Under the pieces are notes generated by a model. That model was not told the origin of the DNA. It was given only the letters and a program-made list of their open reading frames with translations, and searched no databases. Positions 1-64,000 of a stretch of 64,000 bases of DNA are shown one piece after another. The position numbers and the translations under genes were made by a program. Within the stretch, counting starts at the first letter, position 1. Every line of letters starts with the position of its first letter. Source of the DNA: Armatimonadota bacterium (GTDB taxonomy: Bacteria; Armatimonadota; HRBIN16); assembly GCA_963677485.1 (NCBI GenBank), contig OY781964.1, positions 416,001 to 480,000 of the forward strand, in the 5' to 3' direction.

Positions 1-3000
1 ATGCGTTCAGGTCTACCAACGACGTCAGCTCAGACAGTGGAGATAGGTCAGTCAGCAGGTTATCGCTGACATTCAGCTTCTGCAGATTCTCAAACTGCGC
101 CAGATCGCCGATATCTGTAAGCTGTTGGCCCACTAGGTTCAGTTCCACAATCGACAGCACGTCTTCTCTGGTCACAATGTCCTTACCGAGTTGCTCTTGC
201 ACTACACGTAAAATGGTCGGATTCATACTGATCGATACCCCTTCATCCTTCAACGCGGTCGGCATGTCGTTGCCGAATACCTCCACCTCAGTCAGAGCAC
301 ACCAACCGACCGGCTCCGTCTGCACGAGGTTGTTGATCCGCACATAGCTAGTCTGTCGCTTGGCGAATTTGAACTCCTGAGCTGCCGCATCGGCCTTCAA
401 CGTGATCGGCACCCTGCTGCCATCCGAAAACTCCAGAACAGCGCTATCCCACACCTTGTCATGCGGGAAGTCGGCCCGCACGGTGATCCTCACGCTGTCC
501 ACCGACACACTTCGTCCGAACTCCACCTTCCACCAGCCGTCTTTCACCTGCTCAGGTCCCCAGCTTTGGAACGGCCAGTTGCCATGACCTGCATTCTGTG
601 TGAAGCCGTCAATGGCATTCCTGGCAGCAAATATCGGCTCATTGCGGCACTCGCTGTTGCTGCTGGCGTGAGGATAACTGCCCGAAACTCCGCGCACATC
701 GAAGGGGTTCAGGGCCAGATTTCGCCTGGCACTCACCTCTTGTTGTGTCGCCGCACGCGCCATGATGGTGTGCGCCGCCGCTTGTATCAGGCTGGGCGGA
801 TAGGCTTGAGCACTCCGCACCGGCAGCGGTACAACAACCACGCCTTCGGGGTTATAGACCAAACTCTCAGGCGCATCCTTTCCGAACCGAACCCAGATAA
901 ATTTCGGGCCGTAGATCAGCACCTGGTCACCAGGACGATAGGCATGACTGATGACAAGACTGCCAGGTTTGCTGTAGTCATCGATGGTTTGCAGGCCGGT
1001 TTGGTCGGCACTTAGATATTCGATCCGCACAGCATTGACGTCATTGATGGGCTTTTTACCGATCGAAAGCAGGGTGTCGGCGATGTTTCGCTGCTCCAGA
1101 GCCTCACCACGCATCCGCTTGGCCAGGAAGTGCATATATTTCTCGGTCTCATCGTCGTTCCAGGTATTGGCCTCAATGTAGTCGCCGCTGAAGGGCACCA
1201 GCAGATCGATCCAGCAAGCCAGCGTATCACGCTCATCCTGGGTGAGTTTGACACCCCCATGTCCTCGGTCCAGCTTGGCGAGCAGCTTGCTGGTCGCCGC
1301 ACCAGCCGAGTAAGGCGGCAGCATTGACGGAACGCTCTGAGGACTGATCCAGTTCACCAGTTCCGTAGACCGGCCTCTCTGCGTGAGTGCCATATAACTA
1401 TCGGTAAACCGCCGCACTTGGTCACCTTCTACGGGTAGCCCAAGCAGGCTGAACGGATGGCCCGACTTAGGGGGCTCTTTAATGGCATACAGCCCCACAT
1501 CGATATACTGCCCGCCGATGGTTTGATGGCAGCTCACAGCCAGCGTATTGGCGCCCTGCTTGAGGGCCGAGAAAGCATCGTTCACCGCAGCGACCGCCTT
1601 GTAGTTCGTGATGAATCCCTGAGCCGCAAAAATCTGCTTGCCGTTCAACACCACGCGCACATCTTCGTCAAAACTTAAATAGACCACTAGCCGCTTCATC
1701 TCATCCGATTTGTCCACGTTGAACTGACGCCGCATCCAAATGTCCGGAGTGTTCCACGGACTGCCCAGCCCGCTCTCGATATTGTTGGTGCCGAAGCCGG
1801 CCTTCGCTTTGGCCCATTTCGAAGCATCAAAGTTTTCGGCTTCCCAACCCGCACCGGGATTGTTGGTAGTATACGACCACTCCGAGCCAATCGTTGAAAG
1901 GCTGATGGCATTATTACGGTTGAAGTTATCGACCTCATCGGAATGCAATGCTGCTCCGCGGTTGTCATGACACCGTGTGCAGTTCCGGTCCATAATAGGT
2001 TGGACATCCTTGTTGAAGCTAAATCCATGAACGGGTCGGCGGAGGAATGGCTTCAACTTCTCCACCCCCTGCTTCATCGCCAGACTGCGTCCACTGTATC
2101 GAGCTGGTGCAGAGTTTTTGGATTCATGGCAGCCTGTGCAGGAGAACTTCTCTCCCGGCTGGAGGGTGGTCCAGCTGCGCATGGTCTGCACGACCTCGCC
2201 TTTGGCATCCACGGCCTGGAAGTAAACCGGCCTACGCGCGGGCACCTCGAACATGGCACTGCCATCCTCCTGCACGGTTGCCTCGCCCAGCACGATCTTC
2301 GGATCCCAACTGGTATTGTCCACCCCGATGGGCGTGCTCACCAGTGCACCGCCCGCGGGACCATTATTACTGTTACTCTTCACGCCCGCCGCGCGGTAGT
2401 CCAAAGCTACCACCCGCAGCTTCTTCACTGTGCCCCGCTTGATGTCCTTCAAACCAGGCCCTGAATAGACATCGTGGAGGTAGTAACTGCCCGTGGTCTT
2501 GGTGTAGTCTACGGCAGATGGCCTCACCAGAGGTGTTTTTCGCTTCATGACCGGAACCGGCTGATTGCTGGATATTGAAGCATCCCAACTTAGCAGCTCG
2601 CGGTTCCCGTTCACGTCCACTAGATAGATTCCATAAGCGTTAGGCGCCGGTGATGCCCAGCCCTTCGGCAGATAACTCACCAGGAAATGCTGATCGTCAA
2701 CCGCATAGGGGTATTGGAACAACTCGCCATCCTGACCATAGGCATCGATTCGGTCCGCAGGTGTGTTCCGCACCGGGGCTATGAGCTGCACCCCCTCATT
2801 TTCCTGCCGACCTTTTGCCGGATCGATAATCGCCAGCTTTCCACCCTGCCGCGAATGATGCCCGGTGAGTATTGCGATCACCTTGCCGCTGTCACCCAGG
2901 CCTCGGGCCTGGATGATGGTGGTGGGGAACCAGGAGTTGTTGCCGTAGTATTCGGTCTGCTCCGTACCATCAGCATTCATCTGGAACAGCGGCTGCGGGA

Positions 3001-3991
3001 AAAGCTGACCGCGGTCGTTGTATTCCCAGCGGGTGTAAGTAATTCGCCCATCAGGCAGCACGGAGGGGTAGTTATCGTGAACTTGGTCAAAGGTCAGCCG
3101 ACGCATCAGTTTCCCGTCTGCGTTACAAGTATAAAGGTTGCTGACTTCCGTCCACCAGCAATCCACCGTCTGCACCGCGCGTGAGCTATTGAATACAATG
3201 TCGCCGCTGGGCAGATAGGTCCCCTCATAGTCAGCAAATCCCAATCCGTCTGTCAGTTGCCGCATCTTACTGGAGCTCAGGTTCCATTCATAAAGGTGAT
3301 AATCGTCGGTCACATCGGACTGTTTCATAGAAAACAGCAGTTTGGTGCCGTCGTAGGAGATGTTCGGGTTTCGGATCACACCGCCCGTCTTGAACAGGGT
3401 TTGCTCTTTGCCATACAGACCATCCATCTTCAGTAGGCACAACTCGCCCCCAGGCATAAAGTTGCGTTCGGCTTGTGCGTCGGACTGTCCTTCGGTATAG
3501 GCGTAGTGCGAGCCACCCATGTTGTAGTGCTTCGCGAAGGCGATCGTAGTGATGCCGCCTTTTATCATGGGCATTAGCCGTTTGGCCCGACGCAGCTCAC
3601 ACGCCTTGATGTATAGGCTCAGGCGTTGCTCCGAGTTGGCGCACTTCGACAGTGCAGCGGAGATCGGCTTCGCCTCGCCGCCTAGCTGAGCGATCACCGA
3701 GACCATCATCGCCTGCTCAGTTTTGACACCATCGGAAGCACTCAGCAAGGCCTCCGGTATACCCTTCATATCCTGCATCACCCAGTCGCACAGAATCGGG
3801 TATCGGCCGGCCAGCCGGTTCCAGTCGGCTCCTGTCAGACGCATGGCCACTACGTCCTTGGGCCAGGCGATTTTCTGGGCGGCCATGCTCATTGGTGCAG
3901 ATTGGGCTATCGCCTGCAGTGCTAACAGAGTTAATAATGCCGCGAGCCAAAAGGCGGTTATGGGATTATGATTTTTATGAAAGTGGCGCAA
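1..3991 (-). CDS. Secreted hydrazine synthase alpha (HzsA)-like beta-propeller protein with two CxxCH motifs, carbohydrate-binding/discoidin-like domains and C-terminal LRRs (3'-partial, >1330 aa)
   Basis: Translated by hand; absent from the ORF track because no stop lies inside the window. TTG start at 3991 after a GGAGG RBS; signal peptide MRHFHKNHNPITAFWLAALLTLLALQAIA. TolB-like repeats (NPNISYDG, YPSVLPDGRITYTRWEY), HzsA-type segment VPARRPVYFQAVDAKGEVVQTMRSW, CTGCH (2126-2140), CTRCH (1967-1981), F5/8-like AIDG...WWKVEFG, LRR LQKLNVSDNLLTDLSPLSEL. Confidence 0.85.
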   Translation of the reverse strand, partial: MRHFHKNHNPITAFWLAALLTLLALQAIAQSAPMSMAAQKIAWPKDVVAMRLTGADWNRLAGRYPILCDWVMQDMKGIPEALLSASDGVKTEQAMMVSVIAQLGGEAKPISAALSKCANSEQRLSLYIKACELRRAKRLMPMIKGGITTIAFAKHYNMGGSHYAYTEGQSDAQAERNFMPGGELCLLKMDGLYGKEQTLFKTGGVIRNPNISYDGTKLLFSMKQSDVTDDYHLYEWNLSSSKMRQLTDGLGFADYEGTYLPSGDIVFNSSRAVQTVDCWWTEVSNLYTCNADGKLMRRLTFDQVHDNYPSVLPDGRITYTRWEYNDRGQLFPQPLFQMNADGTEQTEYYGNNSWFPTTIIQARGLGDSGKVIAILTGHHSRQGGKLAIIDPAKGRQENEGVQLIAPVRNTPADRIDAYGQDGELFQYPYAVDDQHFLVSYLPKGWASPAPNAYGIYLVDVNGNRELLSWDASISSNQPVPVMKRKTPLVRPSAVDYTKTTGSYYLHDVYSGPGLKDIKRGTVKKLRVVALDYRAAGVKSNSNNGPAGGALVSTPIGVDNTSWDPKIVLGEATVQEDGSAMFEVPARRPVYFQAVDAKGEVVQTMRSWTTLQPGEKFSCTGCHESKNSAPARYSGRSLAMKQGVEKLKPFLRRPVHGFSFNKDVQPIMDRNCTRCHDNRGAALHSDEVDNFNRNNAISLSTIGSEWSYTTNNPGAGWEAENFDASKWAKAKAGFGTNNIESGLGSPWNTPDIWMRRQFNVDKSDEMKRLVVYLSFDEDVRVVLNGKQIFAAQGFITNYKAVAAVNDAFSALKQGANTLAVSCHQTIGGQYIDVGLYAIKEPPKSGHPFSLLGLPVEGDQVRRFTDSYMALTQRGRSTELVNWISPQSVPSMLPPYSAGAATSKLLAKLDRGHGGVKLTQDERDTLACWIDLLVPFSGDYIEANTWNDDETEKYMHFLAKRMRGEALEQRNIADTLLSIGKKPINDVNAVRIEYLSADQTGLQTIDDYSKPGSLVISHAYRPGDQVLIYGPKFIWVRFGKDAPESLVYNPEGVVVVPLPVRSAQAYPPSLIQAAAHTIMARAATQQEVSARRNLALNPFDVRGVSGSYPHASSNSECRNEPIFAARNAIDGFTQNAGHGNWPFQSWGPEQVKDGWWKVEFGRSVSVDSVRITVRADFPHDKVWDSAVLEFSDGSRVPITLKADAAAQEFKFAKRQTSYVRINNLVQTEPVGWCALTEVEVFGNDMPTALKDEGVSISMNPTILRVVQEQLGKDIVTREDVLSIVELNLVGQQLTDIGDLAQFENLQKLNVSDNLLTDLSPLSELTSLVDLNA

Positions 3992-4127
3992 GTTGTGAAG
4001 GCCTCCAGCGGATGATGGGCAAATATGCCTAACAGACTATTCTGCGTGAGACCTTGGTTATCCTGCATGGGGATCGGAAACATCGAGGCAAAGGTATGTA
4101 GTTCCACGCCATATTCATCTAGCGTTG

Positions 4128-4288
4128 CCTAAGTCCGGGGCGGTCTTGCCCGACGTTAGCGGCTGCAGAAAGCATAAGACCGCGCCGGTCTGGCGGACAG
4201 CCATAGAGATTGGTGTCGGGAACAAGACCGGCGCGGTCAATAGTCAGCAGGCTTTATGGGCGTACTGACAGACCGCCCCGGACATAGG
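4128..4288. repeat. REPIN/BIME-like nested palindromic element, copy 1
   Basis: Ends CCTAAGTCCGGGGCGGTCT and AGACCGCCCCGGACATAGG are inverted repeats; inner pair AGACCGCGCCGGTCT / AGACCGGCGCGGTC. Homologous, in opposite orientation, to 49125-49287. Confidence 0.85.
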
Positions 4289-4292
4289 AAAT

Positions 4293-5690
4293 CTACGACA
4301 CGATCCCGCCTTCGGTCATCGGGCGAGGATCCAGCAGCCTGTCCAGTTCTTCAGCCGTCAGCTCGGTATCCTCCAGCGCCACATCCTTCAGGCTCCGGCC
4401 CTCCGCATAAGCGCGTTTGGCCAGCTTGGCGGCTTTGTCGTAGCCGATCACCGGGTTGAGAGCGGTGACCAAGATAGGATTTTTGCCCACTAGGTCGGTG
4501 ATGCGTGCCTCATTTACGGTGAAGCCTGCGATCGCCTTATCGGCCAGCACCACAGCCACCTTGCCCAGGATGTCGATGCTGTTCAGCAGATTATGGGCGA
4601 TCAATGGCAGCATCACATTTAGCTGGAAGTTACCCAGCAGATTTCCCACTTGAACGGATGCGTTGTTGCCGATCACCTGGCCACAAACCATCATGGTGGC
4701 TTCGCAGATCACAGGGTTGACCTTGCCTGGCATGATGGAGCTGCCGGGCTGCAGGTTGGGCAGCGCGATCTCGCCGATACCAGCAATCGGGCCGCTGTTC
4801 ATCCAGCGAAGGTCATTCGCGATCTTCAATAGCGCGGTGGCACTGGTAGCCAGTTGGCCGCTCAGCTCCGTGGCGCTGTCCATCGAGCTTTGGTATGCAA
4901 AGTGGTTGCTGGCTTCTGCAAACGGCAATCCCGTCAACACAGCCAGCTTCGCAGCGAATCCGGCGGCAAAGCCCGGAATGGCGTTGATACCAGTGCCCAC
5001 CGCGGTGCCGCCAAGGGCCAGCATACACACCCGCGGCAGCGTCTCTTTGATCCGCTGCACACTCTGATCCATCTGGTAAGCCCATCCACCGATCTCCTGG
5101 CTCATACGCACCGGCATGGCATCCATCAGGTGTGTGCGGCCGGTTTTGGTCACACCGTCCAGCTCAGATGCGCGCTTCTTCATCACTTCGCTCAGGTGGC
5201 TCAACCCAGGAAGCAGCACTTCGGAAGCCTCGATTGCGGCGGCCACATGGATTGCGGTGGGGATCACGTCGTTCGAACTCTGGCCCATGTTCACATGGTC
5301 GTTGGGATGCACCAGTTTGCTGCCGAACTCGCCGCCCATCAATTGCGTGGCGCGGTTTGCGATGACCTCATTGGTGTTCATGTTGGTGGAGGTGCCAGAT
5401 CCGGTCTGGTAGATGTCAATCGGGAACTGGCCGTCCAGCTTGCCGTCGATCACCTCTTGAGCGGCTTTCATGATCGCCTCAGCCTTATCGGCAGGCAGAC
5501 CGCCCATGTCGGCATTGGTAGCAGCGGCACAGTATTTAACCAGTCCGAGTGCCTTGATGAAGGAGCGCGAGAACTTGATCCCACTGATGGGGAAGTTGTC
5601 TACTGCTCGCTGTGTTTGGGCGGCATAAAGCACATCGGCAGGAACCTGCACCTCACCCATCGAGTCTTTTTCAATACGGAAATCGGCCAT
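4293..5690 (-). CDS. fumC: Class II fumarate hydratase
   Basis: FRIEKDSMGEV, QTGSGTSTNMN, KTGRTHLMDA and GSSIMPGKVNP signatures. Confidence 0.93.
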   Translation of the reverse strand: MADFRIEKDSMGEVQVPADVLYAAQTQRAVDNFPISGIKFSRSFIKALGLVKYCAAATNADMGGLPADKAEAIMKAAQEVIDGKLDGQFPIDIYQTGSGTSTNMNTNEVIANRATQLMGGEFGSKLVHPNDHVNMGQSSNDVIPTAIHVAAAIEASEVLLPGLSHLSEVMKKRASELDGVTKTGRTHLMDAMPVRMSQEIGGWAYQMDQSVQRIKETLPRVCMLALGGTAVGTGINAIPGFAAGFAAKLAVLTGLPFAEASNHFAYQSSMDSATELSGQLATSATALLKIANDLRWMNSGPIAGIGEIALPNLQPGSSIMPGKVNPVICEATMMVCGQVIGNNASVQVGNLLGNFQLNVMLPLIAHNLLNSIDILGKVAVVLADKAIAGFTVNEARITDLVGKNPILVTALNPVIGYDKAAKLAKRAYAEGRSLKDVALEDTELTAEELDRLLDPRPMTEGGIVS

Positions 5691-5847
5691 TATATGGAAT
5701 ACCTCTTATCATCGTGTTCATATGTCCGACGCATGTGCCCGTTTGGCTGATCACGTCGTCCACGATTCTATTGTATCCCAACGGCTGTTGGCGGTGAGTC
5801 ACTGAAGCACCTGGCAGCTTACGCATGAAGTCTGCTATGTAAAATTC

Positions 5848-8800
5848 TTATGCTGACGATCCGTGGAGAGCCTGCCGTATCATTTCAGATAACCCACTCA
5901 TTGTAAACGGCTTTTGGATGAACGAAACACCATCTTCCAGCTTTCCGTGGTGGGCGATCACATCGGAAGTATACCCTGACATAAACATGCGTTTGACGCG
6001 AGGATACTGTAGCTTGATGTGCCCAGCTAGATCGCGTCCGTTCATCTCCGGCATCACGACATCCGTCAACAACAAGTCGATTTTGCCTGTGTAGGCCGCC
6101 GCTGCTTCAATGGCTTTCAGTGGGGATTGTGCCGCGACCACGGTGTATCCCAGCCGCTCAAGCATGATCCGTGTCATACGCAAAATGCTAGGCTCATCTT
6201 CCACGAGCAGGATGGTCTCATGGCCACCGATAATCTGCTCATGTTGATCACCGTTGCCAGAAACCACATCATCACCCGCATATCGTGGCAAATAGATCGT
6301 AAAAGTGGTGCCCTGCCCCAGTTTACTCTTAACCTCGATGAGCCCGCCGTTTTGTTTGACCGCACCGTATACCGTTGAAAGGCCCAGGCCAGTTCCCTCC
6401 CCCACGCCCTTTGTGGTAAAAAATGGCTCGAATACACGTTCGATTGTTGGCTTGTCCATGCCCTGACCTGTATCGGTTACCGACAACCAGACATAGTCAC
6501 CCGGTGATAAGCCTGAATGCAGCGGGCTATTGCTCTCGTCGATCGTGCTGATGCCAGTCTTGATTGTGATGGTGCCCACATCCGTGATGGCATCACGTGC
6601 ATTCACACATAGATTAGCCAGTATTTGGTCTATCTGTGACGGATCTGCTTTCACGAACCAAAGGTGAGGATATGGTAAAAACTGGAGTGTTACCGATTCG
6701 CCTACAAGCCGCTCCAGCATCTTCGACATATTCGCGATGGTCACATTGAGATCCAGCACTTTGGGTTGTATCGTCTGCTTCCGTGCGAAAGCCAGTAACT
6801 GGCGCGTTAGATCTGCAGAACGGTTAGCCGCTGACCGGATTTCGGCCAGGTCATCATATAGTGGATGGCTGGGGTATAACTGCTCAATGGCCATCTGTGT
6901 ATGACCCAATATGACCCCCAGCATGTTATTGAAGTCGTGCGCAACCCCGCCAGCCAGTCTTCCAACAGATTCCATCTTTAGAGCATGGCTTAGTTTCTCT
7001 TCTAGTTTCGTCTTTTCTTCTTCAGACTTTTTCCGTGCGGTCACATCGGAGATGAGTGATGCAAACTGGCCGACTGCAGGCTGGAATGCGGTCACCTCAA
7101 AATACTTATCAAGAGCCGCTGAGTAGTTTTCAAATGTGATTGGTTCGCCTGTTAAAGCTACCTGTCCGTATGTATCTATCCAGTATTGTTCCACAGTGGG
7201 TACCACATCCAGCACGGTCCTGCCGATGATTTGACCAGCGTTAAAGCCTGTTAAGCGTTCGTATGCTGGATTGACTGCGATGAAGCGGTAGTCGACAGGC
7301 TTTCCAGATTCATTACAGATGATCTCGTGCAGTGCCAAACCTGTCTGCATCTGCTGGAACAACGTCTTGTAGTCTTCTTCTGCCCGTCGTTGAGCAGTAA
7401 TGTCGCGGTTTAGTGACAGCACCGACCGGACCTGGCCTTCTGCATCAAACTCTGGCACCAGTCTGCAATTATAAACATGAGTGCTATTGTGATTCTCAAA
7501 CACGAACTCTGTCTCAAATGGGGAGCCATTTACAAAAACGCGATCAATAGCGCTTTCCCAGAACGAACACTGTTCAGCTAGAAACCCCATTTCTCTGGGT
7601 GTTTTACCAATGAAAGCCGATACAGGCAGATGAACTGAGGTCGTGATATTGTTTGATATATATAGGTGTCGGCATTGTCTGTCAAACCTGATAACAATAT
7701 CGGGTAAACCCTCGACTAATACCCTGTGTGAAGCTTCACTTTCACGCAAGGCCTCTTCCACTCGCTTTCGTTCCGATATATCACGTATTGTGACCAACAC
7801 ACGAGCCTGTCCGCCTATCTCGGAACTTCGAATGGTGATATCGGACCAGAAAAGCTCGCCGGATTTCTTCCGTGACAGCCACTCAAAGGATGGTGTTTTA
7901 CCCGACAGCGCCTGTTGTATATACGGCGTGACATCAGCTTGTGTATAATTCGGAGTTCCTGCACTCAATGAGCCGCTCTCAAGAGAACAAGCCTCAGCCT
8001 TCGATGCATACCCAAACAACTCCAGCATCGGTTGATTCACATCAACAATCGCCCAGGTCTCAGCATCACGGATTAGTATCGCATCGGCGGTGGCGTTAAA
8101 TATCTCACGGTATTTACGTTCACTCTCCTGCAGGGCATCTTCTACCCTCTTCTGCTCGGTGATATCCTGGGCATAGCCCGACAGCGAGACCACCGCGCCG
8201 TTCTCGTCTTTGACACACTCTCCGCCTTCCGCCCGAATCACATGCACCGAATGATCAGGCCAGATCACACGGAAGATTGCGGGTGCTGTCAAACCTGTCG
8301 CAATGACCGCCTCGTTCGCACTTGCCACGATGTTGCGATCGTCAGGATGTACCGACCGGTTAATCACATCAGCTAGATCACCCGAAAAACTCTCTTTGCT
8401 CAGCCCATGCACATGATACATACCTTCAGACCAATCCAGCTTGTTCGTCTTTGGATACCATGTCCAGCTACCCATCTTGGCGACCTTCTGAGCTTGATTC
8501 AAGTTCGCTTCAGATCGGACTAAAGCAGATTCAGCCCTGTTACGAGCTGTTAAATCAAGACCATAGGCATAGTTGATGTCACCCAGTGTGATGTATCCCC
8601 ACAAGACATCACGGGTGGTGCCGTCCCTGCAGGTCACCACCGCCTTCATAGGTTCTATCGGCTGCTGGGTGTTGATCGCCTTTTCTACACGCCTGTTCCA
8701 CTCATCGGCCATAGACTGCCGGTAATCAGGGTCCGGGTAAGCCAGCGGCCACCACTCCGCGGTTGACGGGATGTCTTCTTGTGTGTATCCAAACATAGCC

Positions 8801-9966
8801 ACCATTGTCGGGTTGACATACTGGGTCACCTGCTCCAAACCAGTTGTGACATAGATTGCTAGGGGTACGGTGTCAACCACGGCTCGAAGTTGCTTTTCGC
8901 TCCGTTTCAATGCCTCGTCTTGAAGCTTATGGGCAGTGATATCCTGCACAGTACCCATTAAACGAACCGGGCGACCCTGCTCATCTTTTTCCGTGCGTCC
9001 GATTTCGTTCACCCAGATAACGCGACCATCAGCCAACAATACACGGTGTTCGATCTCATAGTGGCTTTGGTTCTCAAGTGATTGTCGATACACAGTGTCC
9101 ACACTACTTCTGTCATCTGGGTGTACGAGCTGCAAAAATTGATCATATGTAGCAGTAAAACTCGCAGGGTCCTTTTCCAATATTGCGTATATGCCTGGTG
9201 ACCATGTAAGCTCACCGGATGGTATGTCCAACTCCCAGCGGCCCATGCGTGCGGTATCTTGCGCGTCTTGCAGTTTCGCTTCGCTTTCAATCAACTGACG
9301 CGTCACATCACGCTGTTCAGCGAGTGCCTGCATCAGATGCACTTTGTGATAGCTGATTGAGGCAATGAAGTCGGCGAGCAAAGCGTAGAATGACATTGCC
9401 GCTTCCATTGTTTCATGGCTCCAACGCGGTACACGCTCTAGCGCGGCAAGGTATTCCTGCTCATCAAACCCGTATTTTTTTGCCTGCTGTCGGAACAGAT
9501 TATAATCCAACTCTTCATTTTCAAAGAAGAACTGACTAATGAACACATTGCCGATATGCCTGCCATCAGCCACAATGGGCGTCATCATATCCCACATGTT
9601 GTTTTCGCATCGGTACGATTTGAACTCACCCACACGAACGCCTGAAGATAAGTTGACATCGCTGGTCAGGCAGTGACAGCTCGTCTCAGGGCAGACTCTG
9701 TGGAATTTGGTGCAGATGTCCTGCCAGCCCACTTTCACTAGCACATTGCCATCAATGTCCAGTATGCCAATGCCGATATGGGTAAGACGATAGAACTGTT
9801 CCATCATCATCTGGAGGGCTGAGCAATCCACGATGTCGCTTAGGCCAAGTATCTTCTCGCCTATCTGGAGGGTATTCAACAAACTAGAGGCGTGTGGAAG
9901 TGCCGACCCATCAGTGTTAATGTTCGGGTCGGAGTCCGATAGCTCATGGTCGTCATTTATAGCCAT
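5848..9966 (-). CDS. Cytoplasmic hybrid sensor histidine kinase: PocR ligand-binding domain, multiple PAS/PAC, HisKA, HATPase, REC
   Basis: PocR motif GWQDICTKFHR...YRC; H-box GGVAHDFNNML; FEPFFTTK...GTGLGLS; REC LLVEDE/DVVMP. ATG at 9966 follows GGAGG (ORF track starts at 10026). Confidence 0.9.
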   Translation of the reverse strand: MAINDDHELSDSDPNINTDGSALPHASSLLNTLQIGEKILGLSDIVDCSALQMMMEQFYRLTHIGIGILDIDGNVLVKVGWQDICTKFHRVCPETSCHCLTSDVNLSSGVRVGEFKSYRCENNMWDMMTPIVADGRHIGNVFISQFFFENEELDYNLFRQQAKKYGFDEQEYLAALERVPRWSHETMEAAMSFYALLADFIASISYHKVHLMQALAEQRDVTRQLIESEAKLQDAQDTARMGRWELDIPSGELTWSPGIYAILEKDPASFTATYDQFLQLVHPDDRSSVDTVYRQSLENQSHYEIEHRVLLADGRVIWVNEIGRTEKDEQGRPVRLMGTVQDITAHKLQDEALKRSEKQLRAVVDTVPLAIYVTTGLEQVTQYVNPTMVAMFGYTQEDIPSTAEWWPLAYPDPDYRQSMADEWNRRVEKAINTQQPIEPMKAVVTCRDGTTRDVLWGYITLGDINYAYGLDLTARNRAESALVRSEANLNQAQKVAKMGSWTWYPKTNKLDWSEGMYHVHGLSKESFSGDLADVINRSVHPDDRNIVASANEAVIATGLTAPAIFRVIWPDHSVHVIRAEGGECVKDENGAVVSLSGYAQDITEQKRVEDALQESERKYREIFNATADAILIRDAETWAIVDVNQPMLELFGYASKAEACSLESGSLSAGTPNYTQADVTPYIQQALSGKTPSFEWLSRKKSGELFWSDITIRSSEIGGQARVLVTIRDISERKRVEEALRESEASHRVLVEGLPDIVIRFDRQCRHLYISNNITTSVHLPVSAFIGKTPREMGFLAEQCSFWESAIDRVFVNGSPFETEFVFENHNSTHVYNCRLVPEFDAEGQVRSVLSLNRDITAQRRAEEDYKTLFQQMQTGLALHEIICNESGKPVDYRFIAVNPAYERLTGFNAGQIIGRTVLDVVPTVEQYWIDTYGQVALTGEPITFENYSAALDKYFEVTAFQPAVGQFASLISDVTARKKSEEEKTKLEEKLSHALKMESVGRLAGGVAHDFNNMLGVILGHTQMAIEQLYPSHPLYDDLAEIRSAANRSADLTRQLLAFARKQTIQPKVLDLNVTIANMSKMLERLVGESVTLQFLPYPHLWFVKADPSQIDQILANLCVNARDAITDVGTITIKTGISTIDESNSPLHSGLSPGDYVWLSVTDTGQGMDKPTIERVFEPFFTTKGVGEGTGLGLSTVYGAVKQNGGLIEVKSKLGQGTTFTIYLPRYAGDDVVSGNGDQHEQIIGGHETILLVEDEPSILRMTRIMLERLGYTVVAAQSPLKAIEAAAAYTGKIDLLLTDVVMPEMNGRDLAGHIKLQYPRVKRMFMSGYTSDVIAHHGKLEDGVSFIQKPFTMSGLSEMIRQALHGSSA

Positions 9967-10152
9967 ACGATCCTCCATCTGTCTAATATCGGTATGTATA
10001 AGTTCATGAACCTTGACCCGTGTCAAATAAGCTCGCTATTGTACACACTTTACCCTGTATGGATGCCTTTGTATACATCACACCGAAAATCAGCCGGTGA
10101 TCACCTGTATCATGACTAAAATCTATCTACCAATCGGTGATGGACTGCTTGT

Positions 10153-13100
10153 CTAGTGAGCAGGGGCAGCAAGCACTTCACGAACTTTCAATGCCAGATC
10201 ATTGGCTAGGAACGGCTTCGACAGGAAGTGAACCTGGTCCATATCCATGCCATGGTGTGCGATCACATCAGCCGGATAACCTGACATGAACAACAGCTTG
10301 AGGTCGGGGTATAGCTGTTTCAGGTGTTGTGCCATCTGCCAGCCATTCATTTCAGGCATCACCACGTCAGATATAAGCACCTGTATGGATCCCTCATGTT
10401 GTTTTGCCTGCTTGATAGCAGCAAGAGGTGAATGGGCTGCGATCACGGTATAACCCATCCGTTCAAGCAGCGACTTAGTCATCTTCAGAATAGCAGTTTC
10501 GTCCTCAACCAGCAGAATGGTTTCCTGCCCTGTGGTATCCGGAATGGATTGAGCCGGCGCGTGGTTCGGCTGTATCTCTCCCAGATAGCGAGGGAGATAG
10601 ATCGTGATACTGGTGCCGCGCCCAGCCTCGCTATTTACCTCAAGGAACCCATGATTCTGCTTGACGGAGCCATATACTGTTGCCAGACCCAGCCCAGTAC
10701 CTTCACCCACCTCCTTTGTGGTAAAGAATGGCTCAAACATCAAGGCCTGCGTCGACTTGTCCATGCCACGACCATCATCACTGATGGATAATGCAACATA
10801 CTCACCGGGATGTAAATCGGGTTGATGTAAACAATAATCGTCGTCTATCACCGCATTTCGCGTCTTAATAGTGATCTGCCCCGTGTCATCAATGGCATCT
10901 CTGGCATTGATACATAGATTGATGATCATCTGGTCAACATGCGAGGAATCTGCTTTCACAAGCCAGATATCGGGCTGCGGTTGCCAGTTAAGTGACGTGT
11001 TTTCGCCGATCAACCTGCCAAGCATCTTCATCAGGTGCTCAACGGTGTCATTCAAACTGATGACCTTGGCCATGACGGTCTGCTTACGTGCAAACGCCAG
11101 CAACTGTCTGGTGAGGTCAGCGGAACGCTCGGCCGCGGCATTTATCTCGGTTATGTCATCATGCAGGGGATGTTCTGGATTCAATTGCGCCAAAACAATC
11201 TGCGCGTGACCAATAATCACACTCAGCATATTATTGAAGTCATGGGCAACACCGCCAGCAAGCCGTCCAACAGATTCTAGCTTCAGTGCTTGCTGAAGTT
11301 GCTCCTTGAGCCGGTCTTTTTCTTCTTCCGCCTGTGCCAGCTCTGTGATGTCCAACATGCATAGTAATGCCTGAACTTGAATACCGGATTGTATCAGGGC
11401 CGTCGCGGCCAACAGAACCACATTTCTATCTTGGTCACCATGACGCAACGTGGTTCGGTGTTCGATGTTTTTATGGCTTCTACCCGTTTCCAGCGTGTCA
11501 TCAATCGCCTTGCGTAATGCACAACTTGCGCAGGATGGCCCGTATCCGCAGCCGCGCGGGTCATCTTTGGCATTGACACACCCAAACACGCCGCATGCTC
11601 GCCCGCCAAAGAGTTCCTTCTCAGTGAGGTTCAGAAACGAGTGAAATTCGGCATTGGCATACTGAATACAACTGTTCGCATCAAGCACACACATCATCAC
11701 CGGTGCATTGTCGTATATCGCACGTATCTCAGCTCTGCTATGAGTTAATATTTCCTCTGCTAATTTCCGCTCTGTGATGTCCTGTATGGTGCCAATCAGC
11801 CTGATGGGGTTACCCTCATCATCATAGTCAAACTGGCCTATTGCCCAAACCCAGCGCACCTGTCCATCACTTGGCCTTATGACTTTATAGTCCATGTCAA
11901 AGCGTGACCGATCTTTGATGGCTTGATGATAACAGTCAAGCGATTTTTGGCGGTATTCTGGTACGATTAGCGTTCCCCAATGGTCGACATCCCTGATAAA
12001 CTCATCATCAATGCCAAATATCTGATCAAGCACGGAGGAACTCCTCCAAGCGCCTGTCTTGATATCTGTAACGAAATACCCCAGACGTGCGACCTCCTGA
12101 GCCTGATTCAAGATGCGTTCAGATTCGCGCAGTGCCTGTTCTGCCTTCACTAGATTCGATACGTCGACACCCACACCAATCAGGTAACGCTCGTTATTAC
12201 GTATAAGTTCCGCACCATTCAGTAAAAATGGGATACGGCGGCCATCCTTTGTCACCAGTTCGGATGTAATGGTGGCTAGTCCTGTATTTTCCGATTCGGC
12301 AAGGGTTGTTTTCAATGCATCATGATTTTCCGATGCATGGAAGTCGAACACCGATCGCCCCAACATTTCGCCATGCTCATATCCAAAAATCACTTCGTGT
12401 TGCCGGTTCCACATCACCAGCTTCATATCAGGAAATGAATAGAGGTAGAAGATGCCCGGAATGCTGTTCATGACCGCATGAATGAACGACTGCTCCTGCA
12501 GCAGCTCCTTTTCGGTTGCTATTCGAACAACCGCCTCACGCCGCAGTTGCCTGTTAATGCGATGGATATAGGCGGTCACCGAAGTAATCAGCGCCAGCAC
12601 AAATCCGATGCTTATCAGCATGACATACAAACGGTGCAGGTTAACTGGTTGTGGGTTTGGGTTGTAAAGGAAACCGGTTAAGTCAACATCGCGTTTCATC
12701 ATACCAATATCCGCGTATGTATCGGCGATATGCTTCCATCGGCCGGGGTACATATAGCCAATCTCTACCAAATCAGTAGACATAAGCGAATCCATCTGGC
12801 GGGCTTCAAACCAGTAATAATCCCGGCTGTGGTGTTTGGAGTATTTCGATAGAATGAGATCCGCGATCTCCTTTTTATGCATCATGGCATACTGCCAGCC
12901 CTTGAGGCTGGCTGAACGGAAAGACTTCACCCGTGCGGGATGATCTTTCAACTCAGCTTCGGTGGTAAACAAGTTATCACCATAGAAATCTATGCCGGCC
13001 GACCTGGGTGTGTATATCTGGTAAGGAACATGGGCACGGTTCAGGTAGTATGGCTGGTTAGTGACGTAGCCCGCAATAGCAAACACATTACCGTCAATCA

Positions 13101-13668
13101 GATCTTTTGGATCGTAGCTGTGCTCCACTCGATGTATCCGGTCAACAGGAATGCCTTCAGCCTTCAAATAGGCGATCAGCTCATCGGATTGAGGTTCCAG
13201 CATCACCCGCCTGCCAACGATGTTGTGCAGACCCTGCGTAGCGGATTCTTGGCGGGCTATCAACACATATGGAGAGTGTTGGAAAATAACCGCCAACGCC
13301 ACTACCGGTTTGCCCGCTTGGCGTGCCAGTATCAGGCTGCTGGTGCCAACGCCATACTGAGCTTTCCCGCTTAATACATTCTGAAGTGGGTCCGTGCCGG
13401 GGGTGGCCTCCAGGATTTTGACATCAAGACCAGCTTGGCGGTAATAACCCTTCTCCGCAGCCGCATAGTACCCAGCGAACTGGAAGGCGTGCGTCCACTT
13501 CAATTGAAGGGTCACACACTGTAGAACTTGATCATCGGAGCGGACCAATGTAGAACAGGTCACCAACAAGGATACAAGCAGTGTTGCGAGTGTCGAGTAT
13601 ATGCGCAGTTTATGTCTCATAGTAGATGAAACCAGGCTGCGGCTGAATTTCTGCTGCGAGATCGACAT
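10153..13668 (-). CDS. Membrane hybrid histidine kinase: NMT1/THI5-like extracytoplasmic binding domain, TM, PAS domains, HisKA, HATPase, REC
   Basis: VTLQLKWTHAFQFAGYYAA (NMT1-type sensor), TM segment LYVMLISIGFVLALITSV, AHDFNNML, FFTTK, REC domain. Confidence 0.9.
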   Translation of the reverse strand: MSISQQKFSRSLVSSTMRHKLRIYSTLATLLVSLLVTCSTLVRSDDQVLQCVTLQLKWTHAFQFAGYYAAAEKGYYRQAGLDVKILEATPGTDPLQNVLSGKAQYGVGTSSLILARQAGKPVVALAVIFQHSPYVLIARQESATQGLHNIVGRRVMLEPQSDELIAYLKAEGIPVDRIHRVEHSYDPKDLIDGNVFAIAGYVTNQPYYLNRAHVPYQIYTPRSAGIDFYGDNLFTTEAELKDHPARVKSFRSASLKGWQYAMMHKKEIADLILSKYSKHHSRDYYWFEARQMDSLMSTDLVEIGYMYPGRWKHIADTYADIGMMKRDVDLTGFLYNPNPQPVNLHRLYVMLISIGFVLALITSVTAYIHRINRQLRREAVVRIATEKELLQEQSFIHAVMNSIPGIFYLYSFPDMKLVMWNRQHEVIFGYEHGEMLGRSVFDFHASENHDALKTTLAESENTGLATITSELVTKDGRRIPFLLNGAELIRNNERYLIGVGVDVSNLVKAEQALRESERILNQAQEVARLGYFVTDIKTGAWRSSSVLDQIFGIDDEFIRDVDHWGTLIVPEYRQKSLDCYHQAIKDRSRFDMDYKVIRPSDGQVRWVWAIGQFDYDDEGNPIRLIGTIQDITERKLAEEILTHSRAEIRAIYDNAPVMMCVLDANSCIQYANAEFHSFLNLTEKELFGGRACGVFGCVNAKDDPRGCGYGPSCASCALRKAIDDTLETGRSHKNIEHRTTLRHGDQDRNVVLLAATALIQSGIQVQALLCMLDITELAQAEEEKDRLKEQLQQALKLESVGRLAGGVAHDFNNMLSVIIGHAQIVLAQLNPEHPLHDDITEINAAAERSADLTRQLLAFARKQTVMAKVISLNDTVEHLMKMLGRLIGENTSLNWQPQPDIWLVKADSSHVDQMIINLCINARDAIDDTGQITIKTRNAVIDDDYCLHQPDLHPGEYVALSISDDGRGMDKSTQALMFEPFFTTKEVGEGTGLGLATVYGSVKQNHGFLEVNSEAGRGTSITIYLPRYLGEIQPNHAPAQSIPDTTGQETILLVEDETAILKMTKSLLERMGYTVIAAHSPLAAIKQAKQHEGSIQVLISDVVMPEMNGWQMAQHLKQLYPDLKLLFMSGYPADVIAHHGMDMDQVHFLSKPFLANDLALKVREVLAAPAH

Positions 13669-14109
13669 AACGTATACACCTGCTTACTGAATGAGAGATA
13701 CGAATAGGGACAGCCACATCAGGCTGTCTTCCCATGTGATCATATCATCGCCTGTCACTGACTTTCGGTCGACATACATATCTATAAACAACATCCACCA
13801 GACGGCAAACAGCTTCGTTATTGTTGATCTGTCACAACCCTCTTGATTCTATGTTACCCGCTGACGCGTGCTATTTAGCATCCATGGCGCGACAGCATGA
13901 CCGAATTTACGCACAATCTGAGAGCTAATGAGCCATCTGCCGTTTCCATCACTTGAGCCTCATAAGCGAACCAAAATGATCGTAACCAGGCAAACATTCA
14001 AGCCGTTTGGGTAACATGATAGAAAGAGGCTGAGTTGGGCGAACATAGGAACGGTGAAACCCCAACGGCTGTGAGCCCCGCTGACCTCACGAGCTTTACA
14101 GGAGACGCT

Positions 14110-15141
14110 ATGCAACAACTCGCCCATACCGGTATCCGATCGGTCAGTATCCAAACGCCGGAGATGCCCAGGCTGGCCGATCATCAAGCCATCATACGCA
14201 TCCTGCAGGTAGGCATCTGTGGTTCAGAGCTGCACCTCTATCGCCATGGCGACATCGGCGGACGGTCCAGTCAGCAGCCCTTCGTAAGCGGTCATGAGTG
14301 TGTAGGCTTGGTAGATCAAGTTGATGCAGAGTATGCCCATCTGTTGGGTCAGCGTGTGATAGTCGATCCAGCCATACCCTGTATGAAGTGCCCGGTCTGC
14401 CTGCAGGGTAACTATAACCTGTGCCCTGATATTAAGTTCCTTGGACTGCCTCCTACCCCAGGAGCCTTTTCAGAGTATTTATCCCATCCTGCCTCCCTTC
14501 TTACCGTGGCGCCCGATAGCTTGAGTGACGATGAAGCTGTGCTGTGTGAGCCGTTCGCCATCGCCCTTCACGCCGTGGAACTGGCGAAGCCTCGGCCGGC
14601 CCAAACCGCTGTGATACTGGGCAGCGGTACCATGGGCCTCTGTGTGCTGATCATCCTGCAGCATATGGGCGTCCAAACTGCATTATGTACGGATTTAGTA
14701 GATGACCGGCTGAAAATGGCAGAATCGATTGGTGCAGAGCTATGTGCTAATCCTAAATGCGATGATGTGGAGCAGACCGCACGCGAACAAACAGACGCGC
14801 GTGGATACGATATGGTGTTTGAATGTGCAGGTAGCGCTCAGACATACTGGCAGTCTGCCCGCATCTGCACCCCTGGCGGGCGCGTGATCGTTGTAGGGAG
14901 CTCAGCCGACGGGAAGATGACCTTTGACAACAACGTCGCGAGGCGATCGGGGTTGGATATACGAATGGTCAGGAGGAGTCGTCACACCCTGCAAAGGGCG
15001 ATGATGGTAGCTCAGACCAAAGGATGTGCATTGAAACAGCTCGCCACCCACCATTTCGCCATCGAGGAGGCCGACAGGGCATTCAAGCTGGCAGACGAGA
15101 TGCGCGATGGAGTGATCCGAGCCATGGTTCGATTAGCATAG
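14110..15141 (+). CDS. Zn-dependent alcohol/polyol dehydrogenase (sorbitol dehydrogenase-like MDR)
   Basis: GICGSE, GHE, structural Zn site CMKCPVCLQGNYNLC, GSGTMG. ATG at 14110 follows AGGAG. Confidence 0.9.
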   Translation: MQQLAHTGIRSVSIQTPEMPRLADHQAIIRILQVGICGSELHLYRHGDIGGRSSQQPFVSGHECVGLVDQVDAEYAHLLGQRVIVDPAIPCMKCPVCLQGNYNLCPDIKFLGLPPTPGAFSEYLSHPASLLTVAPDSLSDDEAVLCEPFAIALHAVELAKPRPAQTAVILGSGTMGLCVLIILQHMGVQTALCTDLVDDRLKMAESIGAELCANPKCDDVEQTAREQTDARGYDMVFECAGSAQTYWQSARICTPGGRVIVVGSSADGKMTFDNNVARRSGLDIRMVRRSRHTLQRAMMVAQTKGCALKQLATHHFAIEEADRAFKLADEMRDGVIRAMVRLA

Positions 15142-15274
15142 CGGTTTTATACCCAATCACGTATAATGTCTCATATATGTTCTGTGAAACAAGACACAGT
15201 ATTTTATTGGCTTGCTGCAGTACATCGCTCAGATAATCTATGTTGGGTGCTAACAGGCACTCTGAGGTGGGTAC

Positions 15275-18200
15275 GTGGGTAAACACAACGGACTAAAGTT
15301 TCCTGTTTGGTTATCATGGACATCGATTATCTCGGCTATACTTGTCATCGCCGCCGGATCATTTCATATCACTTTAACCCTAAAGTATCGTCAAAGCATG
15401 GTGCCTGATCTTTTCGCTATTGCTGGTCTATTGCTGGTCATCTTATCCCTAACCCTCGCACGCTGGCATATCATTAAAAGCGCTCATTATAAACAGGCAT
15501 ATGAAACCGCGCTTCAAAAACAAACTCTGACACAGCACTATCAATCACTCATCCAAAATGCTGGTGACATCATCCTTCTAACTAACACAGATATGCGCAT
15601 AATAGATGCTAATGAGCTGGCTGAGCAAACCTACGGATATTCCCGCGACCAGTTACTGCGCATGAGAATATATGATCTAGTCTCTGGTGACCAGAAAGAT
15701 GCTAGTTATGCTAGAGCGGAGCGACTGAAAGAGGAAGACATCCTGGCCTTTGACAGCCAGCATCGGAAGCAAAATGGGGAGTTAATTTATGTTGAAGGCC
15801 GTGCACGCAAAATCGACGCGGCGGGAAAACCATATATCCAGCTCATCATGCGTGATACCACCCAGAGGATACAAGAGCTAATTCGGCTTAAACGCAATGA
15901 GGCGTTACTTACTGAACTTTTGAATCATCTGTCCGGAATGACATATTTTGTCAACCAGCAAGGCGAGTTTGTATATATGAACCAGACACTAGCTGAGTTC
16001 CTGGGTGTCGACAGCACCAACCGAGAGAGCTGGAGCAATATCGACCACCCACTGCTCCCTCTGCTGCAATGTGACGAAAGGCAGAAGCAAGAACTCGCTC
16101 GTTATCAGAACACCTCCTCCGAAATTCAGTTAGCAGATGGAAATCATCTCAAGCACTACCTTCTCCGGCAGTTTGTTGTTCCGCAGCTTGATGGGCCTGA
16201 CTGGCTGGGTGGTATCGTGCTAGATATTACCCAGAGGAAACAGTCTGAGCTCCAGCTGCAGCGGATGAACCTGATTTATGCCACACTAAGCCAGATCAAT
16301 GAGGCTATTTCAAAGGTGACAGACACCACAGGATTGTACCAAACGGTGTGCGATGTGGCTGCTGAGTATGGAAAATCAAGTCTTGCCTGGATTGGTTCAT
16401 ATGATGATCAATTATCTGCTTTGACTCCACTGGCATGGTCAGGTCGCCCACATGAATACGTCAATATCGTCACCGCACGCGCATCTGGATTAATGCGTAA
16501 TATCGACCCTGTTTTTTCTGCCGTCGACTCGAAAAAAGCAGTTTGCGCTAACAACATAGCTTCAGGTGCATACAGCCCTGGCGAAACGCTTCTTCACTCA
16601 CAGGATATCCATAGTGCCGCCGCCGTACCGATACTGGATGGAAACAACGTGATAGGTGTGCTGGCACTCTACCAGCGAGAGCCAGATTTTTTCGGCGAGC
16701 AGGAGCTTCATCTGCTTGATAAAATCGGCATCAATATCTCATTTGGACTAGACAGCATCGGAAAGAAGCAGCAACAGCATCAGCTTGAGGAGATTGTGGT
16801 CAACTCCCCTGCTGTCGCGTTCCGATGGATGAATGTAAAAGGGTGGCCTGTTACCTACGTTTCAGACAATGTCACGCAGCTAGGTATCGATGTTGCATAT
16901 TTCATCGAAGAAGGATACCCGTATTCAAGTATCATACATCCCGATGACCTGCATGACGTAGAGGATGCATTCGCAAACTACCTTGATGATCACAAGGGTA
17001 TATACCTCAACAACTACAGAATAGTTGACCAAGCAGGTGTCACAAGGTGGGTAGAAGAGCGAAGCTGGATTGTTGAGGACGCATCCATCAACAACCAATA
17101 CATCATGGGTATTGTGATGGACATCACCCAGCAGAAGCTGATTGAACAAAGTCAGGCAGAAAGTGAGCAGCGTTATTATGCGGTTTTTAACAACCTGCAC
17201 ACAGTGATGCTAGTGGTGGATCCAAGCACAGGTTATATCATCGATGCTAATCCTGCAGCAGTGGATTACTACGGTTGGCCGAAAGAGCAGATGCTTTTGA
17301 TGAATATGTCAAGTATCAACACCCTGCCCGCAGGTCAACAAGCTGATGCCATGGCAAATGCAGTAAAGCAGACACAAAATCATTTTCAATTCATGCATCG
17401 GCGGGCTAATGGCAAAACAAGTGATGTCGAAGTTTACAGCACCCCAATCATTGTTCAAGGTCAAACGCTTCTATATTCCATCATTCGTGATGTCACCGAT
17501 AGAGTGACTGCCGAAGAAATGAAGCAAAGAGAAGAACAACGGCAGATTCAAACCTCAAAAATGGAGACCATTGGGCAGCTTTCAAGCGGCATCGCTCACG
17601 ACTTCAACAACTTATTGACCGTGATCACAGGATTTATCGACATCATGATGGCGGAATCCGACGTAAACAGCCCACTCTACTCTGAGATGACTGAGGTCAA
17701 GAGTGCCAGCGATAAGGCGGCATCACTGACGAAGCAGCTTTTGGCGTTCAGCCGCAAGCAGACCCTCGAAAAGAAGCCGGTAAATGTCAATAATCTCATC
17801 ACTTCCAACAAAAAAATGATCAGCCGTTTAATCGGGGAAGACATAATGGTTGATATGACACTTGCACCTGGTGTTCTGATGGCCTCTGTGGATGAAGGGC
17901 AGTTGGATCAAGTGATTCTCAATCTGGCCACTAACGCGCGTGATGCCATGCCTAACGGAGGGAAGCTGCGTATTGTGACGGATGTCATCACCATCACCAA
18001 GGATGATATCTCATTTGGAACCGAGGCTATGGAGGGACGATACATTAAGATCACAGTGGCCGACACTGGTACCGGCATGGATGAAGCGACCTGTTCACGC
18101 ATCTTTGAGCCTTTCTTCACAACGAAAGACGAAGGAAAAGGGACTGGTTTGGGGCTGGCCACCTGTTACGGCATCATGAAGCAACATGAAGGCTGGATTT

Positions 18201-18685
18201 CGGTTTCCAGCGCAATTGGGGCTGGCACCGAATTCTATCTGTACCTACCTGCACTTGATGAACCTCAGGGTCACAGTAAGACAACCACCTCTGCAGCTTC
18301 GTTGCCTCATGGAGATGGGTATACGATATTGCTGGTTGAAGATGAGATCGCCGTGCAGCGTATGTCCATGAAGGTTCTCGAACGGTTCGGGTATGTGGTG
18401 GTATCGGCATCCGATGGTGTTGAAGCCCTATCTATCTACCAAAAGGAGTCATCGCGTTTCGATCTGGTACTAAGTGATGTGGTCATGCCCAACATGGATG
18501 GACTTACTCTGATCAACCACATTCAGGGCATCAACCCAATGCAAAAGATCATCCTGAACAGCGGCTACACCGATGACAAAGTGGACTGGAATAGTATTGA
18601 GAGCAGAAATATCACATTCCTTCACAAGCCATTTACTGTAGAAAAGCTCATCACCACGGTACACCAGGTGATTACAGGAACATAA
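15275..18685 (+). CDS. Membrane hybrid histidine kinase: 2 TM, PAS, GAF, PAS, HisKA, HATPase, REC
   Basis: Two N-terminal hydrophobic helices, GAF (SAAAVPI...IGVLALY), GIAHDFNNLL, FEPFFTTK, LLVEDE. Confidence 0.9.
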   Translation: MGKHNGLKFPVWLSWTSIISAILVIAAGSFHITLTLKYRQSMVPDLFAIAGLLLVILSLTLARWHIIKSAHYKQAYETALQKQTLTQHYQSLIQNAGDIILLTNTDMRIIDANELAEQTYGYSRDQLLRMRIYDLVSGDQKDASYARAERLKEEDILAFDSQHRKQNGELIYVEGRARKIDAAGKPYIQLIMRDTTQRIQELIRLKRNEALLTELLNHLSGMTYFVNQQGEFVYMNQTLAEFLGVDSTNRESWSNIDHPLLPLLQCDERQKQELARYQNTSSEIQLADGNHLKHYLLRQFVVPQLDGPDWLGGIVLDITQRKQSELQLQRMNLIYATLSQINEAISKVTDTTGLYQTVCDVAAEYGKSSLAWIGSYDDQLSALTPLAWSGRPHEYVNIVTARASGLMRNIDPVFSAVDSKKAVCANNIASGAYSPGETLLHSQDIHSAAAVPILDGNNVIGVLALYQREPDFFGEQELHLLDKIGINISFGLDSIGKKQQQHQLEEIVVNSPAVAFRWMNVKGWPVTYVSDNVTQLGIDVAYFIEEGYPYSSIIHPDDLHDVEDAFANYLDDHKGIYLNNYRIVDQAGVTRWVEERSWIVEDASINNQYIMGIVMDITQQKLIEQSQAESEQRYYAVFNNLHTVMLVVDPSTGYIIDANPAAVDYYGWPKEQMLLMNMSSINTLPAGQQADAMANAVKQTQNHFQFMHRRANGKTSDVEVYSTPIIVQGQTLLYSIIRDVTDRVTAEEMKQREEQRQIQTSKMETIGQLSSGIAHDFNNLLTVITGFIDIMMAESDVNSPLYSEMTEVKSASDKAASLTKQLLAFSRKQTLEKKPVNVNNLITSNKKMISRLIGEDIMVDMTLAPGVLMASVDEGQLDQVILNLATNARDAMPNGGKLRIVTDVITITKDDISFGTEAMEGRYIKITVADTGTGMDEATCSRIFEPFFTTKDEGKGTGLGLATCYGIMKQHEGWISVSSAIGAGTEFYLYLPALDEPQGHSKTTTSAASLPHGDGYTILLVEDEIAVQRMSMKVLERFGYVVVSASDGVEALSIYQKESSRFDLVLSDVVMPNMDGLTLINHIQGINPMQKIILNSGYTDDKVDWNSIESRNITFLHKPFTVEKLITTVHQVITGT

Positions 18686-18808
18686 CGGCTTGGTTATCAA
18701 AACGGCTAACATCGTGTTTTTGGTGTCATTTTGATACAGTAATAGTAGATACTAGCCGTTGCGGAGCACTTTCTTAGCACCGTAAGACGCGGCACAGGAA
18801 GGAACACA

Positions 18809-19300
18809 ATGGCAGCCAAATCTGGAGATACCGTACGCGTTCACTACATCGGCTCATTAGAAGATGGCTCGATATTCGATTCAAGTGAAGGCCGCGACCC
18901 GTTGGAATTCGAGCTCGGTTCCGGCATGGTCATCCCCGGCTTCGACGAGGGGATCCTGAACATGAATATCGGCGATAAAAAGAAAGTCACCATCCCATGC
19001 GATCAGGCCTATGGACCCAGCCGTGAAGAGATGGTCATTAAAGTGCCTCGTCCACAGTTCCCAGATCATATCGAACCCGAAGAGGGTCTCGAATTGATGC
19101 TGCAAGGACCCGGTGGGCAGCCACTTCCTGCCCGCATTACCAAGGTTGGCCTTGATGAAGTTTGGATCGACGCCAACCATCCGCTGGCGGACAAAACTCT
19201 AATCTTTGACCTTGAGCTGGTGGGCATCGACCCCAAGTCCAAGATCATCATGCCCGGTGATGATGGCCCAGCACCCAAGATCATCATGCCAGGCAACTAA
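18809..19300 (+). CDS. slyD: FKBP-type peptidyl-prolyl isomerase (SlyD/SlpA family)
   Basis: GDTVRVHY, FDSS..PLEF, IPGFDE, DANHPLA. Confidence 0.9.
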   Translation: MAAKSGDTVRVHYIGSLEDGSIFDSSEGRDPLEFELGSGMVIPGFDEGILNMNIGDKKKVTIPCDQAYGPSREEMVIKVPRPQFPDHIEPEEGLELMLQGPGGQPLPARITKVGLDEVWIDANHPLADKTLIFDLELVGIDPKSKIIMPGDDGPAPKIIMPGN

Positions 19301-19320
19301 GCCTCACCCGTAGTTACCAT

Positions 19321-19360
19321 AGCCCGCACCGGTTGTTTCAACCGGTGCGGGCTTTGTTTT
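19321..19360 (+). terminator. Intrinsic terminator after slyD
   Basis: AGCCCGCACCGGTTG-ttt-CAACCGGTGCGGGCT followed by TTGTTTT. Confidence 0.85.
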
Positions 19361-19365
19361 CGAAG

Positions 19366-19430
19366 GTCATCGGACGGATTCGGCGGATCGGACCGATCAC
19401 CATAATCCGGCCAATCCGCTTGATCCGTCG
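19366..19430. repeat. Imperfect hairpin made of ~9-bp CGGAT-type units
   Basis: TCGGACGGATTCGGCGGATCGG...ATCCGGCCAATCCGCTTGATCCGTCG, between convergent slyD and rnhA; related to 21736-21792. Confidence 0.6.
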
Positions 19431-19446
19431 TATGCTAAACCAAACC

Positions 19447-20148
19447 TTACAGTAGCTTCCAGCTCTTCAATATCGTGCGCTCATCGTCAGGGTTGTTCGC
19501 TTTACGAAACCGTGCCCCTCGCACCCCGTTGACCCGCGCGTAGCAACGTGCCCAGGTGGTGTGGCGTTCCAGAACCCCGTCGATCAAACTGAGGTACATG
19601 GAGCTGTTCGTCGCCCAATCCCAGACCATACCGCCGACCATCGCCGATGGGGCTTGCTTCATCACAGGTTGCTCTTCTGCACTGTTACGGGCATACACCC
19701 TTAATGCCACCGGCTTGCACTTGCTGAAACCCACTGCGATCTCATCACAGCGGTTATTGTAGGGATTATCCGCATGGCCCTTCACATAGTTCCACTGCAC
19801 ACGGCTAGAACTCAGGCTATCAAGCTCAATCCACAAGTCTTTATTTAGCACGGGCTGACCATCTGCTTTTTGCCAACCTCGGCGTTTCCATCCAGCTATC
19901 CAACTGGTGATGCCATTCTTTAAATACTGGCTGTCTGTGTATATCACCGCGGTAGCATCTGCGGGGATGTGCTTCAATGCTTCAATCGCCGCGCTCATTT
20001 CCATACGGTTGTTGGTGGTGTCAGGGTCGTGCCCGCCCAGCTCTTCCAGCCGATCAGGCCATGCGATAATCGCCGCCCAGCCACCAGGACCAGGGTTGCC
20101 AGCGCACGCGCCGTCGGTATAGATAGTGATATTATCGATGGTTCCCAC
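19447..20148 (-). CDS. rnhA: Ribonuclease HI with a C-terminal hybrid-binding (viroplasmin-like) domain
   Basis: IYTDGACAGNPGPGGW, TTNNRMEM, YTDSQY, VKGHA, NNRCD; C-terminal HTTWARCYARVNGVRGARFRK. Confidence 0.93.
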   Translation of the reverse strand: MGTIDNITIYTDGACAGNPGPGGWAAIIAWPDRLEELGGHDPDTTNNRMEMSAAIEALKHIPADATAVIYTDSQYLKNGITSWIAGWKRRGWQKADGQPVLNKDLWIELDSLSSSRVQWNYVKGHADNPYNNRCDEIAVGFSKCKPVALRVYARNSAEEQPVMKQAPSAMVGGMVWDWATNSSMYLSLIDGVLERHTTWARCYARVNGVRGARFRKANNPDDERTILKSWKLL

Positions 20149-20242
20149 TCCTTGGATTTATGCATCCAGTATATTTTACCAAGCCAAGCCAGTGATAATG
20201 ATATAATGGCATCAAGACCAGTCACACATCATGAGGTGTTCG

Positions 20243-21721
20243 ATGCGTATACTCGCGATTCTACTGTTTGTTTTCGCCGCACAGATGGCCGCCATGGGAG
20301 GCGTCACCACCGTCAAGCCCGAAGGACAACCCAACAAGGTACTGTTGAATCCAGACATGGGCTTTGTGCTGTATGAGAACTACCCCGTTGATCAGCGCAA
20401 GGATGGCTCCTCAGTGATGGTCACCGAACCGAACGAGCGGTTTCCCTTGGTCCACCATGTCGCGGTGATGTTCACCTGGGCCGATGTAGAGACGGCTCCG
20501 GGTGTTTACGACTGGAGCAAGGTCGACAAAGCCTACGACTACTGGAGAAGCAAAGCCAAGCACATCCAGCTTCGCATGAGTACCGAGACGCTGCTCTGGT
20601 GGGCACAAATGAACCCGCCCGGCGGACAGGGCATCCCGCCGTGGGTTCTGGCCAAAATCCCTGCTGATCAGCGGCAAGACCGCGTGTGGGCACCGAATGT
20701 CACCTACCCGGTGGTGGACGCCAACAACAAGTTCTACCGCCAGCGGTTGAGTTCGTTCCTGAAGGAAGTCAAACACCATTTTGACAAACAGCGTCCTGTG
20801 ACCACCATCGACCTGCGGGCTTACGGTCTGTGGGGTGAGTGGCACACCGGTTACCAGTACACCAGCCTTGCTAAGCGCAGAGAGGCATTGAAGTGGATCA
20901 TCGATATTTTCTGCCGAACCTTCCCAGATCACCCGCTGTTACTGAGCGCCTCGCATGACCCGGATACGCCCGCGGAGTATCACAACGGCCCTAACAACCG
21001 GTATGACGAGGCCTTCACCAAATACTACGACCAGTATCTGCAGCACTCCTGCTTCGATTATGCCCTCACCAAGAGGGGCCTCAGCTTCCGCCGTGACGGC
21101 TGCGGCGGGGCCGTGACATCCAACGAGCGAAAACTGATCGACACAGCCTTCACGCAGTATCTGCGCGCGCCGATGATCAGCGAGTTTGTGGTGGGATATG
21201 GCGAGGCGAAAGCGGTGGGCCAGCACATGGTGCAGTGGTTCATGGATGATGCGCTCACGCTGCATCCGAACTACATCAGCATGATGGGCTTTGGGGATTT
21301 TTACCGTGAGCAGCGTCCCTTGATGGAGTATGCTCTTACGCGCATGGGCTACCGGTTCGTGCCTTTGCAGATCAGCTACACCAACGAACTGAGTGCTGGG
21401 CAGGACTTCACTATCGAAAGCCTCTGGCAGAACCAAGGCACCGGCCGGGCTTTAGTGAACTATGAACTCGAGCTGAATATCTACAGCCGCAACGGACGCG
21501 CTACGAGGAACATCCCGTTAGGTAAAACCGGCTGTGATAAGTGGATCGCAGGGCGTGAATACCAGTTCAAAAAGAGCTTCCGCTTCCCTTCACTGGCACC
21601 TGGATCGTATAGGGTCGGTCTGCGCATGGTTGACCCCCGCACCGGTGGCCCCATCCAGTTGCCGATGAAGCTGATTTCAAAAAGCGGCACCATCATCCTG
21701 GGTGACATAGAAGTGAAGTAG
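20243..21721 (+). CDS. Secreted DUF4832-type glycoside hydrolase-like TIM-barrel protein
   Basis: Signal peptide; LLNPDMG, FTWADVE..PGVYDWS, YGLWGEWH, C-terminal MGYRF. Confidence 0.7.
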   Translation: MRILAILLFVFAAQMAAMGGVTTVKPEGQPNKVLLNPDMGFVLYENYPVDQRKDGSSVMVTEPNERFPLVHHVAVMFTWADVETAPGVYDWSKVDKAYDYWRSKAKHIQLRMSTETLLWWAQMNPPGGQGIPPWVLAKIPADQRQDRVWAPNVTYPVVDANNKFYRQRLSSFLKEVKHHFDKQRPVTTIDLRAYGLWGEWHTGYQYTSLAKRREALKWIIDIFCRTFPDHPLLLSASHDPDTPAEYHNGPNNRYDEAFTKYYDQYLQHSCFDYALTKRGLSFRRDGCGGAVTSNERKLIDTAFTQYLRAPMISEFVVGYGEAKAVGQHMVQWFMDDALTLHPNYISMMGFGDFYREQRPLMEYALTRMGYRFVPLQISYTNELSAGQDFTIESLWQNQGTGRALVNYELELNIYSRNGRATRNIPLGKTGCDKWIAGREYQFKKSFRFPSLAPGSYRVGLRMVDPRTGGPIQLPMKLISKSGTIILGDIEVK

Positions 21722-21735
21722 GCTTAATGGCATAA

Positions 21736-21792
21736 GGCGGATTGGTCGGATTGGATCGATCAATCATCCGTCCAATCCGTCCGATTACGCCC
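21736..21792. repeat. Imperfect hairpin of CGGATTGG units between convergent genes
   Basis: GGCGGATTGGTCGGATTGGATCGAT...ATCCGTCCAATCCGTCCGATTACGCC. Confidence 0.6.
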
Positions 21793-22701
21793 CTACCCCA
21801 GCTCGCGGTTTGCCATCAGCTCCAGCACCTTCACGCAGGCACTGTAGTCCTCATCGCCCCAGCCCTGTGCCATGGCGGTGATCATCATCTCGCGGGCGAG
21901 TGCTGTGAAGGGGATGGGCAGACTGTTGCTCTTCGCGGTCTGTTCCGCCAGGTCAAGGTCTTTGACCATGTGCCGGATGAAGAAGTTGGGGGTGAAGTCG
22001 CGAGCCAGCAGCTTGCCGCTTTTGTTTTTCCACATCGGGCAGGCCATGGCGGTCTGCTGAAGCATCTCCAGCCAGTATTTAGGATCCACACCCGCCGCGG
22101 AGGCAAACAACAGGCTCTGACCAAGCCCCAGCATCATGTGGGACAGCATCATGTTGAAGGCCAGCTTACATCCGGCTGCCTGCTGCACTGTTTCATGTGG
22201 CCATATCTGCGCACAGAAGCTGCGCCACACCGGCTCCGCTTTGGCGATCGCAGCAGGATTGCCGCCCGGGTAGACCCACAGTGTGCCAGCCGCGATCTGA
22301 GGAACCGAACCGAGCACCGGGGCCTGCAGGTAATACCGTCCCGTGCCTTCATAGGCGCTGGCCATCTCACCCGCCATGTCCGGCGTGATGGTGCTCATTT
22401 CGCTGTGGACAGCCCCTTCGGGCAGATGTGCCAAGATGCCATCAGCTCCCAGCGTAACAGCGCTCACCGCTTCAGGGTTGGTGACCATGCTGATCACCAC
22501 CTCGCTGCCATCGGCTGTTCCGCCCGGGGTATCGCACCACACCGCACCCAGATCAACCAACGGCTGCGCCTTTTGCTTCGTGCGGTTCCAAACCTTCAGG
22601 CCGTGGCCAGCTTCCAGGATCTTCAGTCCCATAGCTCCGCCCATCATGCCCGTACCCACTAATCCTACCTGCATTCGTGTCTCCTTTTCCGATATGCTCA
22701 A
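21793..22701 (-). CDS. Beta-hydroxyacid dehydrogenase (3-hydroxyisobutyrate DH / tartronate semialdehyde reductase family)
   Basis: VGLVGTGMMG, WNRT, EMSTI, APVLG, KLAFN, KDL. Confidence 0.88.
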   Translation of the reverse strand: MSISEKETRMQVGLVGTGMMGGAMGLKILEAGHGLKVWNRTKQKAQPLVDLGAVWCDTPGGTADGSEVVISMVTNPEAVSAVTLGADGILAHLPEGAVHSEMSTITPDMAGEMASAYEGTGRYYLQAPVLGSVPQIAAGTLWVYPGGNPAAIAKAEPVWRSFCAQIWPHETVQQAAGCKLAFNMMLSHMMLGLGQSLLFASAAGVDPKYWLEMLQQTAMACPMWKNKSGKLLARDFTPNFFIRHMVKDLDLAEQTAKSNSLPIPFTALAREMMITAMAQGWGDEDYSACVKVLELMANRELG

Positions 22702-22781
22702 TGCTTTTGATATGCCATACTGCGGTTACATCATACTGCCGGACATCCCATTCCGCAAACGGGCGGAGGTGTCAGCCATGA

Positions 22782-23837
22782 CTATCTGGTCGGTATCGTC
22801 AAGGACCCCGGCGTCGGAGTTCCCACCAATGAAACCTTCGAGAATCGGCTGGCGAAATTATAATATCCCACAAACTCCCAGCCGAAACCCGCCGAGGCAA
22901 GGTAGTAGTCCTGCGGGTCACCGACAGCCGGATTGAGTGCCTTCGCAGATCGTAAGGAAGTGATGAAATCCACCTCAATATGACGTGGCGGAGCTCCAAT
23001 GTCCAAAGGCTTGTCTGTTTTGCTGATGAACAGACCTTGTCCGAACTGATCTACCCCGATGTTTTCCCGGTAAGATGGAGGATAGTCGGTATAGAGATTC
23101 TGAACGAGGAATAGGCAAGCGAAGGGATTGGCCGTTCTGCGAAGTATGACACAAACATAGAGACTGGCGTTTTTCCAGGAACCAAGCCAGCCATCAAGCT
23201 GTTTGGCCCTCGGCACATCAACATCCGCTGTGAACTTCAAGCATGAGAAGCGTCCCATGTCCACCAACTGCTTGAAATTCTGGCCTACTAGGTAGTGCGG
23301 CCAGGTGTCGTAAGCCCATTTCGGGCTGTTATCTGTGGCCACATTTCGGATTTCGTTCTTCGTGTTGCCATATATCACAAGGGTTCCATGCCGGTTGCTG
23401 TCAAACCCATGCATCACCAATGGCTTCCCACTCAGCCTGTTCACGCTCTCAATCCGCAAGCGTGAATGGGTGTTCTCACGCAACTCCGCATTGATCTCCA
23501 TGCGGTAGATCGCCAAGTCTTCGCCATCAGCCAGGTGGATATCCGGTGCAATCTCCATGGGACCTTTGTGGAGGCCTTCGGTCAAGCTCCAATATTTTCC
23601 CTTGTCCACAGGGGCACCGTGATCGGGCCAGGTGTGGATGCGATATCCTTTCGGCGGCGTGACGTAACGAGTGATATCACCCAGGCGCAAGTCGGCTGGG
23701 AGCCCATTTCGATTGGCGTCGCCGGTCCAACTCGCTCCGCTCCATTCGGCCCGCAGACCTTTGGTGAACTCACGGTCCTGAAGCAGTTCGATCGGCTTAG
23801 CCTCTTGCTTGAGCTTGGGATTAGCGTAAAATGGCAC
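22782..23837 (-). CDS. Hypothetical protein, translationally coupled to the upstream UroD-like gene
   Basis: 351-aa ORF; its GTG start shares a base with the TAG of 23837..25039. No family recognised. Confidence 0.6.
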   Translation of the reverse strand: MPFYANPKLKQEAKPIELLQDREFTKGLRAEWSGASWTGDANRNGLPADLRLGDITRYVTPPKGYRIHTWPDHGAPVDKGKYWSLTEGLHKGPMEIAPDIHLADGEDLAIYRMEINAELRENTHSRLRIESVNRLSGKPLVMHGFDSNRHGTLVIYGNTKNEIRNVATDNSPKWAYDTWPHYLVGQNFKQLVDMGRFSCLKFTADVDVPRAKQLDGWLGSWKNASLYVCVILRRTANPFACLFLVQNLYTDYPPSYRENIGVDQFGQGLFISKTDKPLDIGAPPRHIEVDFITSLRSAKALNPAVGDPQDYYLASAGFGWEFVGYYNFASRFSKVSLVGTPTPGSLTIPTR

Positions 23838-25039
23838 TAGTATTTCCCTACTTGTTGGATCGCAGACATGATCAACCGCATACCAGTGAGTCGCGAGCCG
23901 TTGTTGGTGCTGCCTGCAGTGCCAAATACCAGTCCGCGATGTTCTCTGGCCTGCTCATAGTCACGCAGCAACTCAGCGACCATGTTCGTCTCCTCGTTAC
24001 GGCTGAAGGTAAACGGCGCAAGCTGACCCAAAATCACCGCTTTCGGCAGATGCTGGCGAATTTCCGATACTGTCACGGTGGGACCGAAGTTCGCCCAGGT
24101 CATGCCGAGTTTGCCAAGAACCGGCAGATGGTGTGCCATATCGGAGTCAGAATGCTGCCCGCGCATATCGCCTGGGTTGGGCGAATACCGGTCAAACACC
24201 GCCTTCAAGATGGGATAGCCAAAGAACTCATACATGCGAGGGTTCAACAGGCAGCAGTTGTCATCAGCCCAACCCCAGCCGTGCGGAGCGGTCTCAGGAG
24301 TATAACCAGCCTCCTCATCTAACACGCGGGCTCTCTCAAGGATCGCTCGCAGGATCAAATCGCGAAACCTACCGGCTAGCTCCGGGTTATCGAGAATGAG
24401 GTATAGCAACTCCTCCGCGCCATACACAGATGCTGCAAAGGTGATGGGGCCACGCTGACCGCGATACAGAGGAACTTTGGCACCGGCCGCCAGCAGCCGT
24501 TGCTTCTCCTCACTCCAGTTAGCCGGTAACATGAACTCGCGCAGGTTCTCTAGCCTGGCTTCCACCCGATCAAGCAAGGCTTGTAACTCATTCTCGCCGT
24601 GTGCCGACTGCTCCAGCCAGAACGAACGGTCATGCCAGACATTTCTGGCTTCGAATATGTCATAGAGTTCCTTGATGGGCGGCCACTGCAGAGACAGATC
24701 GGGCATGGTTTCCGATAACAGCCGGCGGCCTACGATCTTCTCGGCAAGGTCGTTGTATTGCCTGGATATCTCCACCCGCCAGGCGTGATCGTGCTCCATA
24801 CGGTACCAGTTCTCGGAGGTTTCGGGGATGCCCAGCTCATCAAACACACAGTCGATGGCCATACCGATGCCCAGCGGGACCTGAGGGCAGTCTACCGACC
24901 ATGGGTCGCGCATCGCCTCAGCCTGATCGGCCCAGAACCGGTCGAGGTCGACAGGTGCCAGCCCCCCAGCCGCAGGGGCCTGGTGGACGAAGACTTCGGC
25001 TTGCTTCCGCAGCCGCGGCTCAGGCTGATTTGGTAGCAT
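23837..25039 (-). CDS. Uroporphyrinogen decarboxylase-fold protein (UroD/MtaA-CmuA superfamily)
   Basis: GPITFA, ADDNCCLLNPRMYEFF, HSDS, ILGQLAP, GTAGS. Confidence 0.75.
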   Translation of the reverse strand: MLPNQPEPRLRKQAEVFVHQAPAAGGLAPVDLDRFWADQAEAMRDPWSVDCPQVPLGIGMAIDCVFDELGIPETSENWYRMEHDHAWRVEISRQYNDLAEKIVGRRLLSETMPDLSLQWPPIKELYDIFEARNVWHDRSFWLEQSAHGENELQALLDRVEARLENLREFMLPANWSEEKQRLLAAGAKVPLYRGQRGPITFAASVYGAEELLYLILDNPELAGRFRDLILRAILERARVLDEEAGYTPETAPHGWGWADDNCCLLNPRMYEFFGYPILKAVFDRYSPNPGDMRGQHSDSDMAHHLPVLGKLGMTWANFGPTVTVSEIRQHLPKAVILGQLAPFTFSRNEETNMVAELLRDYEQAREHRGLVFGTAGSTNNGSRLTGMRLIMSAIQQVGKY

Positions 25040-25162
25040 ATGTGATTCCCTCCATGCTCAAGGTGATGCCGTGTTGAGTCATTATTCTGACTATATATAC
25101 CGCATCAAAGTGTAAAATTCCTGCCAAATGAACACCCATATGACTGTCGACAGATCTGGGTG

Positions 25163-27589
25163 CTAGATCGCAGGTTCCGTACTGGTGTCATAAGTGTCGC
25201 GTGATTTCATTTGCGTAACCACTGAGAAGAATACCAACACAGCAATTGACACTAGGCTCATCAGCGATCCTAGCAATAGTCCTGGTGGGAAATAGGTAAA
25301 CTCAATATCGTGCATTCCCGCTGGGACCATAAGACCAACAAATCCTAGATTCAACTTTTCAATAGTTGCAGGTTGTCCATCAAGCCGTGCAGTCCAGCCC
25401 TTGTCCCATGGGACACTGAAAAACAGCATTCCTGGTTTATTCATCTCGATTTTAGCTGTGAAACCACGGCTGTTGGCAGTAAATCCTAAACAGGCATTCC
25501 GTCTCCGCGCTTGGACATCAGCCACGATTGATGAAGTGCTTGTCATCGGGTGGTTTAAATCACTAAAGGGCTTCAAATACTGGCCGAACTTGGTCTTCTG
25601 TTCATTATCAAGCAGCACCGCATGTAGTAATAGCCGGTCGGCATGTGTTCGATGTCTATTGACATCATCAAGCGTGCAATATGTATCATATGCCATGCCC
25701 ATTGGTATGTAGTGGTTGTTTAAGTACAGTATTGAGGATCTGTTCATCTTAACTGGAGTAAATCCCCAAGGCTTGTATGAAATGTGATCTGGGTCATAGT
25801 TGATATAGTACTTTACTGACAGGAGTGCCCGTAGGGCAGGCCTGTCATACGGCATTAAAAATGCTGGATAAGAAGGTTTACCACAGCCCATGATCTCTTG
25901 AAAATCGGCCATGCTGGCACTTCTGACACTGATGAATGTGTTAGGTGTGGGTAGATTCGCAAATATCCCATAGTTCCGGATCTCGTGTGGGTAGTCGATG
26001 CGCCAATGGTATTCATTCGGCACGTTCTTGATGTCAATGTGATCCAAGACACGGTCAACTACATATTTCATATCTGTGGGATGTGCCATCGGACTGACCA
26101 CATTTATGACATCGCTGTTATGGAGTTGAACAAATACCATGGCATTGATCGCAGCCGTAGCCCCAACCACGGCAAGAACAAGCCGTGGTCCCCGGCGTTT
26201 GACCAGTATAAATCCCAATGCGATGTAGTTCAAGGCACACAAAGCCCAGGCAGACACCACATAGATGGGTCCACCCATGCAGATATCTGCCGCCATCTGC
26301 GTCCGATATTTGGTAAACCAATCAAGGCCCGTAGATCGCGATAATGCATCAAGATACCCGGGGTTTAGTGCAACAAGACCAAAAGGTAAAGTAAGCAAGA
26401 TGCATGCCGCTATTGCGATGGCGTATATTTTCCACAACAGTCTGCTCTGTATATGCTCTTGTCGGTTCAATATATCCGCCGTGCCAATTGCCATTATAAA
26501 AGCAAGCATATACCACCATCGGGTATAGAACGGCACAGTAAATGCCGAAAATGATGTGTTTGCCACCGGCACTAAAGTAATGACGAAACATGCAATGATC
26601 AGCCGTTGAAGCCATGTTCTTTGCCTGGCCAAATAAGCCATCACCAAAGTGATTCCGAAAACAGGCAGATATATACCCGTTGAAGTCCAGCTAGCGGTGT
26701 TCGCATAAAACGCGTGCTTCACCAACCCTTCGGGGGGCATCAAGAAAGATCGGATGATCTCTAAATACCGCATGGGTCTGAATAACAGCCAGCCGATTAG
26801 CCGCTTATCCGCCATCTCTGCTCGCGGATTTCCCATAACGCCCATCACACTAGGAACAAGCAAAACGGCAGCCACTCCAACCCCTATGATATAGCTGACA
26901 GCGAGTGTTGTTAGTAGTCGAATACGCCTGCCAACAAAATCGCTGTTAGTAATCACGCGAAACAGTAGGTATATCGCCAGAAATATGGTCTGACCGATGA
27001 AAAAGTAGTAGTTTATCATCGCATTAATGGCTATAGCTACCGCCAAAACGACGGGGCCATTCCTTCGATTACGAACCACCATCTCAATTCCTGCGACCAA
27101 CAAAGGAAACACCGAAATCACATCCATAAAATGAAACTGCAGGTTTATGATAGTGAATCCAGAAAATGTGTATAAGATAGCAGCCAGATACGCGCCACGC
27201 TTCGGCAAGAAGAAGCTGGACGCCCAAAAACAAGCAATCGCAGATACCATGATCTTAACTAAAATGGCGACACTCATCAGGTAAGGTATCCATGGTATTG
27301 GGAAGGGAACCAGCATCCAGAAATATGGGCTGCCAAGGGTGTAGTATGAAAAGGCCGTTATGGCGTTTTCACCCAATCCAACCAGGTGGCTCCACCAAGG
27401 AGCGCCCGTTGATATCAACCGCTTACATTCTATGATGAAGGCAACCTGCTGTTGGATGTAGTCATCACCCCGGATTAGGAACATTCCGTGGTTAAGAACC
27501 ATAGTGGGCAGCATCACCAGCAGAATTATCAGTCCTGCAAATAATGATATTTTAAGATAATCAGCCATACGAATTTTGTCTGCGATCAT
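25163..27589 (-). CDS. YfhO-family GT-C membrane glycosyltransferase
   Basis: Many TM segments, DDYIQQQ, YYTLGSP, C-terminal FFSVPWDKGWTA...HDIEFTYFPPG. Confidence 0.85.
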   Translation of the reverse strand: MIADKIRMADYLKISLFAGLIILLVMLPTMVLNHGMFLIRGDDYIQQQVAFIIECKRLISTGAPWWSHLVGLGENAITAFSYYTLGSPYFWMLVPFPIPWIPYLMSVAILVKIMVSAIACFWASSFFLPKRGAYLAAILYTFSGFTIINLQFHFMDVISVFPLLVAGIEMVVRNRRNGPVVLAVAIAINAMINYYFFIGQTIFLAIYLLFRVITNSDFVGRRIRLLTTLAVSYIIGVGVAAVLLVPSVMGVMGNPRAEMADKRLIGWLLFRPMRYLEIIRSFLMPPEGLVKHAFYANTASWTSTGIYLPVFGITLVMAYLARQRTWLQRLIIACFVITLVPVANTSFSAFTVPFYTRWWYMLAFIMAIGTADILNRQEHIQSRLLWKIYAIAIAACILLTLPFGLVALNPGYLDALSRSTGLDWFTKYRTQMAADICMGGPIYVVSAWALCALNYIALGFILVKRRGPRLVLAVVGATAAINAMVFVQLHNSDVINVVSPMAHPTDMKYVVDRVLDHIDIKNVPNEYHWRIDYPHEIRNYGIFANLPTPNTFISVRSASMADFQEIMGCGKPSYPAFLMPYDRPALRALLSVKYYINYDPDHISYKPWGFTPVKMNRSSILYLNNHYIPMGMAYDTYCTLDDVNRHRTHADRLLLHAVLLDNEQKTKFGQYLKPFSDLNHPMTSTSSIVADVQARRRNACLGFTANSRGFTAKIEMNKPGMLFFSVPWDKGWTARLDGQPATIEKLNLGFVGLMVPAGMHDIEFTYFPPGLLLGSLMSLVSIAVLVFFSVVTQMKSRDTYDTSTEPAI

Positions 27590-27646
27590 ACCAACCTCAC
27601 TACATCATATCCGTACTTAAGTTGAATACATACAACAAGTCGAACG

Positions 27647-29083
27647 TTAGGGATTCACGGTCACCAAGGCGCGGTAGCTGCGGTTGTCGAAATAGGCGTT
27701 CACATAAGCGGTGCCAGGATGGTCGGCAGTAAAGACCCCGTTGGGTGTGATCCGGCCCAATCTGCTGGAGAGCGTCCATATCACATCGCCTGCCACCACT
27801 TCGGGCACATCAAAGCCCATCAGGTTGAACTCCACTTGCTGACCAACAGACAGATCCACCGATCCAGGCCACACGCTAAAATCGGCTAAAGGTTGAAGGG
27901 TGCTAGGTTTAGTATAAAGAAGAAGCCCGTTGGCGACTGCACGTGGTGATGTATCACTTGGCTGGTTTGCCAGCCGTCCCCCATACAGTGCCATCGTGGT
28001 ACTTCCGCCGCCATCAAGGTTCATCGCGTTGACAGCCCCCAGCGACTTCATATAGCTCGCCAATTCGGCCATCGTCATGCCGGTTGCACCATCGCGTCGA
28101 CCGTCCACCGTCACCATCATCAGGCGTCCAAGCGCATCTATACCAACCGCAGTACGAGGGTGCCGTTTCTCAGTGATGTCATCTTTAAAGTTCTCTTGTG
28201 CGGCATCAATGTAGACAGAACCGTCGCGTACCAGCCACGGTCCCCCGCCAACCGCCCATAGGAGCTTGTTCCAGATATCACTATCAACCGCATTGCCAGG
28301 AGAAGCAGGCGAAACGCGGACACTGTCAGCCGGTTTCATAGAAAACTGTATGGTGATTTGTTTGCCTAGGATGGCGTCATCCAGCAGAGATGCACAGCTG
28401 CCTGTGAAGGCTAATAGCCACTCCGAACCACCGATATTGTAAGGCTCCATATTGGAGACACTTTCCACAGTCAGTGTATAACTATCGGGCCGTAGAATTT
28501 GAGGTGTGTTGGTAAACCTCAACACTTTCATTGCGGATTTCCCTGACATCGTTGGCCCATAAGCGGGTGTATACAACACACATTCATTGGGTCCTGCCGG
28601 CCTGTTGATGCCGCCCAGCTTCTGCACGCGGGCATCAGGCATCGTCACGGATCCGCCCCAGCCTGGCTGGCCTATCAGCAGATGGTGGGTGTCCGTAGCG
28701 GCAATCACCGCACGGTTGTTTCCGGGTTCACTGACATAATCGCCGCCTATCACACACAGGTTCAACGGGTCGCCAGTGAAAGGGAAATAGTCTCCATTAA
28801 CGCCCGCCACGGCATTCTTCCGCATTGTCAGCGAGGATATGGTCTCGCGGCCTTTGGTTACATCATCCTGCATCACAAAATCTTTAGCCAGCGCCGCGCT
28901 GATCCGCACGGAAGGGTTGTTCACGTCTGCAGTGATGATTTGGATGACTTGTGGCTTGCCGCTCACTACCCCTTCAAAACGTTGATACTCCACTCCATCA
29001 CCCAGTTGTCGGTAAAGCGGTTGAGCAGAGCCATACGAACAAATGAGGGCGACGGCAAGCAACAGGGGGCAGAGACGCATCAT
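27647..29083 (-). CDS. Secreted phosphodiester glycosidase (NAGPA family)
   Basis: Signal peptide; VNGDYF, RHPRTAVG, VDGR, AMNLDGGGSTTM; C-terminal Ig-like domain. Confidence 0.88.
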   Translation of the reverse strand: MMRLCPLLLAVALICSYGSAQPLYRQLGDGVEYQRFEGVVSGKPQVIQIITADVNNPSVRISAALAKDFVMQDDVTKGRETISSLTMRKNAVAGVNGDYFPFTGDPLNLCVIGGDYVSEPGNNRAVIAATDTHHLLIGQPGWGGSVTMPDARVQKLGGINRPAGPNECVLYTPAYGPTMSGKSAMKVLRFTNTPQILRPDSYTLTVESVSNMEPYNIGGSEWLLAFTGSCASLLDDAILGKQITIQFSMKPADSVRVSPASPGNAVDSDIWNKLLWAVGGGPWLVRDGSVYIDAAQENFKDDITEKRHPRTAVGIDALGRLMMVTVDGRRDGATGMTMAELASYMKSLGAVNAMNLDGGGSTTMALYGGRLANQPSDTSPRAVANGLLLYTKPSTLQPLADFSVWPGSVDLSVGQQVEFNLMGFDVPEVVAGDVIWTLSSRLGRITPNGVFTADHPGTAYVNAYFDNRSYRALVTVNP

Positions 29084-29089
29084 ATGTAT

Positions 29090-30190
29090 TTACCTGAACA
29101 GGTCAGGCTCCATCGCAATGGGCAGCTCCACACAGGAAATGTCAAACTCTTCGATTTGCAGTTCCGGCAGGTCGAGGTCAATGCGGTCCATGGCACTGCT
29201 GGCCACCAGGCTGCGCGGGTTGATATCCAGAGCACGCTGGTACAACTGGCGCGCCTTCCCCATCTTCTTCAGACCCTCAAAACACATCCCCATAAAGCCA
29301 AGTGCAATTTCCGTGTGTTCGTTGAAGTGCCCCTCGCCACAAGCCTCTATTTGGTCAGACCACTCACTCATCTCCACGAAATTACGAGATGGCAATAACC
29401 GTCGGGCAAAAGCACCCGCAGCCTCCCATATCGCTGCGCGCGGACGGTCAAAGGTTGGGTCTGCCTCAAATGCGCTTACGTAGCAGACAACTCCAGCCCG
29501 GGGCTTTCGGAACCGGCGGGTGTAGATTTCGCCCATGAAAGTCCACTGTTCGGCTGTCAGGTTTGGAAAATCAAGTACACGGCGGATGATCAGTGCGGCA
29601 TCGTAATGAAACCGGTGATTACTCAGTGTATCCGATGAAGAGAGCATGAGATCAATATTGCTATATTCGCTTAACCGTCTGGCCAAGGCAAATATTAAGC
29701 GTTTATCAAATCGGCGCACGATAGCAGCGTCAATGTACATCAGCACAAGCCTTTGCATCAACTGATCAATATTGAAACCTTCAGCCGATTCTCGATGTCT
29801 GACAGGGTCGGTTAAGCGAATTACCGTGCTCATCCACTCTTCATAGAGCTCGCCGTTGACATGAGGCGTGAACAGTGTCTGCAATATCTTGTAGGCCGTG
29901 TCGTAGGATGCATTTTCAGGTGCATGACCTCCGGGACGGTCTTCCATGGAGTAGCTAATGCTCATCAGCTCTCCGGCCATTGTCACAAATAGGTACAATC
30001 TGTCCGAAAACCCGTTCGAAATACGCATATCCCATCGCGCGCAGTCCGAATCGATAGGTTCCCTTTCAAAGCCTGCTTCATGCAGTTTGTCCGCCGAGCA
30101 TACCTGCCCTACAAACTGCATTTGCCAGGCCACAGTATACCATTCGTCTATGGGCAACACTCGGATGAGTTGGAATTGGCTATCATGCAT
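29090..30190 (-). CDS. Hypothetical protein with C-terminal TPR repeats
   Basis: TPR-like MGMCFEGLKKMGKARQLYQRALDINP; GAGGAGG upstream. Confidence 0.65.
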   Translation of the reverse strand: MHDSQFQLIRVLPIDEWYTVAWQMQFVGQVCSADKLHEAGFEREPIDSDCARWDMRISNGFSDRLYLFVTMAGELMSISYSMEDRPGGHAPENASYDTAYKILQTLFTPHVNGELYEEWMSTVIRLTDPVRHRESAEGFNIDQLMQRLVLMYIDAAIVRRFDKRLIFALARRLSEYSNIDLMLSSSDTLSNHRFHYDAALIIRRVLDFPNLTAEQWTFMGEIYTRRFRKPRAGVVCYVSAFEADPTFDRPRAAIWEAAGAFARRLLPSRNFVEMSEWSDQIEACGEGHFNEHTEIALGFMGMCFEGLKKMGKARQLYQRALDINPRSLVASSAMDRIDLDLPELQIEEFDISCVELPIAMEPDLFR

Positions 30191-30372
30191 GAATTAAAAC
30201 GAATGCCTCCTCAGGCAGTTGAATTCTCAACAGATTAATTATAACGAGTGTATCTATTAGTTTACCCGGCTGTCCCTATATATGACAGCAACAGAACAGT
30301 ATAGGAACTGTGCACCATGCTGATAGACGACAGATACCTGAACAATGTTCTACTAGCTATGACAACTACGAC

Positions 30373-30400
30373 AAAAAAGGGGATGCCTTAGCATCCCCTT
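30373..30400 (-). terminator. Intrinsic terminator of the rubrerythrin gene
   Basis: AAAAAAGGGGATGC-ctta-GCATCCCCTT; the T-tract is on the minus strand. Confidence 0.8.
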
Positions 30401-30423
30401 CAAATGGAAGATACCAGGGTGTA

Positions 30424-30963
30424 TTATGCGATCTCCAGGAAATCCTTCTCCATGGCTCCGCATATACTACAGTGACCAAATCCTAACACGGGTTCTACAT
30501 TGCCGCAATATGGGCAGACATACCAGGCTTTAGGAGCCTTCATCGATTCAAGATTGGCAAGGGCTGCGGTGTATAGTTTCGCATGAACGGCTTCTGCCTT
30601 CATGGCGTATGTGAAGATTTTAGCAGCCGCACGTTCACCCAACTTCTCTGCTTGTTCCAGAAACTCGGGATACATCTCGTCAGTCTCGTAAGTTTCACCA
30701 GTGATTCCGTGCTGTAGATTTTCGGCTGTGGTGCCTACTTCGGGTGGATTAATGGTGGCGACGGGCTCTTCACCAGCCTTCCGCACCAAATCACCCTCAC
30801 GAGTAAAGTGAATCTCCTCGGCCTTGCAGGTGCTGCGGAATAGTGAAGCCGCCGCGGCATAACCTTCGGCGTCGGCCTTCTTAGCGAAGGCTGCGTAAGC
30901 AGCATTAGCGTTGGATTCGCCATTAAATGCGGCTTTCAGATTGGCTAATGTCGTGTCATTCAT
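30424..30963 (-). CDS. rbr: Rubrerythrin
   Basis: TLANLKAAFNGES, EEIH, GETYE..MYP, EAVH, C-terminal CPYC...CSIC. Confidence 0.9.
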   Translation of the reverse strand: MNDTTLANLKAAFNGESNANAAYAAFAKKADAEGYAAAASLFRSTCKAEEIHFTREGDLVRKAGEEPVATINPPEVGTTAENLQHGITGETYETDEMYPEFLEQAEKLGERAAAKIFTYAMKAEAVHAKLYTAALANLESMKAPKAWYVCPYCGNVEPVLGFGHCSICGAMEKDFLEIA

Positions 30964-31098
30964 AAGTAATATATCCTCCTGCCGTTCTGCTATGTGCTAG
31001 CTGCGAGAACTGCATCTTATGGAAGTATACCTTAATCCCGGCTATTTATGTGTGGATTTGGTCGCCATTTCTGTAGAATCTAACGGAGGGTCATATGG

Positions 31099-32283
31099 AT
31101 GCGTATCATTTACACCACGATGCAGTCGCCGTTCTCGAAATCTGAGCCATTCATAACCAATGAACTGCTTGAGCTGCATCGTCAAGGCCACGATTTGCGG
31201 ATATACCCTTTGACGGTACCGAATATAACCAAATTCCCCATTCATCCAGATTTACAGCCATCAACCGTCGTGAAGCCCTACTGGCATCCCGCAATTCTGC
31301 TCACCGCAGCCAGGTTATTTTCTACTAGCCATCAAGCTCGGAAAATCGTGACGCTGATATTGTCATCAAGTAAGACGGTCCCTGTACTACTACGAAACAT
31401 CACTGTTATTCCGAAGGCCTTGTGGTTGTCAGAACAAGCCACCAGGTGGAAAGCAGATCACATCCATGCTCACTGGATCAACATGAGTGCCACCACCGCC
31501 ATGGTCGCCAGTGAGTTAAGTGGTATTCCCTTTAGCATCACCGCTCACAGGGGTGATATTGCGGACAACAACCTGCTGCAGATGAAAGCTGAGAAAGCGG
31601 CTTTCGTGCGTTTCATTGCCGACTTCAGCATGACAATGTATCGGGATAGGACGCAGAACCTAGAATCAGGCAAAGAAAACTTGGTGCGCCTGAACATGGG
31701 AGTATCTGTGCCAGAACAGATCGAACCATTCACCCCCATAACCCAGTTACGCATCTCCTGTCCTGCGAACTTCATACACATCAAAAACCAAAAAGTTCTC
31801 ATCGAAGCCGCGCGACTGCTCCAACAACAAGGGATAGCGGTTTCGCTGTTGTTAGCAGGCGACGGCCCTACCAGATCGGCTTGCATGAGGCTATGCCAGG
31901 ATTACCACCTAAATGCCGAATTCCCTGGTGTGATGCCTAACCAAAAAATACTGGATCTATATCGCGAGCGTAAAATAGACGTTGTGGTGCTCCCCTCCTC
32001 AGTAGAGGGTATCCCTGTCTGCCTTTTAGAAGCGATGGCATACGGACTGCCGGTGGTCGCCACCGAAGTGGGCGGCGTGCCAGAGCTGCTATCGGGCGAC
32101 TGCGGCTTGATGGTGCCTCCTCAACAGCCTCAAGACCTGGCCGAAGCACTGAAAAGCTTAATCGACAACCCAGAACGCACGGCACTGATGGTAGCGAACG
32201 GACGCCGGAAGGTTGAAACGGAATTTAACCAGCCCTTGATAGTCAAACGCCTGGTGGAACTGATGGGGTCTGCTCGTTCATAG
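31099..32283 (+). CDS. GT4 glycosyltransferase (WcaL-like)
   Basis: SEPFITNE, DHIHAHW, EGIPVCLLEAMAYGLPVVATEVGG. Confidence 0.88.
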   Translation: MRIIYTTMQSPFSKSEPFITNELLELHRQGHDLRIYPLTVPNITKFPIHPDLQPSTVVKPYWHPAILLTAARLFSTSHQARKIVTLILSSSKTVPVLLRNITVIPKALWLSEQATRWKADHIHAHWINMSATTAMVASELSGIPFSITAHRGDIADNNLLQMKAEKAAFVRFIADFSMTMYRDRTQNLESGKENLVRLNMGVSVPEQIEPFTPITQLRISCPANFIHIKNQKVLIEAARLLQQQGIAVSLLLAGDGPTRSACMRLCQDYHLNAEFPGVMPNQKILDLYRERKIDVVVLPSSVEGIPVCLLEAMAYGLPVVATEVGGVPELLSGDCGLMVPPQQPQDLAEALKSLIDNPERTALMVANGRRKVETEFNQPLIVKRLVELMGSARS

Positions 32284-32429
32284 CGCTGCGTGACTGTACC
32301 ACGACATGCTCTCCCTACACACAAACTGCGATAACTCACAAATTCACATAAATCCGCCCATTTCTCCGCTATTCCCGCCCATTTCTGTGGTAACCTGTAT
32401 GCTAATCATCACCTAATCGGAGGCATATC

Positions 32430-33932
32430 ATGCCAGCAGTCAGCTCCATCATCGCGTCACGCGACCAGCTATCGATACAGCTTCAGGATGCCCCAGCGGG
32501 GGTACCGGCATCAGTCCAACTCTGCGCTCCCTGGGACGGCTCCGTCCTGGCGGAGATGACCACCAGCACAAACGCCGATGGACACTTGAGCGTGCCCCGT
32601 CATTTGAACCATTGGGACGCATTGACACTGCTCATCAAGGTTACTCTGGCCGGCGAAGAGCTGAAAGGTGTCTCTACCGTCACCGATATGGATGAGATCG
32701 CCACCTACACATACGATTACCCCGTGGCCGATTCGATCAAGGGGCTGCAGGTGGCCGGCAGCATGGTCGACGACGCCATCAAACTGGGAGTGCGTCACGC
32801 AGCCATCAACCTGAACCAAGGCGACATCATGATGCCCGGCCCTGGTGAGAACATCTCAGAATACAAGTGCAACGGCCAGACTTTTTACTTTGACGAAGCC
32901 TACATGGAGAAGTTTGACGAGACTATCCGCAACCTCACAGATGCTGGCATCATCGTCTCGCTTATCCTTCTGAATAGTCCGCACTGGCGGCGTGAGATGA
33001 GCCAGGAGATGAAGGACATCCTGATGCACCCCCACTACAACCCGGAGGGGCTGATCAGTGCCTTCAACCTGACCAACGAGACCGGCTTCAACCACTACCA
33101 GGCGTTTGTGGAATACGCAGCCATTCGCTTCAGCGACCCTAGCGGGGTCCACGGCCGTGTATGGGGCTACATCGTAGGCAACGAGATAGATAGCCAATGG
33201 GTGTGGGGTAACGCCGGTGAAATGAGCTGCCATGACTACATGGCCGAATACACCCTGGCGATGCGCACCACCTGGCTGGCCGCACAGAAGGTCAACAGTG
33301 CCAGCCGCGTCTACATCAGCCTGACGCATCTGTTCAACATCTCGCACCTAAAGAACCAGCTTCAAACTTACCCGGCGGCTCAATGCCTGAAGGAGCTGGC
33401 AGCTTATTGCGCTCAGGATGGCGATTTCCCCTGGGCAGTGGCATTCCACCCCTACCCCGAGGACCTGCGATTCCCAGACTTCTGGAACGACGAAACCGCA
33501 TGGGACACGCTGGACACGCCGCGAATCACATTCAAGAACATCCATGTGCTGCCCAAATTCCTGGAGCAGCCGGAGTATCTCTACCGTGGGCAGCGGCGTA
33601 AAATCATCCTCAGCGAGCAGGGCTTCAACAGCCACAAGACCGACATCAGCGAGCAGTTCCAGGCGGCGGCGTATGCCCTGGCATTCGAGAATGTGCAGGC
33701 CTGCCCTGAAATTGAGGCTTTCATACTTCATGCGCACATCGACAACCTGGATGAGTTCGGCTTGAACCTCGGCATGTGGCAGGTAGATGACAAGAATGTG
33801 GCCATCAGCAAGAAGCCGATCTACGATGTGTTCGATGGCATAGAGGGCCCGAAACGGCAGGAGATTCTCGCCTGGGCACACACATATCTGGACAAGAAAA
33901 TGAACCGCAAAGAAGAAGAGCGGCTCTACTAA
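32430..33932 (+). CDS. DUF5722-like clan GH-A glycoside hydrolase, no signal peptide
   Basis: SIKGLQV, IVGNEIDS, FHPYPEDL, ITFKNI, IILSEQGF; GGAGG RBS. Confidence 0.75.
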   Translation: MPAVSSIIASRDQLSIQLQDAPAGVPASVQLCAPWDGSVLAEMTTSTNADGHLSVPRHLNHWDALTLLIKVTLAGEELKGVSTVTDMDEIATYTYDYPVADSIKGLQVAGSMVDDAIKLGVRHAAINLNQGDIMMPGPGENISEYKCNGQTFYFDEAYMEKFDETIRNLTDAGIIVSLILLNSPHWRREMSQEMKDILMHPHYNPEGLISAFNLTNETGFNHYQAFVEYAAIRFSDPSGVHGRVWGYIVGNEIDSQWVWGNAGEMSCHDYMAEYTLAMRTTWLAAQKVNSASRVYISLTHLFNISHLKNQLQTYPAAQCLKELAAYCAQDGDFPWAVAFHPYPEDLRFPDFWNDETAWDTLDTPRITFKNIHVLPKFLEQPEYLYRGQRRKIILSEQGFNSHKTDISEQFQAAAYALAFENVQACPEIEAFILHAHIDNLDEFGLNLGMWQVDDKNVAISKKPIYDVFDGIEGPKRQEILAWAHTYLDKKMNRKEEERLY

Positions 33933-34004
33933 ACGATCGCGGACAAACGGGCGGATCGTTGGTTACAGCATCCGCCCGGACCTATTGAGTAAAGGATATT
34001 ACAT

Positions 34005-35567
34005 ATGCGTTTTACAATCGTGATGTGCGCTGCTGCACTAATGGTCAGCAGCATGAGTCAAGCCTTTGTCAGCCTTCCGTCTGTCACGAAGATTACAGTA
34101 GACAAGACGTCCATCAAGTTAAGTCTCAGCTCTGCCACTCCAAAAGACGTCACCGTCTGGGAGCTATCGCCATGGAGTCAGGTCCCATCGGGGGCGGTGT
34201 ATTATAAACAAAGTGGGAAGAACCTGACTATCAGCCGGTATGAAGGCGCCCGTGACCGCATCACAAGCGGCTTCCTGGTGAAACAAGGCCAGGCGGTTTA
34301 CACCGGTGTCCGCTTCGCCACAGACTTTGGCAAAATCAGTAAATACCAGACGGCCTACCCCAAGATTACGAGCATCAAAGGTCTGCAGGTCACAGACATC
34401 CCTGACGCAGTAAAGTTAGGCGTCAGACATGCAGCCATCAACTTGAACCAGGGTGACTTCATGCTCTCCGGTCCAGCAGATGGTGCGCTGGTTCACGAGA
34501 TGAACGGCAAGAAGTTCTACTTCGACGGTAACCAGGTGCGCAACTTCGACAAACGGGTGAAAGACCTGACCGACAATCACATCCTCGTGACCCTTATCCT
34601 GCTGAACAGCAAGAACTGGGCCAAGTCGATGACGCCCGACATACAAGCCATCTTGCTGCACCCCAAATACGACGCAGAGGGGCTGATCAGTGCCTTCAAC
34701 CTCACCAATACCAAAAGCTACGAGTATTACGAGGCCTTCATCGACTTCACGATGAACCGCTATGCTGACCCCAAAGCTCCACACGGCCGAGTCTGGGGTA
34801 TGATCATCGGAAATGAGATCGACAGTCACTGGATATGGGGCAACGCGGGGCTCATCAGCGCTGAACAGTATATGCGCGAATATACGACCGCGATGCGCAC
34901 CGCTTACCTCATCGGTGCCAAATACAACACCAACCTGCGTGTGTATATCAGCCTGACGCACATGTTCAACAAGCCCTACAATGACAACCCAAAACAGACC
35001 ATCAGTGCCAGGAAATGCCTGGAGCTGCTCAACGCGAATTGCCAGAGTGACGGCGACTTTCCATGGTCAGTGGCCTACCATCCCTATCCTGAGGACCTGA
35101 GCTTCCCTGACTTCTGGAACGACGCCACCGCGACCGATTCCTTGGACACTACCACTCGAATCACGTTCAAGAACATCGAGCTGCTGCCCAAGTTCCTCAA
35201 CCAGCCGCAGTTCCTGTATCGCGGCAAGCAGCGCAAGATCATCCTGAGCGAGCAAGGCTTCAACAGCCGCAAGACCGACGAAAGCGAGCAGTTCCAAGCC
35301 GCCGCGTATGCACTGGCCTATGACAAAATCAAGAAGTGCTCTGGGATCGAGGCGTTCATACTTCATGCCCACCAGGATAATCTGGGTGAGTTTGGTTTGA
35401 ACCTTGGTCTTTGGCGGGTGGATGACAACAATAAACCCATCAGCAAGAAGCCGATCTACGATGTGTTCCGCGACATCGATGGATCCCGCGGTCCGGAGAT
35501 TCTAGCCTGGGCAAAGACCTTCCTGGACAAAAAGATGCAGCGGAAACCAGCAGATAAGCTGTATTAG
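34005..35567 (+). CDS. DUF5722-like clan GH-A glycoside hydrolase, secreted paralogue
   Basis: Signal peptide MRFTIVMCAAALMVSSMSQA; same motifs (GNEIDS, HPYPEDL, ILSEQG). Confidence 0.75.
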   Translation: MRFTIVMCAAALMVSSMSQAFVSLPSVTKITVDKTSIKLSLSSATPKDVTVWELSPWSQVPSGAVYYKQSGKNLTISRYEGARDRITSGFLVKQGQAVYTGVRFATDFGKISKYQTAYPKITSIKGLQVTDIPDAVKLGVRHAAINLNQGDFMLSGPADGALVHEMNGKKFYFDGNQVRNFDKRVKDLTDNHILVTLILLNSKNWAKSMTPDIQAILLHPKYDAEGLISAFNLTNTKSYEYYEAFIDFTMNRYADPKAPHGRVWGMIIGNEIDSHWIWGNAGLISAEQYMREYTTAMRTAYLIGAKYNTNLRVYISLTHMFNKPYNDNPKQTISARKCLELLNANCQSDGDFPWSVAYHPYPEDLSFPDFWNDATATDSLDTTTRITFKNIELLPKFLNQPQFLYRGKQRKIILSEQGFNSRKTDESEQFQAAAYALAYDKIKKCSGIEAFILHAHQDNLGEFGLNLGLWRVDDNNKPISKKPIYDVFRDIDGSRGPEILAWAKTFLDKKMQRKPADKLY

Positions 35568-35592
35568 GCAAGCTGAACGACGCAATTCATCT

Positions 35593-35644
35593 ATCTGTCG
35601 TGTGCCCCCCTCGCCTCTCGCTGCGAGGGTGACACACGGCAGAT
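35593..35644. other. Long imperfect hairpin after the DUF5722 pair (terminator or stabiliser)
   Basis: ATCTGTCGTGTG-CCCCCCTCGC...GCGAGGG-TGACACACGGCAGAT; no clear U-tract. Confidence 0.5.
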
Positions 35645-35731
35645 CAACCTCCACCTCATCAGATGGATCAGTAAGACCTCGCCCACCCCTCACTTGACAA
35701 TCACCCAAAAAGCTGGCATATGTATACTGTC

Positions 35732-35749
35732 TGCTAGACCGGTCTAGCA
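35732..35749. promoter_or_regulatory. Perfect 18-bp palindrome, putative LacI-family operator
   Basis: TGCTAGACCGGTCTAGCA, 3 bp downstream of TATACT (35723-35728) and upstream of the lacI-family gene. Confidence 0.75.
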
Positions 35750-35796
35750 CCCCCTATTCCATGACACTGAAACTCACGGAACGAGAAGGAGACGGC

Positions 35797-36897
35797 GTGC
35801 CCGAACTCGACGACACATCACCGCAACCAGGCTCCCCGGTGACCATTTACGACATCGCCAGGCAGTTAGGGCTCTCACCCAGCACCGTGGGACATGCACT
35901 CAACGGCACGGGACGGGTCAGCCAGAAGACCTGCGAACGCGTCGTGGCGGCGGCGGCGAGCATGGGCTATCGTCCCTCTCTGGTGGCCAAGTCGTTATCC
36001 AATAGCCGCACCCGAACATTGGGCGTGCTGGTGCCGATCATCGGCAACACTGCCTATTCCAATATGGTGCATGGCATCGAAGCGGCCGCATACCAGGCGG
36101 GATACAATATCATCCTCTGCTGCAGCGAGTTTGACCAAAACCGCGAACACCAGTATCTGGAGATGCTCTGCAACCGGCGGGTCGAAGGCATCATCGTGAT
36201 CCCCTCACGCCGTGTCAACTCACACAAACAGCAGGTGGACCACCTGGTGAAAATCCTGCAGAGCGGTATTCCACTGGTCGTGCTGGAGCAGAACCTGGCG
36301 GATCAACGGCTAAGCCGCGTGGTGATGGATAATTTCGGCGCCGCGAAACAGCTTGTCCAACACCTTATCGAACTGCAGCATAAGCGGATTGGGTTTCTGC
36401 ACCTGGGCTATGAACAGACCGACTATGCTGGCAATGAGCGGTTTGAAGGGTATCTCGCCGCGCTCCATGATGCGGGCCTCCACTACACGCCCTCGTTGAG
36501 TGCCCAGGCCGCCACAGTGTCGGTCTACGAGGATGAAGGTGACAGCAAAGCCCAGTTCGAGGCCTATTACCAAGCCGCTGGCCGACCCACGGCGGTCTTC
36601 GCGGTGAACGACATCCTGGCAATCAAGCTCATCCAGGCTTGCCAGATGATCGGTCTACGTGTGCCAGAGGATGTGGCCGTGGTTGGTTTCGACAACATCA
36701 CCGTCTCAGCTCTCATCAACCCTCCGCTGACCACTATCTACCAGCCCGCTGAGGCAATGGGGAAAAGGGCTACAGAGTTAATATTTGATACCATTCACAG
36801 CCGACTGCAGACACCCGTCTATGAGGTGCTGCCTGGCCAGCTCATCATTCGACAGTCATGCGGCCAAACAACCAACAAAAGGAACTCAACTTCATGA
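35797..36897 (+). CDS. LacI-family transcriptional regulator
   Basis: TIYDIARQLGLSPSTVGHALNG HTH, GYRPS, DVAVVGFDN, PPLTTI. GTG at 35797 follows AAGGAG (ORF track starts at 35761). Confidence 0.92.
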   Translation: MPELDDTSPQPGSPVTIYDIARQLGLSPSTVGHALNGTGRVSQKTCERVVAAAASMGYRPSLVAKSLSNSRTRTLGVLVPIIGNTAYSNMVHGIEAAAYQAGYNIILCCSEFDQNREHQYLEMLCNRRVEGIIVIPSRRVNSHKQQVDHLVKILQSGIPLVVLEQNLADQRLSRVVMDNFGAAKQLVQHLIELQHKRIGFLHLGYEQTDYAGNERFEGYLAALHDAGLHYTPSLSAQAATVSVYEDEGDSKAQFEAYYQAAGRPTAVFAVNDILAIKLIQACQMIGLRVPEDVAVVGFDNITVSALINPPLTTIYQPAEAMGKRATELIFDTIHSRLQTPVYEVLPGQLIIRQSCGQTTNKRNSTS

Positions 36898-37790
36898 GCT
36901 CACACAAAATCGCCACCGAATCTGACTACACTAAGCGTGTGGATCACATCACATCAGGCGTGTTTCTACCTGACACCAACATTGAGGTCATCAGCGAACC
37001 GAAGTGCTGCGGTACGTACCGCTACGCACTTTTTGATTTCGACGGCACGCTCAGCCTGCTGAGGGCAGGATGGCCGGCGGTGATGACCGGTTTGATGAAG
37101 CGCGTGCTGCTGGCAACGCCCAACTGCGAACCCGAACCACAGCTTGAGATCCACATCAAAGAGCTGATTGAACGAACCACCGGCAAGCAGACCATCTACC
37201 AGATGATCGCGTTGTGTGACGAAGTCCGACAACGTGGAGGTGAGCCACTTGAGCCAACTGTATATAAAAAGCAATATCTCGATCTGCTGATGGCGCAGAT
37301 TCAACACCGGCTTGACGGCCTGCGGTCTGGTTCCCTGAAACCAGAGCAGATGCTGGTGGCCGGTTCCATCGAGCTGCTGGACTCCTTGGCTAGCCATGGC
37401 GTCCAGATGTATCTTGCCAGCGGAACAGACCAGGAGTTCGTGCGGGATGAAGCCAATCTGCTGGGAGTGGCGCACTATTTCGGTGACCATATCTATGGAG
37501 CCATTGAAGATTACCAGAACTACTCCAAAGCCAAAGTGATTGAGCGTATTCTGAAGGACTGCGGGGCTTCAGGAAGTGAGCTCCTGGGCTTTGGCGACGG
37601 CTATGTGGAGATTGACAACACCAAGAATGCCGGCGGAACCGCCATCGGCGTCGCCAGCGACGAGGAGAACCGATCAGGCATGCCCGACCCAGTAAAACGT
37701 GAGAGGCTGATCGGCGTAGGTGCGGACATCATCACGCCCGACTTCAAACACGCTAAAGACCTGATACAGCACCTATTTGGAGGAAAATAA
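36894..37790 (+). CDS. HAD-family phosphatase
   Basis: LFDFDGTLSL (motif I), LASGT, K, GFGDGYVEI; ATGA overlap with the lacI stop. Confidence 0.85.
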   Translation: MSSHKIATESDYTKRVDHITSGVFLPDTNIEVISEPKCCGTYRYALFDFDGTLSLLRAGWPAVMTGLMKRVLLATPNCEPEPQLEIHIKELIERTTGKQTIYQMIALCDEVRQRGGEPLEPTVYKKQYLDLLMAQIQHRLDGLRSGSLKPEQMLVAGSIELLDSLASHGVQMYLASGTDQEFVRDEANLLGVAHYFGDHIYGAIEDYQNYSKAKVIERILKDCGASGSELLGFGDGYVEIDNTKNAGGTAIGVASDEENRSGMPDPVKRERLIGVGADIITPDFKHAKDLIQHLFGGK

Positions 37791-38914
37791 TGACCGAAAG
37801 ACTTGACCGGAAACAGCTCATCATGCATCCACTCGCCGAGAGAGCTAACCAACTGGACATCACCAAAATGGCTGTCAGTCCTTCCCAGAAGGCCGATCCG
37901 TTGGCGGTGTTCGAAAGTACTCAGATCACCAGCCTAGCCGCCAGCATCAAGAGGGCAAAGGCAGCCGGTCGGCCTGTGATGATGACCTACGGTGCGCACC
38001 TGGTGAAGAACGGTCTAGCACCGGTGGTCATCAAGCTGATTGAACAGGGCTGGATCACCCATCTTGCCACCAACGGTGCAGGCACTATCCACGACTGGGA
38101 GTTTGCCTACCTCGGCCAGAGCAGCGAAGATGTGCGTGTCAACGCCGCGAAGGGGCAGTTCGGCGCCTGGGAAGAGACCGGTCGTTACATCAACCTGGCG
38201 ATATTGCTGAACGGCATCGACGGGTTGGGGTATGGATGGTCGGTAGGCAAGATGATCGCTACCGAACAGCTCACCATACCGTCCGTCGAACAACTCAAGG
38301 CCAGCATCCGCGCATTACTTGACCAGCCCGAATCTGACGATACGCTGTCCGCCATGTCGGATGCGATGGCCACCATCCAGGAACTGCAGCTGGAACCGGG
38401 CGTGCTTGCCGTCAAGCACGCATATAAGCGGTTCAGTATCCAGAATGCAGCCTGGACACACCAGGTGCCGTTTACGGTGCATCCTGGGATCGGCTATGAC
38501 ATCATCCATACCCATCCGGCATGCTGCGGTGGTGCCCTTGGCCGCGGAGCCATCCGCGACTTTCTGAGCTACGCCGAGTGCGTCAGCCGACTCAGCGGAG
38601 GGGTTCACATGAGCGTCGGTTCCGCCATCATGGCCCCGATGGTCTTCGAGAAGTCGTTATCCATGGCCAACAACCTCGCCATCCAACGCACCGGTCAGCC
38701 CATCACCGACCACACCATGGCAGTGGTGGACATCCAGGATGGCGGCGGATGGGACTGGAGTCAGGGCGAGCCGCCTAAAGACAACCCCGCCTACTACCTG
38801 CGCTTCTGCAAGACTTTCCACCGCATGGGAGGCACATTGGACTACCTCTGCATGGACAACAAGCAGTTCCTTCTGAGCCTTTATCATGAGCTGAATGGGG
38901 ATTCGCCGGCATGA
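37790..38914 (+). CDS. Uncharacterised deoxyhypusine-synthase-like (DHS NAD-binding fold) protein
   Basis: YGAHLVKNGL, HLATNGAGTIHDWE, SEDV, FGAWEETG, PFTVHPGIG.DIIH, GSAIMAPMVFEK; TAATG coupling. Fold assigned by recalled resemblance. Confidence 0.6.
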   Translation: MTERLDRKQLIMHPLAERANQLDITKMAVSPSQKADPLAVFESTQITSLAASIKRAKAAGRPVMMTYGAHLVKNGLAPVVIKLIEQGWITHLATNGAGTIHDWEFAYLGQSSEDVRVNAAKGQFGAWEETGRYINLAILLNGIDGLGYGWSVGKMIATEQLTIPSVEQLKASIRALLDQPESDDTLSAMSDAMATIQELQLEPGVLAVKHAYKRFSIQNAAWTHQVPFTVHPGIGYDIIHTHPACCGGALGRGAIRDFLSYAECVSRLSGGVHMSVGSAIMAPMVFEKSLSMANNLAIQRTGQPITDHTMAVVDIQDGGGWDWSQGEPPKDNPAYYLRFCKTFHRMGGTLDYLCMDNKQFLLSLYHELNGDSPA

Positions 38915-39948
38915 TGACCCAATCCCGTTTAGCGGAACTGACCGCCCAGTTCACCAGCCGACGCATCGCCGTCATGGGTGATTTCTTCCTGGACAAGTAC
39001 CTGGAGTGCGACCCAGCTCTGGCGGAAACTTCGCTGGAAACAGGCAAGACCGCACACCAGGTGGTGCAGGTTCGTCACAGTCCAGGTGCCGCGGGGAACA
39101 TCGTGAGCAACCTGATCTCATTGGGGGCGAATGTCTACGCCGTGGGCTTTACAGGAGACGATGGCGAAGGGTATGAGCTCCGGCAGGACCTTAACGCCAT
39201 GGGTTGTGACACGCGCTATCTTCTGACAGAACCAAGCCGGTATACCCCGGTATACCTCAAGCCGCGAGTTTTCGGCATCAGCGGGTTGGAGGGGGAGCGA
39301 GAGCGCTACGACACCAAGAACCACGCCCCCCTACCCACGGCATTAGAAGACCAGTTTATCGCATTACTGCCGGAGCTGCTGACTCAGGTCGATGCGGTGA
39401 TCATCGCCGACCAGGTGAATGAGCCCGATTTCGGGGTGGTCACCTCCCGTGTCCGCATGAGCATAGAGCAAGCGGCCACTGAACACCCAGAGACGTTGTT
39501 CTGGGTCGACAGCCGCGAACGGGCGGGGATGTTCCATGGCTGCACATTAAAGCCTAATCGGCAGGAGGCTATCTGGGCTGCGTTTGGCATCAGTGAACCA
39601 AACGCGAACGAGCACAAAGCACTTGCCGCAGGACAGTTACTACACGACCGCACTGGAAAACCGGTGTTCCTCACAATGTCCGAACAGGGCATCATGGTAT
39701 TCGATCATGATGCACACGAGTCAGTGCCAGGAATACATATAGAAGGCCCTACCGACCCCACAGGGGCCGGTGACAGTGCCACCGCAGGAGCAGTGCTCGC
39801 TCTCGCCTCCGGAGGAAGTCCTACGGAAGCGGCACTGCTGGGCAACCTGACCGCCTCCGTCACAGTCTGCCAAATCGACACCACCGGCACCGCGCGTGTG
39901 TCCGACCTCGCCGACCGGCTGAATCTGTGGCATCAGCAGCATGGGTAG
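38911..39948 (+). CDS. PfkB-family sugar kinase, HldE/RfaE kinase-domain-like
   Basis: IAVMGDFFLDKY, PGAAGN, LKPN..E, DPTGAGD; ATGA overlap. Confidence 0.85.
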   Translation: MMTQSRLAELTAQFTSRRIAVMGDFFLDKYLECDPALAETSLETGKTAHQVVQVRHSPGAAGNIVSNLISLGANVYAVGFTGDDGEGYELRQDLNAMGCDTRYLLTEPSRYTPVYLKPRVFGISGLEGERERYDTKNHAPLPTALEDQFIALLPELLTQVDAVIIADQVNEPDFGVVTSRVRMSIEQAATEHPETLFWVDSRERAGMFHGCTLKPNRQEAIWAAFGISEPNANEHKALAAGQLLHDRTGKPVFLTMSEQGIMVFDHDAHESVPGIHIEGPTDPTGAGDSATAGAVLALASGGSPTEAALLGNLTASVTVCQIDTTGTARVSDLADRLNLWHQQHG

Positions 39949-40037
39949 CAGCCCATTGCGTTGCAAGTATGATACTCCAACCGATTACACACAACGCAGT
40001 CTGGATTGCCAAAAGACCACTAGATACACGATGGATC

Positions 40038-40275
40038 GTCCGGCACCCACGAAGTGGGTATGATTCTTATAGCCAGGGGTGAGCGAAGCGATACCCCTGG
40101 TAAGCAGCATAAACCATTTACCCCAAAGGGGTCGTCTCTGGTTCCCGAATGTTGAGCATCCATAATACCGTTCGACCCCCATCCGGGGGTAAACACTGCA
40201 GCCTTGTTACCACGGGTTTCGCATTCGCTCACCCGTGGCTGTAAGAGTCGCTACCCACTTCGTGGGTGCCCGGAC
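40038..40275. repeat. REPIN-like ~238-bp nested palindrome
   Basis: GTCCGGCACCCACGAAGTGGGTA...TACCCACTTCGTGGGTGCCCGGAC; inner AGCCAGGGGTGAGCGAAGCGATACCCCTGGT / ACCACGGGTTTCGCATTCGCTCACCCGTGGCT; TTTACCCCAAAGGGGTCG / CGACCCCCATCCGGGGGTAAA. Confidence 0.85.
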
Positions 40276-40333
40276 TGTCTGGACTGAGATTCATGCTTAC
40301 TTGGGTGAATAGTCGCCCCCTTTACTGCCGTAG

Positions 40334-40360
40334 GCCAATCGGGAGATTGGCGTTCCCAGG
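40334..40360. repeat. REP palindrome GCCAATCGGGAGATTGGCG(T)TCCCAG, single copy
   Basis: Same unit occurs as an inverted doublet at 43620-43700. Confidence 0.8.
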
Positions 40361-40456
40361 GCACTCCTGTCACCACGCTTCAAGCACAAATGCCATTACT
40401 GATGTATTATATAAGGTGGCATTTTCTACCGAATAGAACATCAGCGGAGTGAGTTT

Positions 40457-41797
40457 ATGCAACGCAACACAATATTAGCTCTCGTAGCATCAGCTTGTGC
40501 TGTCGTGGCCATCGCGGCCTCGCCTGCAGCCAAGCTCTATCTCAAGGAGCGCTTCATTGGGGGGGAACCGCCAGCCCCCAATGTCATCACCGTCTGGCAC
40601 CCCTGGGGAGGCACCAACAAAGACAAGCTGGAACAAACAGCCCGCATCTTTGAGAAGAGCCACCCTGGCCTGAAAGTAAACCTCGTCTTCGTATCGAACA
40701 ACCTGGGAGCTGGGCAGAAGTTCTTCACATCAGTAGCCGCAGGTAAGGCACCGGATGTCACATTTGTTGACGGGCCGCAAGTACCGGAATGGGCGGTTCA
40801 AGGCGCTATTCAATCTTTGAATAAGTATATTAAGCGAGATAAGGTCAACCCTAACGACTTTTTCAAGCCCTGTTGGGACCAAAACCGGTGGGAAGGTCAG
40901 ACCTATGCGATGACTTTCTGCGCCGACCCTAACTTCGCCTTTGCCTGGAACAACGACGTGATGAAACGCGCCGGACTACCGGTCAACAGGCCACCACTAA
41001 CCATTGATGAGATGGACGCTTACAACGACAAGATGACCCAGCGGGCCAGTACAGGACGCCTGACAGGCATCGGCATCATCCCCTGGGCACAGTTCGGCGG
41101 GGCCAACTCCGTGTTTACCTGGGGCTGGGCCTTTGGTGGCGACTTCTACGATGCCAAAAACCGCAAGATCATCGCGGACAAGACCAAAGTGATGGACGCC
41201 TTCAAATGGATGATGTCATATGCGAAAAAGTATGATGCCACCAAGATCGCCAGCCTGTCACAAGGGTTTGGAAGCCTGGAGCAAGACCCCTTCTATACCG
41301 GCACCATCGGTATGCGCTGCTTCCACATCTACCAGGTCAACGACCAAAAGACCTACGCACCGAAGCTGAACTACGGGCTGGGATACATCCCCTACCCCAA
41401 AGGCGGCGAAAAGAACAGCTCCTGGGTGGGCGGCTGGTGCATGGCACTGCCACGCGGCTGTAAAAATCCTGACAACGGCTGGGAGTTCATCCGCTGGATG
41501 TGCGCCACTAAAGAAGGCACCAATACGATGGCGACCCTGAATGGCCTGTTCCCCGGTTTGAAAACCTGCCCATACTTTGAGACCATCAAGAACGACCCTA
41601 AATACGGTGTTTTCCTGGAAGTCATCAAAAACTGCAAACATCAGCGACCGGTGATGCCAGCCCAGAGCTACTTCATGCAGCAGTTGGAGCGCGCGTGTGA
41701 CCAAGCTACCAATGGGCTAAAAACACCAGAGCAGGCACTGCGTGACGCCGTGAGGGAAACGCAGGCTGAGCTTGATCTCAGGTTAAAGGGGAAGTAA
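40457..41797 (+). CDS. Carbohydrate ABC transporter solute-binding protein (CUT1)
   Basis: Hydrophobic N-terminus, ITVWHPWGG, AAGKAPDV, SWVGGW, GWEFIRWM. Confidence 0.88.
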   Translation: MQRNTILALVASACAVVAIAASPAAKLYLKERFIGGEPPAPNVITVWHPWGGTNKDKLEQTARIFEKSHPGLKVNLVFVSNNLGAGQKFFTSVAAGKAPDVTFVDGPQVPEWAVQGAIQSLNKYIKRDKVNPNDFFKPCWDQNRWEGQTYAMTFCADPNFAFAWNNDVMKRAGLPVNRPPLTIDEMDAYNDKMTQRASTGRLTGIGIIPWAQFGGANSVFTWGWAFGGDFYDAKNRKIIADKTKVMDAFKWMMSYAKKYDATKIASLSQGFGSLEQDPFYTGTIGMRCFHIYQVNDQKTYAPKLNYGLGYIPYPKGGEKNSSWVGGWCMALPRGCKNPDNGWEFIRWMCATKEGTNTMATLNGLFPGLKTCPYFETIKNDPKYGVFLEVIKNCKHQRPVMPAQSYFMQQLERACDQATNGLKTPEQALRDAVRETQAELDLRLKGK

Positions 41798-41800
41798 CTG

Positions 41801-42724
41801 ATGAGCCAGGACTTACAACACCGAAAATATGTCGGCGCAATCGAGCGCCGAAACCAGCGGAACGGCATACTGTTCTGTCTGCCATCGATCATCGGTTTGG
41901 CACTATTCACAGCCTTCCCGATTTTGGCATCCTTCTATTTCAGCTTCTGTAACTACGATGGACTGAACCCAGCGAAGTGGATAGGCTCCGCAAACTACGA
42001 GCGGCTGCTAACAGACCCTCTGGTGAAAGTGTCGCTTTACAACACCTTCTACTATGCCATCATCGCTGTGCCGCTAGGTATCGTGGTGGCCTACATACTG
42101 GCATTGCTGCTGAACCAGAAGGTGAAGGGCATGGCGTTATTCCGAACGCTCTTCTTCCTGCCCAGCATCGTGCCGACGGTCGCTAGCTCCGTGCTTTGGT
42201 TGTGGATATTGAACCCGCAATATGGTTTGATCAACGCCATCATTGAGAAGGTCACCCATCACGCAGGACCAGGATGGATGTCGGACCCGCACCTCGCGAA
42301 ATGGGGCCTCATTATGATGAGCACCTGGGGCGTGGGCGGATCGATGCTGATCTTCCTGGCGGGATTGCAGAATGTGCCGCAGGACCTTCTTGATGCCGCC
42401 GAGGTTGATGGCGCCACCCCATGGTATAAACTATGGCACGTCACCATCCCGATGACCAGTCCACAGATATTCTTCAACCTGATCATGGGCGTGATCGGCT
42501 CGCTGCAGTACTTCACGCAAGCCTACGTCATGACCGGCGGTATGGGAACCCCTGCCGACAGCACCCTGTTCTTCGCGCTCTATCTGTTCAAAAACGCCTT
42601 TATGGACTTCAAAATGGGCTACGCCAGTGCCATGGCCTGGCTGCTGTTTGTGGTCACCCTGGTGCTCACACTGGGCATCTTTAAAGGCTCAGATAAGCAC
42701 GTGTACTACGGGGGAGGGCGCTAA
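41801..42724 (+). CDS. Sugar ABC permease (MalF/UgpA type)
   Basis: FRTLFFLP, EAA-like loop LLDAAEVDGA, MGYASAMAW. Confidence 0.92.
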   Translation: MSQDLQHRKYVGAIERRNQRNGILFCLPSIIGLALFTAFPILASFYFSFCNYDGLNPAKWIGSANYERLLTDPLVKVSLYNTFYYAIIAVPLGIVVAYILALLLNQKVKGMALFRTLFFLPSIVPTVASSVLWLWILNPQYGLINAIIEKVTHHAGPGWMSDPHLAKWGLIMMSTWGVGGSMLIFLAGLQNVPQDLLDAAEVDGATPWYKLWHVTIPMTSPQIFFNLIMGVIGSLQYFTQAYVMTGGMGTPADSTLFFALYLFKNAFMDFKMGYASAMAWLLFVVTLVLTLGIFKGSDKHVYYGGGR

Positions 42725-42726
42725 GC

Positions 42727-43581
42727 ATGAGAAAGCGAAACACGCTGTCGAACTACATCGGCTTTGCGCTGCTGGTGATACTTAGCACCATCTTCACTCT
42801 GCCTTTTTACTGGCTTGTGACCAGTTCGTTCAAGACGAACGAGAACCTGAACAAGTTCCCACCGCAACTCTGGCCTACGCCAGCCACCAGTGAGCACTAT
42901 GTGCTCAGCCTGATAGGCAAGGCCTCCGAAGGTATCGTGCCGTTGCCGTGGGGGTTGTTCCTCTTGAACACCGTCATCATCTGCGTGCTGAGTGTGGCGG
43001 GTGTGCTGATCAGCAGCTCGCTGGTGGCTTATGGCCTGTCGCGCATTCAGTGGAAAGGCAGCAACGCGCTGTTCTGGTTACTGATCAGCACGATGATGCT
43101 TCCGGGTCAGGTGACTATGATCCCCATGTTCGCCATGTTCACGAAGTTCGGCTGGGTTGATACCTTCCTGCCGCTCGTGGTTCCAGCATTCACAGGTCAG
43201 GCCTTCAACATCTTCTTGTTGAGGCAGTTCTACCTGACGGTGCCGCAGGCGATCACCGAGGCGGCGCGTCTAGACGGCTGCAATGAGTTCCAGATATACC
43301 GCAGGATCATGCTGCCGTTGGCCGTGCCCGCATTGGCCACCGTTGGTCTGTTCACCTTCATTGGAAGCTGGAACGACTTCATGGGTCCATTGATCTACCT
43401 CTTCGATGAGAGCCGTTACACGCTGTCTCTGGGACTTCAGATGTTCCTCAGCCAGTATGGCAACTTCTTCGGGCGCCTGATGGCCATGTCCACATTGATG
43501 GTCATCCCGATTATCCTGCTGTTCTTCTTCGCACAGAAGACGTTCATCCAGGGAATCACCATGGGCGGCGTGAAGGAATAA
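42727..43581 (+). CDS. Sugar ABC permease (MalG/UgpE type)
   Basis: IFLLRQFY, EAARLDGC, WNDFMGPLIYL. Confidence 0.92.
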   Translation: MRKRNTLSNYIGFALLVILSTIFTLPFYWLVTSSFKTNENLNKFPPQLWPTPATSEHYVLSLIGKASEGIVPLPWGLFLLNTVIICVLSVAGVLISSSLVAYGLSRIQWKGSNALFWLLISTMMLPGQVTMIPMFAMFTKFGWVDTFLPLVVPAFTGQAFNIFLLRQFYLTVPQAITEAARLDGCNEFQIYRRIMLPLAVPALATVGLFTFIGSWNDFMGPLIYLFDESRYTLSLGLQMFLSQYGNFFGRLMAMSTLMVIPIILLFFFAQKTFIQGITMGGVKE

Positions 43582-43591
43582 ACCTGCGCAC

Positions 43592-43700
43592 AGGGGCGAC
43601 CGTCGGTCGCCCCTACCCCCTGGGGACGCCAATCTCCCGATTGGCTCTCTCGTATTCTAGCCACACAGGAACATGCCAATCGGGAGATTGGCGTGCCCAG
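43592..43700. repeat. REP cluster: one GTAG-type REP plus an inverted doublet of the GCCAATCGGGAGATTGGC REP
   Basis: AGGGGCGACCGTCGGTCGCCCCTAC (43592-43616); CTGGGGACGCCAATCTCCCGATTGGC and GCCAATCGGGAGATTGGCGTGCCCAG; lies between convergent genes. Confidence 0.85.
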
Positions 43701-43720
43701 AATGGTCCCCAACCATTCCC

Positions 43721-44461
43721 CTACAAATAGCTCACGCGTCCCTTGTAGCGGGCGAGTAACGCCGCGTTGTATTCATCCCCGCCATCGAGGTTCGCGCTGC
43801 GGAACACCGGCGGTTCTACATCCATCGCCACCAGCAACGCTGATGTCTCGGCCACCAGACTGTTGATGATCGCGCAGCCGATCACGCTGCTGGTGGGTGA
43901 ACACAACCCGGGCATACCATCCACATGAACCGCGGCGTCACCGGGTACACCACAGTTATCAATCACCAAATCGACCACTTCAAACAGCCTGGAGCTGCCC
44001 GCTCTTGCCGCCACAGACTGACTGTATTTCATATTTGTGATGGCCACCACCTTCGCGCCTCGCTGCCGCCCGATCTGAGCCGCCTCTACCGCCACCGCAT
44101 TCCGGCCCGACACGCTGTGTACAATCATCACATCACTGGGCGTGATATCCACGCCCTTCATGAATACACCGGCATACCCCGGCAAACGTTCCAGATCGCT
44201 TGTGGTGGGGAAAGGCCGCACATCTGGGGTCAGACCGGTCGGCACGATCGGGCTTACGCAGGCCAGCCCTCCCGCGCGATAGAACATCTCGTAGGCCAGT
44301 ATGAAGGCATGGCTGGCTCCGAAGGTGTGGATCACGCGACCCGCAGCGATTGCTTCTGCCATCCACTCCGCGGTGGTATGGATCGCTTCATTCTGCGTAG
44401 CCTGAAGTTCATCCAGTTGCTGCCGTATGATATCCAAATATTGCTCTAGCATCTCAAGCAC
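43721..44461 (-). CDS. SIS-domain sugar-phosphate isomerase-like protein (UPF0309-like)
   Basis: HTFGASHA, EMFYRAGGL, SVSGRN, VIDNC..GDA, PPVFRSAN. Confidence 0.85.
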   Translation of the reverse strand: MLEMLEQYLDIIRQQLDELQATQNEAIHTTAEWMAEAIAAGRVIHTFGASHAFILAYEMFYRAGGLACVSPIVPTGLTPDVRPFPTTSDLERLPGYAGVFMKGVDITPSDVMIVHSVSGRNAVAVEAAQIGRQRGAKVVAITNMKYSQSVAARAGSSRLFEVVDLVIDNCGVPGDAAVHVDGMPGLCSPTSSVIGCAIINSLVAETSALLVAMDVEPPVFRSANLDGGDEYNAALLARYKGRVSYL

Positions 44462-44596
44462 TCCCGTGGGATTTCGTTCAATTCAGTTTACCGTATCATG
44501 TTTCAGCAGGGAATGGTAGCTGAGGTGGCGTAATAGTAACTAAACGGTCTCTGAATGAGAGATACCTCAAGACGCACAAGGAGAACTCATACGCAT

Positions 44597-45403
44597 ATGT
44601 TCAGCACATCACAGCTTCAAAACGGCTGGAACCAACTGGTCTCACCCGGTGAAATGCAATACCTCAGCTTCGGAGTTTGGAGCGCAGAGGTGGGTCAGCA
44701 CTACACACTGTTCAGTGAACAGAATGAGGTCGCCATCGTCGTGCTATCGGGTAAAGTGGATGTCAGCGGTGCTGATGTCAATATGAAGGGCTTTGGTGGG
44801 CGTACCAACGTCTTCCAGTCTCCCGGACACAGCCTCTACCTACCCAACAATATCGAGATCACCCTCACCGCCACGGAACCCACAGAAGTGGCCATCATCA
44901 GCACGGCTGTGGAGGTTTCGGGGCCTGTCTGCGTGATCCGTCCTGAGCAGGTTGCCATCAAGAGCGTGGGCATACACAACTGGCGGCGTGACGTTCGCGA
45001 TATCATCGACAAGCGTGTACCCGCGAAACGGCTGATCGTGGGCGAAACCATCAACCCGCCCGGTAACTGGAGCAGTTGGCCGCCACACAAACATGATGTG
45101 GACGACTATCCTGTGGAAGTATGCCAAGAAGAGGTTTACTTCTATAAGGTGATGCCCTCGGATAGTTTTGGGTTTCAGAGAACCTACACGGACGACCGCA
45201 GCCTGGATGCCGCTTATGTGATCGAACAGAACTCGGTTGTCAAGATTGACAAGGGGTATCACCCGGTGGCAGCCGCTCCCGGCACGCAGCTTTACTACCT
45301 GTGGGCTCTGGCAGGCGAGCAGCGCGAGTTGATCCCGCACGATGCACCCAACTTCGCCTGGATGAAAAACGCAGAGGCGATCATACGCGAGGTCAAGCGG
45401 TAA
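44597..45403 (+). CDS. iolB: 5-deoxy-glucuronate isomerase (IolB/KduI cupin family)
   Basis: GNWSSWPPHKHD, EEVYFY, GYHPVAAAPG, YYLWALAG; AAGGAG upstream of ATG 44597. Confidence 0.85.
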   Translation: MFSTSQLQNGWNQLVSPGEMQYLSFGVWSAEVGQHYTLFSEQNEVAIVVLSGKVDVSGADVNMKGFGGRTNVFQSPGHSLYLPNNIEITLTATEPTEVAIISTAVEVSGPVCVIRPEQVAIKSVGIHNWRRDVRDIIDKRVPAKRLIVGETINPPGNWSSWPPHKHDVDDYPVEVCQEEVYFYKVMPSDSFGFQRTYTDDRSLDAAYVIEQNSVVKIDKGYHPVAAAPGTQLYYLWALAGEQRELIPHDAPNFAWMKNAEAIIREVKR

Positions 45404-45419
45404 CGCAGGAGGTATAATC

Positions 45420-46649
45420 ATGAAACGCTACGCATTTGCAGGGGCTAGCGGACGGTGCGACGGTATGTATGCCCGTCCGATGTTTGAGCAGTATGCCGAC
45501 ACCTGCCAGTTGGTGGGCATCTATGACATCAATGTCGTGCGGTCCAACTACATCAGCAAGCGGTGCGGTGACATCCCTGTCTTCACGGACTTCGACGAGA
45601 TGCTGCGCGTGGGCAAACCCGATGTCGTGGTGGTGACCACCAAAGACTGCTTCCACCACGAGTACATCATCCGTGCGCTGGAAGCCGGATGTGACGCCAT
45701 CACCGAAAAGCCGATGACCACAGACGACGCCAAGGTGCGTGCGATCCGCGAGGCTGAGAAACGGACCGGCAAGAAGGTGATCGTCACCTTCAACTACCGA
45801 TATGCGCCGTACATCAGCCGCGTCAAGGAGCTGCTCCGCGAGGGGCTGGTGGGAGACATCCTACACGTGGACTTCGAGTGGGTGCTGGACACGCATCACG
45901 GTGCTGACTACTTCCGGCGCTGGCACCGCATGGTGGAAAACGGAGGCAGCCTGCTGGTTCATAAGGCCACCCATCACTTTGATATGGTCAACTGGTGGAT
46001 CGAAGATGACCCGCAGCAAGTTCATGCCTATGGCAGCCTGCGGTTCTATGGAGCCGCCGGCAAAATCCGCGGTGAACGCTGTCTGGGCTGTCAGCATTCC
46101 AACGACTGTGAATACTGGTGGGACATCACAGCAAATGAGCAGACACGGCAGTTTTACTACGAAGCCGAATCTGAGGATAGCTACCACCGCGACGGCTGCG
46201 TGTTTGACCCAGAGATCAATATCTGGGACACCATGAGCCTGAACGTGAAATACCAGCACGGCCCACTGATGACCTACAGCCTGATTGCACACAGCCCATA
46301 CGAAGGCTGGCGGGCCACCATCAGCGGTACCAATGGCCGCATTGAGGCATGGGAATATCATAGCCGCAACTACCAGGCCGAGGCCGATTACCAGACCATC
46401 CACTACTATAACCGCAAGAACGAGCTGGTGGAGTATCATGTGCCAAAAGCTCGCAGCGGTCATGGCGGCGGTGACACGCTGTTGCGCGACCACCTGTTCA
46501 TCGAGAAGGATCACAAAGATCCGCTCGGGTTGCGCGCTGGAAGCTGGGGAGGCTCGATGTCGGTGCTCATCGGAGTGGCCGCCAGGGAGAGTATCTACCA
46601 GCAAAAGCCGATCAATATCGCGGATCTGATCCGGGAATCGCTCCCTTAA
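45420..46649 (+). CDS. Gfo/Idh/MocA NAD-dependent oxidoreductase (YteT-like)
   Basis: ITEKPM, FNYRY, HGADYFRRWHR, LLVHKATHHFD, GHGGGD. Confidence 0.88.
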   Translation: MKRYAFAGASGRCDGMYARPMFEQYADTCQLVGIYDINVVRSNYISKRCGDIPVFTDFDEMLRVGKPDVVVVTTKDCFHHEYIIRALEAGCDAITEKPMTTDDAKVRAIREAEKRTGKKVIVTFNYRYAPYISRVKELLREGLVGDILHVDFEWVLDTHHGADYFRRWHRMVENGGSLLVHKATHHFDMVNWWIEDDPQQVHAYGSLRFYGAAGKIRGERCLGCQHSNDCEYWWDITANEQTRQFYYEAESEDSYHRDGCVFDPEINIWDTMSLNVKYQHGPLMTYSLIAHSPYEGWRATISGTNGRIEAWEYHSRNYQAEADYQTIHYYNRKNELVEYHVPKARSGHGGGDTLLRDHLFIEKDHKDPLGLRAGSWGGSMSVLIGVAARESIYQQKPINIADLIRESLP

Positions 46650-46807
46650 ACGTCTCCATCAATGCCGGGTGGCTCGATCATATCTAGCCACTTGCACCCG
46701 CATTAAGATTGTGTTATGACGTACTGGAGCTATGCTCTGGGTCCATCCTTGGCCCACCGGATCGGGAATACCATATCACGAGATCGGTACGTAGTATAGG
46801 AGGCAAT

Positions 46808-47104
46808 ATGACCATAGTTGTCAACCGACGCGGAGTGTTCACCTTGAGTGAAAAAGCCGAAAAGCGGTTGAGAGAACTAGGCCTGAGCGAAGAGCTTGCA
46901 GAAAGATTTCGTTACGATCGTCGTTTAGACCGCAGTCACCCGCTATTGGTGAAGGTGGTTGAGGAGCTTGGACTAGAGGCTAACGGCAGCTATGCCGATT
47001 TAGCACTGGTTGAGGTTCCTGATGACACCAAGTGGTATGTCGCTAGTTGGTACGGTCGCGAAGTCGTCAAAGGCTCAAACCGCATATGGCCTGAGAAATT
47101 CTAA
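46808..47104 (+). CDS. Small conserved protein of a family typical of tailed phages and giant viruses
   Basis: AGGAGG RBS; IVVN..G.FTLS..A, R.HPLLVKVVEELG..ANG.YA.L..VEVPDD..W, RIW motifs recalled from phage hypothetical proteins. Confidence 0.7.
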   Translation: MTIVVNRRGVFTLSEKAEKRLRELGLSEELAERFRYDRRLDRSHPLLVKVVEELGLEANGSYADLALVEVPDDTKWYVASWYGREVVKGSNRIWPEKF

Positions 47105-47124
47105 TCCATCTTTCCATCCATTTC

Positions 47125-47155
47125 AGTCCCTGGGTTATCACCCAGGGACTTTTTT
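47125..47155 (+). terminator. Intrinsic terminator
   Basis: AGTCCCTGGGT-tatc-ACCCAGGGACT followed by TTTTT. Confidence 0.88.
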
Positions 47156-47214
47156 GTTGGGGCCGGGGCCGCACTGCCCGCGGGCCAACTCCCGAAGCTC
47201 CCATCCGATGCCCC

Positions 47215-49050
47215 CTATGTGCGGAAGAACTCGTAGATGCGCTCTGCTAGCGCCGGGGTGATGCCAGGGCACTGGATCAACTGGTCCACGCCCGCATCGC
47301 GCACCTTACTGACGCTTCGGAAGTGCTTGATCAACGCCCGTTTGCGCGTGGGGCCGATGCCCTCAATCTCATCCAAAGCACTGCTGGTGGAGCGCTTGAG
47401 CCGTAGTTTGCGGTTATACTCGATGCTGAATCGGTGCGCCTCATCACGAACATGCATCAGCAACAGCAGCTCTGGGGCCTCCTTGAGTATTAACATCGGC
47501 TCACTCTGGTTGGGCAGGAAGACCTCTTCAAACCGCTTCGCTAATCCCAGGGCAGGGATGCTGAGCTTCTGCTCCGCCAGCACCTCCATGCAGATGCCAA
47601 GCTGTCCCTTCCCGCCATCGATCAGCAGCAGGTCGGGCAGCTCTCGGAATTTGGGGTTGTTCGCCTTCGCTTCGTTGAACCGCCTGGTCAACACCTCGCG
47701 CATCATCTCATAGTCATTGGGGGCGTCGTACTCCATCTTAATGGCAAACCGGCGGTAGTCCTTCCGGCTGGGGGCAGCGTCCTTCATCACTACCATCACG
47801 CCCACGCTGTCGTGCCCCTGCAGTGTGGAGATGTCATACGCTTCGATGCGCCGCGGCAGCTGCGGCAGCTTCAGACGCGCCTGCAGGGCCAACATGGCGG
47901 CCTCCTGGCGCGCGTGCGACTTGCTGTAGCGGTCGTGCTCCTGCTCCAGCGTGAGACGGGCGTTGGTCACCGCCATGTCCAGCAGGTTCTTGCGTTCGCC
48001 ACGCTGCGGCACCAACATCGCCACCTTGTGCCCCTGCTTCTGCCGGAGCCACTGCTCTATGATATGCGCCTCTTCCACTTGGGCTGGCATGATGATCTCG
48101 CTGGGGATGTCCTGGCTCTGCTGGTAGTATTGCTTGACAAACTCCTGCAGTGCTTCGTTCTGCTCCTCTTCGGCAGCCCCTTCCAGCATGAAGTGCTGCT
48201 GGCCAATTAGCTTGCCGTTTCGGATGAAGAACATCTGAACCAGGCTCTGCTCGTTGTCCGACACAAACGCCAGGACATCCTTGTCGACCATGTCGGTATT
48301 GAGCACTTTCTGTCGTTCGTTGATCTGCTCCACCGCGGTGATCTGGTCGCGCAGGGAGGCCGCCCGCTCGAACTCCAGCTTCTCGGCCGCCGCTTCCATG
48401 CGTTCTCGCAGGTTGACAAGCACGCTCTCGGTCTTGCCCTCCAGGAACCGCTCCACACCGCGCACAGACTGCACGTAATCGTCCTTGTCGGCCAATCCGG
48501 CACAGGGAGCGGGGCATTTGCCCAGATGGTAGAAAAGACACGGTTTTTGGGGCCGCGAGGGGTTATGCTCCTTACCGCAGGTGCAGACATGGAACAGCCC
48601 GTTCAACAAGTTGATGGTTTCATAGATGGTCTTGCTGCTGGAGTACGGCCCGAAATAGCGGTCGCCGTTTTGCACCACCCTCCGCGTCAGCTTCAAGCGT
48701 GGGTATGCTTCGCTTTTGGTGAGCACTAAAAATGGGTAGTGTTTGTCATCACGCAGCCGGATGTTGTAGTTCGGCCGGTAGCGTTTGATCAGGTTGCATT
48801 CCAGCACCAGTGCTTCCAGCTCGGTGTCGGTGACGATCCACTCAAGGTCAGCGATTTTCCGCACCAGCCGTTTGGTCTTGTTGCTGTGGTTTACGCTGGC
48901 TTGAAAGTAGCTTCGCACGCGGTTACGCAGATTCACCGCTTTGCCTACATATATCACCACCTCGTGCTCATCACGGTAGATGTAACAACCGGAGTTGGTG
49001 GGAAGCATCCTCAGCTTCTCTTCAATATGTTCTTGAAATTGCTTGTTCAC
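47215..49050 (-). CDS. uvrC: Excinuclease ABC subunit C
   Basis: GCYIY/YVGKA GIY-YIG, RIEAYDIS, PDLLLIDGGKGQL, RDEAHRF, HhH IEGIGP. Confidence 0.97.
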   Translation of the reverse strand: MNKQFQEHIEEKLRMLPTNSGCYIYRDEHEVVIYVGKAVNLRNRVRSYFQASVNHSNKTKRLVRKIADLEWIVTDTELEALVLECNLIKRYRPNYNIRLRDDKHYPFLVLTKSEAYPRLKLTRRVVQNGDRYFGPYSSSKTIYETINLLNGLFHVCTCGKEHNPSRPQKPCLFYHLGKCPAPCAGLADKDDYVQSVRGVERFLEGKTESVLVNLRERMEAAAEKLEFERAASLRDQITAVEQINERQKVLNTDMVDKDVLAFVSDNEQSLVQMFFIRNGKLIGQQHFMLEGAAEEEQNEALQEFVKQYYQQSQDIPSEIIMPAQVEEAHIIEQWLRQKQGHKVAMLVPQRGERKNLLDMAVTNARLTLEQEHDRYSKSHARQEAAMLALQARLKLPQLPRRIEAYDISTLQGHDSVGVMVVMKDAAPSRKDYRRFAIKMEYDAPNDYEMMREVLTRRFNEAKANNPKFRELPDLLLIDGGKGQLGICMEVLAEQKLSIPALGLAKRFEEVFLPNQSEPMLILKEAPELLLLMHVRDEAHRFSIEYNRKLRLKRSTSSALDEIEGIGPTRKRALIKHFRSVSKVRDAGVDQLIQCPGITPALAERIYEFFRT

Positions 49051-49056
49051 AGATTT

Positions 49057-49065
49057 AGTTTAGCA
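49057..49065 (-). promoter_or_regulatory. Extended -10 promoter, probably leaderless uvrC mRNA
   Basis: TGCTAAACT ends 6 nt before the GTG start; no SD sequence. Confidence 0.6.
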
Positions 49066-49124
49066 TGGGGGGATTGATGCGGGCCAGAAGGCGACGGGTG
49101 AGGGGGTGATCCGTATGTGTGATT

Positions 49125-49287
49125 GGCTAAGTCCGGGGCGGTCTTTCAGTACGCTAACAATCGCAACAGGCTGTAGACCGCGCCGGTCTTGTTCTCGAAA
49201 CCGAACTTAGGGGCTATCCGCCAGACCGGTGCGGTCTTGGGCCTTCTGCATCCGCTAGCCTGAGCACAGACCGCCCCGGACATAGCC
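49125..49287. repeat. REPIN/BIME-like nested palindromic element, copy 2
   Basis: GGCTAAGTCCGGGGCGGTCT...AGACCGCGCCGGTCT...AGACCGGTGCGGTCT...AGACCGCCCCGGACATAGCC; reverse-complement homologue of 4128-4288. Confidence 0.85.
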
Positions 49288-49360
49288 TATGCTTGCAGGT
49301 AACCAAGGCGGACAGTCATTCGAAATAAAGCACCCACGCACTGTCCGCCCCAATCACTCC

Positions 49361-50731
49361 CTACCCAAACTGCGGCAGATACTGCGCCTGCACGGCCAGC
49401 AGATCATCCGCCAGCGCGTAAGCCTGCTGCACGGATTCCACCGCGCCGTCAAGGATCAGCGCCTGCACGAACTTCTCGCGGCTGCCTTCCAGAGCGGCCT
49501 CTACCACGGTCTCTACCCACAACATACGTGTGGCCAGGGAGCCGGCGATGCCCGAAGATAACGGCCGCTGTTGAATGGGTTCCAGGCCGTTTTTGCTGGC
49601 CACAGCCGGGCACTCCACCACAGATCCTAGCGGTAGGTTAGGAATCTGACCCGTGTTGGGCAGGTTCGCGGAGAACACGGTGCCAGAATCGGTACGGATG
49701 CTGTGTATGATGTCGATCACCTGTTCATGCTCCCCGCCGGTGCTGTCATGCATGGTCCGAGGCAGAGGCTCTGGAGATTCAGCGATGCGGCGCATCTCGG
49801 CGAATTCGGCGTCGCCATACGCGATGGTTTCCTGAAATGAGTAGGCCTCTACACCCAGCGTCACGCCGTAGTAGCTGCCCTTGCGGTGGAACATCGGCGC
49901 AAAAAACTCGGTAATATGCCGGTCCAGCACCGCCGGAAAGGCTCCAAACAGCTCGGTACACTGCCAGGTGAAGGGGTTATCCACTTTTGATAGATCGACA
50001 TTCTGCGCGGTGCCGGCCTCCGCGAAGCCGCTGCCCAGAGCACTCGGGTCGACACCAGCCGCCAACCGCTCATGTGCGATCGCCTTCAGGCGCGGCATGG
50101 CGTCCACGCCGTTGATGCTTACCTCGGTAAACCAGGTCAGGTGGTTCATGCCGATGGCGGTATACTGCATCTCATCAAGGGAGCAACCCAGCGTCTGGGC
50201 GATGTAATGTGACACATGGTTCACCCCATGGCACAGCCCGATCACCTTCACGTCGGTCGCTTTCCGTATCGCGCGGCAGATCGGCCCCATCGGGTTCGAA
50301 TAGTTGAGGAACAGCGCGTCCGGCGCCAGCTCAGCCGCATCTTGAGCGATGGCCACCATGGCCGGGATCATCCGCAGCGCGCGAGAGCTGCCGCCAGGCA
50401 TCACCGAGTCGCCCACAGGCTGGTAGATGCCGTGTTTGCGGGGCACGAACACGTCCTGCTCCCAAGCTTTGCGCCCCCCTACCCCCACCGTGCAGATGAT
50501 CGCGGTAGCACCCACAAACACATCTCGCCGGTCGGTGGACGCACGCAGGCTGATGGGAGCCTGTTCCGCGTCTATCAGCTTTCGGACGAACCCCTCGGCC
50601 ACAGCCAGTGAATCGGCGTTGGTATCCACGAGTGCCAGATCACAGGGCCGCCCCTGGCGGATGATGTCGGCAACCAATCCTCTGGTGAACGACACACTGC
50701 CGGCACCAACTAGTACGTAGCTTTCCCTCAT
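49361..50731 (-). CDS. Family 4 NAD+/Mn2+-dependent glycoside hydrolase (MelA-like)
   Basis: LVGAGSVSF, LNYSNP, IGLCHG, GMNHLTW, N.GQI.NLP...VVE.P. Confidence 0.9.
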   Translation of the reverse strand: MRESYVLVGAGSVSFTRGLVADIIRQGRPCDLALVDTNADSLAVAEGFVRKLIDAEQAPISLRASTDRRDVFVGATAIICTVGVGGRKAWEQDVFVPRKHGIYQPVGDSVMPGGSSRALRMIPAMVAIAQDAAELAPDALFLNYSNPMGPICRAIRKATDVKVIGLCHGVNHVSHYIAQTLGCSLDEMQYTAIGMNHLTWFTEVSINGVDAMPRLKAIAHERLAAGVDPSALGSGFAEAGTAQNVDLSKVDNPFTWQCTELFGAFPAVLDRHITEFFAPMFHRKGSYYGVTLGVEAYSFQETIAYGDAEFAEMRRIAESPEPLPRTMHDSTGGEHEQVIDIIHSIRTDSGTVFSANLPNTGQIPNLPLGSVVECPAVASKNGLEPIQQRPLSSGIAGSLATRMLWVETVVEAALEGSREKFVQALILDGAVESVQQAYALADDLLAVQAQYLPQFG

Positions 50732-50756
50732 TATGAAACCTCAATTCTGAAATGAT

Positions 50757-51836
50757 TTATCGGAGCTTTTTGTAGTAACCCAAGTAGTCTTGGTACCATT
50801 TGGCGGCATCGGCCCCCACTGATGGCTTGCAGAACTCGTAATATCCCCAGCAGACGATCCGCTCACAATACTCAGCAGCCAGCTCCAACTTCTGTATCAA
50901 TCGGTCGATCGGTACCGCGCGCCAGGGAAGGCCTGGAGCGGTGGAGTGATGGATCCGGCCGTAAAGCTTGATGTATTCGTCGATGCTGTCACAGACATAT
51001 TCTGCGGTCTCTACGTTGCCCCACAACTTGGTCTTGGTCTCATCGCAGGCCGCCTTCATTGCACTGAAAAACGGACGACGCTGATCCATGGTCACATACG
51101 AAAAGTGTTCCCCGCTGTCTTGAAGCATGATGATGTCAATACCGCTCTTTTTCAGCGTATCGCGCCAATGCGAGTAATATTCCTCCGGTTCGGCATACCG
51201 AAAGTCGCCAAACACCTTGTTCCGATCAAGAATAAAGAAAGGTGACAACGCCACTGGCAGCTTGGAGGCCTTCTTGCACAACTCCACGATGCCAGAATAC
51301 AGCGCGTTCTGATACACCTCGGCGTAACCCCAGCTCATATAGACCTCTTGAGGTATATACCAGGCATAAAACGCAGGGTGACCCCCGTATTTTGCTTGCA
51401 TCGCAGAGATATGTTTGCCGACCAGCTCCAGCTCGGGCTTCAGGTCGATGGTGGTATACCAGGACGGGCTCATGTTGACGTCCATGATCACTTGGACCCG
51501 CCGCTTAGCACACAGATCAAGAAGCTGCTTGATAGGATCACCGGGTGCATCAATCACCGTGGCGGTGTAGCTCAGCCAGATGAGGTTAAAGCCGATCACC
51601 CGCTGTTCCGTGAGCTCCGCCCGCAGGCGGTCTTCACTCCATGCGGCCAGATCGCCTCCGTTGATGCTCCACAGCGCACCTGAGATAGCGGGTTTGCATA
51701 TCAGTGACTTCTCTGCCGGTCGTTTGCCTGTTGATCCGGCATGACTGCAGGCTTGAATCCCAGTTGCGAGCACAGCTCCCATGGCAGTTTGCCCCATCAG
51801 ACGCAGCATTTCGCGACGATCTAGCTTTGAATGCAT
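50757..51836 (-). CDS. DUF4434-like glycoside hydrolase, Tat-exported lipoprotein
   Basis: DRREMLR twin-arginine motif, lipobox IQAC, YGGHPAFYAWYIPQE, SPFF, MLQDS, LWGNVET. Confidence 0.72.
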   Translation of the reverse strand: MHSKLDRREMLRLMGQTAMGAVLATGIQACSHAGSTGKRPAEKSLICKPAISGALWSINGGDLAAWSEDRLRAELTEQRVIGFNLIWLSYTATVIDAPGDPIKQLLDLCAKRRVQVIMDVNMSPSWYTTIDLKPELELVGKHISAMQAKYGGHPAFYAWYIPQEVYMSWGYAEVYQNALYSGIVELCKKASKLPVALSPFFILDRNKVFGDFRYAEPEEYYSHWRDTLKKSGIDIIMLQDSGEHFSYVTMDQRRPFFSAMKAACDETKTKLWGNVETAEYVCDSIDEYIKLYGRIHHSTAPGLPWRAVPIDRLIQKLELAAEYCERIVCWGYYEFCKPSVGADAAKWYQDYLGYYKKLR

Positions 51837-52035
51837 CTCTACCTCAGGCACGCAAACATACGAATAATATCATTTTAATCGCTGAAATTCTGCGCGTATA
51901 GATAGAGTATACATACAGATTTAGCGTAAGTTAAGGGCCCGCAACGTTCGGCTATTGAAGTGTGGCGATATGCAGGCTATGATGTATTCGTCAGCCAATT
52001 CTACCAGTAATATATGTCTACATAGAGGTGTCATC

Positions 52036-53295
52036 ATGGCAAGATCAACAACAGCTCCTATCCTTGCGATATCAGGCGGCCAGCCAGCCGTCACCATGCC
52101 GGTTCCCGCATGGCCCCAGATCGGCGAACAGGAGCTTCCCTGGATGGCGGAAGTGGTGAAGAGCGGCAACTGGAGCTGGTTTGGACAGCACGAGCAGGCT
52201 TTTTGTCAGGAATACGCCGCCTTCATCGGCACCGAGCACTGCATCTGTCTGGCCAATGGCACGGTGACCATCCAGTGCGCTCTGCAGGCGGTTGGCGTGG
52301 TGCCGGGCGATGAGGTGATCGTGCCAGGACTGACCTGGGTGGCCACGGCACAAGCGGCCATGGATATCGGGGCCAATGTGGTGCTGGTCGACATCGAACC
52401 TGAGACGCTCTGCATCGATCCTGCCGCCATCGAAGCTGCGATCACCCCGAAGACCAAAGCCATCGTGCCGGTGTATCTCTACGGATGCATGTGCGACATG
52501 GACGCCATCATGGAGATCGCAACACGACACAACCTCAAAGTCGTGGAGGATGTGGCACACCAGCATGGCAGCCGCTGGCGCGACAAAGGCGCAGGCTCCA
52601 TAGGCCACGCCGGCAGTTTTTCCTTCCAGCAATCCAAGGTTCTGACCTGCGGCGAAGGCGGGGCCGTCACCTGCAACGATGACGAAGTCTACCGCACGGT
52701 CTTTTGCCTGAAGCAGGTCGGATGGTCGCCAGACTGGCAGCCCGGCGGGCATTATGGGCACAACTACCGCATCACGGAGATGCAGTGCGTGCTGCTGCGT
52801 GGCGGTCTGAGCAGGCTTGAGAAGCAGACCGCCATCCGCGATGAGAACGCGCAGTTCGTAGCTGCGGAGCTGAGCCGAATTGGTGGGCCGCTTCGCGCTG
52901 CCAAGCGTGACCCCAGGGTGACGCGCCAGGCCTACTATGCCCAAACACTGCATTTCGACCCAGCACAAGCGGGTATCAATCGTGAGCAGTATGCAGCCGC
53001 ACTGAGTGCAGAGGGCATCGGGCTACATACACCCTACCCGCCCGTGTATCGGAGCGGGCTGCTGAACCTGTATGACAGCACCAGCCCTATCCCCTTCCGC
53101 GACCCAGCCAGCGTGCAGGACTACGCGAATCTCTGCCTGCCGAATGTGGAGCGTGCGGTCAACGAAACGGCGTTGCTGCTCTTCAACACCTCCCTTCTTG
53201 GCAACAAGACGTATATTAACCAAATCATCGCAGCCATACAGAAGGTCAACGAGCATCTCCCTGAGTTGAAACAGCACTTCGAATCTGAGCCATAG
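52036..53295 (+). CDS. DegT/DnrJ PLP aminotransferase, BtrR/RifK-like
   Basis: PAWPQ, PGLTWVATA, EDVAHQHG, SFQQSKVLTCGEGG (PLP lysine), VTRQAYY; GAGGTG RBS before ATG 52036. Confidence 0.88.
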   Translation: MARSTTAPILAISGGQPAVTMPVPAWPQIGEQELPWMAEVVKSGNWSWFGQHEQAFCQEYAAFIGTEHCICLANGTVTIQCALQAVGVVPGDEVIVPGLTWVATAQAAMDIGANVVLVDIEPETLCIDPAAIEAAITPKTKAIVPVYLYGCMCDMDAIMEIATRHNLKVVEDVAHQHGSRWRDKGAGSIGHAGSFSFQQSKVLTCGEGGAVTCNDDEVYRTVFCLKQVGWSPDWQPGGHYGHNYRITEMQCVLLRGGLSRLEKQTAIRDENAQFVAAELSRIGGPLRAAKRDPRVTRQAYYAQTLHFDPAQAGINREQYAAALSAEGIGLHTPYPPVYRSGLLNLYDSTSPIPFRDPASVQDYANLCLPNVERAVNETALLLFNTSLLGNKTYINQIIAAIQKVNEHLPELKQHFESEP

Positions 53296-53297
53296 GT

Positions 53298-54635
53298 ATG
53301 AGAGCAGGCTTCGGCAAAACAGACATCACCCCGCGGGTGGGTGTGGAGCTATGCGGCTTCGGGCCGTTTCTGCAGCGTCGGTCGGTGGGGGTACGCGACC
53401 GGCTGTGGGCAAAGGCAGTGGCCATAGAGCACTCAGGCAGCACGATTGTAATCGTAAGCTGCGACCTGATCGGGTTAGCACTACACACAATACCGCAGGT
53501 TCGGGAGCTGGTTCAAGAAGCCACTGGCCTGTCTACGGATTCGATCATGGTCCACTGCACGCACACCCACAGCGGACCATGCACCGCCCTATACACCGGT
53601 TGGGGTGAACGGGACAATCCGTATAACGAGATCCTGCCCAGCCGCATCGCCGATGCCTGTATTCAAGCACTCGGTAAGCTGACAGAGGCTACCATCTCAT
53701 ACGCAGAAGTGCCCTGCGAAGGAATTGGGCTGAACCGCGAGTATGACCGTGATAGCCCACCTCTCGAGGATGTTCTGAGAGACGACTGGCGACCAGCCAA
53801 ACCGGAGTTGACGGATACCAAATGCCATGTGCTGACCATACATAGCACCGATGGGCAGATGCTGGGCTTCATGAGCTATTTTGGTTGTCATCCGGTGGTC
53901 TGCTGTGAGGTGACCAGGTATATCCATGGCGATTTTGTAGGCGTCGCGACGAATATGTTGGAGCGCGAAACCCCAGGATCGATAGGCCTGTTCTTACAAG
54001 GTGCCCAGGGTGATATCAACTCCTGTGTGGTTCATAAGCCAGAGAAAGAGGCACTGCTGGCCTTGGATGTGATCGCGGCACGATATGCTCGTGCGGTACG
54101 CCAGGGTCTCTGCGATGCCAAGCCTATCAAAGTCGATGCCCTCAAGAGTTCGCATCGGATGGTGAACTTCACCCGAAAGAACCTCAGCATTGGCGACCTG
54201 CGCCAGGCACTAGACCCCGAAGAGGTGGTGATCAATACACCCGGTGCCAGCGATGATTCATCGGAGGTGCGAATGGCCGTGGTGAAGGCCGTTGCGATTC
54301 GGAAGCGTATAGCCATGATGGAGGCCGGGGTACCCACAAGCCAGCCCGTGGAGCTGCACGGGATCCGACTGGGGCCGATCTCGCTGCTCTGTTCTCCTCT
54401 GGAGATATTCCAAGCCATCAAGAACGAGGTCATCGCCAAGGCGACGTCCGTGGTGCCGCTGGTCGTGGGCATCTCAAACGGCGACATCGGGTATGCGCCT
54501 GATCGAGTCACCGCCGCCAAAGGCGGGTACGCAGCCGATATGGTGCCCATCATCGTGGGCGAGTTCCCATTTCAGGACATCCACACAGAACTGGTGCAGG
54601 AGCTGCTGGATCTGGAGAAAGAGCTTCTGGCTTAG
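53298..54635 (+). CDS. Neutral/alkaline ceramidase-like amidohydrolase
   Basis: AGFGKTDITP, DRLWAKA, CTHTHSGP, FGCHP, FLQGAQGDIN. Confidence 0.8.
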   Translation: MRAGFGKTDITPRVGVELCGFGPFLQRRSVGVRDRLWAKAVAIEHSGSTIVIVSCDLIGLALHTIPQVRELVQEATGLSTDSIMVHCTHTHSGPCTALYTGWGERDNPYNEILPSRIADACIQALGKLTEATISYAEVPCEGIGLNREYDRDSPPLEDVLRDDWRPAKPELTDTKCHVLTIHSTDGQMLGFMSYFGCHPVVCCEVTRYIHGDFVGVATNMLERETPGSIGLFLQGAQGDINSCVVHKPEKEALLALDVIAARYARAVRQGLCDAKPIKVDALKSSHRMVNFTRKNLSIGDLRQALDPEEVVINTPGASDDSSEVRMAVVKAVAIRKRIAMMEAGVPTSQPVELHGIRLGPISLLCSPLEIFQAIKNEVIAKATSVVPLVVGISNGDIGYAPDRVTAAKGGYAADMVPIIVGEFPFQDIHTELVQELLDLEKELLA

Positions 54636-54656
54636 GCCAATTCATACCAGATGCTC

Positions 54657-54838
54657 AGCCCCGCGCCTTAAAGGACGCGGCTTATTACACCGGTAGATAA
54701 TCGGTATATGGCCTCCGATTCCGCGACATCAATGTCGCGGCTGTTGATCAACAAGCCTGCTGAAGCAGTCTGGATGCGACCACCATATATCAGCCGTACA
54801 CTGACAGGGCGAAGCCCTGAGCCTGCTTCAGCAGGCTT
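54657..54838. repeat. REP cluster between convergent genes
   Basis: CCGCGCCTTAAAGGACGCGG, CCGCGACATCAATGTCGCGG, AAGCCTGCTGAAGCAGTCT / AGCCTGCTTCAGCAGGCTT, CAGGGCGAAGCCCTG. Confidence 0.75.
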
Positions 54839-54952
54839 GGCAGGTCAATAGCCATGTGCTTTAGCGCGTGGCGTGGCGGAATGTATGGATTTTTACCGCA
54901 CGACCTCAATCTATATTTGTGGGTAATCAACTGCTGATCATCACCGGAAACA

Positions 54953-57445
54953 TCACAGAGCCGCAACGCCGGCATCCTTCAGCAGCTTCACCCGAAGCTC
55001 CATGATTAGCGGCTTCTCGAGCGTGGCGAGCCGTGAGGGCACGGTAAACGCGATGTCAAGGATGTGCCCATACCCATGTGGATATTCGTAGCGGTCATAG
55101 TCATAACCGACACTCACGCCTTGAGCAAGGTCAAACTCCAGCAACAGCCCTTCTGCACGGGTGCTGCTGGCGATGATTATCCGCCCGGTGGCCTCCAACA
55201 GATCGAACCCGCCATAAGCATACCAGAAACTGCCCAGACCTTCACCCAGCGTCTGATGTGTCCACAATCCGCCCCGCCTTTCAATATGCACCACCGGCGA
55301 GTCGCCAAACGCTGCGGGCAGCATATCCAGCATCAGCGAGGAACGCAATGAGGCAGGAGAACCGTCGGAACGGCTAGCATCCAGACGCATCACACACCAC
55401 CCGTCACTCACCCTGACGTTCTTACAAACCTTCTGTTTTGGTGTGACGGCTTCGAGTTGGAGCTGCTTCGTTGCAAACTGAGTCGCCTTGTAGCCAGAAA
55501 CATAGTCGTCATTGACTATGTCACGCCAGGCGCAGTGTAACGGGTAGCTGCCGATGGTGATCATCCAGACGTCCTTCAGCGGCTTGAAGTCCGACCCCGC
55601 CAGGCGCAGATCGAACAGGTTGCCACCGACATCAGGCACCACCACCACTCTAGTCGCGGTATCCTGAAGCTGACAGGCTTTCCAGTCAACGCCCATCTTG
55701 TCGATCGCCAGCGACTGCGGGTTCAAGCGTACGCCCTCACGAAGCCCGTTGATGCCGTGCTCCACCATGATCCGCTTCGCCTCTTTGGCGTAGCGGTTGC
55801 GTAGTGTGCCGTCACTCATCGGCACCGCCCAAGTGCCTTTCTTGGCATCATACCGCCCTGCGCCGGTGAAGCCGCACCATACATCCGCCCATAAATACGC
55901 CAGCCAGAATAGCTCCAGCCGGCTGCGAGTGTCGGGCTCCTTGATAGCGTCCCTGGCCTTCTCCAGAGCGAGGTTAGCCTCGCGAACGTGCTGAGGCGAA
56001 ACATACTCGGGGGCCACCAAACCGCGATCAGCGGCCTTATTAACGTACGGATGTCCCGAGGCCACCTGGAGGTCTCGCTCCAGAACCTTCATCACGACTG
56101 CAGCTGCTGCCCCATAGTTGTCGCGCACGAACTCCTCGACTAATCGGTGAAAATCCAGACTGGGGTTCCACATCATACGTGAGTAAACCCAGGCGCGCAA
56201 ATCCATTGCCTCTGAACCGAAGGAACCACCGAACCCCGACACCTGCATGAACAGGTCGTTGCAGCCCAGCCGATGCGCCCACTGGATGTTTCTGCCGAAG
56301 GCATACAGGCACGGGGTGGGATACCAGTACTGCTCCGGCGGGTAGGCATACAGATACACCGCCACATTACGGCATATTCGCTTCCAGCCCTCCACCTGCT
56401 TGCACAGCGCGCGTGCCTCGGTGCTGGTGGCGAACGGCTTGAAGTAATTGGTCATAGCGCAGAACAGCACCACCACATTATCTCTGGCCCGCATGTTTTT
56501 AGGGGGCTCGATGGACCACGCATATGCCAGTGTTTTGACCATCCGGTTCGGGGACTCCGCAGCCAATGCGTCGGCCAGCTCATTCGCGAGTTGGATCACC
56601 AGCGAGGAAGGTACCCCGCCGTGAGCATCGTAGAAGGCCTGACATTTCGGGCAGGTGCAATATGGGCTGCCGTCGTTGAACCCCACCCAGATGGTGCTCA
56701 GCTCAGGATGCTGCCGGGCATACTCCAACCCTCTCTGCACGAGGTAAGCCCGCACATCTGGCTGCAGGCACAGGCCCCAGTTAGTGTTACCCGCAGGCGG
56801 TTGACGGTTACCATCGACCTCTGCGCACCACTCGGGATGCGCTTGTAACTGCTCCACAGGCATCTGCCGCCAGAAGGTGTGCATGTCTGGGCCTTCGGCA
56901 ACTCCGCCGCCGTAGGCCTCACCGGAGTGCCTCCACAACGCGATCGAACTCAAGCGGTTTCTGGCGCTCCACTCCGCCTCGCCACCATTGCCCACCAGGA
57001 TGCTGCGGCCACGAACAGACGGCTTGTAGCGGTAGCGGGCTGGCATACTAATGCGGTTGGTATGGGGCACTTTGGTGTAGTCGGGGCTGTAGAAGCGCAC
57101 GCCAAGTTGATGCAGCCACTCGTAGACCGCATACAGCGTGCCACGAGGCGATCCGCCGGCCAGCAGCAGCACATCACCCGAGCTCCAGATCAATATCTCG
57201 TCGCCAGCCAGCCTCCCAAACCGCTCGCGTTTCAGCGAGTCGGGCAGCCGACCGTTGAAGCCCACCGCGACCATTGGGCCGGAGACATATTCGGTCACGT
57301 TGATGGTGTCCACAGACACACCCGCCAGCAGCTCTAGATGCTTCGCCAACTCCGTCGCAGTGGTGAGCTCCGCGGGCTGCGGATGTTCCGGCAGCACGAT
57401 CACCGCATGGGCGGTACCACGTGATATCAGCTCAAGCATGCTCAT
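54953..57445 (-). CDS. DUF4838-domain protein (GH67/GH115 N-terminal-like domain plus TIM barrel)
   Basis: LAGGSPRGTLYAVYEWLHQLGVRF, HPEW, LCL, ND..YC.C..C, LAY...EPP, MMWNP. ATG 57445 overlaps the end of aac(3). Confidence 0.75.
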   Translation of the reverse strand: MSMLELISRGTAHAVIVLPEHPQPAELTTATELAKHLELLAGVSVDTINVTEYVSGPMVAVGFNGRLPDSLKRERFGRLAGDEILIWSSGDVLLLAGGSPRGTLYAVYEWLHQLGVRFYSPDYTKVPHTNRISMPARYRYKPSVRGRSILVGNGGEAEWSARNRLSSIALWRHSGEAYGGGVAEGPDMHTFWRQMPVEQLQAHPEWCAEVDGNRQPPAGNTNWGLCLQPDVRAYLVQRGLEYARQHPELSTIWVGFNDGSPYCTCPKCQAFYDAHGGVPSSLVIQLANELADALAAESPNRMVKTLAYAWSIEPPKNMRARDNVVVLFCAMTNYFKPFATSTEARALCKQVEGWKRICRNVAVYLYAYPPEQYWYPTPCLYAFGRNIQWAHRLGCNDLFMQVSGFGGSFGSEAMDLRAWVYSRMMWNPSLDFHRLVEEFVRDNYGAAAAVVMKVLERDLQVASGHPYVNKAADRGLVAPEYVSPQHVREANLALEKARDAIKEPDTRSRLELFWLAYLWADVWCGFTGAGRYDAKKGTWAVPMSDGTLRNRYAKEAKRIMVEHGINGLREGVRLNPQSLAIDKMGVDWKACQLQDTATRVVVVPDVGGNLFDLRLAGSDFKPLKDVWMITIGSYPLHCAWRDIVNDDYVSGYKATQFATKQLQLEAVTPKQKVCKNVRVSDGWCVMRLDASRSDGSPASLRSSLMLDMLPAAFGDSPVVHIERRGGLWTHQTLGEGLGSFWYAYGGFDLLEATGRIIIASSTRAEGLLLEFDLAQGVSVGYDYDRYEYPHGYGHILDIAFTVPSRLATLEKPLIMELRVKLLKDAGVAAL

Positions 57446-58223
57446 TGAGCCATCGTTCCCTCTCAGCCGTGTCCAGAGTGGCCAGCGGGTCAGCCAGCAA
57501 AGCGCGTACCAGCAGGCGGCGTAAATCCGCAGCATCGACGATGCGCACCGACGCCTCACCTAATCGTCCGATACGGCAGATGCCTTGCCGCAGCATCTCC
57601 GGTTCGAAGGCATCGTAGTCGCGCGAGTAGTGCCACTTGTGCAGAGCGGTGTGGGCCATAGTTAGCTGGCGGCCGTGCATGTCCGTCATCGTGATCTCCA
57701 TTGTTTTGTCTTGCAGCACGATCGGCGCACCAGAAACCTCTTCGGCGTGATGGTAGCTGGTGTTGCACTGCTGCGTGACGCCGATGAGCAGTATCTTGCC
57801 ACCCACTGAGGCCAGTTTGTCATACGGCGAGCCATACCCGCAGGGGGTGCGTACCAACTCGTGGTCTGAGGTGAACCATGAGGCATACCGCCCGAACGCC
57901 ACCACCGAATGCGTGGGGTGCAGGCTGCGGACGGCATCCGGCCTGAGGCGTGCCGTCTCCGGAATTTTGCCTGTCCAGCAGGGGCTGTTTCGGGCATCAA
58001 AGTGGGGCGGCGTCTCCGGTGAGTCGGTCACAGCACCGGTCAGCGTGGGAAACAGCACCGTGCCCTCTTGGCCGACGGACTGTAGCAGGGCATCGATGAC
58101 CGCATCAGCACCGCCTTCCACCCAGCCGATCGAGGAGAGTGAGGAGTGGACAAGCAGCTGGTCACCACGCTCTAGGCCGAGATCGGCCAGTTGGTTAGCC
58201 AGCATTTCAGTATTTACATCCAT
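57432..58223 (-). CDS. AAC(3)/YokD-family N-acetyltransferase (Antibiotic_NAT)
   Basis: LLVHSSLSSIGWVEGGA, GTVLFPT, G.IPE, RSLHPTHS, NTSYHHAE. Confidence 0.88.
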   Translation of the reverse strand: MDVNTEMLANQLADLGLERGDQLLVHSSLSSIGWVEGGADAVIDALLQSVGQEGTVLFPTLTGAVTDSPETPPHFDARNSPCWTGKIPETARLRPDAVRSLHPTHSVVAFGRYASWFTSDHELVRTPCGYGSPYDKLASVGGKILLIGVTQQCNTSYHHAEEVSGAPIVLQDKTMEITMTDMHGRQLTMAHTALHKWHYSRDYDAFEPEMLRQGICRIGRLGEASVRIVDAADLRRLLVRALLADPLATLDTAERERWLNEHA

Positions 58224-58229
58224 GGGAAT

Positions 58230-58238
58230 ATCATATCA
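58230..58238 (-). promoter_or_regulatory. Extended -10 promoter, probably leaderless aac(3) mRNA
   Basis: TGATATGAT ends 6 nt before the ATG; no SD sequence. Confidence 0.55.
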
Positions 58239-58383
58239 CAGGAAGAATCACCGGCCGTAATTTAAACATAATACGGCGTACCAGCCTGCCCCGATAACAA
58301 CACGGCGATGGCAAAGGTCAGAATCCATGAAATCTTTGAGGATATCATCTTCAGCTTCCCTTCGTCATCGCCGTCAGTTATAT

Positions 58384-59619
58384 TTACGCGCCAACCTCTT
58401 CCATGGCGATTTCCGCCCACCGCCATAGCCGCTGCGGCTGATACCGCACCGTGCTGATGTCCTTCAGGATGAGCTCCAGCGGGCAGCCGTATTTGCGGCA
58501 GACCTCTACGGTGGCGCGCAGATGCTTCCGTACCTCGGCTTCATCGAAGTCACCCCACGCCAGCAAGGCGGGATTGGGTTTTCGGGAGTACACGTAGCTT
58601 TTTCCTATCTCAGAGGCGCCGCGCTCCTCATCAACCCAGGGGCTCATGGACACTTTGCGCAGATGCGGGATGCGTCGCACCTGATCCATCTTCCGGTCTA
58701 ATGGGTCACAGCAGCCATAATAGACAAGTCCGAAACGCTCGAACAGCGGCATACAGACATCGATCTCAAACTCGCCGAACATGGCAGGTGAGACCGTGGA
58801 GAACATCTGAGCCAGACCAAACATCCAGATATCCTGGGTGCGCGGCTTGGCTGGATTGAACCCTGGCGCGGGCAGATCGTCACTATACGCGCCGGTGCAG
58901 TGGATGAGTGACTGACTGTGGCACAGCACACCGAGCTCTTCGGCTTGATCTAGCATCGTCATGTAGCTGCGCACGATACGGGTGGCCATCTCAAGCATGT
59001 ACTCGGGGCGGTCACAGATGGTATACAACGCATCCTGCACGCTCATCATGAAGGAGATGGGGTCCCACACCGACAGATACGGATCCAGCCCCTGCTCGAA
59101 TATCTCCAACTCGCCATCGAAGAGCTCATGAGCCATTTCCAGTCGGCGGGCTGTCTCCGCTTCCAGGTGCGTCACTTTAGCCATCTGTATCTTGTCCAGG
59201 TCGGCATCGGTGGTGAACTGGTTCTTGAAGGCATGACCGACCACGCTGTTCGTGGGATCGCCAACCGCCACCTCTTCAACAGTACCCACGCCTAAGCCTG
59301 TGTTCTGCACCGCTTTGGCCACGCGGATGAAAGGCTCGATGACCATATCCACGCGGAAGTGGTTCCACTGGTAGAGGCTCTGACGCATGAACAGCTCGTA
59401 TCCGCGGCATTCGGCGTCCTCACACTGCAGAGTGAGTTCGTCGTTCACGTTCATCTCGTTCCAACAGACCTGGTCAGTCATCACCATAGGGCGTGTCTCT
59501 TTCAGCCCGTTCAACTTGCGCCACATTGCACGCTTTTGCTCCTGCGCTGGCAGGGCGGCGATCTCGGCCATCTGGGCGGCCAGGCTGCGGATTATCGATT
59601 TATCATGACTACTTGGCAT
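58384..59619 (-). CDS. UroD/methyltransferase-fold protein, GCCD subfamily
   Basis: AQMFSTVSPAMF.EF, YYGCCDPL, LRKVSMSPWVD, SRKPNP, ELILKD. Confidence 0.72.
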   Translation of the reverse strand: MPSSHDKSIIRSLAAQMAEIAALPAQEQKRAMWRKLNGLKETRPMVMTDQVCWNEMNVNDELTLQCEDAECRGYELFMRQSLYQWNHFRVDMVIEPFIRVAKAVQNTGLGVGTVEEVAVGDPTNSVVGHAFKNQFTTDADLDKIQMAKVTHLEAETARRLEMAHELFDGELEIFEQGLDPYLSVWDPISFMMSVQDALYTICDRPEYMLEMATRIVRSYMTMLDQAEELGVLCHSQSLIHCTGAYSDDLPAPGFNPAKPRTQDIWMFGLAQMFSTVSPAMFGEFEIDVCMPLFERFGLVYYGCCDPLDRKMDQVRRIPHLRKVSMSPWVDEERGASEIGKSYVYSRKPNPALLAWGDFDEAEVRKHLRATVEVCRKYGCPLELILKDISTVRYQPQRLWRWAEIAMEEVGA

Positions 59620-59649
59620 CGGGTTACCTCTCAGTTTGGGTCGTATTGA

Positions 59650-61410
59650 TTACAGAATAACGGGTGTTACTTTTCGAAGCGATACCGACATGACTGCCAG
59701 CCCTACTCCGTTGTTATATTGAATATCCTCTGCGATCAGCGTCAATTGGTGCCGACCAGGCGAATCTATGGTGAGCCGTCCCAGCACGGAAACCGCTTGG
59801 GTGTAATATCGGGCTGCGACATCGTCGATGAGCTCATCCTGCTGCACCACAGCGGTGATGACCGCGTCTCCAACCTGCAGCCGCACTTTGTGACCACCCG
59901 CCCACGGGTTGCTATGATGCAGTCCGGTGGAGATCATCGACAGCTCGTAGACACCGGCCTCACTCACCATGAAGTCCCACGAAAGCGAAGTCTTCGGACT
60001 GAACCAGTTCACCACAGCCCCTACGGGGCATACGCTGGCTTCGGTGCCAGGCTCCACTCCGGTATTGTCTATCTGCGCGGATGCGGCAGGTAAAGTGATG
60101 GTTCCATCGGGTTGCTGGGTAATCACATTGTCGACTTCGGCCAGTCCGTCAAATTCAACCGTCAAAACCGGACACATCACAGACTGCGGCATGTCAGGAA
60201 CCTCGACAGCCAATCTCTTCTGTCCGCTAGCAGGATCAATCTCCTGCTGAAACACCAGATCGACACCGGGCTCATGCAGCAGATACGCCCTCTTTACGGT
60301 ATTGTGCAGTCCGTTGAGGCTGAGTGTCTTTGGCATATGGTGCAGATGCAGGTACAGCTTGCCGGGTTTCTGGGTGATAGATACGCCTTTGGGGCTATCA
60401 AAAAATGGTGTAGGCAGGGTGCCGTGTATCGACTCGGAGTTCAATTCCATCCAATCACCCAAATCATCGAGCACATCAATACTTACCGGAGGGAACACGC
60501 CTTCACAGGTCGGCCCAATATTGAGCACGTAATTCACATTTTTACTAGCCGAGCCAGATAATAATGCCAGCACATCCTCCGCCGACTTCCAATTCGTGTC
60601 AAACGACTTATACCCCCAGGTATCGTTCAGGGTGGCCACCGTCTCCCAGTCGCCTTCCATCACCTGACCGGAAATCTGGTTGTCGCCGAAACTGCCATAG
60701 TCACCCAACCCGTTGACCAGTCTGTTGTTGATGATGCAATCCGGCTGCAGGCTCTTAACCAGCTCGTACAGCTGCTGTGATTGTTCAAGACTGATGGTGA
60801 ATGGGCAGTCAAACCAGATCGCCCCAATCGGTCCATATCCGGTCAGCAGCTCCGTGACCTGAGGCCTTACCTTACGTTCAAAGTATTCGTCGAAGTCGCT
60901 CTTCTGGACGTCTTGAAAATCCCAGTTGTTGCACCAGCTCATTTCGAAGTTGGGCTGCTCCGCATCGAATCCGCCGCCGCCGAACTCATGCCAGTCGAGT
61001 GACTGCGAGTAATAGAAACAGAGCTTGACGCCATGTTTCTGACACGCCTCAGCAAGCTCCGCCATCGGGTCACGCCCGAATGGGGTGGCATCGACAATGT
61101 TATACGGATCGCACTTCGAGTGATACATTGCGAAGCCATCATGGTGCTTCGCCGTGATGATGAGGTATTTCATCCCAGCGCGGCTGGCCAACCGTGCCCA
61201 TTGGTCGGCGTCGAACGCCACGGGGTTGAACTCTGCAGCCAACTGCTCATACTCGGCGATGGGGATGCGGAATTCACTCATGATCCACTCGCCGATGTTC
61301 TTCTGACGCTGGCCCTTCCACTCGCCACCGAGAACGCTATAGAGCCCCCAATGGATCATCATCCCGAACCGGGCCTCACGCCACCATTGCATATACTCTT
61401 TGTTCTTCAT
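59650..61410 (-). CDS. GH29 alpha-L-fucosidase-family glycosidase with a C-terminal beta-sandwich domain
   Basis: WWREARFGMMIHWGLYS, TAKHHDGF, IWFD, INNR, TWGY, LNIGP; ATG 61410 follows GAGGA. Confidence 0.9.
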   Translation of the reverse strand: MKNKEYMQWWREARFGMMIHWGLYSVLGGEWKGQRQKNIGEWIMSEFRIPIAEYEQLAAEFNPVAFDADQWARLASRAGMKYLIITAKHHDGFAMYHSKCDPYNIVDATPFGRDPMAELAEACQKHGVKLCFYYSQSLDWHEFGGGGFDAEQPNFEMSWCNNWDFQDVQKSDFDEYFERKVRPQVTELLTGYGPIGAIWFDCPFTISLEQSQQLYELVKSLQPDCIINNRLVNGLGDYGSFGDNQISGQVMEGDWETVATLNDTWGYKSFDTNWKSAEDVLALLSGSASKNVNYVLNIGPTCEGVFPPVSIDVLDDLGDWMELNSESIHGTLPTPFFDSPKGVSITQKPGKLYLHLHHMPKTLSLNGLHNTVKRAYLLHEPGVDLVFQQEIDPASGQKRLAVEVPDMPQSVMCPVLTVEFDGLAEVDNVITQQPDGTITLPAASAQIDNTGVEPGTEASVCPVGAVVNWFSPKTSLSWDFMVSEAGVYELSMISTGLHHSNPWAGGHKVRLQVGDAVITAVVQQDELIDDVAARYYTQAVSVLGRLTIDSPGRHQLTLIAEDIQYNNGVGLAVMSVSLRKVTPVIL

Positions 61411-61637
61411 TAGCGTCCTCTTAAAGGCATTGGGCAGCGGTGTATCACCGCATGTGGTTTCGTGCGATATCAGGCTCACCACCGTGTATATTTCACCATC
61501 GCGGAGCCACCCCCCTGCATCATTCGGTGTGATATACAGACCATTCTATGGAATGATGGTGCTGACAACGCATCTGTGGGTATGCTATAGTGATGTTTGA
61601 CCAGCTCAACCGCCAAACCCAAGGAGCATATCATACG

Positions 61638-62858
61638 ATGAATACCAGCAATCAGCGCATCATCCGTGAGCTCGCGAAGCTAGTGGCCGAGATCGCTGCT
61701 CTTCCCGTCCAACAGCAACGCCGCGAGCTCTGGACGAAACACAACAGCCTTCAGCGAGTCAGGCCGATGGTGCTGGTATTCCCGGAGGGTGCCTGGAGCG
61801 AGCTGCTGCCAGCCGATGTGCTGCAATGCGATGATCCCGATGCCCAAGGCATCGAGTGGGAGCTGCGGAGGCGAATCTACGCACACACTCACTTCATGTC
61901 GGACAACCTGGTGGAGGCCACATGGCCTGTTCATAAACACGTCAGCCATACCGACTGGGGACTCACACCGAGGCACCACGACAGCCCCGCCGCCCGAGGA
62001 GCCTGGGGATTTGAACCGGTGATTAATGACCATGCAGACCTTGCCAAGCTGAAATTCCCCGAAGTCAGCTATCTGGAAGAGCCCACAATGCAAAACCTGA
62101 CCGCGATGAAGGAGCTGTTCGGTGATATCCTCGATGTGCGCCTGCGAGGCATCACCCACATCTCCTTCCATGCGATGGGCCAATATTCCGCACTGCGTGG
62201 GCTGGAACAGGTCATGCTGGATATGTACGAGCAGCCTGAGATGCTGCACGAGGCGATGGCCTTCTATGAAGCGGGTTACCGGCATATGCTGGAGCAATAT
62301 GTAATGCAGAACCTGCTGGATCTGAACAACGACGACACCTACCACAACTCAGGCGGCAACGGATTCACTAACGAGCTGCCCGCACCGGGTTTTGATCCCG
62401 CACGGGTGCGGCTGTGCGACATGTGGGGCTCGTCTGAAGCGCAAGAGATGGCGCAGGTCTCACCGCAGCAGCACGATGAGTTCATTCTGCAATACGAAAA
62501 GCGGCTACTGGAGCCGTTCGGTCTGACCGGCTACGGCTGCTGTGAAGACTTAAGCCGCAAACTCGATCTCGTGTTCACCATCCCGCACATCCGACGCATC
62601 TCCATTTCACCCTGGGCGGATGTGGATGTCAGTGCCGAAAAGCTGGCGGGCAACTATATCTTCTCCTGGAAGCCCAACCCCGCCCATCTGGTCGGTGACT
62701 TCCAGTCCGATTTTGTGCGGAACTACATTAAGCACACCGTCGATGTGGCGGGTGACGGCGTGCTGGAGATCATTTTGAAGGACACGCACACCTGCCAGAA
62801 CCACCCCGAGCGCTTTGACGAGTGGACCGAGATCGCCTGGGAGCTCGTGCAGGGGTAG
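61638..62858 (+). CDS. UroD/methyltransferase-fold protein, GCCE subfamily (paralogue of 58384..59619)
   Basis: AQEMAQVSP, YGCCEDL, IRRISISPWAD, SWKPNP, EIILKD; AAGGAG RBS and TGCTATAGT promoter upstream. Confidence 0.72.
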   Translation: MNTSNQRIIRELAKLVAEIAALPVQQQRRELWTKHNSLQRVRPMVLVFPEGAWSELLPADVLQCDDPDAQGIEWELRRRIYAHTHFMSDNLVEATWPVHKHVSHTDWGLTPRHHDSPAARGAWGFEPVINDHADLAKLKFPEVSYLEEPTMQNLTAMKELFGDILDVRLRGITHISFHAMGQYSALRGLEQVMLDMYEQPEMLHEAMAFYEAGYRHMLEQYVMQNLLDLNNDDTYHNSGGNGFTNELPAPGFDPARVRLCDMWGSSEAQEMAQVSPQQHDEFILQYEKRLLEPFGLTGYGCCEDLSRKLDLVFTIPHIRRISISPWADVDVSAEKLAGNYIFSWKPNPAHLVGDFQSDFVRNYIKHTVDVAGDGVLEIILKDTHTCQNHPERFDEWTEIAWELVQG

Positions 62859-62888
62859 CAGAAGGAGCCAACCCATAGGTCACCCGTA

Positions 62889-63653
62889 CTACGCGCTTTG
62901 CGATAATCGGTCAAGGTAGCTCAGAGATCGCGTGCGGAAGTCGTCTAGGGAGACAAACTGCTTATCTGCGGCTGATGTAATCCGGCTCCGGTCCTTCTTA
63001 GGCAGGTTGTCAAAATCGTCGTGCACAACCATGCTGCTGAATGACAGTCCGGCACGTTGGAACTCCAGACATGAGATAGTGGCCAACCTGGCTTTCGCGG
63101 AGTCCCTCACACCAAAGAGATATACCGCCCTGTGACCAATGTTGAACTGCCAGTCGACTTCCAGATCATCCCTGTCTGCGATAGGCATCATATTCTGCTG
63201 CGGTGAATACTTGGCCAGGCTTTCTTCAACAAATCCCTGAAGCAGCTCATAGAACAGGCTTTGCACGACTTCTCGGCGGTAGAGCTGCATATTGGCCACT
63301 TTTCCTACGGTCTGAGCGAACTGTAATACAGAGGGATACAGGCGTTCCGGTTCTGCATCAAGATACAGGTTGCCATTGTCTTCAGACACTCGGTTTTCGG
63401 TGATGATCCGATGAAAAATGCGTTCCTTGTTTGGAGTGTCAAGCTCGTAGTTATATGACAGGCGCATCAATGTCATGCCGAAATCGCAAATACGCACCCT
63501 ATGGTCGCTGCGCTCTGACGTATCCAAAAACAAGTCAACCATATCGCCATCTTCGTGATACAACGGTGCCACGAGTTGCAGGATATTCGGTCGTTTTTCG
63601 ACCAATGCCAGTTGATTATTAAATTGTGCGCGCAGCAGACTGATGTAGTCCAT
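62889..63653 (-). CDS. DUF1828-domain protein, probably with a DUF1829-like C-terminus
   Basis: APLYHEDGDMVDLFL, ICDFGMTLMRL, SLFYELL..F, VDWQF, LFGV; family recognised from memory. Confidence 0.7.
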   Translation of the reverse strand: MDYISLLRAQFNNQLALVEKRPNILQLVAPLYHEDGDMVDLFLDTSERSDHRVRICDFGMTLMRLSYNYELDTPNKERIFHRIITENRVSEDNGNLYLDAEPERLYPSVLQFAQTVGKVANMQLYRREVVQSLFYELLQGFVEESLAKYSPQQNMMPIADRDDLEVDWQFNIGHRAVYLFGVRDSAKARLATISCLEFQRAGLSFSSMVVHDDFDNLPKKDRSRITSAADKQFVSLDDFRTRSLSYLDRLSQSA

Positions 63654-63655
63654 CG

Positions 63656-64000
63656 TTAGTTATCCCCGTCGAAGTCCAAGGGAAGCTCAAGATATTTCTT
63701 TGGAAAGGCTTTTTCTATGTCCGATTTGTCAACATTGACATAGTTCAGGAAATAGATAATAGCATCTTCATATGAAGCATACCCTGATTCAATGGTAGCA
63801 TGTCGTTCGGCGAGAATACCAGAGTTTAGGTCATCAGCCATCATATGATGTGAGTGGTAATAGAAATGTGGATGACCGAACCCGAGTTCAGCATGGTTAC
63901 CGTGTGGCCCATTACAACGATAAAGGTTGAAAGACTGTCCCTCTCGGGACAGATATCGCAACCCGATAGTGAAGTTCTCAGGGAATTGCTCGTTTTTCCG
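63656..64000 (-). CDS. DUF6978-like His-rich protein (5'-partial)
   Basis: Frame stays open to the window edge: RKNEQFPENFTIGLRY...LYRCNGPHGNH...HPHFYYHSH. Ends 2 bp before the DUF1828 start. Confidence 0.6.
   Translation of the reverse strand, partial: RKNEQFPENFTIGLRYLSREGQSFNLYRCNGPHGNHAELGFGHPHFYYHSHHMMADDLNSGILAERHATIESGYASYEDAIIYFLNYVNVDKSDIEKAFPKKYLELPLDFDGDN

What the first reader, a model, noticed from the sequence alone, without database searches (positions are those of the whole stretch)
35732..39948. Candidate undescribed sugar pathway: lacI - HAD phosphatase - DHS-fold protein - HldE-like kinase
Seen: four genes coupled by ATGA, TAATG and ATGA overlaps behind a perfect operator palindrome. 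Established: an HldE-type kinase and a HAD phosphatase (GmhB) act in ADP-heptose synthesis; DHS-fold enzymes use bound NAD+ for transient oxidation; LacI control usually marks catabolism. Inference: the DHS-like protein is a new NAD-dependent sugar(-phosphate) isomerase or epimerase. The operon may salvage or catabolise an unusual sugar such as a heptose released by the DUF5722 enzymes. The substrate is speculative.
Basis: partly seen in the sequence, partly recalled or inferred. Interest (0 to 1): 0.7.

Follow-up and report, generated by a model that had tools for sequence, protein, structure and literature searches.

The report
LacI-controlled kinase, phosphatase, DHS-fold sugar module
This is a repressor-controlled operon for a widespread, still uncharacterised three-enzyme sugar-phosphate module, built around a protein with the deoxyhypusine-synthase fold, that here is co-regulated with an alpha-mannosidase and so probably helps the cell use mannose-type sugars.

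Summary
Four genes, 35761-39948, are joined by ATGA, TAATG and ATGA overlaps behind a perfect 18-bp palindrome at 35732-35749.

- **Proteins:** a LacI repressor, a capped HAD-IA hydrolase (not GmhB-type), a GSU2086-family protein (NF052581, 326 bits against a cut-off of 250) and an HldA/HldE-like PfkB kinase that scores below the heptose-kinase cut-off.
- **Fold:** the GSU2086 protein models confidently (pLDDT 93.4) as a deoxyhypusine-synthase/AgrE-type fold (Z 17-19). It is not a deoxyhypusine synthase.
- **Linkage:** kinase and HAD flank the gene in 38 of 80 related loci from many phyla. They are fused to each other in 29. All three are fused in 17 protein clusters of about 1021 aa.
- **Regulon:** a second perfect operator copy in this genome sits before a secreted GH136-like protein and a GH38 alpha-mannosidase. 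A sister species has the repressor and both operators; another has neither.
- **Other phyla:** the module lies beside GH38, GH92, a GmhA-like isomerase, an AGE-family enzyme and a symporter.
- **DUF5722:** the link exists only in this genus.

The substrate and chemistry remain unknown. Nickel-pincer dependence and PMI replacement were tested and found no support. The scan has met this family before on other DNA.

The parts
35732..35749 (.). Perfect 18-bp palindrome TGCTAGACCGGTCTAGCA with a central CG. It is the inferred operator of the LacI repressor encoded 12 nt downstream.
   Evidence: the only perfect palindrome of 16 bp or more in the window. An identical second copy lies at G000:C1:2906647-2906664. 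Both copies are conserved at 100% in sister genome G002, while flanking proteins are 61-77% identical. Both are missing from G001, which also lacks the LacI orthologue.
35761..36897 (+). LacI-family repressor, 378 aa: an HTH at residues 28-73 plus a periplasmic-binding-protein-like sugar-binding domain.
   Evidence: PF00356 49.1 bits, PF13377 126.5 bits. No NCBIfam equivalog is over its cut-off; the best is RbsR at 229 against 382. The orthologue in G002 is 74% identical; the best hit in G001 is 29%.
36894..37790 (+). HAD-IA hydrolase with a helical C1 cap (298 aa). Motif I is FDFDGT. It is either a sugar-phosphate phosphatase or a beta-phosphomutase-like enzyme.
   Evidence: PF00702 50.1 bits, PF13419 40.1 bits. 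No NCBIfam family is over its cut-off. Invariant residues include D48, D50, S176, K212 and D235 in 29 homologues. AlphaFold pLDDT is 91.7. Foldseek neighbours are AlnB phosphatase, beta-phosphoglucomutase, PGP-like proteins and the MtlD phosphatase domain.
37790..38914 (+). GSU2086-family protein (374 aa), the long form carrying an insert of about 55 aa (roughly residues 159-214). It has a deoxyhypusine-synthase-like fold and unknown activity.
   Evidence: NF052581 326.4 bits against a cut-off of 250. pLDDT 93.4, pTM 0.92. The family profile matches ArgZ/AgrE at E 3e-6 to 1e-5 over profile positions 37-109. The long-insert clade has SH-aLRT 100. Invariant residues include H70, N95-G96-A97, H101-D102, E104, E113, E129, H231, D237 and K288.
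38911..39948 (+). PfkB-family sugar(-phosphate) kinase (345 aa), a paralogue of the HldA/HldE kinase domain.
   Evidence: PF00294 98.2 bits. TIGR02198 scores 142.5 bits, below the 345 cut-off, and the next best model scores 52.5. The GAGD motif is visible in the translation. A closer HldA-like gene (305.8 bits) lies at G000:C1:4063853.
32430..35567 (+). Two DUF5722 genes (32430-33932, no signal peptide seen; 34005-35567, with a signal-peptide-like N-terminus). This is context, linked to the module only within this genus.
   Evidence: PF18989 378.1 and 367.7 bits. The same order is found in G001 (L121) and G002 (L130). No DUF5722 hit was found in the other 80+19 loci.
40457..43581 (+). ABC sugar importer (solute-binding protein plus two permeases), 509 nt downstream. 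This is context; co-regulation is not shown.
   Evidence: Pfam. The same order follows the kinase in G001 (L121). No operator-like site with 5 or fewer mismatches lies in the 39949-40456 gap.

Best explanation
The region is an autoregulated LacI operon. It encodes a conserved cytoplasmic three-enzyme module: an HldA-like PfkB kinase, a capped HAD-IA phosphohydrolase, and a GSU2086-family protein with the deoxyhypusine-synthase/AgrE fold.

**Shown**
- The three genes travel together across many phyla.
- They are often fused, as PfkB-HAD and as PfkB-HAD-GSU2086.
- A GmhA-like isomerase often joins them. The set is therefore a paralogue of the first steps of nucleotide-heptose synthesis (isomerase, anomeric kinase, phosphatase) without the nucleotidyltransferase.
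- In this genome the repressor's operator also precedes a secreted GH136-like protein and a cytoplasmic GH38 alpha-mannosidase.
- In other phyla the module lies in loci with alpha-mannosidases.

**Inferred mechanism**
1. Without its sugar(-phosphate) effector, LacI sits on the palindrome and shuts both units.
2. When the glycan is available, imported manno-configured sugar (mannose or a manno-heptose) is processed as a phosphate ester.
3. The kinase adds an anomeric phosphate.
4. The HAD enzyme removes or shifts the distal phosphate.
5. The DHS-fold protein, using a bound dinucleotide, carries out a redox-neutral epimerisation or isomerisation.

The step order is taken from the domain order in the fusions.

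**How likely**
- The module and its regulon: about 0.8.
- A role in using mannose-type sugars: about 0.5.
- The stated chemistry and order: about 0.2.
For: **Gene calls and overlaps:**

**Fold:**

**Linkage**
- PfkB and HAD both lie beside the GSU2086 gene in 38 of 80 loci (tblastn), and in 35 of 80 by ORF clustering.
- PfkB-HAD is a single ORF of at least 600 aa in 29 of 80 loci (Pfam on one representative).
- Among 28 longer homologues, 17 are PfkB-HAD-GSU2086 fusions, 3 are HAD-GSU2086, 1 is PfkB-GSU2086 and 1 is GSU2086-PfkB.
- The HAD subfamily was found in 23 of 41 related genomes. All 23 are among the 29 of 41 with a GSU2086 hit over cut-off.
- Armatimonadota short forms are also flanked by HAD and PfkB.

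**Heptose-pathway paralogy**
- TIGR02198 is the kinase's best model.
- A GmhA-like gene, below cut-off at 145-160 bits, is in 19 of 80 loci.
- GSU2086 itself lies between hldE and gmhA (table passage of PMC5585712).

**Regulon**
- The second operator lies about 70 bp upstream of a 758-aa secreted protein followed by GH38.
- Repressor and operators co-vary across three species of the genus.
- GH38 follows the operator unit in G002 too.

**Mannoside context elsewhere**
- In 19 Bacteroidota loci: GH38 in 5, GH92 in 5, AGE in 12, SSF in 13.
- GH38 lies directly beside the GSU2086 gene in single loci of Armatimonadota (L023), Hydrogenedentota (L093) and Planctomycetota (L078).
- A GH76-like gene is in the closest relative locus, L058.
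Against: - No enzyme activity, cofactor or effector is shown.
- In 42 of 80 loci the kinase and HAD are not adjacent.
- In Verrucomicrobiota and Planctomycetota loci the neighbours are housekeeping genes. In seven loci (Hydrogenedentota, Nitrospirota and unlabelled MAGs) the neighbour is alaS.
- In one Armatimonadota genus the GSU2086 gene sits beside GH32 (fructosidase) and a beta-helix protein instead. The mannose link is therefore not universal.
- GH38 is very common in this phylum: 36 of 41 genomes, with 12 matches in this genome. Genome-level co-occurrence says little.
- A kinase plus a phosphatase is odd for catabolism.
- Class I mannose-6-phosphate isomerase shows no inverse pattern with the module: 5 of 23 against 6 of 18.
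- The HAD fold search cannot separate a phosphatase from a mutase.
- Sequence-level similarity to NAD enzymes covers only profile positions 37-109.
Confidence: 0.55

Rival explanations
1. One reading: a salvage or catabolic route for a heptose. The sugar would be released from necromass glycans such as LPS cores, possibly by the DUF5722 enzymes. The kinase and HAD handle heptose phosphates. The DHS-fold protein is an NAD-dependent C6 epimerase or isomerase. A GmhA-like enzyme returns the carbon to sedoheptulose-7-phosphate.
For: - The kinase's best model is the heptose-7-phosphate kinase domain.
- GmhA-like partners occur in 19 of 80 loci.
- The namesake gene lies between hldE and gmhA.
- Earlier notes of this scan tie the family to ADP-heptose genes (unchecked here).
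- Alpha-mannosidase-type enzymes could in principle accept manno-heptosides (inference).
Against: - The kinase and the GmhA-like proteins are below the equivalog cut-offs.
- This genome has separate, closer HldA-, HldC- and GmhA-like genes.
- The DUF5722 link is confined to the genus.
- No heptose-specific enzyme is in the regulon.
- I know of no heptosidase activity for GH38 or GH92 (recalled, not searched).
Confidence: 0.2
2. Kinase-mutase catabolic route. The HldA-like kinase makes a beta-sugar-1-phosphate from a free sugar. The HAD enzyme then acts as a beta-phosphomutase, as beta-phosphoglucomutase does, moving the phosphate to C6 or C7. The GmhA-like isomerase finishes the route. The DHS-fold protein prepares the sugar by epimerisation.
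For: - The HAD model's close structural neighbours include many beta-phosphoglucomutase entries.
- A kinase-HAD fusion makes catabolic sense only if the HAD is not a simple phosphatase (inference).
- The locus contexts are catabolic.
Against: - Equally good neighbours are plain phosphatases: AlnB, PGP-like proteins and the MtlD phosphatase domain.
- Beta-phosphoglucomutase is over-represented in the PDB.
- ROK kinases in 7 of 80 loci would be redundant.
Confidence: 0.15
3. Anabolic module. It activates a sugar as a beta-1-phosphate for a glycan or a compatible solute, in the manner of the heptose pathway. The nearby GT4 gene would use the product. The LacI and glycosidase links would be secondary.
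For: - The order isomerase, kinase, phosphatase is the logic of ADP-heptose synthesis (established knowledge).
- GT4 lies at 31099-32283.
- The module sits in housekeeping contexts in several phyla.
Against: - No nucleotidyltransferase or glycosyltransferase is conserved next to the module.
- The repressor gene is translationally coupled to the module and shares its operator with a glycosidase unit.
- GT4 is not a recurrent neighbour.
Confidence: 0.1
4. The DHS-fold protein uses a nickel-pincer dinucleotide instead of NAD. Its nearest characterised relatives, the TIGR00300 ornithine cyclodeaminases, do so, and the invariant histidines and lysine would hold the cofactor.
For: - NCBIfam names TIGR00300 'nickel-pincer nucleotide-dependent'.
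- Passages of PMC13524815 cite Desguin 2025 for an NPAD-dependent ornithine cyclodeaminase. That paper itself was not seen.
- This genome has LarC and LarE.
- Several His residues and one Lys are invariant.
Against: - LarC is found in 24 of 29 genomes with GSU2086 and in 8 of 12 without.
- Four genomes that are 94-97% complete, including both with the long form closest to this one outside the genus, have GSU2086 but no LarC.
- This genome also has a LarA-like client for the cofactor.
- AgrE, an equally close relative, binds NAD+ (PDB title 6lrg).
Confidence: 0.05
5. It is a true polyamine enzyme: a deoxyhypusine or homospermidine synthase.
For: The shared fold and weak DS hits.
Against: - DS scores are far below cut-off: 16.9 against 27, and 17.1 against 304.
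- Identity to DHS structures is 7-12%.
- The protein is fused to sugar kinases and HAD enzymes.
- No polyamine genes lie nearby.
Confidence: 0.01

Closest known systems
NCBIfam NF052581 'GSU2086 family protein' (namesake: Geobacter sulfurreducens GSU2086, between hldE and gmhA)
   Same: The window protein scores 326.4 bits, over the curated 250-bit cut-off, along profile positions 2-300. It has the same fold class and the same invariant motifs as the short forms.
   Different: It belongs to a separate, well-supported clade with an insert of about 55 aa. It is linked to a capped HAD and a kinase-only PfkB under LacI, not to LPS or heptose genes. The family has no assigned function. The only paper found lists GSU2086 in a Tn-seq table.
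ADP-heptose pathway: GmhA isomerase, HldA/HldE-I kinase, GmhB phosphatase, HldC/HldE-II adenylyltransferase
   Same: The same enzyme classes occur in the same logic: a SIS isomerase in many loci, a PfkB kinase whose best model is TIGR02198, and a HAD enzyme.
   Different: The kinase and isomerase are below the equivalog cut-offs. The HAD is subfamily IA with a cap, not the capless GmhB type (GmhB's type is recalled). There is no adenylyltransferase. An extra DHS-fold enzyme is present. The setting is repressor-controlled and glycosidase-linked.
AgrE/ArgZ C-terminal ornithine cyclodeaminase domain and the LOR/SDH proteins (PDB 6lrf/6lrg, 6juy, 3c2q; TIGR00300)
   Same: These are the best structural matches: Z 18.1-18.9, 212-224 residues aligned, 15-17% identity. 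They are the only detectable sequence relatives in the PDB, at E 3.4e-6 to 0.002 over a shared G-rich/HD.E segment.
   Different: TIGR00300 scores 17.5 bits against 410.8. Similarity is limited to profile positions 37-109. The partners and contexts are entirely different. There is no amino-acid metabolism nearby.
Deoxyhypusine synthase (PF01916; PDB 1dhs, 8put, 7cmc)
   Same: The overall fold over about 250-267 residues, Z 17-18.
   Different: Identity is 7-12%. The protein scores below the family cut-offs. It is fused to sugar enzymes. Presence of the catalytic lysine could not be mapped here, because no model coordinates were available.
Beta-phosphoglucomutase and HAD-IA sugar phosphatases (e.g. 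AlnB 4ex7, Lactococcus beta-PGM, MtlD phosphatase domain)
   Same: The HAD model aligns to them at Foldseek E 2.5e-10 to 1e-8, TM 0.6-0.75 on the target. DxD motif I and the other HAD motifs are conserved.
   Different: Identity is 14-22%. A sequence search of the PDB gave a single weak hit, 3kzx at E 0.005. The cap carries its own invariant residues (R57, W60, Q99, T100, Q103, R139).

Membership tests
GSU2086 family (NCBIfam NF052581) | Whole-protein score over the curated cut-off (250 bits) with near full-length profile coverage | tested here: met
   326.4 bits, E 1.9e-97, profile positions 2-300 of 301. The genome search gave the same result.
Deoxyhypusine synthase (PF01916 / TIGR00321) | Family HMM score over cut-off | tested here: not met
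   PF01916 16.9 bits against 27; TIGR00321 17.1 bits against 304.25.
Deoxyhypusine synthase (PF01916 / TIGR00321) | DHS-like alpha/beta fold | tested here: met
   VIA Z 17.0-18.1 with 250-267 aligned residues to 1dhs, 8put and 7cmc. Foldseek probability is 1.00.
Deoxyhypusine synthase (PF01916 / TIGR00321) | Catalytic lysine and NAD-contact residues | not testable with these tools
   No model coordinates or residue-level structural alignment were available. Only a G-rich 'NGAG..HD.E' segment aligns to the AgrE/ArgZ sequences.
NPAD/NAD-dependent ornithine cyclodeaminase (TIGR00300, AgrE C-domain) | Family HMM score over cut-off | tested here: not met
   TIGR00300 17.5 bits against 410.8; PF21570 18.4 bits against 27.
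NPAD/NAD-dependent ornithine cyclodeaminase (TIGR00300, AgrE C-domain) | Co-occurrence with nickel-pincer cofactor synthesis (LarC) | tested here: not met
   LarC is in 24 of 29 GSU2086-positive genomes and in 8 of 12 GSU2086-negative genomes. G004, G006, G018 and G033 have the family but no LarC hit.
HldA / HldE kinase domain (TIGR02198) | Equivalog score over cut-off (345 bits) | tested here: not met
   142.5 bits. A separate gene in the genome scores 305.8 bits.
PfkB carbohydrate kinases (PF00294) | Family HMM over cut-off and the GAGD catalytic motif | tested here: met
   98.2 bits against 25.8. 'DPTGAGDS' is seen in the translation. The role of the motif is recalled.
GmhB (heptose bisphosphate phosphatase, capless HAD) | Match to a GmhB-type model | tested here: not met
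   The NCBIfam scan at E <= 0.01 listed five weak hits, none a GmhB model. The predicted structure has a helical cap, residues 60-167. That GmhB is capless is recalled.
HAD superfamily, subfamily IA | HAD motifs I-IV and a C1 cap | tested here: met
   PF00702 and PF13419 are over cut-off. D48/D50, S176, K212 and D235 are invariant. The cap helices are and the neighbours.
LacI/GalR repressors | N-terminal LacI HTH plus a periplasmic-binding-protein-like domain, with a palindromic operator | tested here: met
   PF00356 49.1 bits and PF13377 126.5 bits. The 18-bp palindrome lies 12 nt upstream and co-varies with the repressor across three genomes. Binding itself is not tested.

The most novel reading that the evidence does not exclude
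The HldA-like kinase, capped HAD enzyme and GSU2086-family DHS-fold protein together form an undescribed cytoplasmic pathway. Polysaccharide-degrading bacteria of many phyla would use it to assimilate manno-configured sugars: mannose from alpha-mannans, or heptose from cell-envelope debris. The route would pass through beta-anomeric sugar phosphates. The DHS-fold protein would be the first member of that fold to act on a sugar phosphate, as a dinucleotide-assisted epimerase or isomerase.
Probability: 0.3. Interest if true: 0.8.

Novelty: new variant of a known kind. Interest (0 to 1): 0.6.

Why it matters
The GSU2086 family is very large. One word-indexed search returned 7979 hits among 8000 scored candidates. 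It is strongly conserved and has no known activity. All characterised relatives of its fold act on amines: deoxyhypusine synthase and ornithine cyclodeaminases.

This locus gives three useful handles on the family:
- a minimal, translationally coupled operon;
- a repressor with a clean operator and a two-site regulon, which names a physiological setting (alpha-mannoside use);
- natural three-domain fusions that show the three enzymes act together.

If the chemistry is solved, it would add a new reaction type to the DHS fold. It would also fill an unannotated step in carbohydrate-utilisation loci of Bacteroidota, Armatimonadota, Planctomycetota, Verrucomicrobiota, Acidobacteriota and others. 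It may further explain the family's unexplained presence in ADP-heptose operons.

Tried and rejected
1. **Nickel-pincer cofactor dependence.** LarC, LarE and a LarA-like gene exist in this genome. LarC shows no association with the family across 41 genomes.
2. **Replacement of class I mannose-6-phosphate isomerase.** None was found in this genome, and only two small cupins match PF01050. Across relatives ManA is in 5 of 23 module-positive genomes and 6 of 18 module-negative ones. There is no signal.
3. **Genome-level co-occurrence with GH38.** It is uninformative: GH38 is in 36 of 41 genomes.
4. **PDB sequence searches.**
   - GSU2086 protein alone: only E 0.72.
   - HAD: one hit at E 0.005.
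   - Kinase: none at 1e-8 or better.
   - DUF5722b: none at E <= 1.
5. **Phosphatase or mutase for the HAD, by fold.** Not resolved.
6. **Literature.**
   - 'GSU2086': one paper, a Tn-seq table only.
   - 'deoxyhypusine synthase-like' + 'heptose': 0 papers.
   - 'deoxyhypusine synthase-like': 13 papers, none relevant by title or abstract.
   - 'DUF5722': 0 papers.
   - HldE/HAD/PfkB/uncharacterized/mannosidase: 5 papers, none relevant by title or abstract.
   - Two searches for the AgrE structure paper failed, and its DOI is not held. NAD-contact residues could therefore not be taken from print.
   - Supplements were not consulted.
7. **ESM Atlas.** It returned only the family's own clusters, with automatic 'deoxyhypusine synthase' names.
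8. **Rfam.** No family at gathering score in 30000-47000.
9. **More operator copies.** No further operator-like site with 3 or fewer mismatches in the window. A third genomic site with 3 mismatches is at chance level, because the reversed-pattern control gave more hits.
10. **Promoter.** The consensus scan called none upstream of lacI.
11. **Not used.** Complex prediction, sequencing-run tools, and viral or metagenome scans.

Full report
**1. What is there**

Four ORFs on the + strand fill 35761-39948. Read directly from the sequence:
- The lacI stop overlaps the next start as ATGA (36894-36897).
- The second and third genes overlap as TAATG (37788-37792).
- The third and fourth overlap as ATGA (38911-38914).

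Twelve bases before the lacI ATG lies the perfect palindrome TGCTAGACCGGTCTAGCA at 35732-35749. It is the only perfect palindrome of 16 bp or more in the window. Fifty shuffles gave a mean of 0.26 18-bp palindromes.

Pfam and NCBIfam give:
- a LacI-family repressor;
- a HAD hydrolase (PF00702, PF13419) with no NCBIfam family over cut-off;
- a protein over the curated cut-off of NF052581, 'GSU2086 family protein' (326.4 against 250 bits), with only sub-threshold hits to deoxyhypusine synthase, ArgZ-like and TIGR00300;
- a PfkB kinase whose best model by far is the HldE kinase domain TIGR02198 (142.5 bits, cut-off 345; the next model scores 52.5).

Neighbours:
- upstream, a GT4 glycosyltransferase and two DUF5722 genes;
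- downstream after a 509-nt gap, an ABC sugar importer, a divergent SIS protein (PRK02947 type), IolB and a Gfo/Idh/MocA oxidoreductase.

Names attached to the closest database proteins place the organism in Armatimonadota.

**2. The fold**

I aligned 41 family members (A1) and folded the window protein. The model has pLDDT 93.4 and pTM 0.92.

- Foldseek against the PDB ranks the LOR/SDH protein 3c2q first, then the AgrE/ArgZ C-terminal domains, then deoxyhypusine synthases. E is 3.6e-8 to 1e-5 and probability 1.00.
- VIA-align gives Z 18.9 for 6lrf_A (218 residues aligned), 18.1 for 8put_A (267), 18.1 for 3c2q_A and 17.0 for 1dhs (253).
- The family profile finds ArgZ (E 3.4e-6), AgrE (1.1e-5) and 3c2q (0.0023) in the PDB. 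The shared segment runs from the G-rich strand-loop to an 'HD.E' motif, profile positions 37-109.

The DHS-like fold is therefore confirmed. The closest relatives are ornithine-cyclodeaminase-type domains rather than deoxyhypusine synthase itself.

The window protein carries an insert of about 55 aa (roughly residues 159-214) that the short forms lack. In the model the insert forms two helices and two short strands.

Invariant residues across long and short forms include three histidines, several acidic residues, K288 and R18. I could not map these onto the NAD site of solved relatives, because no coordinates or residue-level alignment were available.

**3. Is the linkage conserved?**

A scan of one genome per species found 593 stretches encoding relatives. 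The best 80, all long forms from many phyla, were fetched with flanks.

- By tblastn with the window proteins (E <= 1e-10, more than half the query covered), 38 of 80 loci have both the kinase and the HAD next to the GSU2086 gene. Two more have one of them.
- By ORF clustering the count is 35 of 80. In 29 of 80 the kinase and HAD are a single ORF of at least 600 aa. Pfam on a representative shows PfkB followed by Hydrolase.
- Two gene orders occur: PfkB(-)HAD-GSU2086 in Bacteroidota, Spirochaetota and Lentisphaerota, and HAD-GSU2086-PfkB in Armatimonadota, Planctomycetota and Verrucomicrobiota.

A search for longer homologues returned 28 proteins:
- 17 are PfkB-HAD-GSU2086 fusions; 16 of them are about 1013-1068 aa (one named from Terracidiphilus gabretensis) and one, 825 aa, keeps only part of the kinase;
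- 3 are HAD-GSU2086;
- 1 is PfkB-GSU2086 and 1 is GSU2086-PfkB;
- 2 are tandem GSU2086 duplications;
- 4 are partial or other.

Within 41 related genomes, the HAD subfamily (47-59% identical outside the genus) is found in 23. All 23 are among the 29 that have a GSU2086 hit over cut-off.

In one genus the HAD-kinase pair stays together while the GSU2086 gene sits elsewhere.

A quick maximum-likelihood tree of 86 family members shows:
- the long-insert forms as one clade (SH-aLRT 100);
- this clade as sister to a short-form Armatimonadota clade that is also flanked by HAD and kinase;
- both apart from short forms that sit beside LpxK/GmhA-like or HldC-KdsB/PfkB genes.

The tree used four sliced fusion domains. 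It left out ORFs outside 330-460 aa.

**4. The regulon**

The 18-bp palindrome occurs exactly once more in the 5.2-Mb genome. That copy lies about 70 bp upstream of a 758-aa protein with a signal-peptide-like N-terminus and no Pfam family. Forty nucleotides after that gene comes a 1028-aa GH38 alpha-mannosidase without a signal peptide.

The N-terminal part of the 758-aa protein resembles GH136 lacto-N-biosidases (E 3.8e-17 to 3e-9). A later part resembles a levanase carbohydrate-binding module (E 8e-4).

Across three species of the genus:
- **G002** has both operator copies, unchanged. One lies between DUF5722b and the LacI-HAD genes. The other lies before the homologue of the 758-aa protein (67% identical), with a GH38 hit just downstream. 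Its LacI orthologue is 74% identical.
- **G001** carries DUF5722-DUF5722-HAD-GSU2086-PfkB-ABC with no repressor gene in between (L121). It has neither operator nor a LacI orthologue; its best hit is 29% identical.

This co-variation is good indirect evidence that the repressor recognises the palindrome and controls both units. Binding is not shown.

**5. Context in other phyla**

In 19 Bacteroidota loci the module is accompanied by:

| Neighbour | Loci of 19 |
|---|---|
| GmhA-like SIS protein (145-160 bits, below the 209-276 cut-offs) | 13 |
| Sodium:solute symporter | 13 |
| AGE-family epimerase/isomerase | 12 |
| GH38 | 5 |
| GH92 | 5 |
| ROK kinase | 5 |

- GH38 lies directly beside the GSU2086 gene in single loci of Armatimonadota, Hydrogenedentota and Planctomycetota.
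- The closest relative operon (L058) has LacI-HAD-GSU2086-PfkB-LacI and a GH76-like gene nearby.

Against a universal mannose link:
- one Armatimonadota genus has the gene beside GH32 and a beta-helix protein;
- seven loci (Hydrogenedentota, Nitrospirota and unlabelled MAGs) have it beside alaS;
- two Verrucomicrobiota and one Latescibacterota locus show unrelated neighbours.

DUF5722 was not found in any of the 80 loci, nor in the 19 other Armatimonadota stretches.

**6. Relation to heptose synthesis**

- GSU2086 itself lies between hldE and gmhA. It shares their Tn-seq phenotype in a table of PMC5585712 (passage read).
- Earlier notes of this scan report the family beside or fused to heptose enzymes in other genomes. 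I did not re-test those.
- This genome has separate, closer candidates for the real pathway: an HldA-like gene (305.8 bits), an HldC-like gene (165.5 bits) and a GmhA-like gene (98.3 bits). All are below cut-off.

The operon's enzymes are therefore paralogues of the heptose set, not the set itself.

**7. The HAD enzyme**

Twenty-nine homologues share the four HAD motifs plus cap residues of their own. The model (pLDDT 91.7) has a helical C1 cap.

Its Foldseek neighbours are AlnB phosphatase (E 2.5e-10), many beta-phosphoglucomutase entries, phosphoglycolate-phosphatase-like proteins and the MtlD phosphatase domain. This excludes a capless GmhB type. It does not tell a phosphatase from a mutase.

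**8. Cofactor idea tested**

NCBIfam now names TIGR00300 a nickel-pincer-dependent ornithine cyclodeaminase. Passages of PMC13524815 cite Desguin 2025 for that finding; the cited paper was not seen.

- This genome has LarC, LarE and a LarA-like gene.
- Across 41 genomes LarC is present in 24 of 29 with the family and in 8 of 12 without.
- Four near-complete genomes have the family without LarC.

There is no support for nickel-pincer dependence. NAD(P) remains the default inference from AgrE and DHS.

**9. Reading**

The robust part is a LacI-controlled, translationally coupled operon for a conserved three-enzyme module that works as a unit. In this genus it is co-regulated with a secreted glycosidase-like protein and a cytoplasmic alpha-mannosidase.

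The mechanism is inferred. From the paralogy and the domain order in the fusions, I favour this order:
1. the kinase adds an anomeric phosphate;
2. the HAD removes or shifts the distal phosphate;
3. the DHS-fold enzyme performs a redox-neutral epimerisation or isomerisation on a manno-configured sugar phosphate.

I put about 0.2 on that chemistry. A kinase-mutase route, a heptose-specific route and an anabolic role remain open.

**10. Novelty**

- The family is catalogued but unstudied.
- No paper describing its function was found with the searches listed.
- The scan has met the family and the kinase/HAD/DHS-like module before on other DNA.

What is new here:
- the long-insert clade;
- the three-domain fusions;
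- the repressor with a two-site regulon;
- the recurrent alpha-mannosidase context.

Together these shift the likely role from envelope heptose synthesis toward sugar assimilation.

Noticed in passing
window 40042-40270: A long inverted repeat sits in the gap between the kinase gene and the ABC binding-protein gene. The arms are 40042-40060/40252-40270 (19 nt, 100% complementary) and 40062-40087/40224-40249 (26 nt, 88%), with 136 nt between the inner arms. No Rfam family matches it. It could be a small mobile element or a structured RNA.
   Followed up: partly
G000:C1:3129088-3131809 and 1924721-1925209: The genome carries LarC (513.8 bits) and LarE (320.2 bits) close together, and a LarA-like gene elsewhere (79.6 bits). 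The organism therefore probably makes a nickel-pincer cofactor.
   Followed up: partly
L121 (G001:C1:3339475-3356560): A sister species has the same DUF5722-DUF5722-HAD-GSU2086-PfkB-ABC row at 90-98% protein identity. It has no repressor gene, neither operator copy, and only 88 nt between DUF5722b and the HAD gene. This looks like a recent gain or loss of the regulator.
   Followed up: yes
whole genome G000: There are twelve matches to the GH38 N-terminal domain in this one genome, and GH38 is found in 36 of 41 related genomes. The lineage looks specialised on alpha-mannosides.
   Followed up: no
P0121, P0122: Two proteins of 731 and 693 aa consist of two GSU2086 domains in tandem. This hints that the family works as a dimer, as DHS-fold enzymes do (the latter is recalled).
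   Followed up: no
L031, L037, L045, L057 (Lentisphaerota loci), just upstream of the PfkB-HAD gene: A pair of small genes recurs directly before the module in four loci. One is an AbiEii-type nucleotidyltransferase toxin (PF08843, 50.6 bits) and the other a 198-aa partner with no Pfam family.
   Followed up: no
window 32430-33932 and 34005-35567: Of the two adjacent DUF5722 paralogues, only the second has a signal-peptide-like N-terminus. The family has no PDB relative by sequence and no paper in the library.
   Followed up: partly
L038, L044, L047, L089, L094, L096, L097: In seven loci (Hydrogenedentota, Nitrospirota and unlabelled MAGs) the long-form GSU2086 gene follows the alanyl-tRNA synthetase gene, with no sugar genes beside it.
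   Followed up: no
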